Shown: positions 1 to 64,000 of the stretch, piece after piece
How the letters are laid out: every line of letters starts with the position of its first letter
Position numbering within the stretch: the first letter of the stretch is position 1
Assembly: GCA_045636605.1 (NCBI GenBank)
Contig: JAZTXV010000017.1
Span: 62,614-126,613 of the forward strand
DNA length: 64,000 bases
Origin: Eubacteriales bacterium
GTDB lineage: Bacteria > Bacillota > Clostridia > Oscillospirales > CAG-272
Reading direction: 5' to 3'
Made by a program: the position numbers and the translations under genes
Notes under the pieces: generated by a model
Databases searched by the model: none
What the model was told of the DNA's origin: nothing
Seen by the model: the letters and a program-made list of their open reading frames with translations, nothing else

Positions 1-63
1 CAGTCTGCTTGCAAGACAAGCTGCGGCGTAGCAAACCAGGAATGCGAAAATAGCGACAAATAA
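1..63 (+). CDS. scfA: SCIFF (six-cysteines-in-forty-five) RiPP precursor peptide, 3' end only (5' end lies outside the window)
   Basis: Frame 1 reads QSACKTSCGVANQECENSDK* with the stop at 61-63. This matches the conserved Cys-rich C-terminus of SCIFF peptides and sits directly upstream of a SPASM radical-SAM gene. Confidence 0.8.
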   Translation, partial: QSACKTSCGVANQECENSDK

Positions 64-80
64 TTTTCTCGCATAAATTA

Positions 81-116
81 AGGACTGTTTGTCGAAGGCA
101 AACAGTCCTCTTTATA
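81..116 (+). terminator. Stem-loop between scfA and scfB (attenuator or partial terminator)
   Basis: Perfect 11-bp stem aggactgtttg (81-91) / caaacagtcct (99-109) with a 7-nt loop, followed by a weak T-tract (ctttatat). Confidence 0.5.
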
Positions 117-265
117 TGACGGCTATTTCTCGGCACGAGATTGAGCCTTGGCAAAAAATAGCTTCAAGCTACTGCGTTGGAGCTCGGTTGCAGACAACTA
201 ACGAGGTGGCTTTTTAACTAAATCGGAAAATTTTAGTTCTCGGGACAGACCGAGTAGGAGATTTT

Positions 266-1639
266 ATGGTACATCAATACAAATTAGGCGGATACAATAT
301 CGTTCTTGACGTATGCTCCGGAGGCTTGCACGTTGTTGATGACGTTGCGTATGATATAATCGAGCTTTTTGAGAGCAAAGCAAGGGACGAAATAATAAAT
401 ATAATGTGTGAGCGCCACGCCGTTACACAGGATGAGGCGAGTGAATGCTACGAGCAGGTGCTTTCCCTTAAAAACAGCGGAAAGCTATTCACTCCCGACA
501 CCTTTGAGACAATGGCGGACACGTTGAAGAAAAAGACGGCGGGAGTAATCAAGGCGCTTTGCCTTCACGTTGCGCACACCTGCAATCTGAATTGCTCATA
601 TTGCTTTGCATCGCAGGGCAAATACCACGGAGAAAGGGCAGTTATGTCACTTGAGGTGGGTAAAAGAGCGCTTGATTTTCTGATAGAAAGCTCGGGTACA
701 AGAAGAAACCTCGAGGTTGACTTCTTCGGCGGCGAGCCACTTATGAATTTTGAAATGATAAAGGAGCTCGTGGCATACGCAAGAGAGCAGGAAAAGAAAT
801 TCAACAAGAATTTTCGCTTTACTCTGACCACGAACGGACTGTTGATAGATGATGACGTAATCGAGTTCTGCAACAAGGAAATGAGCAACGTTGTTTTGTC
901 GCTTGACGGCAGAAAAAGCGTACACGACAAATACAGGGTTGACTATGCGGGCAACGGAAGCTGGGAGAGAATTGTACCCAAGTTCCAAAGGCTCGTTGAG
1001 GCGAGAGGTGGCAAAAACTACTATATGAGAGGCACCTTCACTCACTCAAATCCCGATTTCCTTGAGGACATCAAGGTGATGCTCGACCTCGGCTTTACCG
1101 AGCTTAGCATGGAGCCGGTTGTTTGCGCAAAGGGCGATAGCGAGGAGCTGACGGAGCAGGATTTTCCGATAGTTTGCAAGCAATATGAGGACCTTGCCAC
1201 ACTTATGAGAGAAAGACGTGATGCGGGCAACGGCTTTACCTTTTATCACTATATGATTGACCTGAAGGGTGGCCCCTGTATCTATAAAAGAATATCCGGC
1301 TGTGGCTCGGGAACGGAATATATGGCGGTCACGCCGTGGGGAGATTTGTACCCCTGCCACCAATTCGTCGGAGAGGAGCGCTACAAGCTCGGCGACATCT
1401 ATAACGGAGTTACAAACAAGATAGCTCAGGACGAATTTGCGTCGTGTAACGTTTATGCACGTCCCGATTGTGCAGACTGCTGGGCAAAGCTTTACTGCTC
1501 AGGCGGCTGTGCGGCTAACGCATATCACGCAACGGGTAGCGTAAAGGGGATTTACGAATACGGATGCCGTCTTTTCAGAAAGAGAATGGAATGTGCGCTT
1601 ATGCTTGCAATAGATAAGGCATTGAAGGGAAACGGCTGA
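266..1639 (+). CDS. scfB: SCIFF radical SAM maturase (SPASM-domain, thioether-forming)
   Basis: CNLNCSYC (CX3CX2C) radical-SAM motif plus a C-terminal Cys-rich SPASM region (CGSG...CHQF...CADCWAKLYCSGGC). AGGAG RBS at 256-260. Adjacent to scfA. Confidence 0.9.
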   Translation: MVHQYKLGGYNIVLDVCSGGLHVVDDVAYDIIELFESKARDEIINIMCERHAVTQDEASECYEQVLSLKNSGKLFTPDTFETMADTLKKKTAGVIKALCLHVAHTCNLNCSYCFASQGKYHGERAVMSLEVGKRALDFLIESSGTRRNLEVDFFGGEPLMNFEMIKELVAYAREQEKKFNKNFRFTLTTNGLLIDDDVIEFCNKEMSNVVLSLDGRKSVHDKYRVDYAGNGSWERIVPKFQRLVEARGGKNYYMRGTFTHSNPDFLEDIKVMLDLGFTELSMEPVVCAKGDSEELTEQDFPIVCKQYEDLATLMRERRDAGNGFTFYHYMIDLKGGPCIYKRISGCGSGTEYMAVTPWGDLYPCHQFVGEERYKLGDIYNGVTNKIAQDEFASCNVYARPDCADCWAKLYCSGGCAANAYHATGSVKGIYEYGCRLFRKRMECALMLAIDKALKGNG

Positions 1640-2970
1640 TGAGGCTTTACGAAATAATAGAGCAGTATGCCGACTCTGACTCTGTAAGAGCGCATATGCC
1701 GGGACACAAGGGCAAGGGCGTGCTTTGTGATATGGAAAAATATGACATAACCGAAATTTTTCCGTTCGATTTCGATAAAAGCATCGAGCTTGCAACCGAG
1801 CGCTCAGAGGATATGCTGACCGAAATCTACGGTACAGCAAGAAGCATTTTTTCCACCGAGGGCTCGTCACTTTGCGTTCGTGCGATGCTATATTTGGCTA
1901 TGCTTCATTCGGGCAAGGCGGGTGGCTACATTATGGCATCAAGAAATGCCCATAAGTCACTCATATCTGCGGCGGCATTGCTTGATTTTGACATAAAATG
2001 GCTATATTCCGATGCTGATAAGAGCTATCTGAGCTGCGAAATCACACCCGATTATCTTGAAAAAATGCTTGGAGAGTGTGATAAAAAGCCGTTTTGCGTG
2101 TATATTACAAGCCCCGATTATCTTGGCAGGACAGCAAAAATATCGGCTCTTGCGAGGGTGTGCGAGGAACACGGAACGCTTCTTGTGGTCGATAACGCAC
2201 ACGGAGCGTATTTGAAATTCCTGGAGAATGACACACACCCAATCACTCAAGGGGCGCATTTGTGCTGTGACAGCGCCCACAAGACTCTGCCTGCGCTCAC
2301 GGGCGGAGCATATCTTCACATATCAAAAAAGGTAGAGGAGCTCTCGAAATATGCCACTGATGCCCGTGCGCTTTTCGGTAGCACGTCGCCGTCATATTTG
2401 ATACTTTCCTCGCTTGACAGGCTAAACGATTACCTCAAAAATGAATACAGGGAGCGACTTTTTGCCTTTACCTGCAAAATGAGCGCCCTGAAGGAGCGCC
2501 TTTGCGCCCTTGGCTATGAGGTGCTTGACGGTGAGCCGTTAAAGCTCGTTATAAATGCATCCTCCTACGGCTATTCGGGCAAGCAGATTGCCGATTATCT
2601 TGAAAAAAACGGCATAATCTACGAAATGTGCGATTTGAGCTATGTTGTGCTTATGCTCACACCCGAGAACACCGACGGCGAGCTTGAAAGAATATATTTT
2701 GCGCTATCCAAGCTGCCAAGAGGCGAAAAAGTAGACGAGCATGCGTGCGGAATTTGCGCCCCTGTGCGAGTAATGTCAATAAGGGAGGCGCTGATGTCAC
2801 CTAAAAAAAGAGTACCAGTAAGCGAGGCGATAGGCAAGGTCTGCGCATCAATTTGCACCTTTTGTCCCCCTGCCGTGTCGATTGTGGTGGCAGGCGAGCA
2901 AATTGATTCCTCGGTTGCATCAACACTTGTCCGCTACGGCTTCGAGCAAATCGACGTAATAGACAGATAA
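1639..2970 (+). CDS. PLP-dependent Orn/Lys/Arg decarboxylase family protein
   Basis: N-terminus ...RAHMPGHKGKG and an SAHKTLPALTGG PLP-lysine motif, typical of the major domain of this family. Its start overlaps the scfB stop by 1 nt (TGATG). Confidence 0.8.
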   Translation: MRLYEIIEQYADSDSVRAHMPGHKGKGVLCDMEKYDITEIFPFDFDKSIELATERSEDMLTEIYGTARSIFSTEGSSLCVRAMLYLAMLHSGKAGGYIMASRNAHKSLISAAALLDFDIKWLYSDADKSYLSCEITPDYLEKMLGECDKKPFCVYITSPDYLGRTAKISALARVCEEHGTLLVVDNAHGAYLKFLENDTHPITQGAHLCCDSAHKTLPALTGGAYLHISKKVEELSKYATDARALFGSTSPSYLILSSLDRLNDYLKNEYRERLFAFTCKMSALKERLCALGYEVLDGEPLKLVINASSYGYSGKQIADYLEKNGIIYEMCDLSYVVLMLTPENTDGELERIYFALSKLPRGEKVDEHACGICAPVRVMSIREALMSPKKRVPVSEAIGKVCASICTFCPPAVSIVVAGEQIDSSVASTLVRYGFEQIDVIDR

Positions 2971-2993
2971 AATATACACATTAAAATCAAAAG

Positions 2994-3020
2994 AGCAGGA
3001 CACGTGTCCTGCTCTTTTTG
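2994..3020. terminator. Bidirectional rho-independent terminator
   Basis: 22-nt perfect palindrome gagcaggacacgtgtcctgctc flanked by an A-run and a T-run. It lies between convergent genes. Confidence 0.7.
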
Positions 3021-3124
3021 TATTTAACTGATAGGAATGAATTTTCCGTCAACTAAAATCCCCGGAGTTTTTCTTTCGTCCTCAATCAAAATAACGTTGT
3101 TGCCACGCTATCTCCGTTTTGGGT

Positions 3125-5494
3125 TTATTGATACGGGAAGAAATCTCCGTTTTCAAAGAAGCCCTTGACGGTTGTGTCATTGGCTGTCAGAGTTGCCTCT
3201 CTTGCGTTGCCTGTTGATTGGAATACGCCCTTAATAATAGCGCCCGTATGCAAGGTAAGAGTTCCCTCGCCGTTCCAATCTCCAAGAGCCCAGCGTCCCT
3301 CATAGATATCGCCGTTTGTGTATCTCATCACACCTTGACCGTGGGGGAAATTACGCTTATTTCTTTCTCCCTCGTATGAGCCGCTCATGGTTGTATCGAA
3401 CATAACGTAGGTGCTATCGGAGTCGAGTGCGCCACCGTCATTCTCGGAGTCACACACGGACTCATCCTCGCTTGGAGAGTATGTCGGGCAATCGTCACTT
3501 TCAAATGAATCGTCACCCGTCAACGAATCGCAAGATGGGTAATCGTCATTTGATGAGCATATCGGAGCATCCTCGTCGGGAATTTCGATGCCGTCAAGGC
3601 AGTCGAGGTCGTCAAGTGTCGGAATAGTGCGCTTTCTTGGAAGCGGAGCCCTGTTTATCGGCTCGTCACCCTCGATAAATTCACCGTCAACGAGCTGTCC
3701 GTAGCGAACCCTTTCCATATTTTCAAAGAATGTAACGTTAGAGGAATTGTTGCACGATTGCCAGAAAGCAGAGAAGATTGAGCCGTTAACCCAAAGCACA
3801 CCCTTGCCGTGCCAAGCATCGCCTCTCCATTCGCCACGGTAAGCCTTGCCGTTTGCATAAATCATAATGCCCTTGCCGTGTCTGCTTCCGTTTTTCCAGT
3901 TGCCCGAATATACACTGCCGCTTGCGTATGTCATAATACCCATGCCGTGTAGCTCAAGGCCGCAAATTTCACCCTTATATGTGTCGCCCGAGGGATATTT
4001 TACTCTGCCGATAGCCTTGTCATCCTCAATGAAATTTCCCAAAATAACCGTGCCGTCGTGCAAGGTATATCTGCCTATTCCAAAGGGTACATCATCCTTC
4101 CAAGCTCCCTCGTAAACGTCGCCGTCGGAGCTTATATATCTGCCGTAACCGTTAAAGCAGCCGTCAACGAAATCGCCCTCGTATGACGAGCCGTCGCTCC
4201 AAACGTATTTGCCACTACCGTTCGGCTTTCCATTAACGGAATCGCCCTCGTAGTAGCTGCCATCGTCCCAAACGTATTTGACCTTATCGTTCGGCTCATG
4301 GTCAGACTCCTCATAGTCAGACTCCTCGTAGTCAGACTCCTCATAGTCAGACTCCTCGTAGTCGGAATCCTCGTAGTCGGAATCCTCGTAGTCAAGGTCG
4401 TCATAGCCGTCATTTTCGTCGTCAATGTCACGCTTGCTGTCGTCGCCGTCAAGCTCGCACGCATCAACCTCATCGTCCTCGTCTGCGACAGGTGGCTCCT
4501 GCGGATCTGTGGAGTCCGTTGTGTTACAGCAGCCGCAAACTGTTTCTCCGTTAAGAATTTTATTTAAATTAGATGCAATTATCTCGGCATCACGGGAAAA
4601 ATCTGTCGAATTTGAAGGGTTTACCTCGGCTTCCTCGTCAATTTCCTCAATAAGATTGCCGTTTTCCCAAATGCCTCTTTTTACCTCGCCGCTTGCGAGA
4701 AAAAGCTCGCCGTAGCCGTTAAAGTCGCCGTCAACGAACTCACCGACATATGTGCCGGCAGAGGAAACGCTTCTGCCGGTGCCGTTTGCATAGCCGTTTC
4801 TGAATTCACCCTCGTAGTATGAGCCGTCGTCGAAGGTGATTCGTCCAACGCCGTTGGGAATTCCGCCTTCGTCAGAGTCGCCCTCATATGTAAAGCTTGC
4901 CCTTTCGTGCTCACTTAAGCTATCGCTTGAGTCAATAGACGGACATCCAAAGGCACGAATATCATTGTCAGCACGGCTTGAGCGCTTGTCAAACGGCTCA
5001 CGACAGTGGTCGCCCTCAACGAACTCACCGTTCTTGAAGGTACCCTCAAACCTTTCACCGCTTGGCAAAATAAGTCTGCCTATTCCGTGATATACGCCGC
5101 AGCTGAAGCCACCCTCGTAGGTTGTACCGTCAGGCAAGGAAAGCCTGCCCATTCCGTCAAAGCTTCCTTGAACGAATGCGCCCTCGTAGGCTGTGCCGTC
5201 ACCGAGAGTGAGCCTGCCCATTCCGTCGTAAAGACCGTTAAGGAAGCTTCCCTCATAGTTCACACCCGTTTCAAGAGAGAGCTTGCCAAGACCGTTGAAA
5301 TCGCCGTTGACAAAGTTACCCTCATAGGCAGCGCCCCTGGAAATCGCCAAAACGCCATAGCCGTTAAACTCACCGTTCACAAAGCCACCCTCGTAAACGA
5401 GCTCATTAGGCTTTGTAAAAACGCCTCTGCCCTCGGGAAGATTGTTTTGGTTTACGGCTCCGTCGTAGATTCCGTTTTTAAAATCAAATTTCAT
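3125..5494 (-). CDS. MORN-repeat protein with an acidic DYE(D/E)S linker
   Basis: About 20 YEGxxxxGxxxGxG MORN units in two blocks. I prefer the start at M23 of the track ORF (ATG at 5494, AAAGGA RBS). No signal peptide. Confidence 0.85.
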   Translation of the reverse strand: MKFDFKNGIYDGAVNQNNLPEGRGVFTKPNELVYEGGFVNGEFNGYGVLAISRGAAYEGNFVNGDFNGLGKLSLETGVNYEGSFLNGLYDGMGRLTLGDGTAYEGAFVQGSFDGMGRLSLPDGTTYEGGFSCGVYHGIGRLILPSGERFEGTFKNGEFVEGDHCREPFDKRSSRADNDIRAFGCPSIDSSDSLSEHERASFTYEGDSDEGGIPNGVGRITFDDGSYYEGEFRNGYANGTGRSVSSAGTYVGEFVDGDFNGYGELFLASGEVKRGIWENGNLIEEIDEEAEVNPSNSTDFSRDAEIIASNLNKILNGETVCGCCNTTDSTDPQEPPVADEDDEVDACELDGDDSKRDIDDENDGYDDLDYEDSDYEDSDYEESDYEESDYEESDYEESDHEPNDKVKYVWDDGSYYEGDSVNGKPNGSGKYVWSDGSSYEGDFVDGCFNGYGRYISSDGDVYEGAWKDDVPFGIGRYTLHDGTVILGNFIEDDKAIGRVKYPSGDTYKGEICGLELHGMGIMTYASGSVYSGNWKNGSRHGKGIMIYANGKAYRGEWRGDAWHGKGVLWVNGSIFSAFWQSCNNSSNVTFFENMERVRYGQLVDGEFIEGDEPINRAPLPRKRTIPTLDDLDCLDGIEIPDEDAPICSSNDDYPSCDSLTGDDSFESDDCPTYSPSEDESVCDSENDGGALDSDSTYVMFDTTMSGSYEGERNKRNFPHGQGVMRYTNGDIYEGRWALGDWNGEGTLTLHTGAIIKGVFQSTGNAREATLTANDTTVKGFFENGDFFPYQ
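4301..4405 (-). repeat. In-frame 15-bp tandem repeat, 7 units
   Basis: gtcagactcctc(a/g)ta x4, gtcggaatcctcgta x2 and one degenerate unit. Encodes DYEDSDYEDSDYEESDYEESDYEESDYEESD. Confidence 0.9.
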
Positions 5495-5577
5495 ATATTG
5501 TCCTTTCGTGTGGGGCTGTATCACGGAATACGCCGTGACAGAGCCCCCTGTAAAAAGCAAAATTAAGTTAGCGGCAA

Positions 5578-7779
5578 TTAGTCCTCAGATGGATAGAAGG
5601 CGCCGTAGCGCATAGAGCCACGAACAGATGTGCCACCGTCAATGAGCTCAAGAGAATCGCTATCCTTGAAATCTCTGAACATTCCCGTGTAGGTATGACC
5701 GTCACTTGATATGTAAACGCCCTTTCCAAGCCACTTGCCGTATGACCAGAAGCCGTTATATATATCTCCGCTTGCATAGCGCATCAAGCCCTTGCCGTGA
5801 GGCTGTCCGTAGTTGTTTCTTGCGCCCTCGTATGTGTCCTCGGCGGGTGGGGGCAGAGAGGAGTCGGGAATTTCAATTTCTGCATCATCGTCGGATTCCT
5901 CGTCGCCAAAGCCGCTAAGAATACCGAAGCCGTCATCGTCGTCATCATCGTCATCGGAGAAGAAGCTCATAAAGCCCTTGCCCGATTCCTCCTCGTTACG
6001 CTTAACGGGAGCCTCTGATGAAGCTGCGGTGCCTGATGTGAATACATCGTCATTTGTCTCAACGGGAGTGTTGACGGGCTCGTTCATCACAACATCGTCA
6101 ACGGGTGTGTCGAAAATTTCATCGTCGATCTCCTCGACGGAAATTACGGGAGCCTTTGCGCTCGGAGTCGGACGTGACGGTGCGTGGATTGCACCAGGTC
6201 TTGACATAGGAGTCTTTGTTCCCGTGCTGCCCGCAGGTCTTGCAGGTCTTGTGGGTGCCGCAGGCCTTGTAGGAGCGGTCGGAGCAGGCCTTGAAGAAGC
6301 GCTCGGCCTTGAAACAGAGGGCCTTGCAAATGATGAACCCGAGCTCGAAGCGGATGCTGCGGAGCTTCCTTGGAACTCGCCCTCTATCCATTCGCCCTCT
6401 TGAACCGTACCATCGGCAGATGTTAGCTTGCCGAAGCCGTGATAGTTGTCATTTTTGAACTCGCCCTCGTAAACGTCGCCGTCTGCATATACACGTATGC
6501 CGTGACCGTTGAAGTCGCCGTCAACGAATTCGCCCTCGTAGTAGCTGTTTTCGCTCCATACGTACTTACCGAAGCCCTGACGCTTGCCCTCAAAGTATTC
6601 ACCCTCGTAGTAGGAGCCGTCCTCAACCCATACGTATTTACCCTTACCGTGCTGCTTATCGCTTTTCCATTCGCCTATGTAGTAATTTCCGCTTTCCCAA
6701 ACACGCTTACCGTGACCGTTGAAATCGCCGTCAACGAAATCACCCTCGTAGTAGCTGTTCTCGTTCCAAACGTATTTACCCTTACCGCAACGCTTGCCCT
6801 CAACGTAGTCGCCCTCGTAGTAGGAGCCGTCGTCAGCCCAGGTATATCTACCTCTGCCGTGCTGGTTGTCGTCCTTCCATTCGCCGACATAGTAGTTTCC
6901 GCTTTCCCAGACACGCTTACCGAAGCCGTTGAAGTTGCCGTCGGCAAACTCGCCCTCATAGTAGCTGTGCTCATTCCAAGCATAGCAGCCGTGTCCTGTA
7001 CGCTGTCCGTCAACGAAATCACCGTCGTAATAGGAGCCGTCCTCCCAGGTATATGTTCCGCTTCCGTGACGCTTATCATTACGCCACTCACCCTCATAGT
7101 GTGAGCCATCGGGCCACGAATAAACACCGAAGCCCTCGAAGTTACCGTCAACAAACTCACCCTCATATCGCTTTCCGTCGCTCCATTTAAGCACGCCGTA
7201 GCCCTCGGGCCTTCCGTTAGAGCCAACAGGGCCGGTATATGTAGCGCCCGCAAAGGAAATTGTTCTTGACGAGCCTCTTGATGAGTGTCTTGGCGGAGTT
7301 CTCTTTGTCGGTGGCGGAGCAGTCCTTGACGGAACCTTCGCAAAGGAATTTCCGCTCATATCAAATGAGTCCGTTGAGCTGAAATCCTGTGTCCAGTCGT
7401 AGCCGCCATCCTCGGGGACTTCAATCTCGGGCTCGACCAATTCGTCATCGTCGTCATCGTCGTCAAAGTTTTCGACGGTAGTGCCGAAATCGTTCATCCA
7501 ATCGTCGCTTGCGGAGCTGAAATCGTTTGTCCAATCATAGCTCGAGCTTGACGTGCGTGACGAGCCGAACGTATCGTTTGTCCATTCGCCCTCCTGCTCG
7601 GTGCCGTTTGCGAATTTCATTTTGCCGTGGCCGTGTCTTTTTCCGTTTTGCCACTCGCCCTCGTAAACGTCGCCGTTATTCCAATAAAATGTTCCCTTGC
7701 CGTGAGGCTCATCGGCGTCATTAAACTCGCCCATATAGAAGCCGTCGTCGGTTGTGATAGATTTGTTATTCGTTTCCAT
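5578..7779 (-). CDS. MORN-repeat protein with Pro/Ser/Ala-rich and poly-Asp linkers
   Basis: Many YEGE(F/W)xxGxxxGxG units. AAGGGGA RBS. Starts 20 nt after the upstream paralog's stop. Confidence 0.85.
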   Translation of the reverse strand: METNNKSITTDDGFYMGEFNDADEPHGKGTFYWNNGDVYEGEWQNGKRHGHGKMKFANGTEQEGEWTNDTFGSSRTSSSSYDWTNDFSSASDDWMNDFGTTVENFDDDDDDDELVEPEIEVPEDGGYDWTQDFSSTDSFDMSGNSFAKVPSRTAPPPTKRTPPRHSSRGSSRTISFAGATYTGPVGSNGRPEGYGVLKWSDGKRYEGEFVDGNFEGFGVYSWPDGSHYEGEWRNDKRHGSGTYTWEDGSYYDGDFVDGQRTGHGCYAWNEHSYYEGEFADGNFNGFGKRVWESGNYYVGEWKDDNQHGRGRYTWADDGSYYEGDYVEGKRCGKGKYVWNENSYYEGDFVDGDFNGHGKRVWESGNYYIGEWKSDKQHGKGKYVWVEDGSYYEGEYFEGKRQGFGKYVWSENSYYEGEFVDGDFNGHGIRVYADGDVYEGEFKNDNYHGFGKLTSADGTVQEGEWIEGEFQGSSAASASSSGSSFARPSVSRPSASSRPAPTAPTRPAAPTRPARPAGSTGTKTPMSRPGAIHAPSRPTPSAKAPVISVEEIDDEIFDTPVDDVVMNEPVNTPVETNDDVFTSGTAASSEAPVKRNEEESGKGFMSFFSDDDDDDDDGFGILSGFGDEESDDDAEIEIPDSSLPPPAEDTYEGARNNYGQPHGKGLMRYASGDIYNGFWSYGKWLGKGVYISSDGHTYTGMFRDFKDSDSLELIDGGTSVRGSMRYGAFYPSED

Positions 7780-7799
7780 AGCTTTCCCCTTAAATTATC

Positions 7800-9230
7800 T
7801 TAATCGGCACGAAAATCGCCGTCAGTCATCGTTCCGTGTATAGCTCTTCCGTTCAAGAAAAGAGTTACGTTCAAGCTGCGCTTTGTTGACGAGAAGTAGC
7901 CCTTATATACCTTTCCATCGGGCAACGTATATGTGCCCTGCTTGTACCATTCGCCGTAAGCCCAGCCACCGTCATAGGTTGAGCCGTCTGCGTAGAACAT
8001 CTTTCCTCTGCCGTGTGGCTGTCCCTTGAAGTTCTTTTCACCGTCGTAAACGTCGCTTTGCTCGTCGGGAGTAAACTCAAAGCCCGTCATAGAGCCGTCT
8101 GTTTCCCTTCCGCCGATAGTCTTTATAACCATCTCGGACTCTCCGCAGTCGCTCCAATAGCTTGAATAATAGGTAACGCTCTCGCCGTTCTCGGAGGTTG
8201 TATATGTACCCGAGCCACGCCAAGCGCCGTCCTCCCATTCGCCATCAAAGAAATTGCCGTCAGCATATGTGTATTTACCCTTGCCGAAGAAGGTATTTTC
8301 ACGGAAATCACCCTCGTAAACGTCACCGTTTTCCATAGTGAGTGTTCCGTGACCGTTGATTTGGTCGTTTTCGTATTCGCCATCGTAGCTTGAGCCGTCG
8401 GAGAAATTACAGTGCGCCTCTCCTGAGAGCTGACCGTCAACGAATGTGCCCTCGAAGACGTCACCCGAATCCCAGGTCTTTTTACCACGGCCGTTTATAG
8501 CGCCGTTTTCCCAATCACCCTCATAGGTGCATTCGTATTCGTCCCAGCGAATAGAGCCGAAGCCGTGCGGAAGTCCGTCTGAGTTTATCTGTCCCGCATA
8601 GATTCCGCCGTCATATTCGTAATCCTCAACGTCGGAGAGGGAGTCCTCGGAAATCTCCTCAAATTCGTCCTCGTCGTCAACCAAATCGGTTGCCGCATCA
8701 AGAATTTCGTTCTCAAGGTCGGTAAAGTCAAGGCCGTCATCCTCGCCCTCGTCATTATCGGTAACCTCGTTGTACGTGTCGTTGCCCATAGGGAAGTCGT
8801 CAACGTCTGTCGGATTTTCCGCCATTGTTGTTCCGAAATCGTTTGTCCAATCGTAGCCGCTGTCGCCGGAGTCATCGCAATCGTAATCATCGCTTCCGCT
8901 TATCGTGCTATCGTCGCCCTCGTCGTCCTCGTCGTCAAAATTTTCAACGGTCGTGCCGAAATCGTTCATCCAATCGTCGCTCGTGGAGCTGAAATCGCTT
9001 GACCAATCGTTTGAGTTGAACGAGTCGTATGACCATTCGCCCTCCTGCTCGGTGCCGTTTGCGAATTTCATTTTTCCGTGGCCGTGTCTTTTTCCGATTT
9101 GCCACTCGCCCTCATAAACGTCTCCGTTGTTCCAATAAAATGTTCCTGTGCCGTGCGGCTCGTTTGCGTCGTTAAAGTCACCCATGTAGAAGCCGTCGTC
9201 AGTTGTGATGGATTTGTTGCTGCTTGCCAT
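7800..9230 (-). CDS. MORN-repeat protein (paralog, first gene of a three-gene set)
   Basis: MORN units. The N-terminal ~100 aa are nearly identical to the 5578-7779 product. GGGGGA RBS. Confidence 0.85.
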   Translation of the reverse strand: MASSNKSITTDDGFYMGDFNDANEPHGTGTFYWNNGDVYEGEWQIGKRHGHGKMKFANGTEQEGEWSYDSFNSNDWSSDFSSTSDDWMNDFGTTVENFDDEDDEGDDSTISGSDDYDCDDSGDSGYDWTNDFGTTMAENPTDVDDFPMGNDTYNEVTDNDEGEDDGLDFTDLENEILDAATDLVDDEDEFEEISEDSLSDVEDYEYDGGIYAGQINSDGLPHGFGSIRWDEYECTYEGDWENGAINGRGKKTWDSGDVFEGTFVDGQLSGEAHCNFSDGSSYDGEYENDQINGHGTLTMENGDVYEGDFRENTFFGKGKYTYADGNFFDGEWEDGAWRGSGTYTTSENGESVTYYSSYWSDCGESEMVIKTIGGRETDGSMTGFEFTPDEQSDVYDGEKNFKGQPHGRGKMFYADGSTYDGGWAYGEWYKQGTYTLPDGKVYKGYFSSTKRSLNVTLFLNGRAIHGTMTDGDFRAD

Positions 9231-9387
9231 ATCCGTTCCCCCTTGAATATTATGTCAAGAACGCATTTGCGTCCAAAATAAATGGTATGTAAGTATTTTA
9301 CTATGTGTTATGCGTGTACAGGTCACAACTTTGTGACAAGGCAGAATATACCGCACCGCACGCACTAAAATATACTTATACATACTA

Positions 9388-9416
9388 ATTATACTACACC
9401 ATATATATTTAGTCAA
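9388..9416 (-). promoter_or_regulatory. Sigma-A type promoter for the MORN gene set
   Basis: On the minus strand: TTGACT, 17-nt spacer, TATAAT. About 150 nt upstream of the 9230 start. Confidence 0.6.
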
Positions 9417-9460
9417 CCATAAAATTGACTGTTTTTAACAAAAAAGGACAAAGAGTCGCT

Positions 9461-9493
9461 CAAAAAAGGACAGAGAGCAAATGCCCTCTGTCC
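9461..9493 (-). terminator. Rho-independent terminator after the EF-G-like gene
   Basis: ggacagag...ctctgtcc stem followed by T6 on the minus strand. Confidence 0.7.
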
Positions 9494-9529
9494 GATTTTC
9501 ATTTTTGAGAGTGATTTTTCAGTCGTCGC

Positions 9530-11575
9530 TTAGTCTAAAGCTCTTGGAGCAACCTTGGCGGCGATTTGGGCGGGAACCTCCTCGTAGCGAACGAAATGGA
9601 AGGTGAAGTTGCCACGGCCCTGCGTCATAGCACGGAGAGCGATTACGTAGTCAACCATTTCCGCCTTGGGAACCTCTGCCTCAACAACGGTATATTTCGG
9701 ATGCTTGAGGTCGGGCTCCATGCCGAGAACTCTGCCACGGCGCTTATTAAGGTCACCCATAACATCACCGACCATCGACTCCGGAATGCTTACCTTAAGC
9801 GTACCGATAGGCTCAAGAAGAACGGGATTTGCCGCTGTCAGCTCCTTGTAAGCCAGGCGAGCCGCAAGCTTGAAGGAAAGCTCGTTGGAGTCAACGTCGT
9901 GATACGAGCCACCCGTGAGGTCTGCCGCAAGGTTTACCATAGGATAGCCGAGAAGCACGCCGACCTTCATAGCCTCCTCAAGTCCCTTTTCAACTGCAGG
10001 GAAGTAGCCCTTCGGCACCTCGCCGCCGACTACGCTTGTAGTAAAGGTAAGACCGTCATTTTCGCTGTGTGAGAAGGTAATCTTAACGTGACCGTACTGA
10101 CCTGCGCCACCCGATTGCTTCTTGTGCTTGCCCTCAACGCTGATTGTTTTCTTAATTGTTTCACGATATGCAATCTTCGGAGTTTGAAGCTTGATTGTTA
10201 CGCCATATCTCGTCTTAAGCTTGCAAACGACTGTATCAAGGTGAACGTCACCGATACCCTTGATAAGAAGCTCGCCCGTTTCGACGAAGTTTTCAAACTT
10301 GACGGTTTTGTCCTCGTCAAGAATTTTTGCAATAGCAGTAGCAACCTTGTCCTCGTCTCTTGCCTCGGTCTTGATTGCCATTGTCATATTAGCCTCTGGG
10401 AATACGATAGGAGCATATTCGATAGAGGATGTAAGGCACAGTGTGTCGTTTGTGTTAGTGTTTTGAAGCTTTGCGATAACACCGATATCACCGCAGGCAA
10501 GAGAGTCAACCTCTGTTTGCTTCTTACCGCAGATGGTGTAAATCTTGGAGAATTTCTCCTCGGCGCCGGTGTTGACATTCTTAAGAACCATGTCCTTCTT
10601 AAGCTCACCGTTCATAACCTTGAAGAAGGAGAAGCGACCAACGAACGGGTCTGCTATGGTCTTGAATACGAACAGGCGACACTCGCCGTCACGCTCGATT
10701 GCGATATCGGAGCCGTCGGGAGCCTTTTCAACTTTTTTTGCCGTATGTCTTGGGAATGAGTTGGCAATAGATGTAAGAATGGAGTAGATGCCACGCATGT
10801 TTTCCGATGAGCCACACCATACGGGAACGATAGAGCCTGTAATCATACCCTCGTGAAGCGCATTTGCACACTCTTCGGGGCTAAAGCGCTCGCCCTCGAA
10901 GAACTTTTCGAGCATTTCCTCGTTGGTTTGCGCGCACGCTTCCATGAAGATTTCCTCATATCTTTGAGCAATTTCAAGTCTTGAAGGAGTCATTTCCTCC
11001 TCTTGACGCTCGCCGTTTGGCAGGTAACGGAAGCATTTCATTGTCATGAGGTCAACCATCATAACGCCGTTTGCTTCCTTTATGGGAATAAATACGGGAC
11101 AAAGAGCATTTCCGAACTCCTCACGAAGCTGATTGAAAACTTTGTCAAAGTCCGCATCGGGATCGTCGCACTTGTTGATAAAGAAGGCTCTGGGAAGACC
11201 TGCGTCAACTGCGTTGTACCAGGAAAGCTCCGTTCCAACCTGCATTCCCGATTTTGCATCTACATTGATAAGGCACGCATCTGAAACACGAAGTGCGCTC
11301 GCAACCTCACCTGCAAAGCCAAGGAAGCCCGGGCAGTCAAGTATATTTATCTTAACGTTGTTCCATTCAAGGTTACAAACCGAAAGACCGATAGAGATTT
11401 GTCTTTTGATTTCCTCGGGATCGTAGTCGGATACCGTGTTTCCGTCACAAACTCTGCCAAGACGGTCTGTTGCGCCTGCACGCCAGAGCATAGACTCGAT
11501 AGTTGCTGTCTTACCGCTTCCGCTATGTCCGACAAGACACACGTTTCTGATGTCGTTTGTTAAGAATTTTGCCAT
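9530..11575 (-). CDS. Elongation factor G family GTPase (EF-G paralog)
   Basis: G1 GHSGSGKT, G3 DCPG, G4 NKCD, then EF-G domain II-V-like sequence. 681 aa. Confidence 0.85.
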   Translation of the reverse strand: MAKFLTNDIRNVCLVGHSGSGKTATIESMLWRAGATDRLGRVCDGNTVSDYDPEEIKRQISIGLSVCNLEWNNVKINILDCPGFLGFAGEVASALRVSDACLINVDAKSGMQVGTELSWYNAVDAGLPRAFFINKCDDPDADFDKVFNQLREEFGNALCPVFIPIKEANGVMMVDLMTMKCFRYLPNGERQEEEMTPSRLEIAQRYEEIFMEACAQTNEEMLEKFFEGERFSPEECANALHEGMITGSIVPVWCGSSENMRGIYSILTSIANSFPRHTAKKVEKAPDGSDIAIERDGECRLFVFKTIADPFVGRFSFFKVMNGELKKDMVLKNVNTGAEEKFSKIYTICGKKQTEVDSLACGDIGVIAKLQNTNTNDTLCLTSSIEYAPIVFPEANMTMAIKTEARDEDKVATAIAKILDEDKTVKFENFVETGELLIKGIGDVHLDTVVCKLKTRYGVTIKLQTPKIAYRETIKKTISVEGKHKKQSGGAGQYGHVKITFSHSENDGLTFTTSVVGGEVPKGYFPAVEKGLEEAMKVGVLLGYPMVNLAADLTGGSYHDVDSNELSFKLAARLAYKELTAANPVLLEPIGTLKVSIPESMVGDVMGDLNKRRGRVLGMEPDLKHPKYTVVEAEVPKAEMVDYVIALRAMTQGRGNFTFHFVRYEEVPAQIAAKVAPRALD

Positions 11576-11600
11576 TGTTCTTTCCTCTTTTCTTTATTTC

Positions 11601-11638
11601 GGCTCTGCCAAACACGAGATTGATTTCGTGACATAGCC
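11601..11638. repeat. Short copy of the dispersed hairpin element (GGCTCTG...CATAGCC)
   Basis: ggctctgccaaacacgagattgatttcgtgacatagcc. Its ends and the cacgagattga core match the long copy at 17073-17242. Confidence 0.65.
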
Positions 11639-11686
11639 TTTATTTAAAGTAAATCGGGCGCTTGCCCAAATAAACCTCATATCATA

Positions 11687-11715
11687 ATTGTATCACTAAA
11701 AAAATTACATATCAA
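11687..11715 (-). promoter_or_regulatory. Candidate promoter of the EF-G-like gene
   Basis: Minus strand: TTGATA, 17-nt spacer, TACAAT. Confidence 0.45.
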
Positions 11716-11802
11716 CCCTTTTTGTGTAATTTTGTTAAAATATACGAAATTGCACCTGACAATTTGTGCAATTTGCACAACAAAAAAGCGCACCAGCAAA
11801 AG

Positions 11803-11829
11803 AAAAAACCGCCTGCTCGGCGGTTTTTT
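11803..11829. terminator. Bidirectional terminator
   Basis: ccgcc tgctc ggcgg stem flanked by A6 and T6. Confidence 0.7.
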
Positions 11830-11838
11830 GATGTATTG

Positions 11839-12552
11839 TCAGATTTCGATAATCTCATAAAAATCCGCATCAAAGACGCAGATGGATTTTACGGTGTGAT
11901 ACGGAATGCCAAAATGGGTATTGTCCGCACCGTAGTGGAAATGCCCTTGAATTACTGCTCTTATCCTGTCGGCGTGTCTTGAAATTATGTCGTTTACCTC
12001 GGTGGCGTTACGCACCTGATGCGCGAAATCCACACACATATCGAGATTTTCGTGGATTAGCACCACGCAAGGCATGCTCGAGCTTGAAAGAGCATCATCA
12101 AGCAAGCGAAGCTGCTCGGGAGGTACGTTGGCGTCGTCCCATTTCTCGCCCGAGATATCAAAATGGCGCATATCGGAGCGATAATTTGCATCAAGAGCGA
12201 CAAGTCTTGTCTGCTCGCCGTCAAGGACAAAGGGAGCGAGGCTCACACCCGCATTTTTGAAATCCTCACGGCTTAAATCGAGGAAATCGTGATTTCCGGG
12301 GACAAGATAAATCGGAAGCGAAAGGGCCTTAAATTGCGATACACACTCCGCCAAATACTCCAAAGCCTGCGCTTTTGTGTCGCCTTGTGCGTGGTCAATC
12401 ATATCGCCGAGGCAAACGCAAGCGTCAACGCCGTTTTCCGCAAAAAGCAAGAGCATTTTTTTAAGGCGCTCAAAGCCCCGCCTCGGCTCTCTGCCAAGCC
12501 CCAGACTTTCCTGCGAGCAGTAGTGCAAATCCGAAAAAATACCGATTTTCAT
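11839..12552 (-). CDS. Metallophosphoesterase (calcineurin-like)
   Basis: SDLH, GDMIDH, GNHD and GHFH motifs. I prefer the start at MKIGIF (ATG at 12552) with a GGAGGA RBS. Confidence 0.8.
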   Translation of the reverse strand: MKIGIFSDLHYCSQESLGLGREPRRGFERLKKMLLLFAENGVDACVCLGDMIDHAQGDTKAQALEYLAECVSQFKALSLPIYLVPGNHDFLDLSREDFKNAGVSLAPFVLDGEQTRLVALDANYRSDMRHFDISGEKWDDANVPPEQLRLLDDALSSSSMPCVVLIHENLDMCVDFAHQVRNATEVNDIISRHADRIRAVIQGHFHYGADNTHFGIPYHTVKSICVFDADFYEIIEI

Positions 12553-12718
12553 AAAATCCTCCGTAAAAATCAACACTATATCTTAATTTTTATCACATCA
12601 CCGATATAAAAATCAAGTATTTTCGCAAAAAATAATCGTCTTATACTTCAAAAACGCCGTTGCCTTGGGCGGAATATTTGTAAATATATAAAAAATTAAA
12701 TTTTTTTGAAAATTTTTC

Positions 12719-12747
12719 TTTACATTTAGATATTTTTGTGGTATATT
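12719..12747 (+). promoter_or_regulatory. Candidate extended -10 promoter
   Basis: TTTACA, 17-nt spacer, TGgTATATT. Confidence 0.55.
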
Positions 12748-12803
12748 ATTTGTGTTAAATAATCTATATGCCTGAAAAAGACATAAAAAGGAAGGTATAA
12801 ATT

Positions 12804-13997
12804 ATGAGTCGTATGGTCGGTACAGTATCAAGAGGTATAAGAGCCCCCATTATTCGTCAGGGCGACGACCTTGTTGAGATTGTTACAAATTCAATTCTTG
12901 AAGCATCAAGAGAGGATGGCTTTGAAATCCGCAACCGTGACATCGTTGCTATGACGGAGGCTATCGTTGCAAGAGCGCAGGGCAACTACGCAAGCGTTGA
13001 CGATATCGCAGCCGACGTTAAGGCTAAGCTCGGTGGAGAAACAATAGGCGTTATTCTCCCGATTTTGAGCCGTAACCGCTTTGCTATCTGTCTTCGTGGT
13101 ATCGCAAAGGGAGCAAAGAAGGTAGTTCTTCAGCTTTCATATCCATCTGACGAGGTGGGAAATCACCTTATCAGTCTTGATATGCTTGATGAAAAGGGAA
13201 TCAATCCCTACACCGACGTTTTGGATCTCAAAAAATACAGAGAGCTTTTTGGCTACGAAAAGCACCCATTCACAGGTATTGACTACGTTGAATACTACGA
13301 GAAGCTTATCACCGAAAGCGGCGCAGAGGCCGAAATCATTTTTGCAAACGATCCCCGTGCAATTCTTAAGTACACAAAGAACGTTCTCGCATGTGACATT
13401 CACTCACGCTTCCGCACAAAGCGCTTACTTAAGAGCGCAGGCGCCGAGGTTGTGTTCGGTCTTGACGAGATTCTCAATACAAGCATAAACGGTAGCGGAT
13501 ATAACGAAAATTACGGTCTTCTTGGCTCAAATAAGGCAACCGAGAACCAAGTAAAGCTCTTCCCAAGAGATTGCCAAGCACTCGTTGAGGCAATTCAGGC
13601 AAGGCTTCTTGACGCAACGGGCAAGCTCGTTGAGGTTATGGTTTACGGTGATGGTGCGTTCAAGGACCCTGTTGGAAAGATTTGGGAGCTTGCAGACCCT
13701 ATCGTTTCCCCCGCATACACCGCAGGTCTTGAGGGAACTCCGAACGAGCTTAAGCTCAAGTATCTTGCAGACAACGATTTTGCAGAGCTTTCGGGCGAGG
13801 CGGTCAAGGAAGCGATAAAGAGAGAAATCGTTAAAAAGGACGGCAACCTTGTTGGAAATATGGCATCTGAGGGCACAACGCCAAGACGCCTAACCGACCT
13901 TATCGGCTCACTCTGTGACCTGACATCAGGCTCAGGCGACAAGGGCACACCTATCGTGTTTATTCAGGGCTATTTCGACAACTACACCACAGAATAA
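12804..13997 (+). CDS. CofE-like (F420-0:gamma-glutamyl ligase family) domain protein
   Basis: The N-terminal pattern ...GIRAPIIRQGDDLVEIV...DIVAMTEAIVARAQGN resembles the CofE/PF01996 fold. Recognised from memory only. Confidence 0.5.
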   Translation: MSRMVGTVSRGIRAPIIRQGDDLVEIVTNSILEASREDGFEIRNRDIVAMTEAIVARAQGNYASVDDIAADVKAKLGGETIGVILPILSRNRFAICLRGIAKGAKKVVLQLSYPSDEVGNHLISLDMLDEKGINPYTDVLDLKKYRELFGYEKHPFTGIDYVEYYEKLITESGAEAEIIFANDPRAILKYTKNVLACDIHSRFRTKRLLKSAGAEVVFGLDEILNTSINGSGYNENYGLLGSNKATENQVKLFPRDCQALVEAIQARLLDATGKLVEVMVYGDGAFKDPVGKIWELADPIVSPAYTAGLEGTPNELKLKYLADNDFAELSGEAVKEAIKREIVKKDGNLVGNMASEGTTPRRLTDLIGSLCDLTSGSGDKGTPIVFIQGYFDNYTTE

Positions 13998-14040
13998 CCC
14001 GACAAGCGTCGAGAGGCGAATTCCTCGTTTATAAAAAAGT

Positions 14041-14079
14041 AACTGCTTCTGCATAGCACGAAGCAGTTTTCTTTTTATT
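14041..14079 (+). terminator. Rho-independent terminator
   Basis: aactgcttc...gaagcagtt stem followed by a T-rich run. Confidence 0.7.
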
Positions 14080-14161
14080 TATCGAGAGCCTCGAGATTGA
14101 AATTTTGCGTTAGCTTGGCGTAATTTGAAAATTAGCCACGAAAAATTTTGTTTGTATGTAC

Positions 14162-14187
14162 GAAAAAAGACGGTCAAGCGACCGTCT
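14162..14187 (-). terminator. Terminator after the LRR surface protein gene (also works bidirectionally)
   Basis: agacggtc aagc gaccgtct stem flanked by A/T runs. Confidence 0.65.
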
Positions 14188-14194
14188 TTTTGTG

Positions 14195-16183
14195 TTATGC
14201 TACTGTGTATTCACCAAGGCCTTCCTTGCCTGATGTGATTTGTGCAGGGGTAAGAATGCTTTGAAGCTTAACCGTGTAGAGAACTGTGTCGCCTCTTGTT
14301 ACCTTGCTTGCCATAGGAGACGAGATTGCGGAGTCCTCTGCGCCGACATACTCCTTTTGGAGAAGCTGGGCGGTGCTCATATCGTCATCTGTGTAAGCAT
14401 AGCCTGCAAATACAAGCTCAAGCGATTCGTGACCTGTCATACCGTTAACGGACACATTACAATTCTTGTAAGTGATGTCAAGAGCAACCTGAAGCGCACC
14501 CTTTGTTGCGTTCAATGTGCCGTCTGCATTAAATATACCATCAGAGCCAAGGTACTTAGGATTGAAGATTACAACGCCGAAGCCAACGCTCTTGCCTGTG
14601 AGTGTCTCGTAGGTAGCAAGGCTATCGTGGCTTACCTGGTAGCCTGTTGCAATTCCGTTGTTATCGGGGCCTGCTGAGTAGCCTGATGCGGTAAAGATAG
14701 CAGAGTAGGATGTCTTTTGGTTAGTTGCAGCATTCCAAACGCTAAATTCCTTGTCAAAGCCGTTAAAGGAGATAAAGGTTGCGGGCACGCTTGTGGCTGT
14801 TGCGCCATAGTAAATTGTCTTTGTGCCTGCGTTCTCGGGGTTAAAGTCGCTAAACGGAGCAACACTCCAGCCGCTCCAAGCGCTTGCCATAGCATTGGCA
14901 TCTGCCTCGGTTCCCTTTATGATAAGGTCAGCCTTTGAGGGCTTTGATGTAACAGATGTCCAGTTGCTTGAGGAAATAATATACTTAAGTGAGCCGCAAT
15001 CCACGAATGTGTTGTTGCCGGAGCTTACCATTGTGTCGGGGAATACGATGTATTCGAGATTGTTACAGCTATAAAAGGCACCGTCTGTACCGATGTTGGT
15101 AAGCACCTTGTCAGCCGCACCGTTTTCACCCTTGATTGTACCGTTGAGAATTACAAGGCTTGTGATGTCTGTGTCACGAAGGGAGTTGTTTCCTATGTAT
15201 GTGATTGTATCAAACACAAGGTCGCCTATAATATTCGGTCCCCAGAATGCAGAACTGCCAATGTATGTTATTGTACGGGGAAGACCGTTAAATACAACAT
15301 TTTTTGAAACGCTGTTGAATGCGTATTCGGAAATCATCTCGACATTCTCGGGGAGAATGACGCTTGTAAGGTTTTTACAGTTCTGGAACGCACGAGGTCC
15401 AACATTCTTTAGCGGAGCACCCGACATATCAACGCTTGTGATAAGCGTATCACGGAATGCGTTTTCGCCAAGAGATTTGATGTTTGGTAGCTTAATGTCG
15501 CCTGAAATTTTTGTATTGTAGAAGCCTCTGCCGATTTCTTCAATGGATTCAATGCTGTTTATTGTTGCAAGTGACGAGCAGCCGTTGAATGCGGCGTAAA
15601 TTCTCTTGATGTTCTTAGAGAAAAGAACGGTGTGGAGATTAGAGTCATACTCGAAGCAGTATTGACCGAGCTGGACAACATTGGATTTTGACATATCAAC
15701 ACTCAAAAGTGTCTTTGTATTGTAAAACTCCGCATTGGAAAAGCTTATCTCGGCAGTGTAATCCTCGCCTGTTGAAGGGTTGTAGCCACGAGCCTCAATT
15801 TCAACCGTTTCAAGGCACTTGAGCTGTCTGAATACATGGTTTCCGATGCTTTTGACCGTCTTTGGAATGAATACCGATACAACAGGGGAGTTAGAGCCTC
15901 CGTTTGCGCCAAAGGCACTGTCGGCAACTGCGGTTACAACATATTTTTCGTCGGTTGTGCCGTCGCCGTCCTTATCGTAATTAACGATTTCGGGGATAAC
16001 GACATTGGTAAGAGTACCGCTTGTTCTGTTTTCGGTGTTTACCGTTGCAGTTCCGTCAAAGCCGGGATAAGCGTCGGTTTTGGTGAACGAGTAATAAATG
16101 CCGTCAACCTCAACCGCACTTACACTGACAGCCAAAAGGCAAACAGCGAAAAGCACCGTAACAAAAAGTAGTAGCTTTTTCAT
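14195..16183 (-). CDS. Secreted BspA-type leucine-rich-repeat (LRR_5-like) surface protein
   Basis: Signal peptide MKKLLLFVTVLFAVCLLAVSVSA. Repeated I/LPxxVxxIGxxAFxxCxxL units. Confidence 0.8.
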   Translation of the reverse strand: MKKLLLFVTVLFAVCLLAVSVSAVEVDGIYYSFTKTDAYPGFDGTATVNTENRTSGTLTNVVIPEIVNYDKDGDGTTDEKYVVTAVADSAFGANGGSNSPVVSVFIPKTVKSIGNHVFRQLKCLETVEIEARGYNPSTGEDYTAEISFSNAEFYNTKTLLSVDMSKSNVVQLGQYCFEYDSNLHTVLFSKNIKRIYAAFNGCSSLATINSIESIEEIGRGFYNTKISGDIKLPNIKSLGENAFRDTLITSVDMSGAPLKNVGPRAFQNCKNLTSVILPENVEMISEYAFNSVSKNVVFNGLPRTITYIGSSAFWGPNIIGDLVFDTITYIGNNSLRDTDITSLVILNGTIKGENGAADKVLTNIGTDGAFYSCNNLEYIVFPDTMVSSGNNTFVDCGSLKYIISSSNWTSVTSKPSKADLIIKGTEADANAMASAWSGWSVAPFSDFNPENAGTKTIYYGATATSVPATFISFNGFDKEFSVWNAATNQKTSYSAIFTASGYSAGPDNNGIATGYQVSHDSLATYETLTGKSVGFGVVIFNPKYLGSDGIFNADGTLNATKGALQVALDITYKNCNVSVNGMTGHESLELVFAGYAYTDDDMSTAQLLQKEYVGAEDSAISSPMASKVTRGDTVLYTVKLQSILTPAQITSGKEGLGEYTVA

Positions 16184-16240
16184 AAATCTCTCCTTGCAGG
16201 GTAGCCCCTGCGGGCATATAAAATATAATTATGTAATGAT

Positions 16241-16269
16241 ATAATACCACATAAAAAATAGTATGTCAA
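16241..16269 (-). promoter_or_regulatory. Promoter of the LRR surface protein gene
   Basis: Minus strand: TTGACA, 17-nt spacer, TGgTATTAT (extended -10). Confidence 0.6.
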
Positions 16270-16287
16270 GACAAATTGCACAAAAAT

Positions 16288-16299
16288 GGGGGGGGGGGG
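16288..16299. repeat. G12 (C12 on the minus strand) homopolymer tract
   Basis: Counted directly as 12 consecutive G. It lies 18 nt upstream of the LRR-gene -35 box. Confidence 0.95.
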
Positions 16300-16359
16300 C
16301 TTGATTTTTGTTAAAATTGCACAAAAGAATTGCCACTCTTGAAAAAGCCCTTGACATAC

Positions 16360-16388
16360 TTGACTTAGAGCGTCAATTGTGTTAAAAT
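16360..16388 (+). promoter_or_regulatory. Promoter of the HAD hydrolase gene
   Basis: TTGACT, 17-nt spacer, TGtTAAAAT. Confidence 0.55.
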
Positions 16389-16415
16389 ACAACCAATACA
16401 CAAAAGGAGCAAAAA

Positions 16416-17021
16416 ATGATAAAGAATGTAGTTTTTGATTTTGGACAGGTGCTCGTTCACTTTGTTCCCGAATATATGGTTGGCGTTTACGAAAAAAATC
16501 CCGAGGACGCAAAATTGCTTTGCGAGGTTGTCTTTGACCGTCTTTATTGGGATAAGCTTGATGCAGGCACAATAGAGAACGAGGAGGTTATGGATGCCGT
16601 AAGGGCACGCTTGCCTGAGCGTCTGCACGAGGTTGCGAGCAAAATTTACTATAATTGGATTTACAACATTCCCGAGCTTGACGGAATGAACGACCTCGTT
16701 TTACACCTCAAAAACGACCACAGGGTAGGGCTTTTTCTCCTTTCAAATATTTCAAAATACTTTGCCGAGCACCAAGGTGAAATTCCAATTCTTTCCCACT
16801 TTGATGGGCTTGTGCTCACGGGCCCTATCGGCATTGTAAAGCCGACAAGGGAGATTTTTGCATACCTGTGCGAGAAATTCGACCTTAACCCCGACGAAAC
16901 AATTTTTATTGACGATAACGAAAATAACATAAAGGGTGCGTCCGCCTTTGGTATTCACACCTACCACTTTGACGGAAACGCACAAGGATTAAGAGAATAT
17001 CTTGACAAAATTCTGAAATAA
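16416..17021 (+). CDS. HAD-superfamily hydrolase (subfamily IA-like)
   Basis: VVFDFGQVLV motif I, LSN motif II, and a C-terminal FIDDNENNIKGA motif III/IV. Confidence 0.8.
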   Translation: MIKNVVFDFGQVLVHFVPEYMVGVYEKNPEDAKLLCEVVFDRLYWDKLDAGTIENEEVMDAVRARLPERLHEVASKIYYNWIYNIPELDGMNDLVLHLKNDHRVGLFLLSNISKYFAEHQGEIPILSHFDGLVLTGPIGIVKPTREIFAYLCEKFDLNPDETIFIDDNENNIKGASAFGIHTYHFDGNAQGLREYLDKILK

Positions 17022-17040
17022 GTCACCCTGTATCTAAAAA

Positions 17041-17067
17041 AGCGGAGCATTTGCTCCGCTTTTTTTA
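17041..17067 (+). terminator. Rho-independent terminator
   Basis: agcggagca tt tgctccgct stem followed by T7. Confidence 0.8.
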
Positions 17068-17072
17068 CTTCA

Positions 17073-17242
17073 GGCTCTGTCCCAACACGAGATTGATTTT
17101 TGACGGAAAACAACCTCGAAATACCGTGTTAAAGCTCGGTTACAGACAACTAAAGAGTATGCGCCCTCGCTTCGCCTTGTATTTCTTCGTTCTTTCCTCG
17201 TCAAAAGCACTTTGTTATTCAACTCTTAGCTGTGACATAGCC
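17073..17242. repeat. Long copy of the dispersed hairpin element (GGCTCTG...CATAGCC), MITE/REP-like
   Basis: Its ends ggctctg / catagcc are imperfect inverted repeats. Contains cacgagattga (17086-17096) and agctcggttacagacaactaaagag (17133-17157), both found elsewhere in the window. Confidence 0.6.
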
Positions 17243-18337
17243 TTACTTTTTACTCTCGAAGTCCCTATCGGCAAAATCGCAAAAGCGACGAATAAGCTCC
17301 GTTTCCTTAGGATCGTATGGGCGCAGGCTCGGTCTGTACAGGTCGTGAAACCATTTTGTAAAGTCAATAGGTGCGCTCTTGTCCTCGTTATACCAGCTCC
17401 AATGCGCCTCGTAAGGCTCGTAGGTTTGATATTTTCCTGCGACAAAGCCCCAATTATAGCAACCGATATTTTCCACATAGAAAAGCGGAAAGTTCTCAAA
17501 AACCGTGTTGCCCGTGCACCTTGCAAGCCACTCTGTGTTGATAATAGGACGGCCGAGGCTCTTTAGGTGCTTGATAAGTCGTGCGTGCTCCTCAAATGAG
17601 CTGTAACAATGATAGGATATAATATCCGAGTGCTCAAGCGCGTATTCGTTTAGCTCGCTCGTGTGAAAATCGTCCTTATCAAACCACCATGCGCCAACTG
17701 TCAAGGGCTGCGAGGGATTGATTTCTCTGACTACCTCAAACATTCTTTTCAGGTGAGGCATAGTGATGCTCTCACGCCTGCTATTGCCGGGCTCGTTAAA
17801 CAAATCCCACATAAGAATACGGGAGTCGTCCTTATAGAGTGTGACAATCTCCTTTACCATTTCGAAATACATATCGGCGCTTTTTTCGTCATCAAGATAA
17901 AAATGGGGCGCAGGACCGTTATGTGTGCCGTGTTGAGAGTGCTTGCGCCCGCCGTGATAGCCTAAGTCGTAGCTCTGCTCGCCGATATCGGGCATTTTCC
18001 AAAGCTCCGTTTTAGGTGGCATACAGTCGTTTGCGAGGACTATCATACACGAAATCTCATAGCTATCAAAAAGAGAAATATATCTTTCAAATCGCTCAAG
18101 AAAGCTATCGTGCTCCTTTTCCCACACAACATACTCTAAAATCAAGCGCACACTATTAAATCCAAGCTCACGCATCACCTCAAGCTCCGCCTTGGTGCTC
18201 TCGTATCGCTCCTCGAAGTGTAGCGATTGCCATTGGTCAACACGGTTGACGCAATCTGCGCTCATATAGTTACAGCCTCTTATCCATTTTCGCGCATTGT
18301 ACCATTCCCACGCACGCTCCTTGCTCCATCTTTCCAT
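17243..18337 (-). CDS. Clan GH-A glycoside hydrolase, GH5-like
   Basis: LFNEPGN (acid/base NEP) and INTEW (nucleophile Glu) motifs. AGGAGGG RBS. Confidence 0.7.
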   Translation of the reverse strand: MERWSKERAWEWYNARKWIRGCNYMSADCVNRVDQWQSLHFEERYESTKAELEVMRELGFNSVRLILEYVVWEKEHDSFLERFERYISLFDSYEISCMIVLANDCMPPKTELWKMPDIGEQSYDLGYHGGRKHSQHGTHNGPAPHFYLDDEKSADMYFEMVKEIVTLYKDDSRILMWDLFNEPGNSRRESITMPHLKRMFEVVREINPSQPLTVGAWWFDKDDFHTSELNEYALEHSDIISYHCYSSFEEHARLIKHLKSLGRPIINTEWLARCTGNTVFENFPLFYVENIGCYNWGFVAGKYQTYEPYEAHWSWYNEDKSAPIDFTKWFHDLYRPSLRPYDPKETELIRRFCDFADRDFESKK

Positions 18338-18456
18338 TTTTCGCCCTCCTGCGCTTTTCTAATTTAATTATACATTGAACGCACAGATTTTTCAATACCT
18401 TTATAAAAACCTCGCTCAAAGGCCCGCTTTTTGACAAAGCTTTAAATTTATGACAA

Positions 18457-18485
18457 CAAAAAAACTCGGTTGAAAATCAACCGAG
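18457..18485 (-). terminator. Terminator after tRNA-Ser
   Basis: ctcggttga aaa tcaaccgag stem with a T-run on the minus strand. Confidence 0.7.
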
Positions 18486-18489
18486 TTTT

Positions 18490-18582
18490 TGGCGAAGGTG
18501 AGTGGATTCGAACCACCGCGCCATACAAGATGACCTACAGCCTTAGCAGGGCCGCCTCTTCGACCGACTTGAGTACACCTTC
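18490..18582 (-). tRNA. tRNA-Ser (anticodon GCU), class II with a long variable arm, CCA encoded
   Basis: The reverse complement folds by hand. Acceptor GAAGGTG/CACCTTC, 3-bp D stem, anticodon stem CGGCC/GGCTG with loop CTGCTAA, and T arm GGTGG TTCGAAT CCACT. 93 nt. Confidence 0.9.
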
Positions 18583-18649
18583 AAGCGAATGCTGATGCGC
18601 TACTTACTTGGCGCACAGCGCAAACCGTCGTTTGGTAGTTTGCTTTTCA

Positions 18650-18678
18650 ATTATACACAATTTTTATGCCCTTGTCAA
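18650..18678 (-). promoter_or_regulatory. Promoter of tRNA-Ser
   Basis: Minus strand: TTGACA, 17-nt spacer, TGtATAAT. Confidence 0.6.
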
Positions 18679-18740
18679 TACCTTTTTTCTTTTTTATTTT
18701 TTATTTGTTTTATTTTTAACAAGATTTTTTGAAAATACTC

Positions 18741-18769
18741 TTGACTTTTGAAAAATATTGTGATATTAT
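18741..18769 (+). promoter_or_regulatory. Promoter of tRNA-Arg
   Basis: TTGACT, 17-nt spacer, TATTAT. Confidence 0.6.
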
Positions 18770-18789
18770 ATCTTTCGCAACAAGCAAAT

Positions 18790-18865
18790 GCGCCCCTAGC
18801 TCAGCGGATAGAGTGCCCGGCTACGAACCGGTAGGTCGAGAGTTCGAATCTCCCGGGGCGCGCCA
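18790..18865 (+). tRNA. tRNA-Arg (anticodon ACG), CCA encoded
   Basis: Acceptor GCGCCCC/GGGGCGC, D arm GCTC AGCGGATA GAGT, anticodon loop CTACGAA, and T loop TTCGAAT. 76 nt. Confidence 0.92.
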
Positions 18866-18873
18866 TAAAGATA

Positions 18874-18907
18874 AAAGGACAGGTTTTTACCTGTCCTTTA
18901 TCTTTTT
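18874..18907 (+). terminator. Terminator after tRNA-Arg
   Basis: aaaggacagg ttttta cctgtccttt stem followed by atcttttta. Confidence 0.7.
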
Positions 18908-18910
18908 ATG

Positions 18911-19075
18911 TCGCACCCTGTCGCTTCGAACCTCCTTCAAAAACGCAACACGTTTTTGAATAGAGTTCGGATGCGAGCAAAAGGCGTTGAGAATTTATTC
19001 TCATAAGCCGTGCGAAGCACATTACCGTCAGGTAATGCATCTCCTATAAAGCACGCAGTGCTTTCGGGGCGCGCA
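18911..19075 (+). repeat. tRNA-Arg-linked structured repeat, unit A (candidate structured ncRNA or att-type relic)
   Basis: Shares conserved blocks with unit B and has four hairpins. Ends in atctcc...cggggcgcgca, resembling the tRNA-Arg 3' end. Confidence 0.6.
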
Positions 19076-19103
19076 GGACTTGCTCCTGTCTTTTTTGTTT
19101 ATC

Positions 19104-19265
19104 TCGCCCTTGGTTCGATTCGACTCTCCTTCAAGGCTTTGCCTTGAATAGAGTTCGCAAGTCCGCCGAAAGCCGTTGTCTGCTTGCAAGCATAAGGCTC
19201 GGCGTGACTCGTTGCCACAGGCAACGCATCTCCTATACAGTGCATCGCACTGTCGGGGCGCGCCA
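19104..19265 (+). repeat. tRNA-Arg-linked structured repeat, unit B
   Basis: Same architecture as unit A with compensatory hairpin changes. Its last 12 nt, cggggcgcgcca, are identical to the tRNA-Arg 3' end including CCA. Confidence 0.6.
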
Positions 19266-19270
19266 AGAGA

Positions 19271-19308
19271 GACTCAGTTGAACACCTAAGGTTCGCTGAG
19301 TCTTTTTT
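19271..19308 (+). terminator. Hairpin plus T-run after unit B
   Basis: gactcag...ctgagtc stem followed by T6. Confidence 0.6.
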
Positions 19309-19334
19309 ATTTTATTATACCGAATTATACACAC

Positions 19335-19366
19335 AGGACAGAGTTTTTCAACTCTGTCCTTTTTTA
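19335..19366 (+). terminator. Second plus-strand hairpin plus T-run
   Basis: aggacagagt ttttca actctgtcct stem followed by T6. Confidence 0.6.
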
Positions 19367-19384
19367 TTTTGTGCTATAATAATT

Positions 19385-20221
19385 TTATTGAGGCAATTTT
19401 CTGCTTCTGTATTTTTGCGGTGAGACTCCAAGATGCTTCTTAAAGAGTCTGCTGAAAAAGTATTGGTCACTGTACCCAACGTGCTCGCTGATTTGCTTTA
19501 TTGACATATTGGTGCTGTCAAGCATATTTTTTGCAAGCCGAAGCCTTAGCTCGATAATATATTCGTTAGGTGATTTTCCCATTTGATTTTTGAATTTTGT
19601 AAAATACCTTGAACAACTTAGTTTTTCAATTTTTGCAAGATAGGGAATATCAATTTTGTTTGTATAAAAGCTATGTATATATTTGAGTGAAGCTTTTAAT
19701 GGAGAAGTGTTGACTTTATCTAATTCGATTTTAGCAATATAAAGAATGATTTCCTGTAAAATAGACGCACACAATTGAATAGCAAGTGGTTCATTTGATA
19801 AAAATGTGTCAATTAGCTTTTTGCACTTATTGTGCATTTCAACACTAAACTCACTATCAATAATGCAGGGCAAATTATTAAATCCACATTCCGTTAAAAA
19901 TCTATCAGCATATGAGCCTGTAAAGTGTATAGATAAATAATAAGTAGGCGGATTTCCGGCAAATTGGTAATGATATTTTGGCGGAAAAATAACAAAATTT
20001 CCTTTTTTTGCAATATAGGTATTTCCGTCAATTACAATAGATAATTCTCCATTAGTAACGAATGCCAAAAAATAATCGTCTCTGCCGATGGAGCTATATG
20101 TCTCGAATGGTGTTCTAACATCATAATGTCCGGCTGTATTTATAAGCAGGGGATAATCGTTTGAGACCTTGCTGTTAAAATACAATAATTCGTCATCAAT
20201 ATATCGTATAATTTTTGCCAT
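19385..20221 (-). CDS. AraC-family transcriptional regulator (N-terminal cupin-like sensor, C-terminal HTH)
   Basis: The C-terminus ...IKQISEHVGYSDQYFFSRLFKKHLGVSPQKYR is typical of the AraC HTH. Divergent from the 20382 gene. Confidence 0.85.
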   Translation of the reverse strand: MAKIIRYIDDELLYFNSKVSNDYPLLINTAGHYDVRTPFETYSSIGRDDYFLAFVTNGELSIVIDGNTYIAKKGNFVIFPPKYHYQFAGNPPTYYLSIHFTGSYADRFLTECGFNNLPCIIDSEFSVEMHNKCKKLIDTFLSNEPLAIQLCASILQEIILYIAKIELDKVNTSPLKASLKYIHSFYTNKIDIPYLAKIEKLSCSRYFTKFKNQMGKSPNEYIIELRLRLAKNMLDSTNMSIKQISEHVGYSDQYFFSRLFKKHLGVSPQKYRSRKLPQ

Positions 20222-20381
20222 TTTTACCTCTCAATAGTATAAAAATCCATTTTTTAAAATAAGATAATCCATTGCCACGGGACTAAATATATTGTACAAT
20301 AAAATTGGAGAGATGTCAAGTGAATTGAAAACTCCATTCCTATCTATAAACTAAAAACGAATAAATTGTTTTGGAGGAAAT

Positions 20382-23300
20382 ATGAAAAGAAAAATTTTAC
20401 TGTTTTTTGTAACAGCCTTCATTTTCGTGTGCTTGCTTGCGCTTTCTGTCAGCGCTATGTCAGGCTCAGGAACAGAGGCTGACCCTTATGTGGTTGAAAA
20501 TGCAGAGGATTTCGTTTCTATTAAGAATAGCCTTTCGGCTTATTACAGGTTAGATGCAGATATCTCTGTTTCATCAAACGAAGGCGCAATCGTTGAGGGG
20601 CCATTTACAGGCGTTTTTGACGGTAACGGACATACTGTTAATGTAAATATCGTGGGCGCAACAAGTGGCACCAACACATATGATGCACTATTTGGCGTGG
20701 TTGATGGAAACGGCAAAATCAAAAATCTTACTGTAACAGGCGAAATTACCGGCTCAGATAAGGTTGCAGGCGTTGTAGGCAAGCTTGCAGGAAACGCAAA
20801 TGTAGATAACTGCGTAAACTATGCCAAGGTTTCCGGCAGAAAAAATATCGGCGGTATTGCAGGCTTGATTTATTACAGTAATTCAGGCAAAAAAGCTACA
20901 ATTACAAACTGTGTCAATTACGGCTCAATAAATGGCGCAAATCCTATAAAGACGGGACTTGACATTGGCGGTATTGTAGGTTGTATTTGGGAAACGGATA
21001 CATCTATTGTTACTCTTGCAAACTGCTATAATGCAGGTACTATTACCGCAGCGGGCGAAAACTGTGGCGGTATTGTAGGCTTTTCGCAAGCAAAATATTT
21101 TGTAAATTGCTTTAATATTGGCACGGCAAGTGCTACAAGGGGACTTGGCTCAATTATTGGCGCTACCGACGGTAATTATACTCACGATATTAAGGGCTAC
21201 TTTAACGGCACAAATTTAGAGCTTGTAGGCGCAAAATCAGGAACTATCACATCAAGCGGTAACATGATTGAATCAACAGGCGTTGCAATTTATCTTGGCT
21301 CAGGCTCAGGTATTCGTGGCGAGTTCCACTTAAACCAAGAGGTTTACGAAGCATTTTTAACTCTTGTAGGCGGTAAAAATGCTGAATATGGCGCGGTAGT
21401 ATCAACAAAAGATGTTGTTGCAGCGTTAGGTGGCAACATTCTTTCAAAGGAAGCTGAAGAAAGCGGCATGGTTATATTTGCCCCTGCTATGAAGAATGGC
21501 GAAAAGCAATATTTTTATGCTGACCCAGCAAAAGGCGAAGATTACCATTCATACAGATTTGCTTTAACAGGCTTCCCTGACACAAAGCAATCCTATAACC
21601 TTGAATTTGTAATTCTTGGCTATGTTAAGATGACTGATAAAAACGGCAATGATTTGCTACTATGCATAAACACAGTAAAATCCGATAAGCTTGCTGCAAG
21701 CGTTGACGGCACTCCATATAATTCTGTAAATATTGTTCGTGTTGCTGAGATTACAATATCAGACGGCGATTATAAGGATAATGAGGAAATGCTTGGTAAG
21801 CTTGATTACATCGTTAGCAAAAAGGAATACGGCAATAAAATTGAAATTGACGGTATTACAAGCTACGGTCATGCAAACGCTACCTTTACATCACATATTA
21901 GCAGCGGCGATACAGTAGTATTTGAAATTAACAATACATATAGCGATGAGCTTCAGGAATATCAAAATGACCTTGTAGCAAACGGCTATGCTCTTATTAT
22001 GGAAAATCAAATTAACGGAAATTACTTCTATACATACAAGAAGGATAATGCGTTAATTCACATTTCATATTATCCATTAGCAAATGAGGTTAATGTAGCA
22101 AGTGAAACATTAAATAATTTACCTGATAATTTAGCTCAGCCAAGCTACGAAAAGAAGAATAATTCCTCAATTACACAAATTCAACTTGCTGACAATGTGA
22201 CAATTAAGGAAGGCATGTCCTATGTTATTCATTTAGCTGATGGCACATTCTTCATTATCGATGGCGGCTGGTGCTACGATGACTACCTTGAAGCAGATAA
22301 GCTCTACGATATTTTAAAGGAGCTTGCAGGCAAGGATAACGAAATTGTAATCGCAGGCTGGATTTTCACACATTGCCACGGCGACCATATCGGTACGTTT
22401 AACTACTTTGTTGAAAAATACCACGATAGCGTAACGATTAAGGAGCTTCTTTATAACTTCCCATCAGATGATGACATTAGAGCAAGCGAATCAAATTATA
22501 TGCTTAATGACACTAAGCAAAGATATAACTATTTTAGAGAAATGATAGCTACGTACTTAACAGATACAGAAATCGTTAAGGTTCATAGCGGTTATAAATT
22601 CTACTATGCAAATGCAGAAATTGAAATTCTTCAAACCTTTGAGGATTTATATCCAAGCACAGTAGCGAATTATGACTTCAATTCCTCATCTACTATATTT
22701 ACAGTTAAAATTGAAGGACAAAAGATGCTATTTGTGGGCGACGTGTCCGATGTTGGCGCATCACGCCTTAATAAGACATTCGGTAATGCTTTAAAATCCG
22801 ACTTCGTTCAAATAGCTCACCACGGCTTAAATAGCTCAGGCACAATCAAGCAAATGTATATGAATGCAAATGCAACATATGTTTTATATCCTGCGCCAAA
22901 CGAATGGTACAGAAACAATATAAATAACGATGCCAATGCATATATAAACAACAACGAAAGCATTAAGCAAATTTTCGTTTCAGGCTTGCAAACGGTAAAG
23001 CTTTATCTTCCATATGACGGTATGCTTTACGATGGCGAAAGAGTTCCAAAGCCAATCGTTAAAACTGAGGTAGATAGACCTGCAAATACTGTTGAAGTAC
23101 CAGATGCATATTTTGATTTAGATATGACAAACGGTGTAATAACAGATAAAGCAGGCAATGCAACAATAAATGTTACAAACGGCGCAGTTAAGGAAACAAC
23201 AGTAACACATAACGGCGAGGAAAAGACCACAACCGCATTTACTAAGGGCGATGACGGTTATTACTATATGAATGTTAAGTTCAACGAAATTACAACCGAG

Positions 23301-23867
23301 GAGCAAATGAAGAATTTCATAATGGGCTCAACAACCTTTGAAATCTTTTTAAAGCTTGATAAGCTCCCGGGTAGCACCGTAGGACTTATTACATCCTGTA
23401 ACGGTGGTGGCGTAACACTTTACTTGCGTAAACCGGCAGGTGGTCAGCTTAACTTCCAAATCGGCTCAACGAAACCTAATGAAAACGTTGACAGTGGCAA
23501 TAGATATTCTGCGACAGTAGATATGGACGGCTCATATCCTATTGCAGAGGCAGATAAACTGCTACATATCGTTGGTAGTTATGACAGTAAAACAAATATG
23601 ATGAAGCTTTACATAAACGGTATGCTTGTTTCACAGGCAGACTTTGGTAGCGGAAGCTATAATGGTGGCGCAGGCGATGATACCGTAATCGGTATAGGCT
23701 ATAATCCACAGTATAACGAAAACAATGTTGAAGCTATAAGCAAGTACGCAGATTACGAGCTTTACGAGGCTAAAATTTATAACGTAGCCTTAACCGATGA
23801 GCAGGTAGCCCAAGAATATTGGAACTGCATTGATAATTTATTATTTACGGAGGCAGAAAATGAATAA
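20382..23867 (+). CDS. Secreted multidomain protein: GLUG-like repeats, MBL-fold metallo-hydrolase, LamG/concanavalin-like lectin domain
   Basis: Signal peptide. Repeated GG(I/V)(A/V)G...NC(V/Y)N units. THCHGDHIG (HxHxDH) and AHHG motifs. C-terminus LYINGMLV...YEAKIYNVALTDEQV, typical of LamG_3. Confidence 0.75.
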   Translation: MKRKILLFFVTAFIFVCLLALSVSAMSGSGTEADPYVVENAEDFVSIKNSLSAYYRLDADISVSSNEGAIVEGPFTGVFDGNGHTVNVNIVGATSGTNTYDALFGVVDGNGKIKNLTVTGEITGSDKVAGVVGKLAGNANVDNCVNYAKVSGRKNIGGIAGLIYYSNSGKKATITNCVNYGSINGANPIKTGLDIGGIVGCIWETDTSIVTLANCYNAGTITAAGENCGGIVGFSQAKYFVNCFNIGTASATRGLGSIIGATDGNYTHDIKGYFNGTNLELVGAKSGTITSSGNMIESTGVAIYLGSGSGIRGEFHLNQEVYEAFLTLVGGKNAEYGAVVSTKDVVAALGGNILSKEAEESGMVIFAPAMKNGEKQYFYADPAKGEDYHSYRFALTGFPDTKQSYNLEFVILGYVKMTDKNGNDLLLCINTVKSDKLAASVDGTPYNSVNIVRVAEITISDGDYKDNEEMLGKLDYIVSKKEYGNKIEIDGITSYGHANATFTSHISSGDTVVFEINNTYSDELQEYQNDLVANGYALIMENQINGNYFYTYKKDNALIHISYYPLANEVNVASETLNNLPDNLAQPSYEKKNNSSITQIQLADNVTIKEGMSYVIHLADGTFFIIDGGWCYDDYLEADKLYDILKELAGKDNEIVIAGWIFTHCHGDHIGTFNYFVEKYHDSVTIKELLYNFPSDDDIRASESNYMLNDTKQRYNYFREMIATYLTDTEIVKVHSGYKFYYANAEIEILQTFEDLYPSTVANYDFNSSSTIFTVKIEGQKMLFVGDVSDVGASRLNKTFGNALKSDFVQIAHHGLNSSGTIKQMYMNANATYVLYPAPNEWYRNNINNDANAYINNNESIKQIFVSGLQTVKLYLPYDGMLYDGERVPKPIVKTEVDRPANTVEVPDAYFDLDMTNGVITDKAGNATINVTNGAVKETTVTHNGEEKTTTAFTKGDDGYYYMNVKFNEITTEEQMKNFIMGSTTFEIFLKLDKLPGSTVGLITSCNGGGVTLYLRKPAGGQLNFQIGSTKPNENVDSGNRYSATVDMDGSYPIAEADKLLHIVGSYDSKTNMMKLYINGMLVSQADFGSGSYNGGAGDDTVIGIGYNPQYNENNVEAISKYADYELYEAKIYNVALTDEQVAQEYWNCIDNLLFTEAENE

Positions 23868-24018
23868 ATACGTATCCCCTGAAATAGAAATACTAAACGT
23901 TCATAGTGACGACGTAATTATGGCATCAAATGAAGCGGCAGTTACCTACGGCGCTCTTGAGGGCGTTGATGATGAAAATAGCAAGTCCGCAATTTTCAAT
24001 GTAAGTTTTTGGTTATAA
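23860..24018 (+). CDS. Small acidic hypothetical protein (52 aa), translationally coupled
   Basis: GGAGG RBS 6 nt upstream of the ATG at 23860. The ATG overlaps the last 8 nt of the upstream gene. Sequence MNKYVSPEIEILNVHSDDVIMASNEAAVTYGALEGVDDENSKSAIFNVSFWL. Confidence 0.4.
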   Translation: MNKYVSPEIEILNVHSDDVIMASNEAAVTYGALEGVDDENSKSAIFNVSFWL

Positions 24019-24032
24019 TACTAAAATAAACG

Positions 24033-24287
24033 ATGAAAAAACTCATATTATTTTTAACCATGATTATCGTCATAGGACTTATGTCCTGTGGCGGTAACGG
24101 TGCAGATACCGATATAATCATTGATACAAGCACCGACACAACCGTTGACACATCTACCGATACTGAAAATTCCGATTTAAACATGGACTCAGATAATAGC
24201 GATAATAACGGCGGAAACAACGATAATTCCCCTGAGGATAACGACAACGGTGCAAACGATGATTTGTGGACGGACAATAAGCAATAA
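24033..24287 (+). CDS. Small acidic lipoprotein (D/T/N-rich, low complexity)
   Basis: Lipobox MKKLILFLTMIIVIGLMSC|GG. No clear RBS. Confidence 0.5.
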   Translation: MKKLILFLTMIIVIGLMSCGGNGADTDIIIDTSTDTTVDTSTDTENSDLNMDSDNSDNNGGNNDNSPEDNDNGANDDLWTDNKQ

Positions 24288-24331
24288 AAAATATGCAGAC
24301 AAGCAAAAAGCAAGTAAGATGATATAATGAT

Positions 24332-24366
24332 GGTAGACACTAAAAAAGCAGTGTCTACCATTTTTG
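24332..24366 (+). terminator. Rho-independent terminator
   Basis: ggtagacac...gtgtctacc stem followed by atttttg. Confidence 0.7.
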
Positions 24367-24399
24367 TATATACAAAAAGCCCCTCAACCTACTGGTAAG

Positions 24400-24515
24400 G
24401 AGCACACAATATTTCCAAATATATTAAACAGACAATTTAATTCAGACAAGCCTTTACAAAAGATTGTTACCGACGTTACATACATTAAATTTCATGGTAA
24501 GTCTTACTATCTTGT
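24400..24515 (+). pseudogene. IS3-family transposase (OrfB) fragment
   Basis: FPNILNRQFNSDKPLQKIVTDVTYIKFHGKSYYL matches the conserved PNLLxRxF...P(N)xxWvTDiTYi block at the start of the IS3 integrase core. The rest of the gene is absent. Confidence 0.6.
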
Positions 24516-24582
24516 TTATTCAAATGTTTATTTGAGTTTGTTTTTCAAAAAATGCACCCAATCGGGTGTCTTTTCTGTTTAT

Positions 24583-24640
24583 CACGCCCTTGGTTCGATT
24601 CGACTCTCCTTCAAAGCACACGGTGCTTTCGGGGCGCACC
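24583..24640 (+). repeat. tRNA-Arg-linked structured repeat, mini unit C (internally deleted)
   Basis: Its 5' 32 nt are identical to unit B. They are joined directly to a terminal hairpin aaagcac acg gtgcttt and cggggcgcacc. Confidence 0.6.
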
Positions 24641-24652
24641 TTTTTCACTTGA

Positions 24653-24684
24653 TAAAAAAGACAGGCAAATGCCTGTCTTTTTTT
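24653..24684. terminator. Bidirectional terminator
   Basis: agacaggc aaat gcctgtct stem flanked by A6 and T7. Confidence 0.75.
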
Positions 24685-27010
24685 AAATCTTTACAGAAAT
24701 TTCGCTATCGTTGGGGATAAGGAGTGTGCCGAGCTCGCACATCTCGATTTTTGCGCCCGTAACGCTTGTCACCTCGCTTATGGTGCGTAAAAGTATTCTT
24801 GCGCCATTTGGCAATTTGTCAAACGAAAATCTTATTGTATCACCGTTTTTCTCGCCGATTACGGTGAACGCATGCTCGCCATCTGCATCATAAACGGTGC
24901 ATTTTGCATTTTTTGTAAGATTGAACACATGAAGGGTTGTGTTTTGTCCGTAATCGTAATCGGGCACGCAGTTATTAAAGCCCACGGGAAGAATAGTGTT
25001 CTCTCGTACATAAAGAGGTAGCGAGAAGAAATCATAGTTGTCACTATGCCATTTTCCACCGTCAAGGACCTCGTTTGTTAAAAGGTGAGTCCATTTTCCC
25101 TCGGGTAGATAGTAGTCCGCATCTCCGTTTTCGGTAAACACGGGGCAAACAAGCAGGCTCTCGCCAAGCATATACTGTGTATCAAGCGAAAGAGCATTTT
25201 TATCATTTTCAAACTCCAGCGCCATAGCTCTCATAACGGGAACGCCCGTTTTGCTCGCCTCAACGGCTTTTCCGAAAATATATGGCATAAGAGAGCATTT
25301 GAGCTCTGCAAAGTGCTTGGTAACAGCACACGCCTCCTCGCCGTTCGTCTCTCCCTCCTTGCTAAAGAGCCACGGAACTCTGTAAGATGTATCTCCGTGA
25401 AGTCTTGAATGCGTGGATAAAAGACCGAAAGCAACCCAGCGCTTAAACAAATGGTGAGGGGCAGTGTTGGCAAATCCGCTTATATCGTGGCTCCAGAAGC
25501 CAAATCCTGACATACAAAGAGAAAGTCCACCGCGTAGCGATTCCGCCATAGACGGATAGTCGGCAGTACAGTCGCCACCCCAATGAACGGGAAATTTCTG
25601 ACCGCCCACCGTTGCGCTTCTTGCAAAGAGGATAGCCTTGCCCCTGCCCTTGCTCTCCTCGAGCACCTCAAACACGCATTTGTTGTAAAGATATGTATAG
25701 AAATTGTGCATTCTCACCGGGTCGGAGCCGTCAAAATACGACACATCTGTGGGGATTCTTTCTCCGAAGTCGGTCTTGAAGCAATCGACACCCATATCGA
25801 CAAGAGCGCGAAGCTTGCCCTGATACCACTTATATGCATCGGGATTTGTAAAGTCCACAAGTCCCATTCCCGATTGCCATCTGTCCCATTGCCACACATC
25901 GCCGTTAGGTCTGTTCAAAAGATAATTTTTGTCCATAGCCTCGGCAAAAAGAGGAGATTTTTGACCGATATAGGGGTTAATCCATACGCAAATGTGGAGA
26001 TTTTTCTCCTTCATACGCTTAAGCATTGACTTGGGCTCGGGGAACATCGACTTATCCCATTCAAAATTGCACCATTCGTTTTCCTTCATCCAAAAGCAGT
26101 CATAGTGGAAAACGCTAAGAGGAATCTCCCTCTCCCTCATTCCGTCAACGAAGCTTGTTACGGTGCCCTCGTCGTATGAGGTTGTAAAGGACGAGGTGAG
26201 CCAAAGTCCGAAGCTCCACGCAGGTGGCAGAGCAGGGTAGCCCGTTATAGCGCAATAGTTAGAGAGTGCGCCCTTCATATCATCTGCGCCTATTATCATA
26301 AGGTCAATTTTCTCGCCGGGCACGCACATTTGGACTCTTGAAACCTGCTCGGAGCAAACCTCAAACGAAACAGGACCGCTATCGTTTACAAAAACTCCGT
26401 AGCCCTTGCTTGACAGATAAAACGGAATGTTTTTATAGGCGATTTCCGTACAGGTTCCGCCGTCCTCGTTCCAGATGTCAACGCTTTGTCCGTTTTTCAC
26501 AAGCGAGGTAAATCGCTCTCCTAAGCCATAAATTTTCTCCCCTATGTCAACGCTCAGGTGTGCGTCCATATAGGGACTACCGTCCTTTGTAACATATGAA
26601 ATGTAGCTTCTTTCCCACTTTTTCGCAAAGGATGTCAAATATCTGTCATTGTAGTAAAAATCAAATGTTGCGGGGTTCTTGCCGATTTCAAGGCGCATTT
26701 TTCCGTTGGTAACGGTTAAGGAGTCGCCCTTGTCGCATACATCTATCGGGTTGTCCTCTATATTAAGCTCAAATTTCGGCATTTTCTTGCGACTGCCCGA
26801 AAAATGACGAGCCTCTATTCTGAAGGAGTCCTTGCTTGGAGCGGAGATAAAAATTTCTATCATAGCGTCCTCGAGGGCTCTTTTATCCTTGTTATAGCTT
26901 ACTGTGAAAAGATAGAGCGAGCTCGAGTCGGCCCTTACCTCTCTTATTTGCGCTACCTCCATTGTGCTTGTGCCGGGCAAATCCACCCACGCACCGTATC
27001 GTATTTTCAT
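24683..27010 (-). CDS. GH31 glycoside hydrolase (alpha-xylosidase/alpha-glucosidase, YicI-like)
   Basis: KTDFGE and WGGD catalytic-region motifs. 775 aa. N-terminus collinear with YicI-type enzymes. Confidence 0.85.
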   Translation of the reverse strand: MKIRYGAWVDLPGTSTMEVAQIREVRADSSSLYLFTVSYNKDKRALEDAMIEIFISAPSKDSFRIEARHFSGSRKKMPKFELNIEDNPIDVCDKGDSLTVTNGKMRLEIGKNPATFDFYYNDRYLTSFAKKWERSYISYVTKDGSPYMDAHLSVDIGEKIYGLGERFTSLVKNGQSVDIWNEDGGTCTEIAYKNIPFYLSSKGYGVFVNDSGPVSFEVCSEQVSRVQMCVPGEKIDLMIIGADDMKGALSNYCAITGYPALPPAWSFGLWLTSSFTTSYDEGTVTSFVDGMREREIPLSVFHYDCFWMKENEWCNFEWDKSMFPEPKSMLKRMKEKNLHICVWINPYIGQKSPLFAEAMDKNYLLNRPNGDVWQWDRWQSGMGLVDFTNPDAYKWYQGKLRALVDMGVDCFKTDFGERIPTDVSYFDGSDPVRMHNFYTYLYNKCVFEVLEESKGRGKAILFARSATVGGQKFPVHWGGDCTADYPSMAESLRGGLSLCMSGFGFWSHDISGFANTAPHHLFKRWVAFGLLSTHSRLHGDTSYRVPWLFSKEGETNGEEACAVTKHFAELKCSLMPYIFGKAVEASKTGVPVMRAMALEFENDKNALSLDTQYMLGESLLVCPVFTENGDADYYLPEGKWTHLLTNEVLDGGKWHSDNYDFFSLPLYVRENTILPVGFNNCVPDYDYGQNTTLHVFNLTKNAKCTVYDADGEHAFTVIGEKNGDTIRFSFDKLPNGARILLRTISEVTSVTGAKIEMCELGTLLIPNDSEISVKI

Positions 27011-27199
27011 AATAGCTCTCCTTTAATTGATTATTCAAAACCATTCTAACACAAAATCACAAAAAAGTCTATAATTTTCTGTGTTTTCATTTTGATTTTA
27101 ATCTCGCTTGCTCCCTTACATCTGTGCTATTCTCTTTTTCTCTTGACACGTTGTGTGGATTGGTATATAATGAGGGTAGTAAGCTAAGGGAGATATGAT

Positions 27200-27616
27200 A
27201 TGAAAAAGCCGATTCATTTTCTTATTTTCAAAATCGTTGGCGTAGCCGGTGCAATTTTAGCGATAATTGCGCTTGCGCTCATTTTTACGGGCTTTGGAGA
27301 TTTTGAAAGCAACAATTTTATGATAGGCGGATTTTTACTTCCGCTCGCTATCTTTGCAACAGTTACGGGCTTTGTTATAGGCTTTAAGCCTCAAATTTCA
27401 AAAATGACCGCTCAAGGTACAAGATACATTCTTGAGGAAAATAAAGAGGAGCTAAGCGACATAGCGACAACCACCGCAGAAATTGCAAGCGAGGGAGTTG
27501 AAATGACCGTGCGCGCCGTTGCAAGAGGGCTTGAGGACACTATATTCTGCAAGCACTGTGGTGCACAAATTGACGCAGACTCCAGATTTTGCAACAAATG
27601 TGGAAAGGAGCAATAA
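27200..27616 (+). CDS. Membrane protein with a C-terminal zinc-ribbon
   Basis: Two N-terminal TM helices. C-terminus CKHCGAQIDADSRFCNKCG. Confidence 0.6.
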   Translation: MKKPIHFLIFKIVGVAGAILAIIALALIFTGFGDFESNNFMIGGFLLPLAIFATVTGFVIGFKPQISKMTAQGTRYILEENKEELSDIATTTAEIASEGVEMTVRAVARGLEDTIFCKHCGAQIDADSRFCNKCGKEQ

Positions 27617-27618
27617 AT

Positions 27619-28362
27619 ATGAGCTTTTTAGAATGGCTTTACAGCACCTATCCAAACCCGAGGGTTGACGGTGCATGGGGGGCTTTGCACATAACGGTTT
27701 TGCTTTTGAGCATTGCGTTTATTGTGCTTTCCACGATTTTTTTGAAAAAGCACAAGAAAATCCAATACTATATCCTTTTGGGAATGGCTATTACCATTAT
27801 CGCTTTTGGAGTGGTACGAAGATTTAACGGCTTTATGACCGCGCCCGAGTATTCTCTTAATAGAATTTTAAGGATTTTACTGCCAAGGCCGGGCTGTGCT
27901 ATTGCCTGTTGGCTTGTTGCGATTGCAGTCTTTATAAAAAAGAAATTCTTTTACAATTTCGCATCGGTTGTATGTATTCTTTGCACGGTGGTTTTCTTTG
28001 CATACCCAAGTGCAGGCTTTACAAACGAGTTGATTTTGTTTGAAAATCTTTACTCAATAGTAACTCATGCGCTTGCGTTCGTTATGTCAATTTGCTTTAT
28101 CACCTATGGATACACCGATTTTCAGTATCGTTCAATTTGGAGGGAGGGCATTTGCCTTGCGGTAATGCTTGCCTATACCTTCCTTGAAATTTTTGTGCTC
28201 AAAATCGACCCGGACCCCTTCTATTTCCGTGACAATAACGATGTACAGCAAATAATCCCCATAGGCTATAGCCTGTACCTACCGCTTTATCTAATCTTTA
28301 ATACGATTTACATAAATGCGTTTTATTTTATTCCTTGGCTCAAAAATCGCAAGAAAGCATAG
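27619..28362 (+). CDS. Polytopic membrane protein (possibly YwaF/TIGR02206-like)
   Basis: About 7 hydrophobic segments. I prefer the start at MSFLEW (AAAGGAG RBS) over the track start at 27589. Confidence 0.5.
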   Translation: MSFLEWLYSTYPNPRVDGAWGALHITVLLLSIAFIVLSTIFLKKHKKIQYYILLGMAITIIAFGVVRRFNGFMTAPEYSLNRILRILLPRPGCAIACWLVAIAVFIKKKFFYNFASVVCILCTVVFFAYPSAGFTNELILFENLYSIVTHALAFVMSICFITYGYTDFQYRSIWREGICLAVMLAYTFLEIFVLKIDPDPFYFRDNNDVQQIIPIGYSLYLPLYLIFNTIYINAFYFIPWLKNRKKA

Positions 28363-28368
28363 TAAAAA

Positions 28369-28398
28369 GGGCACTCTCGACCGAGAGTGTCCTTTTGT
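28369..28398. terminator. Bidirectional terminator between convergent genes
   Basis: ggcactctcg ac cgagagtgtcc stem followed by ttttgttt. Confidence 0.6.
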
Positions 28399-28941
28399 TT
28401 AGTCCTTTTGCTTGCCCTTAATGTCAATGCGGATTATGCCGACGATTATGGAAATGAGGTTCAAAATCTCGCTTGCGATAGCGCCGATAGAGCCACTGAA
28501 GCAGTTATAGATAAGCCACATTGGCGAGCTGATAAGTCCGAGTGACCTTACCACCCTTGCCTTACCTGCACGCAGGGCAACCGTCGCAATTATCATAGCA
28601 AGCACGGGCAGAGCCTCTATTATCAGGCTTCTTGTCGATATGGGTGTTTTGAAAACCAAAAATGTGAGCGGGTACGATACGGCGAAAAGCACCGCAAATG
28701 CAATAAGCCACGGGAGCGTTCTTGCTCTCGTTTTTTCTTCAAAATAGAAAATTACGGCACGCAGAGCGCCAACGAGGTTGAGAATACCGCCTACCATTGC
28801 GCCGAGAAGCAAATAATTAAGCGCAAAGGTTATTGCCGCCATAAACTGACAAACCAAAACGCCGCTTTGCTTTCTTTGCTGAAAGACGAATATATTAAAA
28901 ATCATTCCGATAATTCCGAACGCCTGAGCTACAAAATCCAT
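28399..28941 (-). CDS. YgjV-family inner membrane protein
   Basis: Small protein of about 5 TM helices, resembling YgjV. I prefer the start at MDFVAQAF (GAGGA RBS). Confidence 0.55.
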   Translation of the reverse strand: MDFVAQAFGIIGMIFNIFVFQQRKQSGVLVCQFMAAITFALNYLLLGAMVGGILNLVGALRAVIFYFEEKTRARTLPWLIAFAVLFAVSYPLTFLVFKTPISTRSLIIEALPVLAMIIATVALRAGKARVVRSLGLISSPMWLIYNCFSGSIGAIASEILNLISIIVGIIRIDIKGKQKD

Positions 28942-29096
28942 AAAATCCTCACGTCCTTCAGGCTCGCTTGTACACAAGGGCCTGTTGATTTCAAATAAAT
29001 TACCGATATTATAGCACACAACATACACCATTTCAAGCCAAAGAATAATTTTTGCAAATTTAATGTGACAGGGACGCCGTTTTTGAGCTTTTTCTA

Positions 29097-29125
29097 TTGA
29101 AACGGGGCGTTAAAAATGATATACT
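29097..29125 (+). promoter_or_regulatory. Candidate promoter
   Basis: TTGAAA, 17-nt spacer, TATACT. Confidence 0.5.
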
Positions 29126-29154
29126 GTATGTAGAACATACAAGAGGAGGCGGAA

Positions 29155-30816
29155 ATGGGATATCAAAGCAAAATAAGAGTAAACCACAGAGGCTTTCTGC
29201 CTCATAGCTCCAAGCGATTTGTGTTGGTCGAAAATTCTACGAACGATATGTCGTTTTCCGTGTTTTTGATAGATGATGTTAAACACATCAAGGTGCTTGA
29301 CGGACAAATGACATCCGTGTGCGAGGACGGACACACCTATTATGTGGGAGATTTCTCGGGCATTACCCGTCAGGGCGATTATTTTATCGAGGCGGGCGGA
29401 GCTCGAAGCCGTCAGATAGTAATCTATGACGGAGCATACGATATATGCCAAAGAATGCTCCTTCAGTATTTTACATACCAAAGATGCGGACATCCTCTCG
29501 GCTGGGCAGGCAGATGTCATCTTGATGACGGCTACATAAGCGAAACGGGCGAAAGGGTTGACCTAAGTGGTGGTTATCACCAATCGTGCGACCTCAGAAA
29601 ATCCCCCGGTGGTGTGTCAATCGGCGTTAGCGCAATGCTTCGCTTTGCATTGGACGATAAAAGCGAATGGGGCGAAATTCTTACCTGTGACGAGGTTGGC
29701 TGGGCTTGCGACTATTTTACAAAGACAATTCAGCAAAGCGGCGCTATGTATAACACTCTGAACGAGCCGTTTGGCTGGCAGGGACGTACATTTTACAAAT
29801 CTGCCGCACCGTCAAGCACACAGTGGAATGCTACTACCTCGCTTGCTCTCGGCTATCGCTATTTTGAAAAAAGGGATACAGAGCGCGCAAAAAAATATCT
29901 CGATGCCGCCTTGCGCTCCTGGAAATATATGACGGGCGAGCGCCCATACGGCGAATATTCCCACCCGAGCAAATACCCCTTGGGAATGGATCCGGATTTC
30001 TTCTATGACCAATGCAAGCGTGACTGTGTTGCCGACCTTGCGTGTCGGATTGTGTGCGCCGCCGAGCTGTATCGGGCAACGGGCGAGGCGCAATTTACCG
30101 AGTCAATGAGGCAAGCGCTTCCCAGCGTTCTGTCTGCGCTTACAGGCTATGCTCTGCGACGTGACGACAACGGCGGAATTGTCAGCGGCTCCTGCACGTA
30201 CACGTGGCTTATGGGCGGACTTTTTGCTCTGCTTGACGCATACGAGCTTTTGGGCGACCACCTGAGTCTTAAGGAGCATCTTATATCAGCGCTCGACGAA
30301 ATTTGCGCCTTTGCCGATAAATCGGTTTGGAGATGCGTTCAAATGATATATACCGATATTGAGCTTGACCGTGTATGCGGACACGAGGGCAAGACCAAAA
30401 GGGACTATATGTCGGGTACTCTCGGCTCATACAATGAATATTATTATAACAAAAGGGAAATAATCGAGCCGACCTACGCCTGCTATATCGGCACCGTGCT
30501 TGCAAGGGGAGCAACACTGCTGGGCGAGCAAAAATATATGCCCTATGCACAGGCGATAGCAGACTTGCTTATGGGTGCGGATGCGCTTGATTCAAGTAGA
30601 ATTCGCGGAATAGGCTACAACAACCCTGCTCACGCATCATACGGACAGTTTTTCCCCTCAACGCCGTTTATTGTCGGCGCCGTGGGCGTTGGCTACGGCT
30701 CGTTTGATTTTGACACGGGCGTCGAGAGCGAATACGATATGCCGTGTGTCGGGCTTTCAATGTATCTTTTGTCGGAAATCAAGAAAAATAACGACATAAT
30801 CAATAATTTACAATAA
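29155..30816 (+). CDS. Putative (alpha/alpha)6-barrel glycoside-hydrolase-like protein with an N-terminal Ig-like domain (distant GH9-like)
   Basis: The N-terminal ~90 aa resemble the Ig-like domain that precedes GH9 catalytic domains. QRCG...SGGYHQSCDLRK sits where GH9 has GGWxDAGDxxK. GAGGAGG RBS. Confidence 0.4.
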   Translation: MGYQSKIRVNHRGFLPHSSKRFVLVENSTNDMSFSVFLIDDVKHIKVLDGQMTSVCEDGHTYYVGDFSGITRQGDYFIEAGGARSRQIVIYDGAYDICQRMLLQYFTYQRCGHPLGWAGRCHLDDGYISETGERVDLSGGYHQSCDLRKSPGGVSIGVSAMLRFALDDKSEWGEILTCDEVGWACDYFTKTIQQSGAMYNTLNEPFGWQGRTFYKSAAPSSTQWNATTSLALGYRYFEKRDTERAKKYLDAALRSWKYMTGERPYGEYSHPSKYPLGMDPDFFYDQCKRDCVADLACRIVCAAELYRATGEAQFTESMRQALPSVLSALTGYALRRDDNGGIVSGSCTYTWLMGGLFALLDAYELLGDHLSLKEHLISALDEICAFADKSVWRCVQMIYTDIELDRVCGHEGKTKRDYMSGTLGSYNEYYYNKREIIEPTYACYIGTVLARGATLLGEQKYMPYAQAIADLLMGADALDSSRIRGIGYNNPAHASYGQFFPSTPFIVGAVGVGYGSFDFDTGVESEYDMPCVGLSMYLLSEIKKNNDIINNLQ

Positions 30817-30916
30817 GGCGATATGAGAAATTTATCAAGCGTGTGCTTTATAAGCGACGAAAAAATCGACTCTATGATGCTTGCGCTTAGAAATAACAAA
30901 ATAAGAGGAAAAATCC

Positions 30917-31786
30917 ATGATTACAACCCGAAATAATCTTAATTTCAACAAATTTGATTTCAATAAGCCCATTTTTGAAAACGTGAAGGCGCTCGGCAGA
31001 CCGCTTTTGGTGGCGCACCGTGGCGTGTGCGGAGCAAACGTTCCGTGTAATACCATAGCCGCATATAAAATTGCAATGGCGCAGGATGCGGATATCGTTG
31101 AAATCGACGTTGCAAAAACCGCAGACGGCGTACACTACGTTTTCCATCCGGGAATGGAGTTCCCCTTCCTTGGCAGTGAAAGACCGATCAGCGCTATGAC
31201 CTCGGCCGAGCTTGACTCTATGTATCTGCTGAACCAGGACAGAGTAAAAACAAGCTACAAGGTTCCCACGCTCAAGGAGGTTTTGCTTCTTTTGAAGGAC
31301 AGAGTCTATATCAATGTTGACAAGTTTTGGACAGACGTTGAGGGCATCTCGAGAGTTATAAGAGAGTGTGGCGTTGAGAAGCAGGTCATTGTCAAAACCT
31401 ACGGACAGAGCGAAATTCTCGACCAAGTGGCTGAATTTGCGTCTGATTTTATGTATATGTCAATGGTTTGGGGCAAGGACACGGTAACGGATTCTCTTGT
31501 CGCAAGAGGAGTAAACGTAATCGGCGCAGAGGTGCTTTTCGGAAAAGAGAGCGACGATTGCATAAGCGATGCTTACATAAATGAAATGCACAAAAAGGGT
31601 ATGCTTGTGTGGGTAAACTCTATAATTTACAACGAGGCCGATGTAATTTCGGCACATCATACCGACGATATTTCCCTGTATGATTCACCGGAAAAGGGCT
31701 GGGGCTGGCTTATAGACAGGAACATAGACATAATTCAGACCGACTGGCTTCTTATGCTAAGGGACTACATTTCAAAAAGAGGATAA
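30917..31786 (+). CDS. Glycerophosphodiester phosphodiesterase (GDPD) family protein
   Basis: VAHRGV...N(T)IAAYKIAMAQDADIVEIDV..TADGV.YVFH pattern. Confidence 0.8.
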   Translation: MITTRNNLNFNKFDFNKPIFENVKALGRPLLVAHRGVCGANVPCNTIAAYKIAMAQDADIVEIDVAKTADGVHYVFHPGMEFPFLGSERPISAMTSAELDSMYLLNQDRVKTSYKVPTLKEVLLLLKDRVYINVDKFWTDVEGISRVIRECGVEKQVIVKTYGQSEILDQVAEFASDFMYMSMVWGKDTVTDSLVARGVNVIGAEVLFGKESDDCISDAYINEMHKKGMLVWVNSIIYNEADVISAHHTDDISLYDSPEKGWGWLIDRNIDIIQTDWLLMLRDYISKRG

Positions 31787-31807
31787 ATACAACAAAGGAG
31801 AATAAAA

Positions 31808-32572
31808 ATGAGCATCAAGGTAATGAGCTTTAACTTAAGATACGACAACGAATGGGACGGCGAAAATCGTTTCACCAAAAGGCTTCCGAGGGTTATCGAG
31901 CTAATAAAAAACGAGTCCCCCGACATCATAGGCTTTCAGGAGGTAACCGAGCCTATGAGAAAAACGCTTTACGGGGCGCTTGACGGATACCTGTTCTGCG
32001 GATGCGGCAGAGATAGGGATTACCATAACGGCGAGGCGATGCTTATTGCGTATAGGTATGACGTGATTGAGCTTATAAAATGCGAAAACGTGTGGCTATC
32101 GGAAACGCCAAATGTGCCCGGCTCAAAATACGGCGGGGGCCATAGCGGATGCCCAAGAATGTACACACAGCTTCTTTTGAAGCACAACGATATTGAAAGC
32201 CCCTTCACCTTTATAAATACGCATCTTGACCACGAGGGAGGACGTATGCTTGAATCGGAGCAGCTCTGCCGTGCGATAGCGAAGCTTGACGGCCATTTCG
32301 TGCTAACGGGTGATTTCAACGCAAATCCCGACGATCCCGAGATCTTGCACATCACCGAGTCGCTTTCTCATAAAAACGCAATAGATTGTACGGCAGGTCT
32401 TGGCCCAACATTCCACGATTTTGGCAGACGCACTTCCGATAAGCAGTTGAAAATCGACTACATCTTTACAAGCGCAGTGTGTGAGGGAGCGTATAAGATA
32501 GACGACGAAGCGCCAAACGGGCTTTACTATTCCGACCACAACGCAGTAGTAGCTCTGATAAATTTAGACTAA
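31808..32572 (+). CDS. Endonuclease/exonuclease/phosphatase (EEP) family protein
   Basis: SFNLRYDN, GFQEV, NTHLDH, GDFN and SDHN motifs. Confidence 0.8.
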   Translation: MSIKVMSFNLRYDNEWDGENRFTKRLPRVIELIKNESPDIIGFQEVTEPMRKTLYGALDGYLFCGCGRDRDYHNGEAMLIAYRYDVIELIKCENVWLSETPNVPGSKYGGGHSGCPRMYTQLLLKHNDIESPFTFINTHLDHEGGRMLESEQLCRAIAKLDGHFVLTGDFNANPDDPEILHITESLSHKNAIDCTAGLGPTFHDFGRRTSDKQLKIDYIFTSAVCEGAYKIDDEAPNGLYYSDHNAVVALINLD

Positions 32573-32592
32573 CCGAAAAATCCAATCAAAAA

Positions 32593-32625
32593 CAAAAATA
32601 GCGGACACAGGTCCGCTATTTTTTG
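32593..32625. terminator. Bidirectional terminator
   Basis: atagcggac acag gtccgctat stem flanked by A and T runs. Confidence 0.75.
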
Positions 32626-32633
32626 TGTGGTAT

Positions 32634-34586
32634 TTAATTTTCTGCGTAATAGAAGGTCACGGTCATTGTTTCACTGCCTTGGAACTTTTCGCCCTGTTGG
32701 ATTTCGTAAAGCGCTCCGTTTTCGTCAACGTAGAACTCGCCCTTTGTCACAACAGCTTGAAGCGGATCCTCGAAAATAACACGGTCGTTAATTTCGATAT
32801 AGTTATAGGTGTAGCCGTCGGGAGTTTGCTCGTTATAAATGGTAGCCGTGCCGTCCTCGCCAAAGACAATTGTTGCCTCGGCGGTTGCGTTAAGAGCAGT
32901 CAAGGCGGAGTCGAAATCGGCCTTTGTTTCTGCGTTGCCGATAGCATTTTTCCAATTCTCGTCGGTGATTTGGTCAAGGTAGCCCTGTGATTTGAGATTG
33001 GAGAGCATGCTCCAGAGCCATTCTGTGGAAACGACCTTGGCATCTGTCACAACAACTGTTTTGCCACGGAAATTGTCATTTACGCTTATCCAGAAGGCAA
33101 CCTCGCCGTTTTCGTCATAGTGCCACAGAAGCTCCCTTGAATAGAGATATTCGGAAATCTTTTGCTCGTGTCTTGAATAGAAGAACACCTTGCCTGAAAT
33201 TACGGCATTGAGCGTGTTCCAACGGCTCTCACCGTCCTCGTAGAAAACATATTGAAGCTCACAGCCGTCAAATGCGCTCTCCGATATGCTCGAAACGGTT
33301 GACGGAATAATGATTTCCTCAAGCGAGGTACAGCCATCAAACACCTCGTCACCGATTGTCTTAACGCCCTTAAGAGATATTTCGCAAAGTGCGGAGCAGC
33401 CCTTTAGCGCACCTGCGTCAAGCGCGATAACAGATGACGGAAGGGTGAGGGTTTGAATATCCGTGCCTGCAAGCGCAGTGCCGATTGACACAATGCCCTC
33501 GGGGACAACAACGCTTTGCTGCACGCTTAGCACGCTATGAATTGCTTTAGCGGTAAGGTCATAAAGAATACCGTTTGCAAACGAATATTTTTCGCTGTCG
33601 CTCGGGAGCGTAAGGGTGCTTGGCGTACCGTCAAATGCGCCCATCGCAATTACGGTGTCCTTGCCTAAAATTACAACCTCGTCAACATTTTCGCCAACAA
33701 ATGTGTCTTGCGGAATTGCTATAATGGAGCTTGGAAGTGTAAGAGTGCCAATTGTGCCGTTGCCCGATACGAGCTCTCGCTTTATTTGTGTAACGGGCTT
33801 GAAATTGCACATAGCGGGGATTTCAACGGAGTCTATATCCTCGTCCACCTTTATTTGAATGAGTGTAGTAAAATCCTCATAGTCCTCTGTTTTGAAGAAA
33901 AGTCCGACATAGGTCCATTTTGCGAAAATATCGGTAACTCTGCCGTCAAGCTTGGTGCTTGATGTAAGCGGAGTGGTAAATGCCTCGTCGCAGAAGAGGC
34001 CGTCAAGCTTGTATCCGTTGTGATATAGGTTGTCAAGGCTTGTAAGGTCATTTGGCATAAGACCTGTCTTGATTTCCTCGCCACTAATGAGCGCCTGGCA
34101 TACATATCTGTAAAAATCAATAGCAGATACCTCAAGGGACCAATCAACATTTCCAACCACGATTCCATCAAAGCCGTGAACGGCTATGCTTGAGCTTGAG
34201 TATTGCCAATCAAGAGTGCAGGACGCATAATATTCTGTGAATTTGCCATTTTCGTCCATACCCTCGCTACCCTTGCGGAAGATTGCCTCGGTAAAGGGGA
34301 ACTGCTCACCCGGAGCGACACTGATTCCGCCCTCGGCAAATTCCCAATTAAGGTATTTAATTCCTGCTACCTCGGGTGCGGTAGGTGCGGTTAGTATGTC
34401 ACCTGCATTACAGGTCATCGAAATTACCTCGTCACCTGTTCCTGTAAAGTAGTGAAAATCAATGAAATAACGGGTTGTTACCTCGCCATCGCCACCGCTC
34501 TTATCACCACCGTTATCACAGCCCGCAAAGCAAAGCAGAGTGGCAAGCGCCAAGGCAAGCGCGATTATTATCTTTGTTATTTTCAT
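32634..34586 (-). CDS. BspA-type LRR lipoprotein
   Basis: Lipobox LLCFAGC|DNG. LTLPSSxIAI...F.GC..L LRR_5-like units. Confidence 0.8.
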   Translation of the reverse strand: MKITKIIIALALALATLLCFAGCDNGGDKSGGDGEVTTRYFIDFHYFTGTGDEVISMTCNAGDILTAPTAPEVAGIKYLNWEFAEGGISVAPGEQFPFTEAIFRKGSEGMDENGKFTEYYASCTLDWQYSSSSIAVHGFDGIVVGNVDWSLEVSAIDFYRYVCQALISGEEIKTGLMPNDLTSLDNLYHNGYKLDGLFCDEAFTTPLTSSTKLDGRVTDIFAKWTYVGLFFKTEDYEDFTTLIQIKVDEDIDSVEIPAMCNFKPVTQIKRELVSGNGTIGTLTLPSSIIAIPQDTFVGENVDEVVILGKDTVIAMGAFDGTPSTLTLPSDSEKYSFANGILYDLTAKAIHSVLSVQQSVVVPEGIVSIGTALAGTDIQTLTLPSSVIALDAGALKGCSALCEISLKGVKTIGDEVFDGCTSLEEIIIPSTVSSISESAFDGCELQYVFYEDGESRWNTLNAVISGKVFFYSRHEQKISEYLYSRELLWHYDENGEVAFWISVNDNFRGKTVVVTDAKVVSTEWLWSMLSNLKSQGYLDQITDENWKNAIGNAETKADFDSALTALNATAEATIVFGEDGTATIYNEQTPDGYTYNYIEINDRVIFEDPLQAVVTKGEFYVDENGALYEIQQGEKFQGSETMTVTFYYAEN

Positions 34587-34622
34587 AAGAGTTCTCCTTT
34601 GAATAATTTTTTCCTTGAGTAA

Positions 34623-35951
34623 TTATTTTTGAATAAGAATAAAGCTGTTGCGAAGCAGGGTTATCTTAAGAGAATTGCCCTCGATTTTGTACGTATCGCA
34701 TTGCGTCATGGTGTTGTTTTTATCGACAAGATAGATTTTTGCACCGTCAAGGGACGCACCCTTAAAATCAACGGTTACGGTTTTCTTGATTTCGTTGTCG
34801 TCATCGGTATAGTAGCAAACAATGGCGGAGAAGCGCTCGCCGTCGGTTGCGCCGACTGCGTAAATGCTGCCGTCATCACTCTCGCTCTTTACCTGAGAGC
34901 CAAGCTCATAAAGCTCGGAGTAGCTCTTAAAGCAATAATAGCCCTTGAGCGCACGCAGAGTGTAGAAATCAAACAGACCGTTCATCGCACAGGGGCGTGC
35001 ATCGTAGTACATAAGCATATCAATTTTGGGATTGTGCTGTGCCTGACACATACAAGCGCAAATAAATGCCGCACCCTTCATTGAAATCATTTGCTCAATG
35101 GAGTAAATCCATTCGTCACCCCAGCCACGCACGTAGTTCCATTCGTTGAGAATGCTCTCAAAGCCCTCGTAGCCGAAGCGACGGGCTATGTCATAAATTC
35201 TTGTGCCCTTTTCGCTCATTTGTCTTGGCTCTGTGCCGTACCAGTGCCACGATAGGAAATCAAGGGGTACTTTTTTGCCGTGCGTTTTTTCGATGCGCTC
35301 AAAAAATCTTTCAAGCCAATCCTCGTTCCACGCAAGAGCAGGACCGCCTATTTTAAGATTGGGGAAGCGTGCCTTAAGATGCTCCGATGCGATAATGTAA
35401 AGCTCGGTAAACTCCGCCTCAGTTCCGCCCCAGGTTCTTTTATTTGTGCTATCGTCGGGGTCGAGGTCGGGCTCGTTCCAGATTTCCCAATACTCAATGT
35501 TATAGAAAAAGCCATTTGCCCAGCCCTCTGTGTAGTGAGCGATAATATGCTCGCAAATCTGCGCCCATTTTTTGAAATCCTTAGGGGGCAATGTGCCGTA
35601 TTTCTTTATTCCGTGCTCAATCTTTGAGCCCAGACGGTAGAAGGGCTCTGCGCCAAATTCTATACATTCCGCCAAATATTTGTCCGTGCACGCAAAATCG
35701 TAGCTTGCGGGATCGTTTACATCTGCATCAAAGTCGGGGAAAATAAGATGCACATCAACTGTGTGCTCTCCGCCGTAAGATGCGTGGAAGGATGCATCGT
35801 GATTTCTTGCATAGGGAATGCGCGCCTCACGGAAAAGCTCCTGATTGCCCCTTGTCTGGTCGCCTCTTGAAACATTAGGACCGTTGTTTACTGCGTGCAT
35901 TGGCTTAATTTTGCCGACAATGCTTGAAAAATCAACTAAAACGTTGCTCAT
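34623..35951 (-). CDS. Clan GH-A TIM-barrel glycoside hydrolase, GH39-like (paralog 1)
   Basis: YWEIWNEPD (acid/base) and ILNEWNY (nucleophile) motifs. No signal peptide. Confidence 0.65.
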   Translation of the reverse strand: MSNVLVDFSSIVGKIKPMHAVNNGPNVSRGDQTRGNQELFREARIPYARNHDASFHASYGGEHTVDVHLIFPDFDADVNDPASYDFACTDKYLAECIEFGAEPFYRLGSKIEHGIKKYGTLPPKDFKKWAQICEHIIAHYTEGWANGFFYNIEYWEIWNEPDLDPDDSTNKRTWGGTEAEFTELYIIASEHLKARFPNLKIGGPALAWNEDWLERFFERIEKTHGKKVPLDFLSWHWYGTEPRQMSEKGTRIYDIARRFGYEGFESILNEWNYVRGWGDEWIYSIEQMISMKGAAFICACMCQAQHNPKIDMLMYYDARPCAMNGLFDFYTLRALKGYYCFKSYSELYELGSQVKSESDDGSIYAVGATDGERFSAIVCYYTDDDNEIKKTVTVDFKGASLDGAKIYLVDKNNTMTQCDTYKIEGNSLKITLLRNSFILIQK

Positions 35952-36086
35952 GTAAGCTCTCCTTAATTATAAGTGTTGATTATATTTTAGCATTAAGAGG
36001 GAGTAAAATCAATAGTACTTTTAAAATAATAGGTATTTTAGATTGACTTTTTGGTTATGTTATGATAAGATAACAGCATAATAATT

Positions 36087-37427
36087 TTGACCTGTGTGGT
36101 CGGAGGGGAGGACACTGTGGGAAAAATTAAAAATGCGCTTTCAAGAACGATACATTCGCCAAGTATGCCACTATATGTCCTTGCGATTATCGTTGCGCTT
36201 TCGCATATAGATATGCCAACCGATTTTGCGGACGATGCGTGGTTCTATAATATCCTTGAGGGCAAGGACGATATGTGGGAGGCGTGGAGAGCGTTTTTGA
36301 AATACCGATACGAGGTGTGGTCATCGAGAACGCTCATTGAGGGCGCGCTCATCTTGCTCGTGCGTGCACCGCTTGCTTGGAAAATACTTGACTCTGTGGC
36401 GATAATCTATATAATTTTTGAGCTTTCAAGGCTTTTAAACCCTGAAAAGAGCCTTCTGAAAAATATAATAATAGCAGTAATCCCACTCACGTTTCCGTTA
36501 AGTATTCTTTACGAGGTTGGCTTTGTTGCCACCTCGATAAACTATATAATCCCCTTTGCGTGCGCGCTACCCACAATTTCGATTTTATACAGAAGAATCA
36601 TAGGAAGAGATGTCTTAGCGCTTGAATATGCTGTTGCGTTACCATTTTTGCTTTTTGCTTGCTTTAGTGAGATTATTTGCGCGCTCGTGCTACTTGTCGC
36701 ACTCGGCTGTATTGTGTGGAAGCTTGTTTCGAGGACGGGCGTTCCGTATGCGGAGATTGCGTGCGTTGTGATTGCGATAGCATATGTTGTGTATCATCTA
36801 ACATGCGAAGGAAACGACGCAAGAGCGGAGCAGGAGGCTCTTACGTGGCTACCCGAGCACTCAAGCCTTAACCTTATCGAAAAGGCAGAGCTGGGACTCA
36901 GAGCCATGATATTTTCACTGTTTATGTATGACAAAAATATTGTTTTTGTCCTAATGTGCCTTGCGATAACTATTGTTGTAACATTAAAGACAAAAAAGCC
37001 TTTAAAAATCGCTCTTGCGTGGCTACCGTTTGCTATCTCGGCAATTTTTGGCATGCTTTCGCCAATCTTAACCAAGCTGCAATTTGTGTCGGCTATAAAG
37101 AGCAAAATTCTTGTGGCTCTGCAAGCCCCTAAAATAACCCTCGGTGGCGCTTTGTGCGACCTTGTGGCTGTATTTTTGCTGTTTTGCGTGCTTTTCTCCT
37201 TGGGAGAGGTAATAGAAAGCACAAGGGAATATATTCTTTTGTTCTATGCGCTTGGCGTAGGCTCGGCGACAAAAATAGCCCTCGGACTATCTCCTACCGT
37301 TTGGGCAAGCGGAAACAGAGGCGCAACCTTCTTGTTTATTTCAATCGCAATCGCAACGGGCGTGGCAGTGTACGAGGCTATAAGGCAAATCAAGCTCAAA
37401 TCAACAAAAACTGAAAATAATCAATAA
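36087..37427 (+). CDS. Polytopic membrane protein (about 11-12 TM; possibly GT-C-like)
   Basis: Highly hydrophobic throughout. The likely true start is the GTG at 36117, preceded by GGAGGGGAGG. A candidate promoter TTGACT-17-TAAGAT lies at 36043-36071. Confidence 0.55.
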   Translation: MTCVVGGEDTVGKIKNALSRTIHSPSMPLYVLAIIVALSHIDMPTDFADDAWFYNILEGKDDMWEAWRAFLKYRYEVWSSRTLIEGALILLVRAPLAWKILDSVAIIYIIFELSRLLNPEKSLLKNIIIAVIPLTFPLSILYEVGFVATSINYIIPFACALPTISILYRRIIGRDVLALEYAVALPFLLFACFSEIICALVLLVALGCIVWKLVSRTGVPYAEIACVVIAIAYVVYHLTCEGNDARAEQEALTWLPEHSSLNLIEKAELGLRAMIFSLFMYDKNIVFVLMCLAITIVVTLKTKKPLKIALAWLPFAISAIFGMLSPILTKLQFVSAIKSKILVALQAPKITLGGALCDLVAVFLLFCVLFSLGEVIESTREYILLFYALGVGSATKIALGLSPTVWASGNRGATFLFISIAIATGVAVYEAIRQIKLKSTKTENNQ

Positions 37428-37464
37428 AAAGCAGCCACAGGGTTACCTGTGGCTGTCTTTTTTG
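37426..37464. terminator. Bidirectional terminator
   Basis: cagccacagg gtta cctgtggctg stem flanked by A5 and T7. Confidence 0.75.
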
Positions 37465-37481
37465 CTGGATTTTTTCGCCGC

Positions 37482-38798
37482 TCAGAATTCAAAATAGAGA
37501 ATAGTGTTTCTTTCAAGGCGAATTTCAAGCGTATCGTTTTCGAATTTATAGGGACGCTCGGTCATCGTGTATGTGTCGTTTGTGACAAACACTCTTGCCC
37601 TCGACGTATCGGCACCCTTTATGCTTATGCGTACGAATTTCGGGCCGTCATCATCCTTTTCCGAGTAATAGGTAACCATGGCTCTGTGCTTTTCCCCATC
37701 AGATGAGCAAACGGCATAAACGCATTCGTCATCCGACTCCGAGAGGGTATGTGTGCCAAGCTCGTAAAGATTTGAGAATATATAGAACGGATAATAGCCC
37801 TTTAGCGGCTCCATTGTATAATAATCGAAAAGACCGTTAAATGCACCGGGACGTGCATCATAGTACATCATCATATCGAGGTCGGGGTTGTTTTGACCTG
37901 CACACATGCAGGCACTGAAGAACGCCGCACCCTTCATTGATATAATTTGCTTTATGGTATAGACAAATTGCGTTGTCCAGCATCTTACATAGTTCCATTC
38001 GTTAAGAATAGATTCTGCGTTTTCGTAGCCTGCCTCGTTTATAAGCTTGCGGATTCTCGATGCCTTGATTGACATATCCGTCGGCTCTGTCCAATACCAA
38101 TGCCACGAGAAGAAGTCGATTGGCGCACCCTGTGGTGCAACTCTGTCAAGAAATCGCTTCATCCACGCCTCGTCGCCCGCACTTGCGGGACCGCCTATCT
38201 TCAGGTGAGGGAAGCGAGCCTTAAGATGCTTTGAGGCAATCACATACAGCTCCGCAAACTCCGCCTCCGTGCCACCCCAGCATCTTTTATTTGTGCTGTC
38301 GTCGGTGTCAAGGTCGGGCTCGTTCCAAATCTCCCAGTATTCAATTCCGTATTCAAAGCCGTCTGCCCAGCCCTCGTTATAGTGGGCGATAATATGCTCG
38401 CAAATCTGCGCCCATTTCTTAAAATCCTTAGGAGGAATTGTGCCGTATTTCTTTACCTCGTGCTCAATTCTTGAGCCAAGACGGTAAAATGGCATGGTGC
38501 CGTAGGTGATGATCTGCTTCATATAGTGGTCCGTGCAGGCAAAATCATAGCTTGCGGGATCGTTTACATCTGCATCAAAATCACGAAAGATTGCGTGAAT
38601 GTCAACCGTATGCTCACCGCCATAGCCCGCATGGAACGAGGCATCGTGCGTTCTTGCAAGCGGAATACGTGCCGCCCTGTAATCGTCTTGATTTCCTCTC
38701 GTTTGGTCCTTTCCCGCAACAACGGGGCCGTTGTTTACGGCGTGCATTATCTTCATTTTGCCGAGCGCCTGTGAAAAATCAATATTAACTGTGCTCAT
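37482..38798 (-). CDS. Clan GH-A TIM-barrel glycoside hydrolase, GH39-like (paralog 2)
   Basis: Collinear with the 34623-35951 product and highly similar to it (YWEIWNEPD, ILNEWNY). I prefer the start at MSTVNIDF (GGAAGGA RBS). Confidence 0.65.
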   Translation of the reverse strand: MSTVNIDFSQALGKMKIMHAVNNGPVVAGKDQTRGNQDDYRAARIPLARTHDASFHAGYGGEHTVDIHAIFRDFDADVNDPASYDFACTDHYMKQIITYGTMPFYRLGSRIEHEVKKYGTIPPKDFKKWAQICEHIIAHYNEGWADGFEYGIEYWEIWNEPDLDTDDSTNKRCWGGTEAEFAELYVIASKHLKARFPHLKIGGPASAGDEAWMKRFLDRVAPQGAPIDFFSWHWYWTEPTDMSIKASRIRKLINEAGYENAESILNEWNYVRCWTTQFVYTIKQIISMKGAAFFSACMCAGQNNPDLDMMMYYDARPGAFNGLFDYYTMEPLKGYYPFYIFSNLYELGTHTLSESDDECVYAVCSSDGEKHRAMVTYYSEKDDDGPKFVRISIKGADTSRARVFVTNDTYTMTERPYKFENDTLEIRLERNTILYFEF

Positions 38799-38989
38799 TT
38801 TAAAAATCCTTCCAAAATTTATTGCAGAATCCCTGCAACTATATTCTATCATACGGGTGTGACTTTTTCAAGATAAAAATACAACTGACGGTTGGATATG
38901 TTGCGAAAAAATTCGGGCTTGCCTGACGAGGACACCTTAAGGGCTATTCAAAATTAAAGGTCACGGGGATTTTTTCGTGACCTTTACTG

Positions 38990-39904
38990 TTATATGAAGA
39001 TATTTATTACGCCAAGAAGCAGACCGATAATGCCACCAAGATATATAACGGCGTTAAGCTCCTTTTTCATAACCCTAAGGCATAGCGTCTCAAGCTCTCT
39101 TATGTCCATTTGATTGATTTTGCTCTCAACGACGGAGCAAACATCAAGAGCCTCGGCGGCATATCCGAGAGCACGGGCAATAGCCTCCTCGTAAATGGGC
39201 TTGAAGGCATAAAACAGTCTGCTCGTGTCTATTTTTGATGTGTCAAAAAGCTCAGATACGGGTAGAGCGCACACGGACTCAATCTCGTCTCGCACCGCAA
39301 CAGAGGCCGCATCAACGCCTCTTTCGTCAAGGAACGAGGTAACCCCCTCGCTCACCCTGGAGAGCAACGGATTTATCAGGTCGTCGGACAAAAATGCGCC
39401 GAGAATACCAAGAGAGGCCTTCTTTTCGGCAATCGCATTACGCCCCTGCTCCGCAATTATATCACCAAGTCCCATTCCCTTTAGAGCCGAAACGATTTTG
39501 TCGGCAAGGAAAAGAGAGAGCCTTTCCTTAAGCGAGGCAAGCTCCACCTCGTTTGTCAGAGATAGCGCAAGCTCCTGTGCCGAGCTGTGAGAGGCGTTGC
39601 GTACGCTTTCTGATATGGCATCAAAAATACGCTTCTCAACCGCCTCGGAGCAAAGCATATTCTTTATGTCGTCACCGGTAAACAGCTCCTCGCCGACCGC
39701 CTTTCCTATGGCGTGGGCAAGCGCGCCTCTGCGCTTCGGAATAATACCGGGAGTGAAGGGAACACGCATCCCGAAAAGCTTTTTGGGAAGGTATGGACGG
39801 AAAAGCATTTTAACCGCTATGTAGTTCGTAAAAATACCGATAATTGCGCCGATAAGCGGGCCTGAAGCATAACCGAGATAGAACAAAACCGTCTCAGTGG
39901 TCAT
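38990..39904 (-). CDS. DUF445-family membrane protein
   Basis: TNYIAVKMLFRPYLP...GIIPKRRGALAHAIG signature. Last gene of the operon, with an ATGA overlap with the upstream gene. Confidence 0.7.
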   Translation of the reverse strand: MTTETVLFYLGYASGPLIGAIIGIFTNYIAVKMLFRPYLPKKLFGMRVPFTPGIIPKRRGALAHAIGKAVGEELFTGDDIKNMLCSEAVEKRIFDAISESVRNASHSSAQELALSLTNEVELASLKERLSLFLADKIVSALKGMGLGDIIAEQGRNAIAEKKASLGILGAFLSDDLINPLLSRVSEGVTSFLDERGVDAASVAVRDEIESVCALPVSELFDTSKIDTSRLFYAFKPIYEEAIARALGYAAEALDVCSVVESKINQMDIRELETLCLRVMKKELNAVIYLGGIIGLLLGVINIFI

Positions 39905-40278
39905 CTTGTAAGCTCCTCCTCGCCCAAACGACTGCTCGTGTTTTGCTCAACCTCGTGGTTGATAATCGCAATCCTTTGGATCAGGTGATTAAGACGGTGC
40001 TTCGTTACCGACAAATCTATTGCAAGCTTAAAGAGCTTTATTAAAATAAGGAAGATAACGAACAAAAATACGAAGTTTACAGGAGAAGCAATTCCCAAAA
40101 GCTGTGTAAAGAAATTAACAATTTGAGGGAAAATGCTCATAATTAGAAGCATAACCGAGAAGCCGATCCAAAAAACTGAATCGTCAATATTAAGCTGTGA
40201 CTTTCTGATTTTTCTTATCGTATAAAGCACAACCAAAACGGATGCCACGATAAGAACTATTCTAAGCGTTAGCGTCAT
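39901..40278 (-). CDS. DUF2304-like small membrane protein
   Basis: 125 aa with 3-4 TM helices. Sits immediately after a short GT2 gene, which is the usual DUF2304 pairing. Confidence 0.6.
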   Translation of the reverse strand: MTLTLRIVLIVASVLVVLYTIRKIRKSQLNIDDSVFWIGFSVMLLIMSIFPQIVNFFTQLLGIASPVNFVFLFVIFLILIKLFKLAIDLSVTKHRLNHLIQRIAIINHEVEQNTSSRLGEEELTR

Positions 40279-40279
40279 T

Positions 40280-40984
40280 TTATTTCTCCTTTTCTATTTG
40301 CGCCTTCCTTCTGAACCATTGAACGAACAGAATAGAGAAGAACATATGGAACATATATTTTATAGATCTGCCGAGGTTGAGATAGCTTTCGCCTGCGGAG
40401 CGCTCTCTCATTTCCACTTGGATTTCGGTAACTCTTGCTCCGCTTCTGATAAGATGCGCAAGCGTATCGGGCTCAGGGCCGTAATCTGCAGTAGAGGACA
40501 TCGCCTTGATAACCGAGCGAGAGAACATTCTCATGCCCGATGTGGGGTCCTTTATATTTTTATGTACTGTCAAAATCAGTGCGAGCTGAATTAAGCGGGA
40601 GCCTATCATTCTGCCGGTGAACGGCTTCTTTTGCTCCGCAAAGCGAGAGCCGATGCAGATGTCGCACTCCTCCATTGCCTCTACCATTCTCTCAATGTAC
40701 GCAGGATCGTGCTGACCGTCGCCGTCAAACTGAATGGCATAGTCATAGTTATGCTCATATGCGTACATAAGACCTGCCTGAACACCGTCAGCCAAGCCGA
40801 CATTTATCGGCATATTAAGGTGATTGTAACCCTTTTTTCGACAAATTTCGAGGGTTTTATCCTTTGAGCCGTCATTTATTATGAGGTAGTCGTACTGCGG
40901 ATAGTTTTCGATAAGGTTATCGACAACGCCCTCAATGTTTTTCTCCTCGTTATATGCGGGGATTATTATTAAAACCTTTTTCAT
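40280..40984 (-). CDS. GT2 glycosyltransferase (polyprenyl-phosphate sugar synthase-like)
   Basis: IIIPAYNEE...INDGSKD...FDGDGQHDP motifs. Confidence 0.85.
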   Translation of the reverse strand: MKKVLIIIPAYNEEKNIEGVVDNLIENYPQYDYLIINDGSKDKTLEICRKKGYNHLNMPINVGLADGVQAGLMYAYEHNYDYAIQFDGDGQHDPAYIERMVEAMEECDICIGSRFAEQKKPFTGRMIGSRLIQLALILTVHKNIKDPTSGMRMFSRSVIKAMSSTADYGPEPDTLAHLIRSGARVTEIQVEMRERSAGESYLNLGRSIKYMFHMFFSILFVQWFRRKAQIEKEK

Positions 40985-41020
40985 TTTTAAACCCTTTTTA
41001 AAATCAAATAAAGTTGATTG

Positions 41021-42175
41021 TCAGCCTTGAAGGCCGTCTATGTAGTCGATTACCGCATCTGCCGTGAAATTCCACGTGCATGAGGTGATTACTATATCGT
41101 GACATTTTTTTGCGGCACTCTGTCTGTATTCGGGCCTGTCAAGGACGCTCATTATCGCCTCGTAAACGATGTTCTCCTCGTTGGTGGGAAGAACGATTCC
41201 GTAGCTCTCATCCTTGATAAGCTCCTTTGCGTCACCTCTTGCAGTTGTGATAACGAAGGTGTTGCACATGCTCGCTTCAATTACACAGGTAGCAAATCCC
41301 TCGGAGAAGGACGGAAGGCAGAAGATGTCACTTGCCAGGTGCATTGAGCATACCTCGGCGGCAGAGAGCCTACCAAGGAAAATGGTGTTTTTGCTCTTTG
41401 TTGGCTCAAGCTCCTCACGCAGATAGCCCTCACCCGCCAAAAGACAATACACGTCATCACGCACCTCGTTGATTCGCTTCATTACATTTATAAGCACTCT
41501 TACACCCTTTTCGAGCGTAAGCCTGCCTACGAAATCAATTACAATAGCATTTTCGGGAATGCCAAGCTCCGAGCGAAAGTCACGCACAGGATTGTCAATA
41601 TAGCCCTGAAAGCGTTCGACGTCAACGGCATTGTTAAACAGAACATCGCTTTTAATCTTAAAGTGCTTTAGCCATTCAAGCGAAGCCTTTGATGCACCGC
41701 CGAAGTGCTTACAATGACGCTTTTCGCACCAGGTAATCCAATGCTCAAACACCTCGGACATCTTGGTTGTGAGCTTGCCGCCTGTGTTGAGATGGCTTGA
41801 GCCGTGGTCGATAATGATACAGGGAAGCCCCATTTTTTTAGCAAGCTTGCACGCCCAAAGGGACAGAAAATAGAAGCGCATATTGATAATCATAAGGTCA
41901 AAGTGGCGCATCTTGAATTCCTTTGTGAAGGTGCGAAGCTCTTTATTTTTCTTGAGCACAGGAAAGCGACCTCCCATAAATTGCCTTGTGGGCAGACGGT
42001 AAACCTCAATCGAGCCGTTTTTTTCGTAATTTGGAGCGCCGTCCATTTGTGAGGTGAGAATTGTCACCTCGTGTCCCTGCCTCTCAAGCTCTCTTGAAAG
42101 GTTGAAGACATAGTTCTCAACTCCGCCTACATGTGGCAGATATTGAGAGGATACTATACAAATTTTTTTAGACAT
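41021..42175 (-). CDS. GT4 (GT-B fold) glycosyltransferase
   Basis: N-terminus GGVENYVFNLSREL, and a C-terminal E..G....E-type motif (PSFSEGFATCVIEA). Confidence 0.85.
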   Translation of the reverse strand: MSKKICIVSSQYLPHVGGVENYVFNLSRELERQGHEVTILTSQMDGAPNYEKNGSIEVYRLPTRQFMGGRFPVLKKNKELRTFTKEFKMRHFDLMIINMRFYFLSLWACKLAKKMGLPCIIIDHGSSHLNTGGKLTTKMSEVFEHWITWCEKRHCKHFGGASKASLEWLKHFKIKSDVLFNNAVDVERFQGYIDNPVRDFRSELGIPENAIVIDFVGRLTLEKGVRVLINVMKRINEVRDDVYCLLAGEGYLREELEPTKSKNTIFLGRLSAAEVCSMHLASDIFCLPSFSEGFATCVIEASMCNTFVITTARGDAKELIKDESYGIVLPTNEENIVYEAIMSVLDRPEYRQSAAKKCHDIVITSCTWNFTADAVIDYIDGLQG

Positions 42176-42184
42176 AATTTCCTC

Positions 42185-44428
42185 TTAGACGGGTAATGGT
42201 AGAAATTCTGCGACATATACATCGTAGAAGCTCATAAATATATTAAGCGCAAGGAAGCCATAGACAAGACCGTTTATCACTCGCTTATCCATTGTGTGGC
42301 GCACCTTGGAGCTTCCGACACAGTAAAGGAAGGGCATCAAAATCGGGATAATGTATCGCCATTGACAGCCGTTTACCGTGTAAAGACCGACAGGGGTAAA
42401 GGTAAGATAAAGCGCGGTTGCAACAAGACAGGTAAGTCCGAAGCAGGTGAATATGGTAACTGCCTTCATTTTGGTGCTACCCTTGAAATCGTCGCTCTCG
42501 CTCTTGTCGGTGAATGCGCAAAACGCCATAATACATAGCGCAAGTGTGCCCCAGATAAGCTTCGCGTTGCCAACATAGGCGTAGGAAACTGCCATCGTGC
42601 CCGCGTTATTAAATGAAGCATATTCGCCAAGGAATTTAAGTAAAATCTTGGTGTAGGTCCACGGATTTTTGAAAATAAAGAAGGTTTGCTGAGTTGTGTC
42701 AACATCACTTCCGCCTCGGTAGTCACCGCCAACGACACCGCTTGCCGTATTAGATATGTAAGGAAGAATAAATGTCACCACCAGTATAAGCATCGTGCCA
42801 ATGCAGGCAAGACGGTACAGGCGAGAGCCCCTTTTGGTGTTAAATTTATTCTTGCTCATAAAGAGCATTGGGAATACGAGCACAAGGTAAATTGCCTTAG
42901 GCCCGCAACCTATAATCATCGCGCCGAGCATCAAAATGCCGTCCGTTAGGGAGAATTTCTTATCGGGATTTTGTAGCTCCGAGATAAAGTAGCAAAGCGC
43001 ATAGCACACAAATGCCGTGATAAAGTAGTCATATGAGAACACCGATGCGATAAATAGCGCAGTCGGCATAAGGCAAACTGACGACATAATGAGTGCACCG
43101 CTCTTAAGGCGCTTAAGTCCAAGGTAAATTACAAACGCGTAGGTGAGCACATTTGCCATCTTTGCGATAATGAACATGGCAATATAGTTAAGCCCCGTCA
43201 TATCCGCGCACGACATCGCAAGCGCACCCGGTATGTGACCGAGGCACTTATACTTGTCGAGATTTTTGGGTGCTGTGCCCTCGTATTTTACGCTATCATA
43301 ATCAATGAGGTCAAATATAAAATCGTTTGTGTACCAGACAAATCTGTCGGTGTTAAGAGGGAATGAGCGCACCGCCTGCCAGGTGTCCGCATATGTTTCC
43401 TCGTTTCCGAACAGGTAAAGCTTCATATCAACGCATCTTGCGTAGTGGTATTCCTCGTCCCAGCCGTTTGAAACCTCGGTGGGAAGAAGCGCTGACATCA
43501 TAAAGCCACAAATAACCGTGATTACAAGGAACATTACAGGCGCGCTTGCGTTATTTGATAAAATTCTGTCGCAGATGAACAGAGCCACCGTTATCGCGCT
43601 CAAAATGAACATATACGAGATAATATCCCTTGACATTGTCGCGCCTGCAAGGCAGACGGCATAGGATATGCAAAGTGTTGCGGAGCTCAAAATAAACAGG
43701 ACGCGCACGGCAAAGGACGCATATTTTTTGCCCTTAAGAAGCGACAGCGCGCTATCGTAGCATTTTTTGATAAGCGACCATATCCATCTGTAAAAGCCAA
43801 ACCAAATTTCAACACCGCCAAGGATAGCCAAAATCACGATAATGGCAACAATCGCACCAACATTCGCGTTTTTTTGCATTCCTATAAGAGAGGTTACCTC
43901 CAGAGAAATTTTGTCAAGGGTAAAGGTGGCGTCAACATCGACTCTTAAAAGCGTGTAGGTGGTTGTCTTTGGTAAAACAACGGACGCGCTCATTCCGTCC
44001 GGGGCAACTCTTGCCTTAACGGAGTTAGGCTCGCTTAGCTCCTCGCCATTTTGCGAGAAGTACACCTGTACGACATTTGAGTTCTTGATAGGTGAGGTGA
44101 AGTGTAGGGTTATAGTATTAAATTCGTTTTTGCCACCGAGGGTAAAATACAGCTGGGGGTCATTATTTATAGGAGAGTAGGTGACATTGCTATCCTCGCC
44201 TATGACCTTGTTGTAGCCATGAACGCTAAGGCTCGGAATTTCTGCATCAAACGAGGTAATATCACTCTTATCGTAAGCGGTGCGAATTGTCACAACCGAA
44301 ATCATAAGGAGTGACAAAATAAGGCAAAGTGCAACATAGAGCGCTCTTATATGCCGTTTTGAAAAATCCCAAAGCCAAGCCCCCGCATCCTTAAGAGCAG
44401 GGACAAGCCGTTGACCTATTTTGCTCAT
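42185..44428 (-). CDS. Large polytopic membrane protein (GT-C/DUF2142-like candidate glycosyltransferase or polymer-modifying enzyme)
   Basis: N-terminal TM helix, then a soluble domain of about 150 aa, then about 14 TM helices. Lies within the polysaccharide operon. Confidence 0.5.
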   Translation of the reverse strand: MSKIGQRLVPALKDAGAWLWDFSKRHIRALYVALCLILSLLMISVVTIRTAYDKSDITSFDAEIPSLSVHGYNKVIGEDSNVTYSPINNDPQLYFTLGGKNEFNTITLHFTSPIKNSNVVQVYFSQNGEELSEPNSVKARVAPDGMSASVVLPKTTTYTLLRVDVDATFTLDKISLEVTSLIGMQKNANVGAIVAIIVILAILGGVEIWFGFYRWIWSLIKKCYDSALSLLKGKKYASFAVRVLFILSSATLCISYAVCLAGATMSRDIISYMFILSAITVALFICDRILSNNASAPVMFLVITVICGFMMSALLPTEVSNGWDEEYHYARCVDMKLYLFGNEETYADTWQAVRSFPLNTDRFVWYTNDFIFDLIDYDSVKYEGTAPKNLDKYKCLGHIPGALAMSCADMTGLNYIAMFIIAKMANVLTYAFVIYLGLKRLKSGALIMSSVCLMPTALFIASVFSYDYFITAFVCYALCYFISELQNPDKKFSLTDGILMLGAMIIGCGPKAIYLVLVFPMLFMSKNKFNTKRGSRLYRLACIGTMLILVVTFILPYISNTASGVVGGDYRGGSDVDTTQQTFFIFKNPWTYTKILLKFLGEYASFNNAGTMAVSYAYVGNAKLIWGTLALCIMAFCAFTDKSESDDFKGSTKMKAVTIFTCFGLTCLVATALYLTFTPVGLYTVNGCQWRYIIPILMPFLYCVGSSKVRHTMDKRVINGLVYGFLALNIFMSFYDVYVAEFLPLPV

Positions 44429-47400
44429 TTTATTCCAAAGTCCTCTCTTTCAAGCGTTAAATTCGGGTTGTAGTACGGGTCGCCTGCGTCACGAGTCGCT
44501 CTCCATTTAGACAGGAAGTTGTTAATCTCGCCATTGAAGCGCGCAACCTTCTCGGGGGTTGTTTCAAGTCCACGTGATTTGGACTCATAGTGATATGCCT
44601 CGGCAAACGGAGTCCAAACGATAAGGTAGCCTTCCTTTCTTATCTTCAGACAGAGGTCAACGTCGTTGAACGCAACCGCAAAGCTCTCGTCAAGGCCGCC
44701 CACCGCCTCGTAAACGTCACGTCTTATCATAACGCACGCCGCAGTAACTGCGCTGAGGTTTTGTGCAAGCGCCAAGCGTGATGCGTATCCGTAATCGCCA
44801 CGCTTGAAATACTTGTGGGAGTGGCCGGCAACTGCCATTTCAGGATCTGCTCCAATACCGATAATAACGCCTGCGTGCTGGATTGTGTCGTCGGGGTAGT
44901 AGAGCATAGCGCCGACAGCGCCGACATCCTCTCTTTGTGAGAACATAAGCATTTGCTCAATCCAATCGGGCGTCAAAATCTCAATATCGTTATTGAGCAG
45001 AATAATATGCTCGCCCTTGGCGCACTCAAAGCCGTAGTTGTTAATCTTGGAGTAGTTAAATCCCTGACCTTCCCAATAAATAACCTTGACCTGTGGGTGC
45101 TTTTCGGTCACCTCGTCGTAGTATTTGAAGGTTTTCGGGTCGGTAGAGTTGTTTTCAACCACGATAATTTCGTAATTTTTGTAGGTTGATTTTTCGATAA
45201 TCGAGGTAATGCACTTGTCAAGGTCGTCAATATAGTCCTTATTTGCGATAATTATCGAAACAAGTGGCTCGCCCACGATGTCATACTTAATTTGATAAAC
45301 ACTTGGAATGCGTGAGTCAAGAGCCTCGCCCTTAAGGCCGAGTCTCTTAAGATGCTCGTTTAGCGCCTTCTTTGCCGCAACAAGCGTATATGGCTTTGCG
45401 GAAATATCAGATGCAACAGATGCCTTGTGACATCTCCAATAGTACAAAATCTTGGGAATGTGTACGATTTTCTGCGCCTTTTCGGTCAAACGCAAAATCA
45501 TATCGTAGTCCTGACTTCCGTCAAACTCGCTTCTGAAGCCGCCAACCTGCTCGTAAAGGCCTCTTGAGAAGGTGGTCAGGTGGCAAATATAGTTGTAGGA
45601 GCGAAGCGTATCGGGTGAAAAATCGGGCTTGAAGTGCGGGTGATATGCATCGGCGGGAGTCTTGTGGAAGGTGTTTTCGTCGGTGTAGATGAAGTCCGCG
45701 CCGTTTTCGCAAATTTCCTTCATTACGCAGAACAGAGCAGACGGATGAAGCAAATCGTCGTGGTCAAACAGAGTAATATAGTCACCCGTGCTCATTTCAA
45801 GGCACGCATTTGTATTGCCCGAAATGCCGAGATTTTTCTCTAATTTCTTGTAGAGAATACGGTTGTCCCTGTGTGCGTATTTTTCAACGATCTTTTGTAC
45901 ATAGCCGTGATTTTCGTCGCTGCCGTCGGCCAAGCAAAGCTCCCAATTTGAATAGGTTTGAGCCAAAACGGACTCAATCATAGCCTTAAGATACTCCTCG
46001 GGAGTGTTATAAAGAGGAACGATAACGCTAAATTTAATGTCGCGCTCGAATTTGGTGTTCCTCTGCGCCACAAGCTCTGCGGGAGTAAACAAGGGAGCAT
46101 TCGCTTTTTTGTTTTTAGATTTTTTAAAGACCTTTCTCCATGCGCTCTTGAAGCCCTGCTCACGCCAAACCTTAAAGAATTTTCTCACCTTTAAAATCGG
46201 TCCGTGGCGGAACGGGTATTTTATGATATCAAAAAGAACTCGAAACGGCTTTGTAATCTTCCACCAGCCTGCGTTTGAGATAACCTCGTACTTGTGCGTT
46301 ACATCGGCAAGCTGACGCTTGAGGTCCTCTCTTTGCGAGATAGCCACAAAATAGTGGGTTTTATAGTGGTCAAGCTCTGCGCGAAGCTCGCCAAGCTGTG
46401 CGTCAAGTAGAGCAATATCACGGTTCGCTCTGTCAAGCTGAGTTCCGACAAGATCCGCATGGGCTCTCAGCTCGTCGAGTGCGCCGGTCAGATTGGTGAT
46501 ATGCTCGTCCCTTGCCAAAATCAAGGAGTCGAGATTTGATATGTGATTTTTTGAAAGAGAAAGCTCGTTTTCCGTTGCGGCAAGAGATGTCATTGCCGTA
46601 TCAAGCTCTGAGTCGATTGCCTCGATTGTCGAGGAAAGCTCGAAAAGCGGCGAGGAATGTGTCGTCATATTGGAAATCGTTCCCTTAACAGTCAAGGAGT
46701 CGCTTGCGCCCTCGCATTTGAAGACAAATTGAGAGTCTGCTTGGAACAAATAATAGCGCTCGCCAAGCCGTGATATATTATTGGTCGATACCAAGGAAAG
46801 AACCGCATCACCCTGAGTGCAGATTAGATTTTCAACCGTAAAGCCCTCGCCCTCACGCAAATCAACACGTGCAAGCACAGCGCCCAAGGGAACTCTTACG
46901 GTTATTTCAAAATCGCCATCGTCACATTCGGTGAAAATCGCCTCGTCTGTTTTAAATCCGCTTCCCGTGTCAAAGAAAACAGTAACCGTTTTGCTTATCT
47001 CGGGAATTTGCCATATTGTTTTGGCACCGCTTTCGACGGCAATGTCTGCCTTCAAGGCGCAAACAACAAATTGATATGCCTCGTGAGCTCCGCTTGAGCT
47101 GACAATAGCCCTTGCAAGTGGGTTTGCCTCGTCAAAGGATTGCTCGGACGAGCCGGCAGGGCAGACGGTAGCATCTATTAAAATCGGAAAAATTCCCGCC
47201 TCCTCGCAGAACGGAACAAGGCTTTGGCGTGCGAAAAAGTGAATGTGTGTGTTGTCAAGCAAACCGATATCGGTGTAGTCGAAGCGATTGCCGATAAGCT
47301 TTAAAATAATGTCTGCGTGTGCGATGTTCGGCACGGAAAAGATTATTTTTCCGTCGTCCTTCAAAAGAGAAAGCGCGCGTCTGATAGCCTTGGCGGGCTC

Positions 47401-47715
47401 TCTTAAATGCTCCAAAACGTCGGCAAAAACAAGCGTATCGAACTTAATGGTCGAAAGCTCGCTTTCCCAATCGTAATTTTCTATATCACAGCAGATAAAG
47501 CCGTCAAGATGCGCTTTTGCGGCCTCAATTGCCTCCTCGCTTATGTCAATGCCATAAGTGGTACAGCCCAAGGCGCTTTTGATGTAAGCGCAAAGCTCTC
47601 CCTTTGCGCATCCAAGCTCCAAAACGGTTTCTCCCTCGGAAATCATAGAAGCAATCATAGAGTGTGATGTTCTGCTTTCCGACGAAAAGGAGATTTCCTT
47701 ATTATACTTAAACAT
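44425..47715 (-). CDS. Fusion protein: class I SAM methyltransferase, coiled coil, and two GT2 glycosyltransferase domains
   Basis: VLELGCAKGE SAM motif. Heptad-rich region of about 110 aa (...LDTAMTSLAATENELSLSKNHISNLDSL...LRAELDHYK). Two GT2 cores (VIVPLYNT...DHDD and IIIANKD...LNND). Confidence 0.8.
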   Translation of the reverse strand: MFKYNKEISFSSESRTSHSMIASMISEGETVLELGCAKGELCAYIKSALGCTTYGIDISEEAIEAAKAHLDGFICCDIENYDWESELSTIKFDTLVFADVLEHLREPAKAIRRALSLLKDDGKIIFSVPNIAHADIILKLIGNRFDYTDIGLLDNTHIHFFARQSLVPFCEEAGIFPILIDATVCPAGSSEQSFDEANPLARAIVSSSGAHEAYQFVVCALKADIAVESGAKTIWQIPEISKTVTVFFDTGSGFKTDEAIFTECDDGDFEITVRVPLGAVLARVDLREGEGFTVENLICTQGDAVLSLVSTNNISRLGERYYLFQADSQFVFKCEGASDSLTVKGTISNMTTHSSPLFELSSTIEAIDSELDTAMTSLAATENELSLSKNHISNLDSLILARDEHITNLTGALDELRAHADLVGTQLDRANRDIALLDAQLGELRAELDHYKTHYFVAISQREDLKRQLADVTHKYEVISNAGWWKITKPFRVLFDIIKYPFRHGPILKVRKFFKVWREQGFKSAWRKVFKKSKNKKANAPLFTPAELVAQRNTKFERDIKFSVIVPLYNTPEEYLKAMIESVLAQTYSNWELCLADGSDENHGYVQKIVEKYAHRDNRILYKKLEKNLGISGNTNACLEMSTGDYITLFDHDDLLHPSALFCVMKEICENGADFIYTDENTFHKTPADAYHPHFKPDFSPDTLRSYNYICHLTTFSRGLYEQVGGFRSEFDGSQDYDMILRLTEKAQKIVHIPKILYYWRCHKASVASDISAKPYTLVAAKKALNEHLKRLGLKGEALDSRIPSVYQIKYDIVGEPLVSIIIANKDYIDDLDKCITSIIEKSTYKNYEIIVVENNSTDPKTFKYYDEVTEKHPQVKVIYWEGQGFNYSKINNYGFECAKGEHIILLNNDIEILTPDWIEQMLMFSQREDVGAVGAMLYYPDDTIQHAGVIIGIGADPEMAVAGHSHKYFKRGDYGYASRLALAQNLSAVTAACVMIRRDVYEAVGGLDESFAVAFNDVDLCLKIRKEGYLIVWTPFAEAYHYESKSRGLETTPEKVARFNGEINNFLSKWRATRDAGDPYYNPNLTLEREDFGIK

Positions 47716-47744
47716 AAATACCTCTTAACTTGCTCATTTGAGCC

Positions 47745-48476
47745 TTACATGCTCTTATATTCTCCGCATACCTCAGCGGTGTCGCCTATCATTCTCGTTT
47801 TTCCGTGGTCGAGCCACAAAATTCGGGTGCAAAGGCGTTCAATCTGTTCAATGGAGTGAGAAACGATAAGCACGGTCGTGCCGCCGCTCATCATCTCGGC
47901 AATACGCCTTTCGCACTTTTGCTGGAACAGAAAATCACCGACTGCCAAAATCTCGTCAACTATAAGAATATCGGGCTTTACAAGCGTTGCAATAGCAAAT
48001 CCAAGACGTGCAACCATACCCGACGAGAAATTCTTTATGGCAACGTTCTCGTAATCTCTGAGCTCTGCAAAATCGAGAATTTCGTCGTATTTTTCACGAA
48101 TAAATGACCTCTCAAAGCCAAGCACACTGCCGTTTAGAAAGATGTTTTCTCTTGTTGTGAGATCGGGATCAAAGCCTGCGCCGAGCTCAATCAGCGGAGA
48201 TATCGTTCCGTTTACCTCAACGCTTCCGCCACTCGGCTTGAGAATACCCGAGATTATCTTGAGCAGAGTGCTTTTTCCGCTGCCGTTAAGGCCGATAATG
48301 CCAAGCACCTCGCCCTTTTCGATATCAATCGAAATGTCGTCAAGGGCCGTGAATTTGTCGAAATTCATCTTGCGCTTCAGCTTTCTTATAATATATTCCT
48401 TTACGCTGTCAACCTTTTCCCTTGGCATATTGAAGTTCATTGTGACATTTCGTATTGAAATTACAGGATTGTTCAC
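47745..48476 (-). CDS. Polysaccharide ABC exporter ATP-binding protein (Wzt/TagH/RgpD-like, no C-terminal CBM)
   Basis: Walker A GLNGSGKST, signature FSSGM and Walker B ILIVDE. Only 243 aa. Confidence 0.85.
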   Translation of the reverse strand: MNNPVISIRNVTMNFNMPREKVDSVKEYIIRKLKRKMNFDKFTALDDISIDIEKGEVLGIIGLNGSGKSTLLKIISGILKPSGGSVEVNGTISPLIELGAGFDPDLTTRENIFLNGSVLGFERSFIREKYDEILDFAELRDYENVAIKNFSSGMVARLGFAIATLVKPDILIVDEILAVGDFLFQQKCERRIAEMMSGGTTVLIVSHSIEQIERLCTRILWLDHGKTRMIGDTAEVCGEYKSM

Positions 48477-48502
48477 TTTTTATCTCCTTTGAATATGAAG
48501 AA

Positions 48503-49750
48503 CTAAATATGAAGAACGAAATTGTCTTGACTCTTGCGGAAGGCAGTTACGCCGATTGCAAGCATCATAACGGAGAAGCCGATACAAATCAGGTTGTCCG
48601 TAAGTGACGGAAGCGTTCCGTAAATCATTACATTTCTGAAATAGGTTACATAGTGGTAAAGCGGGTTGAAGCGAATAATGCTTTGCAGCCACTCCGGCAC
48701 CATTGAGATTGGGTAAATAATCGGGGTAGCATACATCCAAACGGTCATAAACACACCCCAAAGATGTCCTACGTCTCTGAAAAATACGTTAAGCGTCGAT
48801 AAAACGAGGTTAAGACCGAGCGCAAACACAAACACGTAGAGCATAGGAACGACAAACAGAAGCATTGTCAGGTGAGGCTCGACCTGGCCTGTGATAAGGA
48901 AGATAACGAACACCAAAACGAATGCGATAAGCGAGAAAAGCATATTCACAAAAGAGAAAATAGTCTTTTCAAGCGGGAAAACGTATTTCGGCAAATAGAC
49001 CTTTTTAATAAGTCCGCCGCCGTTGATAACGGAAACGAGCGAGAAGCTCGAGGATTCCGAAACAAAGCTAAATATTATATAACCGGTGAGATAGAAAAGA
49101 GCGAAGCCACCCTCAACCTCAACACGAATAATTTGCGAGAATACAGCGGTAAGCACAAGCATCATAAGAAGCGGATTGAGAACGCTCCAAAGAATACCAA
49201 GCACGCTTCGGCGATATTTTGTCTTGATATCACGGGAAACGAGGTCATAAAGCAAATACTTGTAGCGCTTCATAGCCACAATGTCCTTCTTAAATGCCAC
49301 CTTGTCGTAGTATGCGTTAAGGAACGCCCACAAAAGCACAAGTGGCAAAACGAAAATGAAGAAGGTGAGCATAACATTTATATTAAGGCTTGTCGGGTTT
49401 ATCTCAACACGTGCGTTTTCTGCTCCCGTCACGACAATGGAGTAGGTGTATATACCGAAATTATAGTATATATCGTCATTTTTTTGCTCAATTGATATGG
49501 GCAGAATGCGCTCTCCCTCGGCGGTTGCCGCAAAAACGCTCGTCACGTGTCCGTTGACCTTGACGTTGTTTACATAGCCGTTTATAACCTGAGCTTTTCC
49601 GGCAACGGTCAAGTCCTCAAAAACCATGCTCTTATATTCATTTTTACGATTTTCAATATTGTCGGCGCTAAATCGAACGACACCGAAAAGCACGGCGAGC
49701 GCCGCAAAAAGAACGGCCGCCGACAAAAGTATAAGTCTTTTTTTCAACAT
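48503..49750 (-). CDS. ABC-2 type polysaccharide exporter permease (Wzm/RgpC-like) with an N-terminal extension of about 150 aa
   Basis: The C-terminal ~260 aa carry the ABC-2 signature DIKTKYRRSVLGILWSVLNPLL. The N-terminus has an extra TM helix and a beta-rich domain. Confidence 0.8.
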   Translation of the reverse strand: MLKKRLILLSAAVLFAALAVLFGVVRFSADNIENRKNEYKSMVFEDLTVAGKAQVINGYVNNVKVNGHVTSVFAATAEGERILPISIEQKNDDIYYNFGIYTYSIVVTGAENARVEINPTSLNINVMLTFFIFVLPLVLLWAFLNAYYDKVAFKKDIVAMKRYKYLLYDLVSRDIKTKYRRSVLGILWSVLNPLLMMLVLTAVFSQIIRVEVEGGFALFYLTGYIIFSFVSESSSFSLVSVINGGGLIKKVYLPKYVFPLEKTIFSFVNMLFSLIAFVLVFVIFLITGQVEPHLTMLLFVVPMLYVFVFALGLNLVLSTLNVFFRDVGHLWGVFMTVWMYATPIIYPISMVPEWLQSIIRFNPLYHYVTYFRNVMIYGTLPSLTDNLICIGFSVMMLAIGVTAFRKSQDNFVLHI

Positions 49751-49788
49751 ATAGCCTCAGCTTTCACACAGGGGTGTAAGTTTTGTTG

Positions 49789-49813
49789 GGCTATGCCACA
49801 AAGTGACATAGCC
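49789..49813. repeat. Minimal copy of the dispersed hairpin element
   Basis: ggctatg ccacaaagtga catagcc: a 7-bp perfect stem with the same ends as the copies at 11601 and 17073. Confidence 0.6.
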
Positions 49814-49825
49814 CTGAAAATATTG

Positions 49826-50389
49826 TTAAAATGCAAATCCGAGATCCTTCAAAAGCGGATTTTTCTTGTCCTTCTCGGACAAAAGAACATCGCCGTCAAC
49901 GGGCCATTCGATGCCGATATCTTCATCGTTCCACAAAAGGCCACCCTCGCTTGACGGGTCGTAAAGGCGTGTGCATTTATACACAAAGGTAGCGCTCTCG
50001 CTCATTACATAGAAGCCGTGCGCAAAGCCCTCGGGTACGTAAAATTGCTTTTTGTTTTCGGCGCTGAGAGCAACACCGTACCATTTTCCGAATGTTTCGC
50101 TGTCACGGCGAAGGTCAACGGCAACGTCAAAAACCTCGCCCTCAATAACTCTTACGAGCTTGCCCTGAGGGTTAGCCTTTTGAAAATGCAGACCACGAAG
50201 CACGCCCTTCTTTGAGCGTGATTCGTTATCCTGAATAAATGTAGCGGGTGTGCCGTCAAGATGCTTGACATACGGCGCAAATTCGTCGTTGAAGGTTTCC
50301 ATAAAGTAGCCCCTCGCATCGCCGAAAACGGTCGGCTCAACGACGTATAAATCCTTTATAGGTGTTTCGATAAACTTAAATTTTCCCAT
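49826..50389 (-). CDS. rfbC: dTDP-4-dehydrorhamnose 3,5-epimerase
   Basis: FGDARGYFMETF...RGLHFQ motifs. I prefer the start at MGKFKF (AAAGGAAAAATG). Confidence 0.9.
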   Translation of the reverse strand: MGKFKFIETPIKDLYVVEPTVFGDARGYFMETFNDEFAPYVKHLDGTPATFIQDNESRSKKGVLRGLHFQKANPQGKLVRVIEGEVFDVAVDLRRDSETFGKWYGVALSAENKKQFYVPEGFAHGFYVMSESATFVYKCTRLYDPSSEGGLLWNDEDIGIEWPVDGDVLLSEKDKKNPLLKDLGFAF

Positions 50390-50427
50390 TTTTCCTTTGA
50401 ATAGATTCCTTTTCCCAAAAAAGTAAG

Positions 50428-51447
50428 TTATCTGTTTTCGTACATTTTCTTGTAGTAGTCCTTGTATTCGCCGCTTATGATGTTTTCCCACCACTCACGG
50501 TTCTCAAGGTACCACTTAATTGTTTTCTTAATTCCGTCGGCAAATTTTGTTTCGGGAAGCCAGCCAAGCTCCGAGTGAATCTTCGTCGGATCGATAGCGT
50601 AGCGCATATCGTGACCTGCTCTGTCCTTAACATAGGTGATAAGGTCCTCGCTCTTGCCAAGCTCCTTGAGAATAATCTTAACGATGTCGATGTTTCTCAT
50701 TTCGTTGTGTCCGCCGATATTGTAAACCTCGCCGACACGGCCATTGTGAATGATAAGGTCGATAGCACGGCAGTGGTCCTCAACGTAAAGCCAGTCACGG
50801 ACATTGATGCCCTCGCCGTAAACAGGAAGCGGCTTGTCGTAGAGTGCATTCGCAATCATAAGAGGAATGAGCTTCTCGGGGAAGTGATAAGGGCCGTAGT
50901 TGTTAGAGCAGCGTGAAATTGTCACAGGCAAGCCAAAGGTTCTGTGGTAAGCCTGAACGAGAAGGTCAGCGCTTGCCTTTGATGCGGAATACGGGCTTGA
51001 TGTGTGAATAGGTGTTTCCTCAGTGAAGAAAAGGTCAGGGCGGTCAAGCGGAAGGTCACCGTAAACCTCGTCGGTTGAAACCTGGTGATATCTCTTGATG
51101 CCGTACTTGCGGCAGGCATCCATCATAACCTGTGTTCCCATGATGTTTGTATTAAGGAAAACTCCGGGATTTTCAATGGAACGGTCAACGTGGCTCTCTG
51201 CGGCAAAGTTGACAACGATGTCGGGGTGCTCCTCCTCAAAGATAGCATAGATAGCATCTCTGTCGGTTATGTCTGTTTTGCAGAAGCGGAAATTGGGGTT
51301 GTCCATAACGGGAGCAAGCGTTTCCATATTTCCTGCATAGGTAAGGCAGTCCACACAGATAATTCTGTAATCAGGGTGTGCCTTGAGCATATAGTGAACG
51401 AAATTTCCGCCGATAAAGCCGGCGCCGCCTGTTACGATAATTTTCAT
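50428..51447 (-). CDS. rfbB: dTDP-glucose 4,6-dehydratase
   Basis: MKIIVTGGAGFIGGNF, YSASKA and other motifs. I prefer the start at 51447 (GGAG RBS). Confidence 0.92.
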   Translation of the reverse strand: MKIIVTGGAGFIGGNFVHYMLKAHPDYRIICVDCLTYAGNMETLAPVMDNPNFRFCKTDITDRDAIYAIFEEEHPDIVVNFAAESHVDRSIENPGVFLNTNIMGTQVMMDACRKYGIKRYHQVSTDEVYGDLPLDRPDLFFTEETPIHTSSPYSASKASADLLVQAYHRTFGLPVTISRCSNNYGPYHFPEKLIPLMIANALYDKPLPVYGEGINVRDWLYVEDHCRAIDLIIHNGRVGEVYNIGGHNEMRNIDIVKIILKELGKSEDLITYVKDRAGHDMRYAIDPTKIHSELGWLPETKFADGIKKTIKWYLENREWWENIISGEYKDYYKKMYENR

Positions 51448-51484
51448 ATAAGATAATCTCCTTTGATTGTCATTATTTTGAGGG

Positions 51485-52372
51485 TTATTCGCCCTTATAG
51501 TTGTCAATAAAGCATTTCAGCGCATCTTGCCACGGACGAAATTCGTCGCCGACGGTGGCACGAAGCATCATATTGTCAAGCGACGAGTAGGCAGGGCGCT
51601 TGACGGGGGACGGAAATTCGTCGCTTGTGCAGGGTGATACAACAGCGTCAATTCCCGCAAGCTCAACGATTTTTTGAGTGAACTCAAACCAGGAGCATTC
51701 TCCGTTGCCCGTTCCGTGATAAATTCCGTATTCCTCTGTTGTTACCAGCTTTAAGAGGTGATGTGCAAGGTCGCACGCATTCGTAGGATTGCCTATCTGG
51801 TCGCAAACGACCTTGCAGGCGCCCCTTTCACGAGCGATGCTCATCATGGTTTTGACAAAATTCTTGCCGACGTACCCGTAAAGCCAGGCAGTGCGAACGA
51901 TAAAGTATTTCGAGCAAAGCTGCTTGATATACTCCTCGCCCAAATATTTTGTGCTTCCGTAAACGCTTTGCGGAGCGCAAACATCGTATTCCGTATAGGG
52001 AGAGGTGCCGTTGCCCGCAAAAACGTAGTCTGTCGAAACGTGAATGAGCTTAGCACCGTTTTCCTCGCATACAATAGCGAGATTGCGAGGGCCTATTGCG
52101 TTGGCACGGAAGGCAAGCTCCTTACCCTCGCCCTCGGCGGCGTTTACATTGGTATATGCGGCGCAGTTGATTACAGCATCATATTTTTTTGCGCCAAAAA
52201 CGCCTCTTACATCATCGAGTGCGGAGATATCGAGCGTATCAATGTCGACATAGTCAACCTCGGCGCCGATTTTCAGCACCTCGGGCACACCAAGCTCGGT
52301 ATATGAGCGCTCAAAGCATTTTCTGATTTCTGTGCCAAGCTGTCCCTTAGCACCGGTTACGAGAATTTTCAT
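51485..52372 (-). CDS. rfbD: dTDP-4-dehydrorhamnose reductase
   Basis: [22 protein letters not shown]. Confidence 0.9.
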   Translation of the reverse strand: MKILVTGAKGQLGTEIRKCFERSYTELGVPEVLKIGAEVDYVDIDTLDISALDDVRGVFGAKKYDAVINCAAYTNVNAAEGEGKELAFRANAIGPRNLAIVCEENGAKLIHVSTDYVFAGNGTSPYTEYDVCAPQSVYGSTKYLGEEYIKQLCSKYFIVRTAWLYGYVGKNFVKTMMSIARERGACKVVCDQIGNPTNACDLAHHLLKLVTTEEYGIYHGTGNGECSWFEFTQKIVELAGIDAVVSPCTSDEFPSPVKRPAYSSLDNMMLRATVGDEFRPWQDALKCFIDNYKGE

Positions 52373-53259
52373 CAGTATTTAATTTTACCCTCCGCAACCT
52401 TTCTCAAATGCTCGCCATAGGTGGATTTTCCGTATCTTTCTGCGCTTTCAAGAAGCTTTTCCTTAGAAATCCAACCGTTGATATATGCGATTTCTTCAAT
52501 AGCAGAGATCTTAACGCCCTGACGCTTTTCAATCATTTGAACGAACTGTCCCGCTTCGATAAGGCTATCCATTGTTCCTGTGTCAAGCCAAGCAAAACCA
52601 CGGCCGAGAAGCGTAACGTCAAGGTCACCGTGATCAAGGAAAATGTTGTTGAGCGCCGTGATTTCAAGCTCGCCACGCTTAGACGGCTTAACCTGCTTTG
52701 CATACTCAACGCATCTGTTGTCGTAGAAATAAAGTCCTGTTACCGCATAATTGGATTTCGGATCCTGTGGCTTTTCCTCGACGGAAATAACCTTGTTGTC
52801 CTCGTCAAACTCAACGACTCCGAAGCGCTCAGGATCGTCAACGTAGTAGCCGAAAACGCTTGCTCTGTGATTTTGCTCGGCATTTATAACCGCCTGCTTA
52901 AGCACCTTGGAGAAGCCGTTTCCGTAAAAAATATTGTCGCCAAGCACCATAGCGCAGCAATCATCGCCGATAAACTCCTCGCCGAGCAAAAATGCCTGCG
53001 CCAAGCCGTCGGGAGAGGGCTGAACCTTGTATGAGAGCTTGATTCCGTAATCGCTTCCGTCACCCAAGAGGCTCTCGAAGTTCGGAAGGTCACGGGGTGT
53101 GGAAATGATAAGAATATCCTTAATTCCCGCAAGCATAAGCGTTGAGAGAGGATAATAAATCATAGGCTTGTCATAAATTGGAAGCAGCTGCTTCGATGTT
53201 ATCATGGTAAGAGGGTAGAGGCGTGTTCCGCTTCCACCGGCAAGAACGATTCCTTTCAT
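52372..53259 (-). CDS. rfbA: Glucose-1-phosphate thymidylyltransferase
   Basis: [18 protein letters not shown]...LGDNIF. Confidence 0.92.
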
Positions 53260-54212
53260 GGTAGGTTAATCTCCTTTTTTCTATCTTCTTTTTTAAAGTC
53301 ATATCTGCCAAAAAGGTACATAAGACGAAAGACGATGCCCTCGCCGAAGGTCTGTCTGTACATTTTAGTAGTCATTATATAGCCGAGACGGGTAAAGAAA
53401 TTTCTTTGATTTTTGAAATATCTTGTTGCTTCCTTACGGTACTCGTCGGGGATTTTGTCGCCGTATTGCTCGAAAAATGCCCAAAGCTGATAGGAATACC
53501 GTCTGCTTTTGCCCGTTTTGATTCTTCCCAGTCGCTTGAAGAAATTCTGCACACGGCTCGTCTCGTAGCCTATGGCGTTGTTTCCGTGCTGTCGGTACAG
53601 GGTGGTGCATTCTCTGTCATAGAAGGCTTGACCGAAGGTGGTTGCAACGAGATACACCCACGAATCGTGAACGTCTATGTCATGCGAGAAGTAGGGCTTG
53701 AGCAGGTTGATAAGAGCGAGGTTACATACCTGAGTATGCCCAACGCAAGCGTTTTGTATCATAGCATTGTAAAAAGTCAGCGGATCCTTGGCGACAACCG
53801 TTTTTCCCTTGATTTTCAAATCCTCTGTCGTGATATACGAGCAGGCGGCATACAGATTGGGAATCGTGTCGTCCTGAGAGTCAAGCCACTCGACCGCGCG
53901 GACAAGCTTGTTTGGAAGCCACACATCGTCCTGGTCGCTAAAGGAGAAGTATTTGCAGCTCGTATCACACCGAATGACAAGCTCGTGCAGGCTTGCGTTG
54001 AGTCCAATGTTCTCGCCGTACAGAACCTCGAAGCCGTAGCGCTCTGAGTATTCACGCAAAATTTCCTTTGTTGAGTCGGTTGAGCCGTCGTCACGTATCA
54101 AAACCTTAACCTCGTCGAAGTTTTCAAGAGCGACAAAGCTGTCAAGCTGAGCGCGCACATATCTTTCGCCGTTGTAGGTTGACATAAGAATTTGTATCTT
54201 TTTTTCGACCAT
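53256..54212 (-). CDS. GT2 glycosyltransferase (first gene of the polysaccharide operon)
   Basis: [12 protein letters not shown]...RDDGSTD...SDQDD motifs. Confidence 0.8.
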
Positions 54213-54285
54213 TGTCGCATCTCCCTTCGTAAATTTTGGCGTTTTTTGTCAAATTTTAAAACAAAAATTGCTCCTAATCGTAAAT

Positions 54286-54314
54286 AGTATACCACCATTT
54301 TTGCAAAAAGTCAA
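54286..54314 (-). promoter_or_regulatory. Promoter of the polysaccharide operon
   Basis: Minus strand: TTGACT, 17-nt spacer, TGgTATACT. Confidence 0.6.
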
Positions 54315-54570
54315 TATAAACTAAAAATTTATATAATATATGTGATTTTGTGACCTTCGCTTGAACAAGCGCAGAGCTCGTCCGCCGAGGCTATTGGCTA
54401 CTTAACGGCTACCTTCAGAAGGGAGCAAAATGAGGGACAAAACAGAGAAAAACAGACACAGGGTGGCGTGTTTTTGACGATTTTGCTCGTTAAAGCTCGG
54501 TAAAATTCGTCATTTGCTTCAGCTAAACGTCAAAAAATCAAGAATTTTTTCAAATTCCAGAATATTGCTA

Positions 54571-54599
54571 TTGATTTTAATATTATAATGTTGTATAAT
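54571..54599 (+). promoter_or_regulatory. Promoter of the ABC/GldG-like operon
   Basis: TTGATT, 17-nt spacer, TGtTATAAT. Confidence 0.6.
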
Positions 54600-54692
54600 A
54601 TATCGTGGCACAGTAATGCAGTGTAACAGCGCAAGCAACGGCGCAAGAACAAGCCGAACGCTTGCTAAATTTTCAAGGAAAGGAAAAAACAG

Positions 54693-55634
54693 ATGATAGA
54701 AATCAAAAATCTTGTAAAAAGATATGGAAATCATTTTGCTCTTGACGATATCTCATTTACTGTAAATGATGGAGAAATCGTCGGCTTCCTCGGCCCTAAC
54801 GGTGCGGGAAAGTCCACGACAATGAATATAATCACGGGTTATCTTTCGTCCACATCGGGTACTGTCATTGTTGACGGCCACGATATCTTAGAGGAATCGC
54901 TTGAGGCGAAAAGGCTAATCGGATTTTTGCCCGAGCAGCCGCCGCTTTACATAGATATGACGGTTTGGGAATACCTGTGCTTTGTATATGATTTAAAGGG
55001 CTGTGAGTTTAACAAGACCAAGCATCTTGAGGAAATTTGCGAGCTTGTTAAGATTTCGGATGTAAAGCAACGCCTTATTCGCAATCTTTCAAAGGGATAT
55101 AAGCAAAGAGTGGGTATTGCAAGCGCGCTCGTTGGAAATCCAAAGATAATTATCTTTGACGAGCCGACGGTTGGACTTGATCCAAAGCAAATAATAGATA
55201 TAAGAAGCCTTATTCGTAACCTCGGAAGAAACCACACGGTTATTCTCTCCACGCACATAATGCAGGAGGTTCAGGCGGTTTGTGACAGAATTATTGTCAT
55301 CAACGAGGGTAAAATTATTGCCGACGAGAAGACGGCAAGCTTCAACAACGCAGTCAACCAAAACACAAGATACCGTGTAAAGATTTCGGGACCTCAAAAG
55401 GAGGTTTTGCGTCACCTTCGCTCGCTTGTCGGAATTGTCAGCTGTGAGCTTCACGGCGAAAGAGAGGGCGATGCCTTCACATACGATATTGAAAGCTCTC
55501 CAAGCATTGACATAAGAAAGAGCCTGTTCCGCGCTCTCGCCGACAAGGGCTGGCCGATGCTCGGTATGGAGCCGATAGGAATGGAGCTTGAGGACATATT
55601 CCTGAAGCTCATAAATAAAGGAGGTAGAAGATGA
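54693..55634 (+). CDS. ABC transporter ATP-binding protein (GldA-like)
   Basis: Walker A GPNGAGKST, signature LSKGYKQR and Walker B IIIFDEP. Confidence 0.85.
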   Translation: MIEIKNLVKRYGNHFALDDISFTVNDGEIVGFLGPNGAGKSTTMNIITGYLSSTSGTVIVDGHDILEESLEAKRLIGFLPEQPPLYIDMTVWEYLCFVYDLKGCEFNKTKHLEEICELVKISDVKQRLIRNLSKGYKQRVGIASALVGNPKIIIFDEPTVGLDPKQIIDIRSLIRNLGRNHTVILSTHIMQEVQAVCDRIIVINEGKIIADEKTASFNNAVNQNTRYRVKISGPQKEVLRHLRSLVGIVSCELHGEREGDAFTYDIESSPSIDIRKSLFRALADKGWPMLGMEPIGMELEDIFLKLINKGGRR

Positions 55635-56365
55635 TAGCGATTTTCAAGCGTGAAATGCGCTCATACTTTACAACCTCTACGGGCTATGTGTTCTTGGCGG
55701 TTGCGCTTGCTCTTTCGGGCATAGTGTTCGGCGCAAGCACTCTTTTAATGGGCTCCGGCGACACAGGTCCGTACTTTTCGCTTATGTTGTTCGTGCTTAT
55801 GATAATTCTTCCCATCCTCACAATGAAGACCTTCAGCGAGGAGAGAAGAACGAAAACGGAGCAGCTTCTGCTGACTGCGCCGATAACAACCACGCAAATG
55901 GTAATGGGAAAATTCCTCTCCTGCATTTGTATGTTTCTTGTTTTTCTTGTGCTCAGCTGTGTTAGCTTTATTCCGCTTTTTGCATATGCAAAGACAAACA
56001 CCGATGAAATAACAGAGCTTGCGCCCAATATAGCGCTTATCGTAGGAAATATGATAGCGATTATTCTTGTCGGAATGTGCTTTATTGCGATAGGTATATT
56101 CGTTTCCTCGCTTACCGAAAACCAGTTCGCAGCAGTCGTAATCACAATAGCAATTCTTCTGTTTTTGTTGCTTGTCGGACTCTTTAACGGCTTTATTGAA
56201 TCCTATGCGATAAGAACTGTTTTGAGCTGGCTTTCAATTTATTCGAGATTTACAAGCTTCACCTACGGAATATTTGACATAGGCGCGCTTATTTATTATC
56301 TGTCGATAAGCGGAGTGTTCCTGTTCTTGTCGGTGCGTGTCTTTGAGTCACGTAAATATCGTTAA
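55631..56365 (+). CDS. ABC-2 family permease (GldF-like)
   Basis: Six hydrophobic segments. 4-nt overlap with the ATPase gene. Confidence 0.75.
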   Translation: MIAIFKREMRSYFTTSTGYVFLAVALALSGIVFGASTLLMGSGDTGPYFSLMLFVLMIILPILTMKTFSEERRTKTEQLLLTAPITTTQMVMGKFLSCICMFLVFLVLSCVSFIPLFAYAKTNTDEITELAPNIALIVGNMIAIILVGMCFIAIGIFVSSLTENQFAAVVITIAILLFLLLVGLFNGFIESYAIRTVLSWLSIYSRFTSFTYGIFDIGALIYYLSISGVFLFLSVRVFESRKYR

Positions 56366-56377
56366 GGGGGTGCGACA

Positions 56378-57979
56378 ATGAAAAACGGATTTTTAAAATC
56401 ATTTGCCGACTCTCGAAAGATAAAGTATTCCTCTCTCAGTGTTGCCCTAAGTGCGATAATAATTGCGATTGTTGTAATACTGAACTCAATCACTGCCGTT
56501 CTGGCTGATAAATTCGGCTGGTACATTGATATGACGGACGATCAGGTTTTCACGCTCTCCGACGATGCGAAAAAGCTCCTCGAGGAGCTTAACGATGACG
56601 TTCAGCTGGAGATAGTTTTCCCGGCGAAAGAGGACGAAATTGAGAAAAATTACGCAAACTCCGTGACCTCGGGCTCAATAGGCTACATTCACTCAACCGC
56701 AGAGCAGATTGAGGAGGTATGCGACAATGTAACCGTTTCCTACCACGACGTAGATAAGGATTATCTGTTCTACAAGGATTTGGGAGTTCTTAACAAGGCG
56801 GGAGATAATAACATTCTCATTCTCCGCCGTGATGCGAAGGGCAACTACGTTGAGGGAGATTTCCGTGTGTATCCGATAAACTACTTCTATGTGGGCGACG
56901 AGGAGGGCAACCTCTACGGCTACAACGGAGAGCTTGTGTTTGTGTCGGCAATGCTTGCAATGGCGCAGGATACGGTTCCCACCGTTTATTTCACGATAGG
57001 ACACGGCGAGAGCTCGTTCAACGCAGATGTGATAATAGACTTTGAAAACATCAACGCAGAGTACATCAAGGGCAACATCGACGTCGGCGCGCTTGAGATG
57101 ATGAGAGTGTTCTGCGACAGTGGCTTCACGGTGAAGCCTCTTGATATCACCACCTCGGAAATTCCGAAGGATGCGCGCATAATCGTCATAAATCAGCCAC
57201 AGGGTGACCTTGATGATGCGGAGCTTTACAAATTAGATATGTATCTTAAGGACGAGGGCACGGTGTTTATGTTCACCCCTCACGACAAGGAGCTTCCTAA
57301 TTTGTATGCCACACTTGAGGCAAGCTATGGCGTTAAGGTAAACGTAAGCGCAACACCCGTCGAGGACTCCTCGACCGAGTTTGGAATAACGGGCGCAACG
57401 GGCAAGTACTATACACTTTTGGCAAATGTGTCAAAGGATGACGGAGGCTTCGCTTCAAATCAGTATTTCAGCGCTCTTAATTCATATACATCTCTTAGAG
57501 CCCGCTTCTACAATTCGGCGACCTTGACCATAAATCCCGAATATATGAACAAGAACGGACACCCCGAGGGAAGCTACTTCAAATACACATACCCGCTTCT
57601 TGAAACGACCTCAAACGCAACCTTTGACGGCGAAAAGAAGGTACATCACCTTATGAGCGTTACGTCGATTTGGGAATGGGATTATGAAAATCAGTCAAGC
57701 AAGTATTCGTATCTTGTGGTATGCCCGTCAAGCGGATTTGCATCGCCCGAGTTCTTGACGCTGTCAAGCGCACCGAATAAGGACATGGTCTTGTCCTTGA
57801 TTCAGACCACCTCGAGCATCCAAACTCCTGTCAATATGGGCTATAAGACCTTTATGAATTACAGACTTGATATAACCGACCGTCAGGCACAGGGCACAAC
57901 TATAATGCTTGCAACGATATTGCCTGCCGCTGTGGTTATATGCGGAATAGTTATTATCGTAAGGAGAAAGCACAGATAA
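56378..57979 (+). CDS. GldG-like ABC transporter auxiliary protein
   Basis: N- and C-terminal TM anchors flank a large extracytoplasmic domain. Its position after GldA/F-like genes is typical. Confidence 0.65.
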   Translation: MKNGFLKSFADSRKIKYSSLSVALSAIIIAIVVILNSITAVLADKFGWYIDMTDDQVFTLSDDAKKLLEELNDDVQLEIVFPAKEDEIEKNYANSVTSGSIGYIHSTAEQIEEVCDNVTVSYHDVDKDYLFYKDLGVLNKAGDNNILILRRDAKGNYVEGDFRVYPINYFYVGDEEGNLYGYNGELVFVSAMLAMAQDTVPTVYFTIGHGESSFNADVIIDFENINAEYIKGNIDVGALEMMRVFCDSGFTVKPLDITTSEIPKDARIIVINQPQGDLDDAELYKLDMYLKDEGTVFMFTPHDKELPNLYATLEASYGVKVNVSATPVEDSSTEFGITGATGKYYTLLANVSKDDGGFASNQYFSALNSYTSLRARFYNSATLTINPEYMNKNGHPEGSYFKYTYPLLETTSNATFDGEKKVHHLMSVTSIWEWDYENQSSKYSYLVVCPSSGFASPEFLTLSSAPNKDMVLSLIQTTSSIQTPVNMGYKTFMNYRLDITDRQAQGTTIMLATILPAAVVICGIVIIVRRKHR

Positions 57980-59667
57980 TGAAAATGAAGAAAAAGAAAA
58001 TAACCATAGCGGTGCTTTTCGGCGTGCTTGTGGCTTTGATTCTTTTGTACTTCCTCGTTATAGCGCCGCTTATGGAAAATCAGGGCACACAAACCATAGA
58101 GCCCGCAACTCCGCAAGAGGGAGAGGGCTTGTATTACGGCTCTCTTACTATGTTTCCCGTAATCAAGGATGATGATGTCATTTCGATAACGATAACCAAC
58201 TCTCACGGAACGTTTTCCTTTGAAAACAAAATAAGCGAAAGCTCCGGAAATTATGCGCTCAGGCTTGCGGAATACCCAAGGCTTACTCTCAACAGTAAGA
58301 TCCTTACCGAGCTCAGAGTTTATGCTCTGAACACTCAATGCGTAAACCCCGAGCCCCTAAGAGATTGCTCCCCCGAGATGATGGCGAAATACGGCGTCAC
58401 AAAGGACACCTGCACAGCCACCTATACAGTCAAATTCAAGGAAAACGGAGAGGAGAAATCCCATACCGTGTATATAGGTGACAAAACCCTTGCCGCAAGC
58501 GGCTCATACTTTGCAACCGTTGAGGGACGTGATGTAATTTACGAGGTCGATTCGGGCATTGAGGGCGGAATTTTGTTGGCTCAAACAGATTTTGTCGATA
58601 CTCTTATTGCCTCACAATACACAAGCACAGAGGTCGTTTACGAGGTAAACAAAATTCTCATAGGAAATTCGGGCACCTCGACTCCGTTCGTCGGAATAGG
58701 TGCGAACAGAATTGAAAATGCGGACACCGTAATGGTAAAATACACGGTACAGTACCCGACGAATGCGAAAAACGTCAGCGCAAGCACCGATTACATATCG
58801 AAGGCGCTAAATGCTCTGCTCGTTAATTTTACGGGAAGCAGAGTGGTGCAAATTGATCCCGATGAGCAAACCCGTGCAAAATACGGGCTTGACGCATCAA
58901 GCACGAAAAAAATCGTCAGCGTAGGCACCTTTGATGACAAGGAATTTGTCTTTACGCTGAGCCAAAAAATGAAAAATGAGAATGGCGTAGATTGCTATTA
59001 TCTCTATGCAGGCCCCGCAACCGACAAGGATGTGGCGCTAATAATCGAGGTAACGGCATTGGGCTACGAGTTCTTAGAGGAAGAAAACGCAATAAAATGG
59101 GTTGCTACTAACTCATTTGAGGCGGGCTTCACAAAGTATATCTACGAAAACGCCGAGGTTGGCGAAAGCGGAGTTGCAGATATCACAATATCGGCAAACA
59201 CCAATGCAATAAAGGACTTTAAGGACAAATTCATCCTTGAGCACTCACCCCATCCCACAGACGCTTCAAAGGGCGACATTCTTACCGTTACCTCGGAAAG
59301 CGGAAGATACACCTTTGTAGATTTGACTAACGTGGAGGATTCCTCGTATAAAAATGAATTTAGAAACTTTTATGCTATAATGGTAAACTATCCTATGCCA
59401 AACCGCTTCAACACCATGACGGCAGCTGAGCGAGAGGCGAAAAAGACGCAGGAAAATCTCATTCTGAGCATAAGAGTTACGTTGAATGACGGCACAAAAA
59501 TGGGCTATGACTATTATAAGCTTGATGCCGCAAACGTTATGTGCGAGTTCTTTGACGATAAAAACCCCGAGCCAACGGTGGTATTTGACACAACGATTCA
59601 GCACGTCGATATCTTTGCAACGGCGCTAAGTCAGCTCGTAAGCGGAGAGCACGTTGAAAAGCACTAA
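57979..59667 (+). CDS. DUF4340-like membrane-anchored protein
   Basis: N-terminal TM helix. TAATG coupling to the GldG-like gene. I prefer the start at MKMKKKK (57979). Confidence 0.5.
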   Translation: MKMKKKKITIAVLFGVLVALILLYFLVIAPLMENQGTQTIEPATPQEGEGLYYGSLTMFPVIKDDDVISITITNSHGTFSFENKISESSGNYALRLAEYPRLTLNSKILTELRVYALNTQCVNPEPLRDCSPEMMAKYGVTKDTCTATYTVKFKENGEEKSHTVYIGDKTLAASGSYFATVEGRDVIYEVDSGIEGGILLAQTDFVDTLIASQYTSTEVVYEVNKILIGNSGTSTPFVGIGANRIENADTVMVKYTVQYPTNAKNVSASTDYISKALNALLVNFTGSRVVQIDPDEQTRAKYGLDASSTKKIVSVGTFDDKEFVFTLSQKMKNENGVDCYYLYAGPATDKDVALIIEVTALGYEFLEEENAIKWVATNSFEAGFTKYIYENAEVGESGVADITISANTNAIKDFKDKFILEHSPHPTDASKGDILTVTSESGRYTFVDLTNVEDSSYKNEFRNFYAIMVNYPMPNRFNTMTAAEREAKKTQENLILSIRVTLNDGTKMGYDYYKLDAANVMCEFFDDKNPEPTVVFDTTIQHVDIFATALSQLVSGEHVEKH

Positions 59668-60012
59668 TGTGCTACGCACAATGCGGAGTGAGGAATGCGG
59701 AATGCGGAATGCGGAATGAAATTGCTTCGTGGGTGATTTTTAAATCAAGGCTAAACGAAAGCGGGAATTGCCTCAGGCGCTTGCCTGCGGAGTGCGGAAT
59801 GCGGAATGAAATTGCTTCGTGGGTGATTTTTAAATCAAGGCTAAACGAAAGCGGAGATTGCCTCGGACGCTTGTCCGTGCGGAATGCGGAGTGCTACGCA
59901 CAATGCGGAATGCGGAATGAGGAGTGCGGAGTGAGGAATGAAATTGCTTCGTGGGTGATTTTTAAATCAAGGCTAAACGAAAGCGGAGATTGCCTCGGAT
60001 GCTTATCCGTGC
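59668..60012 (+). repeat. Array of three ~80-nt structured repeats interleaved with a GGAATGC heptamer microsatellite
   Basis: Cores start at 59713, 59803 and 59935 (ggaatgaaattgcttcgtgggtgatttttaaatcaaggctaaacgaaagcgg...). Heptamers run at 59692-59712. gtgctacgcacaatgcgga is duplicated at 59669 and 59891. Confidence 0.9.
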
Positions 60013-60128
60013 GTGTCGAGGCTCTCGACTGCCTCGGACTCAGAAAAATAATTTGATTTCTTTTTGTAAGCTTTTTCTTCCAAAGAAAAAGCAAGGAAAT
60101 ATATGCGTAATGAAAGGACACAACAGCT

Positions 60129-62468
60129 ATGGAATACAAGTACGGCTATTTCAATGAAGCGGGAGACGAATTTGTAATAACCTCTCCCAAAACACCAAGA
60201 CCATTCGACAACTTTCTTTTTAACGACTCGTGCTATGCAAACGTGCATCAGACGGGTATTGGATGCTTCGATTACCAAATCGACGGTAAGGAGGGTATTC
60301 AGCTTTACACGGGCGTAGGAAGAATTTGTGACTACGACGTTTTCGGAAAGGACCACCTATACAACAGACTTATATTCATTCGTGACAACGAAACGGGCGA
60401 ATTTTGGACTCTCAACTGGGAGCCCGTGTGCCATCCGTATCAGGAATATAAGTGTGTGCAAGGACTCGGTTACACAGACATAACCAACAAAACAAACGAC
60501 CTTGTGTCTAAAATGCGTATATTTGTACCTATCGGCACAGACGCAGTTGAGATGTGGAAGCTCTCATTCAAGAACGAAACGGGCAAGAAGAAATCATATT
60601 CAATCTTTACATATAGCCAAATACAGTTCCGCTTCAAGTGGGGCTTTGACAGCTACGGCGATACAATGTACCGCGCAACTCGCTTTGACAAGGAAAGAAA
60701 CACCTTCTATATGACAAAGCACCCGTTCATTAAGCCACATAACTACCTTACTGCATTTATGACCGCAGATAAGGAAATCGTTGGCAGTGACGGATGTCAG
60801 AACGTGTTCGTTGGCGAATACGGAACAATAGGCGCACCCGAGGTTGTAAGAGAGGGTGCTTGCAAGAACTCGATAGGCTCTGCAAACGCAACAATATGCA
60901 CGCTTCAGTTCAATATCGAGCTTGATGCGGGAGAAAGCGACGAGATTTCTCTTATGCTTGGCGTAGGTAGCGAGGAAAACGATTCAATCGCCCTTGCAAG
61001 CAAGTACCTTGCAAATCAAGACAAGTATTTCGAGGAAATGAAATCGCACTACAAGGCGATGTATAACAAAAACCACATTACCACAACCGACGAGCATTTT
61101 GACCGTCTTATCAACTACTGGGGCAAGCACGCAACGCACTTTGGCGCAACCTGGTGCCGTTGGGGCTATAATGGCTACCGTGATATCGTTCAACACGGCT
61201 TCGGTGTTGTTTCCTTCAAGACGGAGAGAACAAAGCAGATTTTGAAGGAGGCAATTCAAAATCAGTACGCAAGCGGAATGGCAGTTCGTGGTTGGAATCC
61301 CGTTGATACAAAGGCGTACTCCGACTCTGCGCTTTGGCTTGAATTTACACTCACCGCTTACTTAAGAGAAAGCGGAGATATCGACTTTTTGAACGAGGTT
61401 TACCCCTTCAGAGATGAGGGCGAGGCAACTGTTCTCGGTCATATGGACAGAGCCCTTGACTTCCTTGAGTCGAATAAGGGTGAGCACGACCTTCTTCTTA
61501 TCAAATTCGGCGACTGGAATGACTCTCTTACCGGCGTAGGTAAGGAGGGTAGAGGTGAGAGCGTATGGCTCTCCATCGCATATGCACAGGCGCTTCTCGA
61601 AATGGCAGAGCTTGCTCGTTTTATGGGCGATGAGGCTAAGGAAAAGAACTACCTCTCTCGCCGTGAGGCAATAATGAAGGCGATCAATGAGAATGCTTGG
61701 GACGGCGAATGGTACAGACGCTGCTATACCGATAACGGCTCACCTCTTGGAAGCGTACAGAACAAGTATGCAAAGATGTTTATGGAGCCACAGTGCTGGT
61801 CACTCATTTCGGGCGTTGCAAGCGAGGAAAGAGCAAACACCATAATCAGAGCTATGGACGAGAGAATGCTCACTCCTGTTGGATATCTCCTTCTTACCCC
61901 ATCCTATAAGGAGTTCGATGCTACAATCGGACGTATCTCCTCAATGGAGCCGGGCATTTGCGAGAACGGAACAATTTATTCACATACAAACATCTGGATG
62001 ATTTTGGGACTCCTTAAATACGGCAAGGCAGACCTTGCATACGAGCTGTTCAAGAAGATAGCTCCCGGCTATATCGTAGGCGACAACACCGAAATCAAGA
62101 ACAAGTGCTTGCCATATATGTTCTCGAACTGCTACTTTGGCCCCGAGCATAAGAATAGCGCATTCCAGATGGAATATAGCTGGATTACAGGCTCTGTTGC
62201 TTGGTACACAAACACAATGGAGAACTATCTCGTTGGCGCAAGAGCAACCTATGAGGGACTCGTAATCGAGCCACATCTCCCCTTTGAGAGCGCAAAAATG
62301 AAGCGTCTTTTCCGTGGCGCAGAGTACGAAATCACCGTATCGAACCCACAAAAGAAGGCAAAGGACTACACTCTTGAAATCACAGTTGACGGCAAAGCAA
62401 TCGACGGCAACATTGTTCCCGCCTTCGCAGACGGCAAAACTCATACGGTTTGCGTAATCGTAAAATAA
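60129..62468 (+). CDS. GH94-like glycoside phosphorylase (cellobiose/chitobiose phosphorylase family)
   Basis: The N-terminus YGYFNEAGDEFVITSPKTPRPFDNFL is collinear with cellobiose phosphorylases. Catalytic-region FGDWNDSL motif. 779 aa. Confidence 0.75.
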   Translation: MEYKYGYFNEAGDEFVITSPKTPRPFDNFLFNDSCYANVHQTGIGCFDYQIDGKEGIQLYTGVGRICDYDVFGKDHLYNRLIFIRDNETGEFWTLNWEPVCHPYQEYKCVQGLGYTDITNKTNDLVSKMRIFVPIGTDAVEMWKLSFKNETGKKKSYSIFTYSQIQFRFKWGFDSYGDTMYRATRFDKERNTFYMTKHPFIKPHNYLTAFMTADKEIVGSDGCQNVFVGEYGTIGAPEVVREGACKNSIGSANATICTLQFNIELDAGESDEISLMLGVGSEENDSIALASKYLANQDKYFEEMKSHYKAMYNKNHITTTDEHFDRLINYWGKHATHFGATWCRWGYNGYRDIVQHGFGVVSFKTERTKQILKEAIQNQYASGMAVRGWNPVDTKAYSDSALWLEFTLTAYLRESGDIDFLNEVYPFRDEGEATVLGHMDRALDFLESNKGEHDLLLIKFGDWNDSLTGVGKEGRGESVWLSIAYAQALLEMAELARFMGDEAKEKNYLSRREAIMKAINENAWDGEWYRRCYTDNGSPLGSVQNKYAKMFMEPQCWSLISGVASEERANTIIRAMDERMLTPVGYLLLTPSYKEFDATIGRISSMEPGICENGTIYSHTNIWMILGLLKYGKADLAYELFKKIAPGYIVGDNTEIKNKCLPYMFSNCYFGPEHKNSAFQMEYSWITGSVAWYTNTMENYLVGARATYEGLVIEPHLPFESAKMKRLFRGAEYEITVSNPQKKAKDYTLEITVDGKAIDGNIVPAFADGKTHTVCVIVK

Positions 62469-62482
62469 TTCACATAAAACAC

Positions 62483-62512
62483 AAAAAACCGACACTCTGT
62501 GTCGGTTTTTTA
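62483..62512. terminator. Bidirectional terminator
   Basis: aaccgacac tct gtgtcggtt stem flanked by A6 and T6. Confidence 0.8.
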
Positions 62513-62580
62513 TTTAATGCTCTGTCGTAACATGATTAAAGAGCTGCTTTACAGGCTCGGAGTGTGCTTGTCAAGGTCGC

Positions 62581-64000
62581 CTAATCGGTAGGCGGAGGGT
62601 AGCATCGAGTCATATACGCAAGACTGTTTTTGAGATAGTCCTTTACAAAATCGACCTGTCCCTGCCACGAGGTGATTCGTATAAGCGAATCGGGATTTGG
62701 CCAAACATAAGTGCCGAGAAGCTTCCAACGCTCGAAATTTCTGTCAAAGCTCACCTTGTGCTCGTCAAGATATGCGTATGCCTCGGCAAGACGGTTCTCA
62801 ATTACGGGAGTGTATTGCTCCAAAAGCTCGCCAACGAGCGCCTTGAACTCCTCATGATACAAAAGATTTCCAAACCACGTGTTGTCCATTTTCGCCCAAA
62901 GTGAATCGTGACGGCGCGCACTCTCGTTGTTGCGTACGTTTCCTACACTGCGGTCAAAGTCCCACACAGGGCCACAGCAAAGCCTTCCGCCCGCATCCTT
63001 ATACATATAAAAGCTCGAATAACCGACGTCAACACACTTGAACATCTCAAAAATTATGTACGCCTTAGCAAAGGATTCTGTGTCAATTAGCGATTCTACA
63101 AGCGAATAATCGTTACCGTAGACGGCATTCATACAGCTTGTCATGTATTGCTGAATAAACGATATTTGAGATTCGCTCAGCTCGTTTGGCTCCTTAATCG
63201 AATACGGAGTGCCGTTTATGTAGAAGCTGTTTCCGTCAAGACGCTTATCAAGCTCAACAATGTAGCCTCTGTCATCAGCGCTTCCGTTATCAATATCGAC
63301 ACGCCCGTTTCCAATCTCAATTTGGTCACAAACAAGATACACTCCTCGGTATTCACCGTTCAGATAAAGGTCAACAAACTGTACCGAGCTTGTTCCCTCA
63401 AGCCCTATTGCGTCGGCGGCAGAGTAGGCGAGATAATTTCTTACAAGGCTCAAATCAAAGTGATTTGATATTAAGGTCCATTTTTTTGCCTTTCCGTTGC
63501 CAAACAGGTCAATGGCATCGTCGAATTTAATTCTGTACGAGCGCTTGTCAATCTCAAACGAGGTGTTTCCTCGTCCACGTATGTGCAATGGCTCCTTTTG
63601 AATATCATAATCACCTGCATTTGACACGGTAACAAAGCCACGAAGTCCGACCTTGCTTATTCTGTTCTCCTCGCCGTCGGTTGTAATTGACATAACCGGC
63701 AGGGTAAGGTCCTCTCTTGCAAAAATTGCAACAACCTCCGTGTCGGCGGTGACGGTAATTTGTATTGTATCGCTCGTTTCTCCCGTATCCCAGCACACGA
63801 AGCGATAGCCCGTCTGCGGAATAGCGCGGACAAAGGCGCTTTTTTCGCCGTGAGGGACGCTTTGCTTTTCAAAGCCACTGAAATATCCTTGATATTTAGC
63901 GCAGGTAAAGGTCACCGTGTGGAGCTTTTCAAACCTCGCTTCAAGAACAATGCTCTGAGTCGGCGAGTCAACACGAACCGAGGATTTTGCCCCGTCACTC
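62581..64000 (-). CDS. CotH kinase family protein with an N-terminal Listeria-Bacteroides-type repeat; 5' end outside the window
   Basis: RSYRIKFD...KKWTLISNHFDLSLVRNYLAYS...GEYRGVYLVCDQIE is typical of CotH. The reading frame stays open from 63915 to the window edge, so the track start (GTG at 63915) is probably internal. Confidence 0.75.
   Translation of the reverse strand, partial: SDGAKSSVRVDSPTQSIVLEARFEKLHTVTFTCAKYQGYFSGFEKQSVPHGEKSAFVRAIPQTGYRFVCWDTGETSDTIQITVTADTEVVAIFAREDLTLPVMSITTDGEENRISKVGLRGFVTVSNAGDYDIQKEPLHIRGRGNTSFEIDKRSYRIKFDDAIDLFGNGKAKKWTLISNHFDLSLVRNYLAYSAADAIGLEGTSSVQFVDLYLNGEYRGVYLVCDQIEIGNGRVDIDNGSADDRGYIVELDKRLDGNSFYINGTPYSIKEPNELSESQISFIQQYMTSCMNAVYGNDYSLVESLIDTESFAKAYIIFEMFKCVDVGYSSFYMYKDAGGRLCCGPVWDFDRSVGNVRNNESARRHDSLWAKMDNTWFGNLLYHEEFKALVGELLEQYTPVIENRLAEAYAYLDEHKVSFDRNFERWKLLGTYVWPNPDSLIRITSWQGQVDFVKDYLKNSLAYMTRCYPPPTD

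What the first reader, a model, noticed from the sequence alone, without database searches (positions are those of the whole stretch)
3125..9230. Operon of three paralogous cytoplasmic MORN-repeat proteins with shared N- and C-terminal modules
Three consecutive minus-strand genes (476, 733 and about 789 aa) consist almost entirely of MORN units (YEGxxxxGxxxGxG) interrupted by extreme low-complexity linkers. The linkers include poly-D/E, DYEES repeats, and a P/S/A/T-rich segment of about 70 aa.

The first two genes share a nearly identical N-terminal module of about 100 aa (SITTDDGFYMG(D/E)FNDA(N/D)EPHG.GTFYWNNGDVYEGEWQ.GKRHGHGKMKFANGTEQEGEW...DDWMNDFGTTVENFDD).

All three end in the same module of about 85 aa (Y(E/D)G.(R/K)N...(Q/F)PHG.G.M.Y..G..Y.G.W..G.W...G........G...G.F...). 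None has a signal peptide or TM helix.

They are driven by a near-consensus promoter (9388-9416) with a leader of about 150 nt, directly downstream of an EF-G paralog.

Bacterial MORN proteins are essentially uncharacterised. A tandem triplet with a conserved terminal module suggests a dedicated, possibly membrane- or envelope-associated scaffold system.
Basis: partly seen in the sequence, partly recalled or inferred. Interest (0 to 1): 0.55.

Follow-up and report, generated by a model that had tools for sequence, protein, structure and literature searches.

The report
Hypervariable MORN-repeat family with constant tail
Three neighbouring genes of an uncultured herbivore-gut Clostridia bacterium encode very acidic proteins without signal peptides: blocks of MORN beta-hairpin repeats joined by disordered linkers, all ending in the same 85-residue mini-domain. 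Close relatives carry one to six such genes in the same chromosomal slot and exchange the variable parts between strains, but what the proteins do is still unknown.

Summary
Three co-oriented minus-strand genes (476, 733 and 789 aa) lie between a near-consensus sigma-70 promoter and a strong terminator. All three are PF02493 MORN proteins with 26-38% low-complexity linker, net charge -73 to -100, and no signal peptide or TM segment.

The shared C-terminal module is structurally just MORN: 8 strands, pLDDT 96.6, TM 0.83 to T. brucei MORN1. It is nevertheless separately conserved. An HMM built without the window scores it at 84-115 bits, against 49 bits or less for any internal stretch. About 353 other MORN proteins score a median of 36 and a maximum of 62 bits.

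The triplet is not the conserved unit. The same slot (EF-G paralog ... OKR_DC_1/SCIFF maturase) holds 5 genes in two sister lineages, 6 in a more distant one, 1 in another and none in others. Within one species a whole N-terminal "head" is replaced up to the constant tail, and domains are inserted or duplicated.

Best reading: a narrow-clade, fast-diversifying family of cytoplasmic "variable head - tether - constant tail" MORN adaptors. The tail is probably a shared docking or dimerisation module. Function is unproven, and nothing supports membrane association. This is a new variant of a known repeat class, of moderate interest.

The parts
9388..9416 (-). Sigma-70-type promoter TTGACT-17-TATAAT of the MORN operon
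   Evidence: It matches 11 of 12 consensus positions. It is conserved in the L001 and L002 leaders.
9468..9493 (-). Intrinsic terminator of the upstream EF-G paralog. It isolates the MORN unit transcriptionally.
   Evidence: The stem has 11 pairs (7 G-C) and is followed by TTTTTT.
9322..9337 (-). Perfect palindrome GTCACA-N4-TGTGAC in the 5' leader, about +45 to +60 from the start of transcription. It could be an operator or a 6-bp RNA hairpin.
   Evidence: It is unique in the window. The arms are invariant and the spacer varies in L001 and L002. There is no covariation, so DNA and RNA roles cannot be told apart.
7800..9230 (-). Gene A, 476 aa, MORN protein: N-module, acidic tether, 6-unit capped array, constant tail
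   Evidence: ORF. Pfam E = 1.7e-35. AF2 predicts beta domains at aa 5-67, 199-370 and 394-475, with aa 73-195 disordered.
9015..9230 (-). N-module of A (aa 1-72, three MORN units), a B-type module
   Evidence: It is 89% identical in protein to B aa 1-66. The DNA repeat 9013-9240 versus 7562-7789 is 86% identical and includes the RBS. In orthologs this module belongs to the 829/707-aa type, not the 535/518-aa type.
8637..9014 (-). Acidic disordered tether of A (aa 73-198), 39% D+E with no K or R. It carries DW-x-NDF(G)TT motifs.
   Evidence: Composition. pLDDT below 50. Motifs at aa 86 and 127.
8061..8636 (-). Middle capped MORN domain of A (aa 199-390)
   Evidence: pLDDT 82-91. The internal cap at aa 315-387 matches HMM positions 15-83 at 42 bits.
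7803..8057 (-). Constant C-terminal module of A (aa 392-476)
   Evidence: It scores 114.8 bits at full length with an HMM built without the window. AF2 gives pLDDT 96.6 and 8 strands. TM 0.83 to TbMORN1, PDB 6t68.
5578..7779 (-). Gene B, 733 aa: N-module, acidic tether, 12-unit MORN array, basic P/S/A/T linker, acidic linker, constant tail
   Evidence: ORF. Pfam E = 8.7e-83 with 13 matched stretches. Orthologs are L001 829 aa and L002 707 aa.
6370..7254 (-). 12-unit MORN array of B (aa 176-470). It contains a 210-nt (3-unit) higher-order tandem repeat.
   Evidence: Units at a 23-24 aa spacing. TRF finds period 210, 2.3-2.6 copies, 78-81% matches at 6500-7044.
6145..6369 (-). P/S/A/T/R-rich linker of B (aa 471-545)
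   Evidence: 23% S, 20% P, 20% A, 11% R, and no D or E.
5581..5841 (-). Constant C-terminal module of B (aa 647-733)
   Evidence: It scores 99.6 bits at full length with the window-free HMM, while the internal units of B score 29 bits or less.
3125..5494 (-). Gene C, 789 aa: three MORN domains, two acidic linkers (one with the DYEES repeats), constant tail
   Evidence: ORF and RBS. Pfam E = 6e-58. Orthologs are L001 676 aa and L002 460 aa.
4280..4624 (-). Acidic linker of C (aa 291-405), including the 15-nt tandem repeat that encodes (DYEES)n
   Evidence: 39% D+E. TRF finds period 15, 6.3 copies at 4301-4394.
3128..3382 (-). Constant C-terminal module of C (aa 705-789)
   Evidence: It scores 83.8 bits at full length with the window-free HMM. 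The best internal stretch (the capped end at aa 535-607) scores 49 bits.
2989..3018 (.). Bidirectional intrinsic terminator that ends the MORN unit and the convergent OKR_DC_1 gene
   Evidence: The stem has 13 pairs with T-runs on both strands.

Best explanation
**What it is.** The locus encodes members of a small, clade-restricted, rapidly diversifying family of cytoplasmic modular MORN proteins.

**Architecture.** Each protein has three parts:
- a variable 'head' of one to three independently capped arrays of MORN beta-hairpins;
- a flexible tether, which is acidic and disordered here but coiled-coil or S/G-rich in relatives;
- a constant 85-residue tail. The tail is a minimal complete MORN domain: an N-cap unit Y-G--N--G-PHG-G, a unit G-W--G-W-G-G, and a C-cap ending S-NVT...G-M-DG-F.

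**Expression.** The three genes are co-transcribed from one strong housekeeping-type promoter.

**Proposed mechanism.** The tail is the family-defining part. It most likely acts as a common docking or dimerisation module, by analogy with the C-terminal repeats that make MORN1 a tail-to-tail dimer. Paralogs would then pair with each other, or bind one shared partner, while the heads present different protein-binding grooves. The DW-x-NDF motifs in the tether behind the N-module may be short ligands for such grooves.

**Shown versus inferred.**
- Shown: the anatomy, the fold, the separate conservation of the tail, synteny, copy-number variation and head replacement.
- Inferred: cytoplasmic location (from the lack of export signals), tail-mediated pairing, head-ligand binding, and any cellular role.
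For: - **Anatomy and MORN identity:**
- **Tail fold:** the tail folds on its own with pLDDT 96.6. It superposes on MORN1, RSPH1 and MORN4 over all 85 residues.
- **Beads on a string:** full-length A is predicted as three beta domains joined by a disordered tether.
- **The tail is a discrete family marker:**
  - An HMM built without the window scores the tails of A, B and C at 115, 100 and 84 bits, against 49 bits or less internally.
  - In out-of-sample proteins from L084, L088 and L086 the best domain is always at the extreme C-terminus: 56-103 bits, against 22-68 bits for the second best.
  - Among 384 retrieved MORN proteins, 26 carry the tail at 86-126 bits. The other 353 score a median of 36 and a maximum of 62 bits.
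- **Conserved slot, variable content:**
- **Variation within one species:** with flanks 98-99% identical, one head is replaced from the start codon to 163 nt before the stop, a 206-aa domain is inserted, and 4 units are duplicated.
- **No export signals in any family gene, whereas the adjacent LRR_5 gene has a signal peptide:**
- **Precedent for pairing through C-terminal repeats and against lipid binding:** PMC7725318.
Against: - No experiment or co-evolution signal shows that the tails interact.
- Between orthologs the tail is no better conserved than the other folded domains: 43-69% against 40-66%.
- The heads might have no specific ligands, and the variation could be neutral repeat instability.
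- Some of the length variants come from metagenome assemblies, where repeats can be mis-assembled. However, the 919-aa allele is seen in at least 4 independent assemblies.
- Expression has not been shown.
Confidence: 0.45

Rival explanations
1. The proteins are intracellular invader-recognition or decoy proteins of a conflict system. The variable MORN heads sense or soak up phage or mobile-element proteins. The constant tail recruits a shared effector encoded elsewhere, making a 'split' version of the MORN-TIR, MORN-caspase, MORN-kinase and MORN-NACHT fusions.
For: - Many of the best database relatives of the MORN arrays are fused to TIR_2, Peptidase_C14, Pkinase or trypsin domains.
- MORN is listed among the domains associated with bacterial NACHT proteins (bioRxiv 10.1101/2022.07.19.500537).
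- Head replacement at strain level and copy-number turnover next to near-identical flanks are typical of arms-race genes.
- The genes sit in a variable slot that holds unrelated accessory genes in other lineages.
Against: - No effector, NTPase or other defence domain lies in the genes or within 10 kb.
- PADLOC gives no hit.
- The promoter looks constitutive.
- No phage link was found. The IMG/VR scan returned only generic MORN matches.
Confidence: 0.17
2. The proteins are exported without a leader peptide. They act on the cell surface or on host, protozoan or neighbouring cells as adhesin- or effector-like repeat proteins, like the MORN2 expansions of invasive Fusobacterium.
For: - Clustered, locally duplicated and highly diverse MORN-type gene families are proposed adhesion or invasion factors in Fusobacterium (PMC4222103).
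- In L084 and L088 a secreted BspA-type LRR_5 protein lies inside the same slot, and the window has one 5 kb away.
- Hypervariability fits an exposed protein.
Against: - None of about 25 family proteins has a signal peptide, lipobox, TM segment, LPXTG motif or cell-wall-binding domain. By contrast, 87% of Fusobacterium MORN2 proteins have signal peptides.
- Pfam reports PF02493, not PF07661.
- No T7SS or other secretion genes lie in the 64-kb window.
Confidence: 0.1
3. The proteins form a membrane- or envelope-associated scaffold. The MORN arrays would bind the membrane and the triplet would form a dedicated envelope complex.
For: - The historical name and the junctophilin precedent.
- The repeats are highly similar to eukaryotic MORN proteins.
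Against: - Net charge of -73 to -100, with no basic or amphipathic patches or TM anchor.
- MORN1 did not bind liposomes (PMC7725318).
- Junctophilin needs a C-terminal TM helix, which is absent here.
- The triplet is not conserved as a set.
Confidence: 0.08
4. The family is a dispensable, neutrally drifting repeat expansion with no specific function. The tail is conserved only because it is the structural end-cap any MORN array needs.
For: - The family is absent from several close relatives with 86-90% EF-G identity.
- Similar caps also end internal arrays, and a weaker form occurs in unrelated MORN proteins.
- The linkers evolve almost freely, at 12-37% identity.
Against: - All ORFs stay intact across at least 8 independent assemblies, despite repeats and indels.
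- The promoter and a leader palindrome are conserved.
- The tail keeps 16 invariant positions across paralogs that otherwise share almost nothing. It scores twice as high as internal caps.
Confidence: 0.15

Closest known systems
Eukaryotic MORN1 (T. brucei, T. gondii, P. falciparum; PDB 6t68, 6t4r, 6t6q, 6t4d)
   Same: - Same 23-residue beta-hairpin repeat.
- The 85-residue tail superposes with TM 0.77-0.83 and rmsd about 2 A. B matches by sequence at E = 6.6e-34.
- MORN1 is a cytoplasmic all-MORN protein whose C-terminal repeats mediate tail-to-tail dimers.
   Different: - MORN1 is a single uninterrupted 15-repeat array in a eukaryotic cytoskeletal structure.
- Here there are several capped arrays on long disordered or coiled-coil tethers, a discrete family-specific tail, tandem paralogs, and bacterial hosts.
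- Dimerisation has not been tested here.
Fusobacterium / Helicobacter bilis MORN2 (PF07661) gene expansions
   Same: Bacterial, clustered, locally duplicated and highly variable in repeat organisation between strains, with unknown function (PMC4222103).
   Different: - Those proteins are mostly exported (87% have signal peptides), belong to a different Pfam family (PF07661), are scattered in dozens of copies, and are linked to adhesins.
- Here there are no signal peptides, the family is PF02493, all genes sit in a single fixed slot, and they share a constant C-terminal module.
MORN arrays fused to TIR, caspase, kinase, trypsin or NACHT domains in prokaryotic conflict systems
   Same: These are the closest sequence relatives of the repeat arrays outside the family. 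MORN is listed among NACHT-associated domains. Like them, this family diversifies quickly.
   Different: No effector or NTPase domain is present in the proteins or the operon. Instead there is a constant MORN tail.
Junctophilins
   Same: MORN arrays joined by long, low-complexity linkers. The fold matches (9uo9, 7rw4).
   Different: Junctophilins have a backbone alpha-helix and a C-terminal TM anchor and bridge two membranes. None of these features is present here.

Membership tests
MORN repeat proteins (Pfam PF02493) | Match to the PF02493 profile above the gathering score (22.5 bits) | tested here: met
   A, B and C score 119.1, 267.8 and 189.8 bits.
MORN repeat proteins (Pfam PF02493) | Periodicity of 23 residues with the Y-x-G-x-W-x-x-G-x-x-x-G-x-G signature | tested here: met
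   Motif starts are spaced 23-24 aa apart in all arrays. This is the same consensus as quoted in PMC7725318.
MORN repeat proteins (Pfam PF02493) | Antiparallel beta-hairpin array fold | tested here: met
   AF2 models the tail as 8 strands at pLDDT 96.6. All top Foldseek PDB hits are MORN proteins, with TM 0.75-0.83. The folded domains of full-length A are all-beta. These are predictions, not solved structures.
MORN1-type tail-to-tail dimers | Homodimerisation through the last C-terminal repeats | not testable with these tools
   Only monomer prediction was available. The precedent comes from PMC7725318.
Fusobacterium-type MORN2 family (PF07661) | Match to PF07661 | tested here: not met
   The Pfam scan at E <= 0.01 returns only PF02493.
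Fusobacterium-type MORN2 family (PF07661) | N-terminal signal peptide (87% of members) | tested here: not met
   No hydrophobic N-terminus occurs in any family protein. The maximum KD19 is 0.9 or less.
Fusobacterium-type MORN2 family (PF07661) | Genomic clustering with local duplication and strain variability | tested here: met
   There are tandem arrays of 1-6 genes, the N-module is duplicated between A and B, and heads and domains vary between strains.
Prokaryotic MORN-effector conflict proteins (TIR, caspase, kinase, NACHT fusions) | Effector or STAND NTPase domain in the same protein or operon | tested here: not met
   Pfam finds only MORN. PADLOC has no hit. The neighbours are EF-G, OKR_DC_1, the SCIFF maturase and a metallophosphoesterase.
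Junctophilin-like membrane tethers | C-terminal transmembrane anchor | tested here: not met
   No hydrophobic segment is present, and the C-terminus is the MORN tail.
YwqK-family immunity/antitoxin proteins (MORN-variant repeats; recalled from memory) | Match to the NCBIfam or Pfam models for that family, and an adjacent LXG/polymorphic toxin gene | tested here: not met
   NCBIfam gives no hit at E <= 0.01. No toxin gene lies in the locus.

The most novel reading that the evidence does not exclude
The family could be a 'split' intracellular recognition system. In this reading, a set of interchangeable, fast-evolving MORN heads serve as sensors or decoys for invader proteins. Each head is tethered to one constant tail that plugs all of them into a single shared partner or into each other. 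That would be a bacterial repeat-based recognition repertoire diversified by head swapping at a fixed locus rather than by fusion to an effector.
Probability: 0.12. Interest if true: 0.8.

Novelty: new variant of a known kind. Interest (0 to 1): 0.42.

Why it matters
- Bacterial MORN proteins have no assigned function. [quoted passage not shown] No bacterial MORN structure appeared among the PDB matches.
- This family offers a clean handle on that gap. It has a discrete 85-residue module that is confidently predicted to fold on its own and marks every member. It also has natural 'domain-swap' variants between strains, and a fixed locus that can be followed in gut metagenomes.
- If the tail proves to be a pairing or docking module, it would define a simple head-tether-tail design principle for repeat-protein repertoires in bacteria.
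- If it does not, the family is another lineage-specific repeat expansion in uncultured gut Clostridia.

Tried and rejected
1. **Profile search with the 85-aa tail in the search for homologous proteins.** It returned only 10 short, unrelated MORN fragments and missed even the parent proteins, so it was uninformative. The third search, with a 320-aa member, was again dominated by generic MORN hits.
2. **Exhaustive profile search.** It returned 57,194 hits, almost all to profile positions 2-57, which are generic MORN units. The raw hit count therefore says nothing about family size. Only full-length matches at a C-terminus were used.
3. **The search for related loci with the 13-sequence tail alignment.** The JGI metagenome and IMG/VR scans with the A-type tail found only generic MORN matches.
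4. **Exact look-up of the window's own protein A.** It found no contig.
5. **Riboswitch or known RNA in the 150-nt leader.** Rfam finds none. The alignment fold shows only an invariant 6-bp hairpin/palindrome without covariation.
6. **Defence, immunity or phage membership.** PADLOC and NCBIfam give nothing. PHROGs gives only phrog_7324, of unknown function.
7. **Recent horizontally acquired island.**
   - The flanks are core genes and are syntenic.
   - GC content is only slightly raised (0.49-0.55 against 0.42-0.51), as expected for Gly/Asp/Glu-rich coding sequence.
   - No mobility genes are present.
8. **Internal promoters and terminators.** The candidate sites inside the coding regions occur at about the rate expected from shuffled sequence and were ignored.

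Full report
**1. The observation**

The region contains exactly the three minus-strand ORFs described:
- A: 7800-9230, 476 aa.
- B: 5578-7779, 733 aa.
- C: 3125-5494, 789 aa, counted from an ATG preceded by AAAGGA. The ORF runs on to a TTG at 5560.

The transcription unit is well bounded:
- The upstream EF-G paralog (Pfam) ends in a strong terminator at 9493..9468.
- A TTGACT-17-TATAAT promoter follows at 9416..9388 (11 of 12 matches), then a leader of about 150 nt and a GGGGG ribosome-binding site.
- The A-B gap is 20 nt and the B-C gap is 83 nt. Neither holds a terminator.
- A 13-bp bidirectional terminator at 2989-3018 closes the unit.

All three proteins are MORN proteins:
- They match Pfam PF02493 far above threshold.
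- Motif mapping shows units at 23-24 aa spacing.

The linkers are as described:
- They are 28-39% D+E.
- One contains a 15-nt x 6.3 tandem repeat encoding DYEES.
- B has a 75-aa S/P/A/T/R stretch.
- They make up 26-38% of each protein, so 'almost entirely MORN' is too strong.

Other features check out:
- Net charges are -87, -73 and -100, and no segment is hydrophobic enough for a signal peptide or TM helix.
- The N-modules of A and B are 89% identical over aa 1-66. The DNA is 86-89% identical, and the duplicated stretch includes the ribosome-binding site.

**2. Is the C-terminal module only more MORN?**

In fold, yes:
- With an 8-sequence alignment AF2 gives 8 beta-strands at pLDDT 96.6.
- The whole 85 residues superpose on T. 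brucei, T. gondii and P. falciparum MORN1, radial-spoke RSPH1/RSP1 and MORN4, with TM 0.75-0.83 and rmsd about 2 A.

In conservation, no:
- Thirteen tails from three genomes share 16 invariant columns.
- An HMM trained only on the two relatives scores the window's tails at 114.8, 99.6 and 83.8 bits over its full length. Every internal stretch scores 7.5-49 bits.
- In proteins from a more distant clade that were not used for training, the best domain is always at the extreme C-terminus: 56-103 bits, against 22-68 bits for the runner-up.
- Among 384 MORN proteins pulled from the large databases, 26 carry the tail at 86-126 bits. The other 353 have a median best-domain score of 36 and a maximum of 62 bits.
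- The exhaustive profile search agrees. There are 57,194 hits, but nearly all match only profile positions 2-57, which are generic units. Full-length matches at a C-terminus occur in only a handful of clusters.

Reading the alignments, the tail is a minimal complete MORN domain built from three elements:
- an N-cap unit, Y-G--N--G-PHG-G, which also opens the internal arrays;
- a unit with a second tryptophan, G-W--G-W-G-G;
- a C-cap, S-NVT...G-M-DG-F.

Weaker copies of that C-cap also close the penultimate arrays of A and C. The proteins are therefore strings of independently capped MORN domains. AF2 of full-length A shows this: beta domains at aa 5-67, 199-370 and 394-475, a disordered tether at 73-195, and a low-confidence hinge at 373-392.

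**3. Context and relatives**

The window comes from an uncultured, fibre-degrading gut Clostridia lineage. It carries GH5, GH9, GH31, GH39 and GH94 genes and BspA-type LRR proteins. Its relatives are MAGs from deer, goat, sheep, buffalo and similar hosts.

The flanks are conserved in relatives: F420-ligase-like, metallophosphoesterase and EF-G paralog on one side, then the slot, then OKR_DC_1, the SCIFF radical-SAM maturase, SCIFF and AlaRS on the other. The content of the slot is not conserved.

| Locus | EF-G identity to window | Slot content |
|---|---|---|
| Window | - | 3 genes: A, B, C |
| L001 (GCA_045588205.1) | 95% | 5 family genes: 745/535/439/829/676 aa |
| L002/L003 | 97% | 5 family genes: 702/518/436/707/460 aa |
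| L084/L088 | 87% | a secreted LRR_5 protein plus 6 family genes, including a 59-aa ORF that is only the C-cap; tethers are coiled-coil or S/G-rich |
| L004 | 90% | 1 gene of 273 aa: ten units plus the cap, no tether |
| L005, L006, L008, L009, L015 | 77-90% | an HTH-like gene or a lipoprotein instead |
| About 70 more distant EF-G loci | 54-61% | no family member |

Orthology:
- B corresponds to the 829/707-aa type.
- C corresponds to the 676/460-aa type.
- A corresponds to the C-terminal half of the 535/518-aa type, but carries a B-type N-module and tether. A is therefore a chimera.
- The 745/702-aa and 439/436-aa types are missing from the window.

Rates of change:
- Folded domains are 40-69% identical between the window and L001, and linkers 12-37%.
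- By comparison, EF-G, the maturase and the ligase are 89-95% identical.

One further member sits at another locus, next to a prophage (L086).

**4. Variation within a species**

Contigs that encode an identical 535-aa protein and have flanks 98-99% identical to L001 differ in the neighbouring genes:
- **First gene.** It is 745 aa in L001 but 919 aa in at least four independent assemblies. The two alleles are unalignable from the start codon to 163 nt before the stop, that is, up to the last two thirds of the tail.
- **Third gene.** It is 439, 645 or 737 aa. The differences are the presence or absence of a whole capped domain of about 206 aa, and a tandem duplication of four units (92 aa).

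All variants remain in frame. Mis-assembly of repeats cannot be fully excluded for single contigs, but the main variants recur in independent assemblies.

**5. Regulation**

The promoter is conserved in L001 and L002. So is a perfect palindrome, GTCACA-N4-TGTGAC, at 9322-9337 in the leader. Its arms are invariant and its spacer varies. It may be an operator or a small RNA hairpin, and the data cannot decide which. Rfam finds nothing in the leader.

**6. How it most likely works**

Shown:
- A head-tether-tail architecture with a constant tail predicted to fold on its own.
- No export signals in any of about 25 members, while the LRR_5 gene in the same slot has a signal peptide.
- Fast turnover of the heads.

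From the literature:
- MORN arrays are protein-protein interaction and dimerisation modules. MORN1 dimerises tail-to-tail through its last repeats and does not bind liposomes (PMC7725318).

Inference:
- The tail is a shared pairing or docking module. It either links the paralogs to each other or links them all to one partner.
- The heads provide diverse binding grooves.
- The DW-x-NDF motifs are conserved in the otherwise free-evolving tether of the B-type N-module. They are candidate short ligands.

I put this at about 0.45.

Rivals:
- A split invader-sensing or decoy system. It is supported by the effector fusions among the nearest relatives, by MORN being listed among NACHT-associated domains, and by the arms-race-like variation. 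It is weakened by the lack of any effector or PADLOC hit.
- Leaderless export, as for Fusobacterium MORN2. This is weakened by the complete absence of signal peptides and secretion genes.
- Neutral repeat drift, which is contradicted by intact ORFs, the conserved promoter and the invariant tail positions.

**7. Comparison with known families, and novelty**

- The proteins are bona fide MORN (PF02493) proteins.
- They are not members of the MORN2, junctophilin, YwqK or effector-fusion groups. Defining features of each were tested and not met.
- I found no description of a MORN family with a constant C-terminal mini-domain, tandem paralogs in a fixed variable slot, and head replacement between strains.
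- All PDB relatives are eukaryotic.
- NCBI names for family members are all 'hypothetical protein [Clostridia bacterium]'.

This is a new variant of a known kind. Interest is moderate: the anatomy is clear and unusual, but the function is unknown and the clade is narrow.

Noticed in passing
window 9322-9337 (also L001 7517-7532, L002 6061-6076): The leader of the MORN operon carries a perfect palindrome, GTCACA-N4-TGTGAC. Its arms are invariant and its spacer varies across three genomes. In L001 and L002, but not in the window, a T-run follows it, so there it could act as a weak attenuator. L088 has only a degenerate version.
   Followed up: partly
window 11576-11838 versus L001 4827-5033, L002 3030-3236 and L088 149-349: Relatives carry a 66-68 aa HTH_3 (XRE-type) gene just upstream of the EF-G paralog. 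The window has no such ORF in the corresponding gap. This protein is a candidate binder of the leader palindrome.
   Followed up: partly
L084 6119-6298, L088 6744-6923, L089 and L090: A conserved 59-aa ORF encodes only the last two thirds of the constant tail, that is, a stand-alone C-cap. It is the first gene of the MORN array in that clade. It may be a remnant of recombination or a competitor or capping subunit.
   Followed up: no
L101 7069-9828 versus L001 7591-9828: Within one species the first family gene has two unalignable alleles of 919 and 745 aa that share only the last 163 nt. The 919-aa allele has a basic, non-MORN insert of about 130 aa in the middle.
   Followed up: partly
window 6500-7044: The 12-unit array of B is built from a 210-nt higher-order repeat of three MORN unit types (F-, W- and Y-type). 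There are 2.3-2.6 copies at 78-81% identity, which shows growth by triplet duplication.
   Followed up: partly
window 14195-16183(-) and 32634-34586(-); L084 2190-5852: BspA-type LRR_5 proteins lie near the locus. In L084 and L088 a 1220-aa LRR_5 protein with a signal peptide sits inside the same slot, between EF-G and the MORN genes.
   Followed up: no
L006 12166-13917, L008 4468-6342, L009 12216-14012, L015 12192-13805: In related genomes without MORN genes, the position directly downstream of the EF-G paralog is occupied by a 537-624 aa lipoprotein (signal peptide plus Cys) of unknown family. The site behaves as a general accessory-gene slot.
   Followed up: no
window 266-1639(+) and 1639-2970(+): These genes encode a SCIFF-type radical-SAM maturase and an OKR_DC_1-family enzyme whose start overlaps the maturase stop. 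Judging from L001, the 48-aa SCIFF peptide gene should lie just beyond the left edge of the window.
   Followed up: no
L086 2066-3658: A 530-aa family member with the constant tail lies at a different locus, between FUR/rubrerythrin genes and an SPP1-like prophage. It comes from the same sample as L003.
   Followed up: no
window 18493-18582(-) and 18790-18862(+): Two divergently oriented tRNA genes are the only Rfam matches in the window.
   Followed up: no

Follow-up and report, generated by a model that had tools for sequence, protein, structure and literature searches.

A homopolymer of 12 G at positions 16288-16299 (plus strand; read as C12 on the coding strand of the LRR gene) is a plausible though unproven candidate for a repeat that tunes the expression of a BspA-type LRR surface protein, and is not a demonstrated on/off switch. 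It is located in the window, by which we mean the whole stretch of 64 kb that was analysed, between two operator-like sites upstream of the LRR gene (local sequence of the module: ...gtcaagacAAATTGCACAAAAAtGGGGGGGGGGGGcttgatttttgttaAAATTGCACAAAAGaattgcc...). We assign a rough probability of 0.4 to the reading that the tract is a slippage-prone spacer which is maintained by selection, which would set the phasing of the two putative operators and which may tune LRR transcription in the manner of a rheostat.

The tract is flanked by two divergently oriented genes. The LRR_5 protein of BspA type, which has 662 aa and an N-terminal signal peptide, is encoded on the minus strand (14195-16183), and its divergent neighbour on the plus strand (16416-17021) codes for a HAD-IA family hydrolase of 201 aa. 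By a consensus scan, the LRR gene was assigned a promoter on the minus strand at 16241-16269, TTGACA(16269)-17-TATTAT(16241), with the -35 box at 16264-16269, the -10 box at 16241-16246 and a TG before the -10 box. The same scan placed a HAD promoter at 16360-16388 on the plus strand, TTGACT(16360)-17-TAAAAT(16388), which also has a TG before the -10 box. An initial interpretation made without database searches (the sequence-only reading) had named both neighbours, the LRR promoter, the G12 tract, its distances of 18 nt and about 60 nt to the -35 boxes of the LRR and the HAD gene, and a 13-nt direct repeat bracketing it at 16273-16285 and 16314-16326. All of these were recovered: the tract coordinates are exact, the distances are 18 nt and 60 nt, and the two repeat copies are identical. 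Homologs of the region are labelled as MAGs of Clostridia, Oscillospiraceae or Ruminococcaceae, and one related MAG is from roe-deer colon.

Within the window, the tract is a far outlier among the G runs. Runs of 1 to 6 G occur 9290, 1866, 409, 63, 8 and 1 times, respectively, there are none with a length of 7 to 11, and there is a single one with a length of 12. The longest C run has 5 bases, and G12 is the sole G/C run longer than 6. When the approximately five-fold drop per extra base is extrapolated, the expected number of 12-G runs in the window is about 1e-4. In about 200 kb, made up of the window and loci L001-L025, G12 stands alone among G/C runs of at least 8 bases. Two properties of promoter SSR contingency loci are found here, namely a position near the promoter of a surface-protein gene (an LRR_5 protein with a signal peptide) and an uninterrupted G/C homopolymer of at least about 8 bases, which is seen in the window (G12), in the closely related strain L008 (G11) and in the more distant lineage L027 (G10). 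A tandem-repeat scan of the window gave no other contingency-like SSR adjoining a surface-protein gene. It is the single tract of this kind that was seen, which gives no indication that phase-variable genes form a set across the genome. A search against Rfam was without a match in 15900-16700, and over the full 64 kb it identified two tRNAs and nothing else.

The window contains several other repeats. At 59680-60010, in the intergenic region upstream of a gene for a GH94 glycoside phosphorylase-type protein (60129-62468), there are three tandem repeats of about 100-120 nt (TRF period 90), each headed by an array of 3-6 copies of AATGCGG and without a match in Rfam. Three consecutive MORN-repeat proteins of 811, 733 and 476 aa are encoded at 3125-9230, with internal DNA repeats of 210 nt and 15 nt. 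A second LRR_5 protein of 650 aa (32634-34586) has no homopolymer upstream.

The 13-nt direct repeat AAATTGCACAAAA, with a start-to-start distance of 41 nt, is part of two larger sites which resemble operators. The proximal one, R1, is a half-site (CAAATTGCACAAAAAT; 16272-16287, plus strand) which ends 2-3 nt from the LRR -35 box, and its degenerate half overlaps that box. The distal one, R2 (16305-16327, plus strand), includes the second repeat copy and is a degenerate full 7-1-7 palindrome, TTTTTGTtaAA-A-TTGCACAAAAG, with A/T runs. R1 and R2 also form an inverted repeat (16272-16287 and 16304-16319). The 9-mer AAATTGCAC occurs 7 times in the window as compared to 1.23 expected copies, and none of 100 shuffles reached 7. 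The full form of the site is the 7-1-7 palindrome TGTGCAA-W-TTGCACA with A/T runs (TTGTGCAA-W-TTGCACAA). In the window it is located at 11764-11780; L021 has two copies, and L006 also contains the site.

The copy at 11764-11780 leads to a second locus, the promoter of a gene for an EF-G paralog (9530-11575, minus strand; NCBIfam EF-G subfamily). It had been pointed out from the letters that the motif recurs in the intergenic region 11747-11780, and there are indeed two copies of the 9-mer at 11747-11774. The full palindrome, here TTGTGCAA-T-TTGCACAA on the minus strand, is the distal site of a pair. The proximal copy (AAATTACACAAAA; 11720-11732, minus strand) is located 4 nt upstream of the -35 box TTGATA (11715), and the two members of the pair, 11762-11774 and 11720-11732, are 42 nt apart. 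The same pair is found in L004 (a Clostridia MAG from roe-deer colon; 2449-2503) upstream of the ortholog of the EF-G paralog, which has 85% amino acid identity; there the copies are 41 nt apart and the proximal one is 3 nt from the -35 box. As the intergenic regions of the window and of L004 cannot be aligned outside the motif pair, the motif can be considered a phylogenetic footprint. The leader of about 110 nt between the EF-G paralog promoter and the start codon contains a terminator-like hairpin with a T-run (11654-11669, minus strand), which may be an attenuator.

Motif pairs also occur elsewhere, with a distance of 40 nt in L005 and of 43 nt in L006 and L020. In total, start-to-start spacings of 40, 40, 41, 41, 41, 42, 43 and 43 nt were obtained, and in three contigs from the viral-contig collection the spacing is 25-33 nt. 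The 7-1-7 site TGTGCAA-W-TTGCACA is common to the LRR locus, the EF-G paralog promoter and phage-like contigs, and the module of two sites is found at unrelated promoters, with a conserved spacing and with conservation across species. The 13-nt repeats had been suggested to be possible regulator sites, and they do look like such putative sites, with a conserved spacing of about 41 nt. Slippage products, a target-site duplication or a mini-element as the origin of the repeats were ruled out, because other promoters and other genomes have the same motif pair with unrelated spacers. In several of these modules a G/C-rich block follows the first motif copy: CCCCGG in L005 and L020, GGGGCGG in L006 and CCAGCCCGC in L021. 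Neither the modules at the EF-G paralog promoters of the window and of L004 nor those in L022 and L024 have such a block.

Copies of the motif core TTGCACAA/TTGTGCAA are concentrated in the IMG/VR (putative phage) contigs L020, L021, L022, L024 and L025, the latter being the same contig as L006. There are 9 copies in 2.9 kb of L020 and 12 copies in 13 kb of L021, in several places as full palindromes. Scans of the ORFs beside the motif clusters in L006, L020 and L021 against Pfam and PHROGs gave nothing useful, and no regulator was found. A comparison by eye with sites for Spo0A, DnaA, Rex/CRP, Fur-type 7-1-7, MarA and sigma-54 did not result in a convincing match, and a search for the motif string in the literature returned primer matches only.

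In addition, the R1-G12-R2 module is bracketed by a perfect 11-nt inverted repeat, AGTATGTCAAG at 16260-16270 and CTTGACATACT at 16350-16360, with 79 nt between the arms. The LRR -35 box is part of this inverted repeat, as is a second TTGACA (plus strand). The two closest clades (A and B, see below) have it, and the more distant lineages L011 and L027 lack it. An inverton was considered and rejected: all seven contigs show a single orientation, the segment has only 79 nt, and a recombinase was not noticed among the neighbouring ORFs that were scanned against Pfam.

Close strains were collected via the 90% cluster of the HAD protein, which has six members, five of which could be retrieved; about six independent close strains are represented in public data. 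Exact-protein look-ups of the HAD and LRR proteins from the window gave no contigs, and the upstream regions of L003 (HAD 83% identical) and L026 are unrelated. The close strains belong to two clades. In clade A, within which the HAD genes are 96-97.5% identical at the nucleotide level, the window has T-G12. L008 has T-A-G11, and the unique sequence on either side of it matches; L010 has at least G11. The Logan contig L010 begins with exactly G11 and breaks within the tract, and we infer that this fits a branch in the de Bruijn graph between G12 and xG11 alleles; it would be the one hint at length variation inside a single population. In clade B, where the HAD gene is about 90% identical to that of the window, the tract is interrupted (G5AG5/6), being T-G5AG6 in L009, T-G5AG5 in L007 and C-G5AG5 in L001, to which L002 is identical.

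The tract is polymorphic among close strains, with AG11, at least G11, G5AG6 and G5AG5 alleles. Among the approximately six independent strains, the total length of the purine tract is 12 (window, L008, L009) or 11 (L001, L007). The distance between R1 and R2 is 41 nt in the window, L008, L009 and L027 and 40 nt in L001 and L007, and the consensus length of the spacer is nearly invariant (27 nt, and 26 nt in some strains). Most differences are substitutions: the uninterrupted runs of 12 (window), 11 (L008) and 10 (L027) result from base exchanges in a spacer whose length is unchanged. Within clades, variable columns are concentrated in the tract (3 of 26 columns there and 8 of 459 in the remainder; p = 0.017 in a one-sided Fisher test), and this variation includes one 1-nt indel inside a G run.

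Two deeper lineages have contrasting fates of the module. In L027, the neighbouring gene for an F420-ligase-like protein has 91.7% amino acid identity and about 82% nucleotide identity to its counterpart in the window. Over the 3′-terminal 751 nt of this gene, nucleotide identity is 82.3% between L027 and the window, 86.2% between L011 and the window and 83.4% between L011 and L027. Since this puts L027 at a slightly greater distance from the window than L011, L027 is probably the outgroup. Its module, tgtcaagtcATTTTGCACAAAAAtaGGGGGGGGGGcaatcaTTTTTGTgtAAATTGCACAAAAA, is found beside the same LRR promoter, and the spacer can be aligned without gaps over 27 nt (T-A-G10-C... as compared to T-G12 in the window). 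The G10 core is intact, while most other spacer bases outside the operator-like sites differ from the window. The distal site in L027, TTTTTGTGtAA-A-TTGCACAAAAA, is a better palindrome than the copy in the window. In this lineage there are about 250 nt of extra sequence between the module and the HAD promoter, which is thereby about 330 nt from the module, and the position of the module beside the LRR -35 box is unchanged. As the module has stayed there while the HAD promoter has moved, we consider it to belong to the LRR promoter. We take the tract to be under selection, since ten identical bases in a row would not be expected to persist neutrally at that divergence.

The sister lineage L011-L018 has neither the tract nor R2; eight of nine contigs cover the region and these are identical there. 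L011 retains both promoters and the gene order. When L011 (2890-2940) is aligned to L027 (1290-1370), about one repeat unit is missing from L011, corresponding to 42 alignment columns, and the missing unit consists of an R1-type repeat and the spacer with the G tract. This loss is consistent with a deletion between direct repeats. R1 is kept as cATTTTGCACAAAAA in L011 and L027 at an unchanged distance to TTGACA, and so are the position and the hexamers of the LRR promoter as well as the HAD promoter. A third promoter (TGtTAAAAT at 16309-16317) had been considered and was dropped, being without conservation in clade B or L027. Downstream in L011 and L027 there is a GC-rich palindrome, AATCTCGnnnGCGAGATT, which the lineage of the window lacks. 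Directly 5′ of the LRR ribosome-binding site, the window has a 5′UTR hairpin, GCAGGG-gcua-CCCUGC (16196-16211, minus strand; z = -2.4). L011 and L027 have another stem (GTCGAG-nnnn-CTCGAC) at the same place, so the structure has been kept while its sequence was replaced.

The LRR domain is mosaic and hypervariable between strains that are otherwise nearly identical. The window and L008 have 98-100% nucleotide identity over 15966-16665, which comprises the intergenic region and the start of the HAD gene, and 93-100% onward to 17102, but just 61-81% over 15276-15965. In the comparison to L001, the central LRR domain (14809-15898) has 58-84% identity while the N- and C-terminal parts are better kept. 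The break in identity near 15966, between the LRR domain (14809-15965) and its flank, is abrupt, which suggests recombination or diversifying selection. Genes that diversify in the way that this LRR gene does are the usual targets of stochastic expression control.

With a transcription start at about 16234, R1 would cover approximately -39 to -51, the C-tract -54 to -65 and R2 -71 to -93. The G12 tract would then be the core of a 27-nt spacer between two sites for one putative regulator, a half-site (R1) which abuts or overlaps the LRR -35 box and a full 7-1-7 palindrome (R2) flanked by A/T runs. The same layout of a distal full site and a proximal half-site, separated by about four helical turns (40-43 bp), appears to drive the EF-G paralog promoter. 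The tract may fix the phase of the strong distal site, and of the DNA upstream of it, relative to the weak promoter-proximal site. An uninterrupted run of G10-12 would be expected to slip, gains and losses of one G would generate subpopulations, and each such change could shift the cooperativity of the regulator and the contacts to the polymerase at the LRR promoter. As the tract is located upstream of R1 and of the -35 box, the geometry between R1 and the -35 box, and between the -35 and the -10 box, would be unaffected by its length. Because R1 lies between the tract and the -35 box, the tract could re-phase only R2 or more distal DNA relative to the complex of R1 and promoter. The expected outcome would be a stepwise tuning of LRR transcription and not a flip of the core promoter between on and off. 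With spacings of 40-43 nt occurring naturally, a shift by a single nucleotide would seem to be tolerated. Protein binding to the motif, slippage in vivo and the effect on transcription all enter this scheme as predictions from sequence. It is unlikely that every step holds, such that slippage would re-phase two putative operators of an undescribed regulator and would create graded subpopulations with respect to a hypervariable LRR adhesin in uncultured animal-gut Clostridia.

Some of the observations speak against the rheostat. The differences at the ends of the tract (G12, AG11, A-G10-C) are substitutions and not indels, the interrupted G5AG5/6 tract of clade B should slip far less, and neither the tract nor R2 is present in the sister lineage L011. 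We consider a static spacer to be nearly as likely as the rheostat: a G/C-rich spacer or structural element of fixed length in which the homopolymer is incidental, such as a rigid stretch of DNA with A/T tracts on both sides, or a site that another factor recognises. It is supported by the constant length of 27 nt in the window, L008, L009 and L027 with substitutions at the ends of the tract, by the non-homopolymeric G/C blocks at the corresponding place after the first motif copy in L005, L020, L006 and L021, and by the interrupted tract of clade B. However, a G/C block is not obligatory for the module, being lacking in the EF-G modules and in L022 and L024; an uninterrupted run of G10-12 will slip whatever its primary role; and the variation between close strains is concentrated in the tract. 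Less likely than the static spacer is that the tract is a neutral by-product, a G-rich spacer which has drifted to a homopolymer with neither its sequence nor its length having a role. The tract is outside the core promoter, and L011 keeps both promoters and the gene order after having lost it. Against this are the spacing, which is conserved at 41 nt, and the persistence of ten Gs in L027, where the neighbouring gene has only about 82% nucleotide identity and other spacer bases mostly differ.

A classic on/off phase variation, either by changing the geometry of the core promoter (as in porA, fetA and tp0126) or by frameshifting an ORF, is very improbable. A length of 12 is in the hypermutable range and the target is the gene of a surface protein, but SSRs of the porA/fetA/tp0126 type are located between the -35 and the -10 box, and the tract stands outside this interval, 18 nt further upstream than the -35 box, a geometry that contradicts this model. 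The sole ORF which crosses the tract (16180-16572, minus strand, 130 aa) overlaps both promoters and contains stop codons in L001 and L007, so it is not conserved; frameshifting via this ORF was ruled out, and the tract is not contained in any conserved reading frame. The least probable explanation is an assembly or sequencing artefact, be it poly-G from two-colour chemistry or a misjoin. Homopolymers are prone to errors, and the Logan contig L010 ends in the tract. Nevertheless, the tract has matching unique flanks on both sides in L008, and G-rich homologues are found in L001, L007, L009 and L027, which stem from different runs and assemblers, so the tract is a real feature of the genome, and L027 makes the observation stronger than it was from the letters alone. 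Taken together, the proposal of a candidate phase-variation switch stands in part: the tract is real, conserved, polymorphic among strains and linked to an LRR gene, which itself is hypervariable, but it is outside the core promoter. To call this a classic way to switch surface antigens was overstated, given this position, the nearly constant 27-nt spacer and the interruption in clade B. A stepwise modulator is more defensible than a switch, and the geometry argues for modulation at most.

For gut Firmicutes, invertible promoters are the usual explanation when surface proteins are under stochastic control, and such promoters control surface-protein genes in gut bacteria and in C. difficile. 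The module described here is similar to them in being bracketed by an inverted repeat but differs in its single orientation, its short length of 79 nt and in that a recombinase did not come up in the Pfam scan of neighbouring ORFs. A different principle is used by the C-tract of Bordetella pertussis fim2/fim3 and by the TAAA repeat of Neisseria meningitidis nadA, where the repeat determines at what distance or phase a site for an activator or a repressor lies from a surface-gene promoter. The fim tract is located between the activator site and the -10 box, and single-base changes act directly on promoter geometry. This is unlike the tract in the window, where the distance between the proximal site and the promoter is fixed and only the distal site would move.

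We consider the T-tract of sabA and the poly-G promoters of the tpr genes to be the closest mechanistic analogues. In Helicobacter pylori, the sabA gene has a promoter-proximal T-tract rheostat, for which length variation and an effect on expression have been demonstrated (Aberg et al. 2014, PMC4081817). That tract is directly at the -35 box and acts via UP-like elements and the alpha subunit of RNA polymerase, with no known DNA-binding proteins; its length has been proposed to change the axial alignment of upstream elements to the core promoter, with a multiphasic output (PMC4081817). Like sabA, the locus in the window has an intergenic homopolymer upstream of and adjacent to the -35 region of a putative adhesin gene. 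Unlike sabA, the G-tract is one operator-like site further out, between two putative regulator sites, and here slippage and an effect on expression are predictions. In Treponema pallidum, poly-G tracts of about 7-12 occur in the promoters of the surface or outer-membrane genes tprE, tprG, tprJ, tprL and tp0126, where one majority length and minority variants have been measured within isolates, and they are reported to act together with binding sites for the CRP homolog Tp0262 (PMC7864442). The tpr tracts are a few nt upstream of the transcription start and the one of tp0126 is between the -35 and the -10 box, while the tract in the window is at about -54 to -65. Also, T. pallidum is a spirochete with measured variation, and the host here belongs to the Clostridia, with such variation being a prediction.

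A literature search for promoter phase variation by homopolymeric tracts in Clostridia returned almost nothing. If the length of the tract does tune the LRR gene, uncultured gut Clostridia would have repeat-based tuning as an addition to their repertoire. The locus would represent a case of surface variation in gut Clostridia that is based on an SSR and not on inversion, and that is coupled to a new regulon. The length of the tract would then also be a simple marker, accessible at the level of reads, that tells in which state a host-interaction protein under rapid diversification is expressed. Irrespective of this, the paired 7-1-7 motif defines a testable regulon which would comprise the EF-G paralog, the LRR/HAD region and phage-like elements, under the control of a putative regulator.

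Follow-up and report, generated by a model that had tools for sequence, protein, structure and literature searches.

RtT-like pseudo-tRNA trailer modules behind tRNA-Arg and tRNA-Ser genes of Clostridia: probable processed RNAs within integration hot spots

Two tandem structured units of about 165 nt, which follow a tRNA-Arg(ACG) gene in a 64-kb stretch of Clostridia DNA (the whole of which is referred to here as the window), belong to a family of modules that carry copied pieces of the tRNA gene upstream of them. Each module sits behind a ...CCA end and an intrinsic terminator, and is followed by a terminator of its own. Within it, the T-stem 5' strand and half of the T-loop are copied, followed by an insert of about 66 nt (comprising P3, HP2, and HP3), and then by a copy of the tRNA's final 18 nt; pairing of this end copy with a 5' strand closes the fold and leaves an NCCA-like tail. 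The copied blocks match the upstream tRNA, be it Arg or Ser. This design is that of RtT, the repeat of the Escherichia coli tyrT locus, and we propose that the units are RtT-like pseudo-tRNA trailer modules that probably give rise to processed read-through RNAs, and that turnover of the arrays and capture of islands are also driven by the repeated tRNA-end segments of the modules (a reading to which we assign a probability of about 0.55). The features of the locus to which the argument refers are as follows.

18490-18582, minus strand: tRNA-Ser(GCT), called by ARAGORN and Rfam
18650-18678, minus strand: promoter of tRNA-Ser(GCT), TTGACA-17-TATAAT, 12/12 matches
18741-18769, plus strand: promoter of tRNA-Arg, TTGACT-17-TATTAT with extended TG, 10/12 matches
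18790-18865, plus strand: tRNA-Arg(ACG), called by ARAGORN and Rfam; T-arm gagag-ttcgaat-ctccc, 3' end ggggcgc-g-cca
18874-18909, plus strand: terminator T1, an 11-bp GGACAGG/CCTGTCC hairpin (18874-18899) and a T-run ending TTTAT
18911-19075, plus strand: unit A, structured unit of about 165 nt behind tRNA-Arg(ACG)
18912-18920: unit A, P1 5' strand
18927-18934: unit A, P2 5' strand, cgaacctc
18936-18960: unit A, HP1
18961-18969: unit A, tagagttcg, copy of the T-stem 5' strand and half of the T-loop
18970-19036: unit A, inner module, containing HP2 (18989-19002) and HP3 (19021-19036)
19039-19044: unit A, atctcc
19048-19064: unit A, HP4
19065-19074: unit A, copy of the acceptor 3' strand, cggggcgcgc
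19073-19098, plus strand: terminator T2, caggacttgctcctg and a T-run, overlapping the final bases of unit A
19104-19265, plus strand: unit B, second structured unit
19105-19110: unit B, P1 5' strand, cgccct
19121-19127: unit B, P2 5' strand, cgactct
19130-19148: unit B, HP1
19149-19157: unit B, tagagttcg
19158-19225: unit B, inner module, with HP3 (CGTTGCCACAGGCAACG) at 19210-19226
19228-19233: unit B, atctcc
19237-19253: unit B, HP4
19254-19265: unit B, 3' end, cggggcgcgcca
19271-19308, plus strand: terminator T3, a long hairpin gactcag...ctgagtc and a T-run
19335-19366, plus strand: terminator T4, GGACAG/CTGTCC type like T1, with no unit behind it
19385-20221, minus strand: AraC-family regulator
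20382-23867, plus strand: secreted protein of 1161 aa with a metallo-beta-lactamase fold
about 24397-24540: transposase-like fragment, a truncated ORF beside unit C
24554-24582, plus strand: terminator preceding unit C, gcaccc/gggtgt and tcttttctgtttat
24583-24639, plus strand: unit C, short third copy

The tRNA-Ser(GCT) and tRNA-Arg(ACG) genes are divergent and have near-consensus promoters. Behind tRNA-Arg the order is T1, unit A, T2, unit B, T3, and T4, and the extents of units A and B given by the earlier note, behind tRNA-Arg(ACG) and its terminator, were confirmed. No unit stands behind the tRNA-Ser(GCT) of the window; in relatives, units stand behind theirs. Further copies of the tRNA-Arg or tRNA-Ser 3' end were sought throughout the 64-kb window, and none was found.

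Units A and B align with a mean column identity of 76%, the shared blocks being intact and the intervening hairpins replaced. All of the conserved blocks named previously are present; of TTGAATAGAGTTCG and of GCATCTCCTATA, units A and B contain one instance each and the remainder of the 64 kb none. Hairpins HP1 to HP4 and the GGC/GCC helix also lie where the earlier note had placed them, with changes on both sides. Its account of the 3' ends fared well for unit B, which finishes with atctcc, 20 nt, and cggggcgcgcca, that is, with the tRNA's final 18 nt, into which HP4 is interposed; for unit A, the agreement it gave as 11 of the final 12 nt is obtained only if one C is counted as deleted, and is 10/12 position by position. 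The terminal pairing had been under-stated, as both units possess a closing helix, P1, formed by cgcaccctg (18912-18920) with cggggcgcg (19065-19073) in unit A, and by cgccct (19105-19110) with ggggcg (19255-19260) in unit B. The shortened third copy, unit C, was located 5.3 kb downstream, where a B-like 5' part is fused at CTCCTTCAA to an A-like HP4 followed by cggggcgcac (covariance-model score 34 bits, E = 1e-9); it looks like a unit that has lost internally what separates its two CTCCT(TC/AT)AA blocks. The covariance model detected no copy beyond A, B, and C in the 64-kb window. Tandem Repeats Finder, applied to the locus, left the A/B pair uncalled because there are just two copies, which are too divergent.

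Evidence that the units are maintained as folded structures comes from both individual and comparative folding. The minimum free energy folds of units A and B are more stable than those of shuffled sequences (z = -6.0 and -5.3, respectively; 0/200 shuffles equal either), and folds of units behind tRNA-Ser display the same architecture as those behind tRNA-Arg. In an alignment of seven distinct units from six genomes, RNAalifold recovers P1 as the pairing of the 5' strand with the copy of the acceptor 3' strand; this helix encloses P2 with HP1, P3 with HP2, and HP3, while HP4 abuts the P1 3' strand. Across these seven units, 91.7% of cells are paired, as against 31-43% when partners are slid, and two-sided changes occur at 19 of 47 pairs, as against 2-6 in slid controls; none of 500 shuffles matches the observed values. 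Because pairing exceeds that in slid and shuffled controls, and the hairpins vary yet stay paired, the previous claim that the units are under selection on structure stands. When all 19 units are considered, the cells comprise 681 Watson-Crick, 40 G.U, 15 A.C, and 34 other combinations, and these counts favour a fold on the strand of the tRNA (sense). HP1, HP3, and HP4 exist in three to seven sequence variants each and are almost purely Watson-Crick, and their scarcity of G.U pairs would also fit folding at the level of DNA. A protein-coding explanation was rejected, given stop codons in unit A in the frame that is open in unit B, and compensatory hairpin changes that alter residues.

The distribution of relatives was established by several routes. 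A scan of 185,579 species genomes for an exact, full-length pattern returned one locus in each of two genomes (metagenome-assembled genomes of uncultured Clostridia), both directly behind tRNA-Arg(ACG) and its terminator. B-type units are by chance open in one sense and one antisense frame, and a protein catalogue was therefore queried with unit translations, yielding 16 spurious ORFs that led to contigs L069-L085 (loci are denoted here by L and a number, and units within them by u and a number). Application of nhmmer and the covariance model over the loci brought the collection to 19 distinct units, with about 17 copies beyond those of the window, all from uncultured gut and rumen Clostridia; the further copies that the earlier note had suggested seeking do therefore exist. 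Every copy runs in the same direction as the tRNA 3' end (intact or relic) and the terminator that precede it. Units follow tRNA-Arg(ACG) in the window, L001, L002, L071, and L085, tRNA-Ser(GCT) in L069 and L082, and tRNA relics in L081 and L083, with L081 containing Arg-type units behind the relic of a third, non-cognate tRNA. Array length differs among these loci, and copies are often truncated or mosaic (unit C, L085 u3, L081 u3, and L071 u2). The neighbours of the homologues, which the earlier note had expected to be informative, include tRNA-Arg at four loci (L001, L002, L071, and L085) and, among the genes called, a large serine recombinase at L083 and L084 only. Phage and plasmid collections gave no blastn match, and scans of viral contigs for the inner module gave nothing, or one isolated 18-mer that was unconfirmed by a longer pattern and is taken as chance. 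Looser block patterns matched 37 and 24 loci in metagenome and viral contigs, respectively; these 61 loci are also taken as chance matches, because none is similar to the units by blastn (E <= 1e-3). No Rfam family matches the units at gathering-score or E-value thresholds, even at E <= 10, and neither ARAGORN nor the Rfam tRNA and tmRNA models call them. Orthologous loci were not reached via the neighbouring GH5 gene, synteny being lost.

Arg-type units carry the blocks cgccc, tAGAGTTCG (or AGAGTTCG), and ATCTCC followed at a distance by CGGGGCGCGCCA. The corresponding Ser-type blocks are gtgggag, GAAGTTCG, and ATCTTCTCT.CACGCCA (end block ATCTTCTCTCCCACGCCA), of which gtgggag is the acceptor 5' strand of tRNA-Ser(GCT), aatGAAGTTCG is its T-stem 5' strand with half of the T-loop, and gcATCTTCTCT.CACGCCA extends from mid T-loop to CCA without HP4. 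In both types, the T-stem copy (AGAGTTCG, with the preceding (T), or GAAGTTCG) is separated from the end copy by 66-69 nt. The P2 5' strand compensates for the change of tRNA (Arg type, ctc/gag; Ser type, ctt/aag), and in L001 both the tRNA-Arg and the unit have cagggc where others carry cggggc. This tracking is imperfect, as the L002 unit departs from the T-stem variant of its upstream tRNA, and as the Arg-type units of L081 stand behind the relic of a different tRNA. What the Arg and Ser types have in common is the gtcgattcgac block, the place of HP1, and the inner module of about 66 nt, which is 88% identical between unit B of the window and L069 u1. In most Arg-type copies the last 18 nt of the tRNA are interrupted by HP4; the end copy is uninterrupted in L071 u1 (atctcccgagggcgcg) and in Ser-type units (atcttctcttcacgcca). 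A proposal that the inner module is a degenerate tRNA-Ser(GCT) body was considered and set aside, the alignment (AGTaCtCAAG..AGGC..CTGCT) being suggestive and not significant (z <= 3).

RtT has been known since the sequencing of the tyrT locus, and thousands of E. coli genomes carry its annotation; to our knowledge, its function has never been explained. The E. coli tyrT locus contains four copies (Rfam RF00391, 133-137 bits), and copy number ranges from one to nine among E. coli genomes. In each, GGGGAAGG closes onto CCTTCCCC, and is followed by AAGGTTCGA, a 65-nt insert, and AATCCTTCCCCCACCACCA; here cttcgaccAAGGTTCGA represents the T-stem 5' strand and half of the T-loop of tRNA-Tyr, and AATCCTTCCCCCACCACCA its last 19 nt, beginning at mid T-loop. 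The insert bears the hairpin CGTTGCC(G/A)CAGGCAACG. The annotated rttR RNA is 171 nt long, with its 3' end exactly at the CCA of the mimic, and is described as being processed from the tyrT operon transcript (PMC3318445; bioRxiv 10.1101/2024.07.17.603846).

The likeness of the Clostridia units to RtT is extensive. Both lie in tandem directly behind a tRNA gene and co-oriented with it, in variable copy number (among E. coli genomes in the one case and among Clostridia loci in the other); both terminate in a copy of the tRNA's final 18-19 nt (mid T-loop to CCA); both place a copy of the T-stem 5' strand and half of the T-loop about 65 nt before this end copy, with a structured insert between the two; and in both, a 5' strand closes the fold by pairing with the tRNA-end copy, as the Rfam consensus structure shows for RtT, P1 for the Clostridia units, and minimum free energy folds for RtT and the Ser-type units. 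The inserts even share a 7-bp hairpin, CGTTGCC-NCA-GGCAACG, and the hairpin copy in the tyrT-tyrV spacer is identical to HP3 of unit B at 17/17 positions. There are also clear differences. The tRNA is tRNA-Tyr in E. coli, whereas it is tRNA-Arg or tRNA-Ser in this other phylum; an intrinsic terminator separates every unit here; HP1 and HP4 are extra hairpins of the Clostridia units; and the partner of the T-stem copy is a 5' strand (P2) in the units and a segment inside the insert in RtT. The RtT model (gathering score 45 bits) matches neither 18600-19500 of the window nor 1150-1560 of L069 at E <= 10, and in the reciprocal search neither covariance model matches the other family. Because no sequence similarity was detected beyond the one hairpin, and the models do not cross-match, we file the units as RtT-like in design and not as members of RF00391; the resemblance may reflect convergence or shared origin. 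Other RNAs are comparable in part. The tRNA-like domain of tmRNA and trailer sRNAs of the 3'ETS-leuZ type share with the units an acceptor-like helix with an NCCA end, or a position in a transcribed trailer, while the units differ from both in lacking a T-loop or anticodon arm and in forming repeated arrays.

Taken at the level of RNA, the proposed course of events begins with read-through from the strong tRNA promoter, which would transcribe the modules. The tRNA end-processing machinery would then excise discrete RNAs of about 165-190 nt, as the 171-nt rtT RNA is reported to be from the tyrT operon, since the modules end in tRNA-like fashion with a closing helix, CCA, and a terminator. The gene-like layout of the units (closing helix, NCCA tail, and own terminator) and the E. 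coli precedent fit this reading. It is weakened by the promoterless state of the units, the terminator before each, and the very few G.U pairs in the hairpins. A promoter-motif scan of the window locus found an own promoter for no unit, the tRNA-Arg promoter being the only strong promoter-like site (10/12) upstream of the units on the same strand; inside unit B there is a weak promoter-like 9/12 match at 19212-19241. As the units, unlike RtT, stand behind an intrinsic terminator, and lack promoters of their own, their expression would rest on putative read-through. Of the interpretations offered in the earlier note, an undescribed tRNA-linked structured RNA nevertheless fits the anatomy best, in view of the covariation, the strand shared with the tRNA, the acceptor-like helix, and the NCCA end, with the amendment that the design itself was already known from RtT (RF00391).

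The second part of the proposed reading concerns DNA. In the window, the interval between units B and C (19385-24545) holds cargo, flanked by a 51-nt direct repeat (19087-19137 and 24567-24617; 94% identical) which here consists of the 5' part of the unit and not of the tRNA end. The terminator preceding unit C is homologous to those preceding units in L071 and L001, and T3 to that behind the last unit of L071. Reading onward from tRNA-Arg, L071 has a terminator, u1 and u2, a terminator, a small cassette (encoding an HTH protein, a 146-aa ORF, and a 32-aa ORF), cttGGCGCGCCA with the same terminator, u3, a terminator, and the genes for AbiH and Peptidase_U49. The cassette is bounded on both sides by GGCGCGCCA, its left boundary being the CCA end of a unit and not of the tRNA, and u1 and u3 are 100% identical over about 140 nt of terminator and unit. 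A permuted junction of the same cassette is present in L076 and L078, and means that the cassette is either duplicated in tandem or circular there. L083 has a gene for a large serine recombinase and, about 270 nt beyond it, ...ttcccacgcca (a tRNA-Ser 3' relic), then a terminator and units. Large serine recombinases were encountered in L083 and L084 only; no integrase lies beside the units among the ORFs at 14-27 kb of the window, nor among the genes called in the remaining loci. Ideas invoking IS200/IS605-type elements, bridge RNA (IS110), or CAST homing were discarded, there being no matching gene in any locus.

A precedent for such arrangements is found at ssrA in Dehalococcoides, where tandem islands are bounded by tRNA-like 3'-end repeats, some cassettes lack an integrase, and a serine recombinase inserts midway along the T-loop (PMC3146451). 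The present arrays resemble those islands in carrying cargo between copies, in some between-copy cassettes that lack an integrase, and in the serine recombinase beside one copy (L083). They differ in that the Dehalococcoides repeats are bare stretches of about 20 bp, whereas here a conserved and covarying fold of about 165 nt surrounds each copy, includes a copy of the T-stem 5' strand as well, and forms pairs with the acceptor copy, and in that many units here are tandem and free of cargo. On the strength of the L071 and L083 arrangements and the Dehalococcoides precedent, the arrays are real integration and recombination hot spots, and the tRNA-end copies that units contain seem to serve as attachment sites. 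Being repeated, the tRNA-end and terminator segments would allow arrays to grow, shrink, and reshuffle through unequal or homologous recombination, and would provide extra attachment sites through which islands that target tRNA 3' ends enter between units.

The same observations underpin the main rival, namely that the units are stacked attachment-site relics at the DNA level with no role as RNA. Elements targeting the tRNA 3' end, both islands with an integrase and cis-mobilizable cassettes without one, would in succession have displaced one copy each of the tRNA end plus terminator, and the units would be the remains. This is a possible but rather unlikely explanation. It draws on the L071 cassette bounded by GGCGCGCCA and flanked by about 140 nt of identical terminator and unit, the permuted junction in L076 and L078, the serine recombinase about 270 nt from the tRNA-Ser 3' relic of L083, the relic of a third tRNA that precedes the units of L081, the 5.3-kb cargo between B and C of the window with its 51-nt flanking repeats, the want of own promoters, and the Dehalococcoides ssrA islands. 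As expected of attachment-site relics, L071 and L083 do have the tRNA 3' end directly repeated where the inserted DNA ends on its far side. The sequence between repeats, however, is not the unconstrained element-derived DNA that such relics should enclose, since at least five helices covary across genomes in sequence unrelated to tRNA. Further, tRNA-specific blocks are interleaved with blocks shared by Arg and Ser types, which neither a single insertion nor a simple stack can yield. The element-side flanks of the relics in L083 and L071 bear no likeness to units, which places the units there on the chromosomal side, and RtT, of the same design in E. coli, does yield RNA. The stacked-relic interpretation raised in the earlier note is therefore retained for the cargo between units, the tRNA 3'-end copies, and the L083 recombinase, and gives way at the covarying non-tRNA helices and the interleaved blocks.

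A small non-autonomous mobile element, whether the entire unit or its inner module of about 66 nt, that targets T-loop-coding DNA or sites behind terminators is improbable. In its favour, inner modules that are 88% identical occur in Arg and Ser contexts, and lie exactly between the two halves of the T-loop copy; each unit begins immediately behind the T-run of a terminator; and unit C resides 5 kb away beside a truncated transposase-like ORF. Yet the 64 kb contain just three copies at a single locus, and the exact-pattern loci (one in each of 2 of the 185,579 species genomes) both adjoin tRNA-Arg directly. No real match was found in phage, plasmid, or viral collections, and no copy occurs away from a tRNA 3' end or its relic. 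The units also lack terminal inverted repeats, target duplications, and a consistently nearby transposase, and the homology between Arg and Ser types is far from confined to the module, as HP1 and the gtcgattcgac block share in it. The earlier suggestion of a mobile element consequently finds little support.

Highly improbable, finally, is that the units are single-stranded DNA recombination sites that fold like integron attC and form a tRNA-anchored cassette array: the inverted boxes ttcgaacctc and gagttcg flank a variable palindromic centre (HP1) as attC boxes do, structure is kept while sequence varies, the hairpins are almost purely Watson-Crick, and genes lie between units in L071 and the window, but the units are multi-armed folds that copy tRNA segments and not single imperfect hairpins, their boxes misfit what we take to be the attC R/L consensus, most stand in tandem with no intervening gene, and, among the genes examined, no integron-type (IntI-type) integrase accompanies any array, nor a tyrosine integrase any locus.

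The RtT-like reading extends the RtT design to another phylum and to other tRNAs, and adds the observation that the mimic follows the identity of its neighbouring tRNA. A second, independent family of this design in Clostridia, associated with two other tRNAs, indicates that the design is no accident of E. coli, and supplies comparative data on which of its parts are selected. It also bridges tRNA-trailer RNAs and tRNA 3' ends as integration hot spots, which are usually separate topics. At a practical level, the units appear as spurious ORFs in metagenome protein catalogues. A doubtful extension is that RtT and the present units are two members of a widespread and unrecognised class of pseudo-tRNAs, in which a structured insert splits the T-loop, and which stand behind tRNA genes in distant phyla, each under selection to match its own tRNA in acceptor and T-stem. 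If so, such pseudo-tRNAs might mimic tRNA, for instance as decoys in, or regulators of, end-processing or the sensing of uncharged tRNA, or might act as protective landing pads, diverting integrating elements from the essential tRNA gene.

The cassette of locus L071 (an HTH gene with 146-aa and 32-aa ORFs, set between the structured repeat units) is either circular or tandemly duplicated in some populations, because its junction recurs in permuted form in two related loci, L076 and L078. There the order runs from the 32-aa gene through a GGCGCGCCA relic with terminator, a u3/u1 hybrid unit and u2 to the HTH gene. Precomputed Pfam matches place defence-like genes just past the unit arrays of L071 and of L080/L081, where the 584-aa protein has a faint UPRTase match.

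L076 674-1060, (-): permuted junction of the L071 cassette; likewise in L078
L071 959-3205, (-): AbiH with zinc finger, Peptidase_U49
L080/L081 780-4656: HTH-PIN-ankyrin protein, radical SAM protein, 584-aa protein

Another integrating-element family may have its left end in a junction that recurs in L001, L071, L081 and L085, in which the T-stem 3' strand and acceptor of tRNA-Arg, copied as CTC(T)CCC(G/A)AGGGCGCG, are fused to the conserved foreign sequence (A/G)T(G/T)ATGTT(C/A)GCAC...CTATATTG(T)GAGAG. In L081 a type-II tRNA is also represented by its 3' part; ARAGORN does not call it, and the matching 5' acceptor strand is absent. This relic is followed by a terminator and then by Arg-type units, to which it is non-cognate.

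L001 about 4540-4590, (-): tRNA-Arg-end junction
L071 about 5180-5222, (-): tRNA-Arg-end junction
L081 about 3825-3875, (-): tRNA-Arg-end junction
L085 1448-1470 and 1735-1785, (+): tRNA-Arg-end junction
L081 about 4045-4125, (-): type-II tRNA 3' part, about 80 nt, anticodon loop cuCGAaa, 3' end atcctgcgcca

Shorter repeats accompany the units in L082, L083 and L071. Those built on ATATCATC lie after the tRNA-Ser terminator and before the units (L082, L083), and a second kind consists of stacked short copies, to which ggatgtcgaggacaccatcccctacaa, the sequence replacing the 5' part of L071 u2, is related.

L082 about 640-740 and L083 about 2260-2330, (-): ATATCATC with a 4-5 bp hairpin, in 3 or 4 consecutive repeats
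L082 about 200-440, L083 2335-2370 and L071 5110-5140, (-): tRNA-Ser 3' end copy, ttctacatttcttttc, hairpin gggagggcaaacccctccc and ctacaa, stacked

In the window, a fourth terminator may also serve the convergent AraC-type gene; the ttttattttgtgc behind it looks like a unit start, the unit body being absent downstream. An ORF fragment that ends abruptly right before the unit C terminator resembles the region just ahead of the IS3-family transposase catalytic core, and its Pfam search gave zero matches. The motif repeated within the 1161-aa gene probably reflects repeated protein modules.

Window 19335-19375, (+): fourth terminator, GGACAG/CTGTCC type, then ttttattttgtgc
Window 24397-24540, (+): ORF fragment FPNILNRQFNSDKPLQKIVTDVTYIKFHGKSYYLVYSNV
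Window 20847-21082 and 21849-21865, (+): motif of 17-25 nt, GGCGGTATTGCAGGCTT

For the RtT repeats of E. coli (locus L087 in K-12), megablast against complete E. coli genomes (n=5426) gave 1 to 9 'places' per genome, with 18 places plasmid-borne, and did not find RtT in about 700 of the 5426.

NC_000913.3 1285800-1287800: RtT locus L087

B-type units leave one sense frame (as in unit B) and one antisense frame (window 19099-19266, (-)) open, and metagenome gene callers have made ORFs of 68-166 aa from them (proteins P0121-P0136), some of which extend from tRNA-Arg sequence into the units. These proteins, being unit-derived, are therefore spurious entries in protein catalogues.

Follow-up and report, generated by a model that had tools for sequence, protein, structure and literature searches.

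Foreign DNA and tRNA-end-copying structured repeats at a tRNA-Arg locus in Clostridia

Analysis of a 64-kb stretch of DNA (the window) reveals a 5.3-kb AT-rich segment lying among short repeated units 3′ of a tRNA-Arg gene. We interpret the segment as foreign DNA in a tRNA-Arg-linked accretion hotspot rather than as an intact island with att repeats of its own, an interpretation to which we assign a probability of roughly one half; a decayed, rearranged accretion product at a tRNA-linked integration hotspot is its most likely identity. The cargo is compositionally foreign and was recently exchanged. It is nonetheless the repeats, and not the cargo, that are the unusual part of the locus: the ~170-nt folded repeat is an undescribed unit.

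The tRNA-Arg locus and its repeats

The tRNA-Arg(ACG) gene (18790..18865, plus strand) is called by both ARAGORN and Rfam, has a promoter-like site ahead of it in a promoter scan (18741-18769), and has a 3′ end, CGGGGCGCGCCA, that contains the palindrome GGCGCGCC. A bidirectional terminator hairpin (GGACAGG...CCTGTCC; 18874..18899, assigned to no strand) lies 3′ of the gene, and hairpins of this type are seen again 5′ or 3′ of units at other loci. Beyond it are two structured units on the plus strand, the ~170-nt unit A (18906..19076) and unit B (19087..19265). The insert begins ~400 nt 3′ of tRNA-Arg, past both of these, and on its far side are a terminator-like hairpin, GCACCCAATCGGGTGT (24554..24569, plus strand), homologous to the hairpin before unit u1 of the public contig L061, and unit C (24567..24640, plus strand). 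A further plus-strand terminator past unit C (GACAGGC...GCCTGTC with a T-run; 24654..24683) abuts the stop codon of a GH31 gene (24683-27010, minus strand, identified by Pfam). The series in the window is tRNA-Arg, terminator, A, B, 5.3 kb of inserted DNA, terminator, C.

The sequence-only reading had placed an island between two 48-bp direct repeats said to carry the tRNA 3′ end. The repeats themselves (19087-19134 and 24567-24614) are real; they match at 46 of 48 positions, the similarity extends to 51 nt at 94%, and the 23-nt core GGTTCGATTCGACTCTCCTTCAA is present in exactly two copies in the window against none expected from shuffles. They do not carry the tRNA end, however, since the tRNA-derived CGGGGCGCGCCA sits at the opposite (3′) end of the unit. 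Ends of this kind are located at 18854-18865 in the tRNA, 19065-19074 in unit A (CGGGGCGCGC), 19254-19265 in unit B (CGGGGCGCGCCA, identical to the tRNA-Arg 3′ end) and 24630-24639 in unit C (CGGGGCGCAC). Units B and C are paralogous structured elements, and the 48-nt repeats are not att sites but the 5′ halves of these two units. The first copy forms the first 48 nt of unit B, and the second, B-like copy is fused in unit C to an A-like 3′ hairpin, C being a chimeric, internally deleted copy from which the ~120-nt core is gone. The unit ends of B and C do flank the insert, yet such ends occur without cargo too. Rather than at 19135-24566, the insert has its natural edges where unit B ends on its 3′ side (19265/19266) and at the terminator ahead of unit C (~24554).

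Structure of the units and their association with tRNA genes

On the tRNA-sense strand the units fold into a multi-stem structure that is supported by covariation. In the six-unit alignment A2, the only one from which pairs were counted, 89.5% of cells are paired against 71.9% in shuffles, and 18 pairs are changed on both sides against 8.4±2.0; none of 500 shuffles reaches the observed values. The 9- and 10-unit MAFFT alignments (RNAalifold), whose central domain is not structurally aligned, were left out of these counts. G-U cells (11) outnumber A-C cells (3), which favors the tRNA-sense strand.

There are several features that connect the units with tRNA genes. First, a number of tRNA genes in the clade have a terminator 3′ of them, beyond which lie one or more ~170-nt units, and among related Clostridia MAGs such units were found 3′ of tRNA-Arg, tRNA-Ser(GGA) and tRNA-Ser(GCT) genes. 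Second, the 3′ end of the unit reproduces the final 10-17 nt of the tRNA to which it is linked and follows its type: Arg(ACG) in the window and L061, Ser(GGA) in L002, L060 and L068, and Ser(GCT) in L062 and L065. Third, the 5′ strand of the unit pairs best with a 3′ end of its own type in both the Arg and the Ser(GCT) units.

The units have no match in Rfam at E<=1, and ARAGORN, with its relaxed, intron and tmRNA modes included, returned only spurious calls, ruling out an intron-containing tRNA or a tmRNA. A promoter scan upstream of the units found none, and a terminator stands ahead of each. Searching metagenomes with a degenerate unit pattern yielded a single match, a chance one within a coding region; among viral sequences, those to L001, L069 and L070 are chance matches and L068 is the sole real one. 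Neither the island nor the units matched GenBank phages or PLSDB plasmids.

Composition, content and sources of the insert

Spot counts had suggested that the cargo is AT-richer than its flanks, and this is borne out: 19267-24566 has a GC content of 0.370 against 0.464 in the rest of the window, with both flanks at 0.46-0.47. The AraC gene has GC 0.326 and GC3 0.294 and the gene for the 1161-aa protein has GC 0.389 and GC3 0.348, so that the two lie 3.7 and 2.8 sd, respectively, under the host GC3 mean (0.512, sd 0.059 over 45 window ORFs). Orthologues of the insert genes share the GC of their own genomes, and the composition of the insert fits relatives of ~38-40% GC and not the 46% GC host.

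The gene content had been predicted as an AraC regulator, a GLUG/MBL/LamG protein, a 52-aa ORF, a lipoprotein and an IS3 fragment, without an integrase. Pfam confirms the AraC regulator (19385-20221, minus strand) and finds Lactamase_B in the 1161-aa MBL/LamG surface protein (20382-23867, plus strand); Laminin_G_3 occurs solely among the domains precomputed for its orthologues, and Glug solely in partial N-terminal relatives. The 52-aa ORF is present (23860-24018, plus strand) and overlaps the stop codon of the 1161-aa gene, and an 84-aa lipoprotein-like ORF (24033-24287, plus strand) has a weak NCBIfam lipoprotein match. A plus-strand terminator past that ORF (24329-24362) is followed by the IS3 fragment (~24388-24516), which corresponds to positions 194-236 of 369 in NF033516 (E=2e-9). 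A Pfam scan of window ORFs of at least 120 aa and of the island ORFs detected no recombinase, confirming the absence of an integrase; in the entire 64 kb there is only the 43-codon IS3 remnant. No record was returned when the GH31, GH5 and 52-aa ORF of the window were looked up as exact proteins.

The insert is not the single element that had been supposed but consists of two imports, the AraC gene being absent from L061. Segment I (19363..20410, minus strand) contains the AraC gene, a terminator and the divergent intergenic region and is 95.9% identical to L066, in which the divergent partner of AraC is an LRR_5 gene; a 26-nt promoter of L066 is absent from the window. Segment II (20380..24558, plus strand) contains the 1161-aa gene, the 52-aa ORF, the lipoprotein, a terminator and the IS3 remnant, and is 98.4-99% identical to L061. 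The near-identical L061 copy (4.2 kb) also abuts an array of tRNA-Arg-type units, with a tRNA-Arg end fragment in between, although the units of the two loci are only ~77% identical. The GH31 gene of the MAG containing L061 (GC 0.39-0.40), a species assignment that depends on MAG binning, is only 79% identical to that of the window in nucleotides and 84% in amino acids. Missing from the window are an attR copy seen in L061 and ~158 nt that in L061 separate the IS3 remnant from the hairpin and hold both the motif discussed below and a GGCGCGCCA copy. The joins fall on shared sequence: 31 nt at 20380-20410, the 48-nt repeats of the units and, on the right, the hairpin 'cacccaatcgggtg'. Two of the junctions, at the ORF start and at 'cacc' at 24558, resemble homology or microhomology events.

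A conserved three-gene surface-protein module makes up the main cargo. Its orthologues are graded across the clade (98, 77, 74, 70 ... 54%), so the module is clade-native DNA that has moved between relatives. Its upstream neighbor is different in each genome examined, and tRNA or unit sequences are also found no more than a few kb from the module in L062 and L065. In L064 a tRNA-Asn gene is near the module, and no repeat of the tRNA-Asn 3′ end was found there.

Origin of the insert and likeness to known systems

Hotspot signs are seen in other genomes, where cargo, a provirus end or an integrase remnant lies beside tRNA 3′-end copies. In L068 a provirus end is followed by a tRNA-Ser end copy, a terminator and a unit, and in L060 a GmrSD cassette lies between repeats of the tRNA end, terminator and 5′ part of the unit. 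Furthermore, the motif GTGTTCAACTGAG is located 7-8 nt from a tRNA 3′-end copy in three genomes (7 in the window, 8 in L061 and L065) and in L065 adjoins the integrase remnant. In the window, the motif GTGTTCAACTGAGT (19272..19285, minus strand) is separated by 7 nt from unit B's palindromic tRNA-like end and lies within a hairpin (19275-19299) that is followed by a T-run. The motif beside unit B is orientated opposite to those of L061 and L065; simple inversion of an L061-like element does not explain this, as the relative orientation of module and unit is the same in both genomes. What stands of the tRNA-targeted island first proposed is thus the foreign cargo, the tRNA-linked hotspot and the lack of an integrase; the att role of the repeats and the unity of the element do not.

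It is established that accretion takes place at att sites (PMC5704250; bioRxiv 10.1101/2020.12.28.424599), and the order of tRNA, A, B, cargo and C fits the geometry of accretion and of CIMEs, with the unit ends as putative att sites. We propose that a module-bearing element would first have integrated site-specifically at a tRNA-like 3′ end, with a unit end as its secondary attB, through a recombinase, probably a tyrosine integrase, that acted in trans or was lost later. The insert would then have been remodelled: the attR region may have been deleted, the left part swapped for the AraC segment by crossover in the ~31 nt common to the starts of both surface-protein genes, and one motif-bearing arm left inverted at the palindromic GGCGCGCC. 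Counted against this account are the lack of a clean att repeat pair around the insert, the missing L061-type attR, the lack of a recombinase in the island or the 64 kb, the inverted motif near B, and the two junctions that look to be made by homology or microhomology.

Those junctions bear on a possible but unlikely alternative, that DNA of a low-GC relative was patched in by RecA-type crossovers in the repeated terminator and unit sequences and in shared gene starts, with no site-specific recombinase and with the units serving as portable homology only. The placement of the joins on shared sequence agrees with this, as do the presence of units or homologous genes at both donor-like loci and the window's lack of a recombinase. 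However, units that are ~77% identical between L061 and the window are a poor substrate for homologous recombination, and the motif keeps a fixed spacing in three genomes, which, together with the provirus attR and the integrase remnant, points to site-specific integration at such sites.

An assembly artefact, in which short shared repeats led to the mis-joining of sequence from co-occurring low-GC relatives into a metagenome-assembled contig, seems improbable. Every relative found is a MAG or metagenome contig, the insert shares 96-99% identity with contigs from other organisms of lower GC, and public contigs often break at the tRNA/unit region (L059, L061 and L071). No same-species contig spanning the site was found; the closest, L059 (97.7% nt), ends inside tRNA-Arg, and L071 and L072 end before the tRNA region. 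Yet an artefact would need three consecutive chimeric joins at <=31-48 nt followed by a return to the same host, whose composition is matched by both flanks; L002 also has GH31 adjoining a tRNA and unit, the identity to other contigs is below 100%, and the 26-nt and 158-nt differences resemble real indels. Quite improbable is vertical inheritance of native DNA between two paralogous RNA genes, its low GC reflecting gene type: the graded orthologues and the nearness of the module to tRNA/unit sequences in L062 and L065 would suit it, but the GC3 of the insert genes departs from the host whereas orthologues fit their own genomes, the segment shares 98-99% identity with a contig from a MAG in which GH31 is 79% identical, and the upstream neighbor varies among all genomes examined. 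Insertion as an IS3 composite transposon is hardly credible despite the transposase fragment at the right end, as only ~43 codons are left, a repeat search found no second IS copy, neither inverted repeats nor a target duplication was seen, and L061 has the same fragment in the same place, so that the fragment is older than the transfer.

The accretion reading can be set beside several known systems. Tandem accretion and CIMEs of the ICESt1 type (PMC5704250) share with the window a site downstream of a tRNA, repeated tRNA 3′-end copies, foreign cargo without integration genes, tandem slots, and decay with rearrangement. In contrast, the window's 48-nt repeats are not att cores, its attR is missing and its cargo is pieced together from two sources. 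Its slots are split by a covarying, structured ~170-nt unit that is conserved and has a terminator of its own, which is not described for CIMEs. Prochlorococcus tycheposons (bioRxiv 10.1101/2020.12.28.424599) are alike in their tRNA-proximal hotspots, in which newer integrations push older elements inwards, and in the partial tRNAs and fragmented integrases scattered through the island. They belong to another phylum, however, and no tycheposon integration/replication module was seen in the window, whose repeats are structured units mimicking the last 10-17 nt of the tRNA and carrying a complementary 5′ strand. The ssrA-targeted island arrays of Dehalococcoides reportedly have integrases, unlike the window, and are not known to contain a structured unit between their slots. 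Their target is the tmRNA gene (PMC3146451), which also differs from that of the window.

The units further resemble tRNA-like RNAs (tmRNA, viral TLS, YrlA and mascRNA) in having an acceptor-like closing stem whose 3′ strand is a tRNA 3′ end, sometimes with CCA, and the T-arm-like sequence AGAGTTCG. They differ in lacking an intact T arm, in having a ~75-120-nt core inserted, in being invisible to ARAGORN and Rfam, and in having a terminator ahead of every unit and no upstream promoter. With integron attC sites and CALINs they share site-like repeats that conserve structure more than sequence, folding of one strand, separated cargo, and, for CALINs, arrays that are possible without an integrase. 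Unlike integrons, the window has neither IntI nor R''/R' (GTTRRRY) boxes, the unit ends being CGCCC...GGGGCGCGCC, its cargo has its own promoters and regulators, and the units are tied to tRNAs and copy their 3′ ends. By analogy, and as a rather doubtful extension, the units might be a class of structured elements (RNA or folded ssDNA) that act as secondary attachment sites in a trans-served, cassette-capturing platform beside tRNAs, integron-like but anchored to Arg-ACG, Ser-GGA and Ser-GCT genes. The closing helix would then rebuild, within one strand, the duplex of the neighboring tRNA 3′ end, and the 5.3-kb insert, the L060 GmrSD cassette and a cassette in L065 would be captured cargo.

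Considered as an island, the segment is routine: gut Clostridia exchange a surface-protein module and a regulator at a tRNA hotspot. What is not routine is the scaffold of the hotspot, a conserved, covarying unit mimicking tRNA ends that is associated with three tRNAs in several uncultured species and is absent from Rfam, and that coincides with break points of public assemblies in the tRNA/unit region. Should these units function as recombination sites or as regulatory RNAs, they would account for the build-up of integrase-less cargo beside tRNA genes and would provide a sequence handle with which to locate such hotspots in MAGs.

Folded units beside tRNA-Arg(ACG)

A terminator lies just downstream of the tRNA-Arg(ACG) gene (18790–18865). 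After it come two units of about 170 nt, unit A (18906–19076) and unit B (19087–19265), and a shorter unit C (24567–24640) lies beyond an AT-rich insert. The 3′ end of the tRNA (CGGGGCGCGC(CA)) is copied at the end of all three. A sequence-only reading had described 48-nt direct repeats carrying the tRNA end, identical at 46 of 48 positions. The identity is as described, the alignment extending to 51 nt at 94% and a 23-nt core occurring exactly twice in the window (none expected), but the repeats (19087–19134 and 24567–24614) are the 5′ parts of units B and C, and it is the 3′ ends of the units that copy the tRNA. In unit C a B-like 5′ part runs straight into a 3′ hairpin and acceptor-like end of the A type; the unit is therefore a chimeric copy without the approximately 120-nt core. 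Neither Rfam (E≤1) nor ARAGORN, whose relaxed, intron and tmRNA modes were also run, recognises the units.

Related units occur in Clostridia MAGs and contigs, in a sample of loci totalling about 1.2 Mb. They lie 3′ of tRNA-Ser(GGA) in L002 and L060, 3′ of tRNA-Ser(GCT) in L062, and where an IMG/VR provirus ends in L068; L065 has two of the Ser(GCT) type, L061 three of the Arg type, and L009 a more divergent analogue 3′ of tRNA-Arg. In all homologous loci found, the last 10–17 nt of the unit reproduce the 3′ end of whichever tRNA type the unit is linked to, and the unit core is common to all tRNA types. In an alignment of six units, both partners vary in 18 of the 31 predicted pairs, and 89.5% of cells are paired against 71.9% in shuffles (none of 500 attaining the observed values) and 30–42% in slid controls. 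G-U cells outnumber A-C cells (11 versus 3), which indicates that folding occurs on the tRNA-sense strand. The predicted pairing energy between the 5′ strand and the tRNA-like 3′ end of the same type is −14 to −18 kcal/mol for Arg and Ser(GCT) units, and pairing is weak in Ser(GGA) units. A promoter scan found no sigma-70-like promoter directly upstream, and the units may work at the level of RNA or of folded DNA.

An insert from two sources

GC content is 0.32–0.42 over 19.0–24.5 kb and 0.44–0.51 on both flanks (0.370 for 19267–24566 against 0.464 in the remainder of the window), and GC3 is 0.294 in the AraC gene and 0.348 in the gene for a 1161-aa protein with a metallo-beta-lactamase domain, compared with a mean of 0.512±0.059 for 45 window ORFs. 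The low-GC island of the sequence-only reading is thus upheld, as is its gene content: the AraC regulator, the 1161-aa protein, a 52-aa ORF (23860–24018), a small lipoprotein-like ORF and an IS3 remnant of 43 codons. It had also reported no integrase, and no recombinase was found among window ORFs of at least 120 aa scanned against Pfam; GenBank phages and PLSDB plasmids gave no match to the island.

Segment I (19363–20410) comprises AraC and an intergenic region and is 95.9% identical to L066. In L066, L067 and L062 the AraC gene has an LRR_5 surface-protein gene as its divergent partner. LRR_5 (BspA-type) surface proteins are also encoded elsewhere in the window (14195–16183 and 32634–34586), together with three consecutive large MORN-repeat proteins of 811, 733 and 476 aa (3125–9230, minus strand). 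Homology to L066 reaches 29 nt into the ORF of the 1161-aa gene and homology to L061, which lacks AraC, begins at its ATG, so the join with segment II falls within about 31 nt common to both gene starts. A 26-nt promoter of L066 is missing from the window.

Segment II (20380–24558) holds the 1161-aa gene, the 52-aa ORF, the lipoprotein and the IS3 remnant and is 98.4–99% identical to L061, a contig assigned by binning to MAG JAZRIQ, whose GH31 (on contig L005) is only 84% (aa) and 79% (nt) identical to the window GH31; both contigs have a GC content of 0.39–0.40, against 0.46 in the window. Full-length orthologues of the 1161-aa protein are graded in identity (98, 77, 74, 70 ... 54%), and the three-gene module is kept in L061–L065, with a different upstream neighbour each time (AraC, DeoR, GH3 or a surface protein). 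The orthologues have a GC content of 0.39–0.40, as in the window, but there it equals the genomic background. Identity, GC content and orthologues together argue that the module belongs natively to lower-GC relatives and reached this host recently.

At every orthologous locus examined, the large surface-protein gene (MBL/LamG or LRR_5) overlaps at its stop codon with an ORF of 50–54 aa, which encodes a conserved coupled small peptide. Counterparts of the window ORF lie at L061 4496–4660, L062 6200–6352, L063 4622–4786, L064 6863–7018 and L065 13434–13589. The window peptide starts MNKYVSPEIEILNVHSDDVIMAS, and a peptide of 35 aa resembling it (MKYLTPRYEVSAVETEDILTS; 848–955) is encoded upstream of the surface-protein gene in L061.

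Junctions and proposed integration at tRNA ends

At the right junction, near-identity to L061 stops at '...aaaaaatgcacc' (24558). In L061 about 158 nt come next; these hold the motif GTGTTCAACTGAGG and, 8 nt beyond it, a tRNA-Arg end fragment (GGCGCGCCA), and they are followed by a hairpin (cacccaatcgggtgg) with three units behind it. In the window the homologous hairpin follows at once, with unit C behind it, and the junction looks like a deleted attR. About 700 nt past its unit array, L061 encodes an IS200-like Y1 transposase (6706–7458, minus strand; RAYT-like, with a C-terminal HTH). At the left junction GTGTTCAACTGAGG lies inverted at 19272–19285, 7 nt after the CCA of unit B (19265). The tRNA-Arg(ACG) 3′ end (18854–18865, with its copy at 19254–19265) contains an 8-bp palindrome, GGCGCGCC. 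With this at the crossover centre the orientation of integration would not be fixed, which may account for the motif flanking in both orientations.

Other loci have comparable arrangements. In L065 a degenerate tRNA-Ser end lies 8 nt from GTGTTCAACTGAGG, which adjoins a tyrosine integrase truncated at its N terminus; beyond the motif come a terminator, a unit, a one-gene cassette, another terminator and another unit. The L068 provirus terminates in a tRNA-Ser(GGA) 3′ copy, then a terminator and a unit. L060 (389–3460) has tRNA-Ser(GGA), a terminator, the first 30 nt or so of a unit, the defence gene GmrSD with a 120-aa ORF, a tRNA-end remnant, the same terminator and a full unit, such that GmrSD is flanked by direct repeats of about 110 nt (tRNA-Ser end, terminator and unit 5′ part) ending inside the 5′ strand of the first inner hairpin, a few nucleotides from the end-point of the window's 48-nt repeat. 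Together these loci indicate integration of mobile DNA at these tRNA ends and a build-up of cargo between units.

Separate arrays were also seen. In L024 (3059–330, minus strand) at least three direct copies of the last 60 nt or so of tRNA-Ala(CGC) lie downstream of that gene, each closing a 0.7–1 kb single-gene cassette (GNAT acetyltransferase, ADP-ribosylglycohydrolase, small protein), some with a degenerate tRNA 5′-end piece; the 3 kb of this array contain no integrase. Short variable GC-rich hairpins are spaced by a constant GATGATAT upstream of a cassette gene in L065 (18420–18190, minus strand), and by a constant TCATGA at a contig end in L071 (1–140).

History of the insert

We favor, at roughly even odds, a history in which a recombinase acting in trans, or lost since, would have inserted a module-bearing element into the tRNA-Arg unit array at a tRNA-like 3′ end; attR would then have been lost, and a homologous crossover would have replaced the left part with the AraC segment. 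Such a course agrees with the accretion and decay already described for att sites (PMC5704250; tycheposon preprint). Pure homologous patching through units and terminators, whose hairpins of a recurring GACAGG...CCTGTC type lie on both sides of units, is a weaker contender. Metagenome mis-assembly is improbable. Native DNA, set against the evidence for import, is more doubtful still, and IS3 transposition, despite the remnant, is the least likely. No contig of the same species was found across the insertion site, the closest ending inside tRNA-Arg, and exact-protein look-ups found no record. Contigs of relatives (starts of L059, L061 and L071) break inside or beside the tRNA/unit region, consistent with repeat-induced assembly breaks or population heterogeneity.

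The tRNA-targeted island of the sequence-only reading therefore stands as foreign DNA in a tRNA-linked hotspot, but not in the identity of its repeats nor as a single island, being a two-source mosaic. The insert itself is ordinary; it is the structured units mimicking a tRNA end that deserve follow-up.
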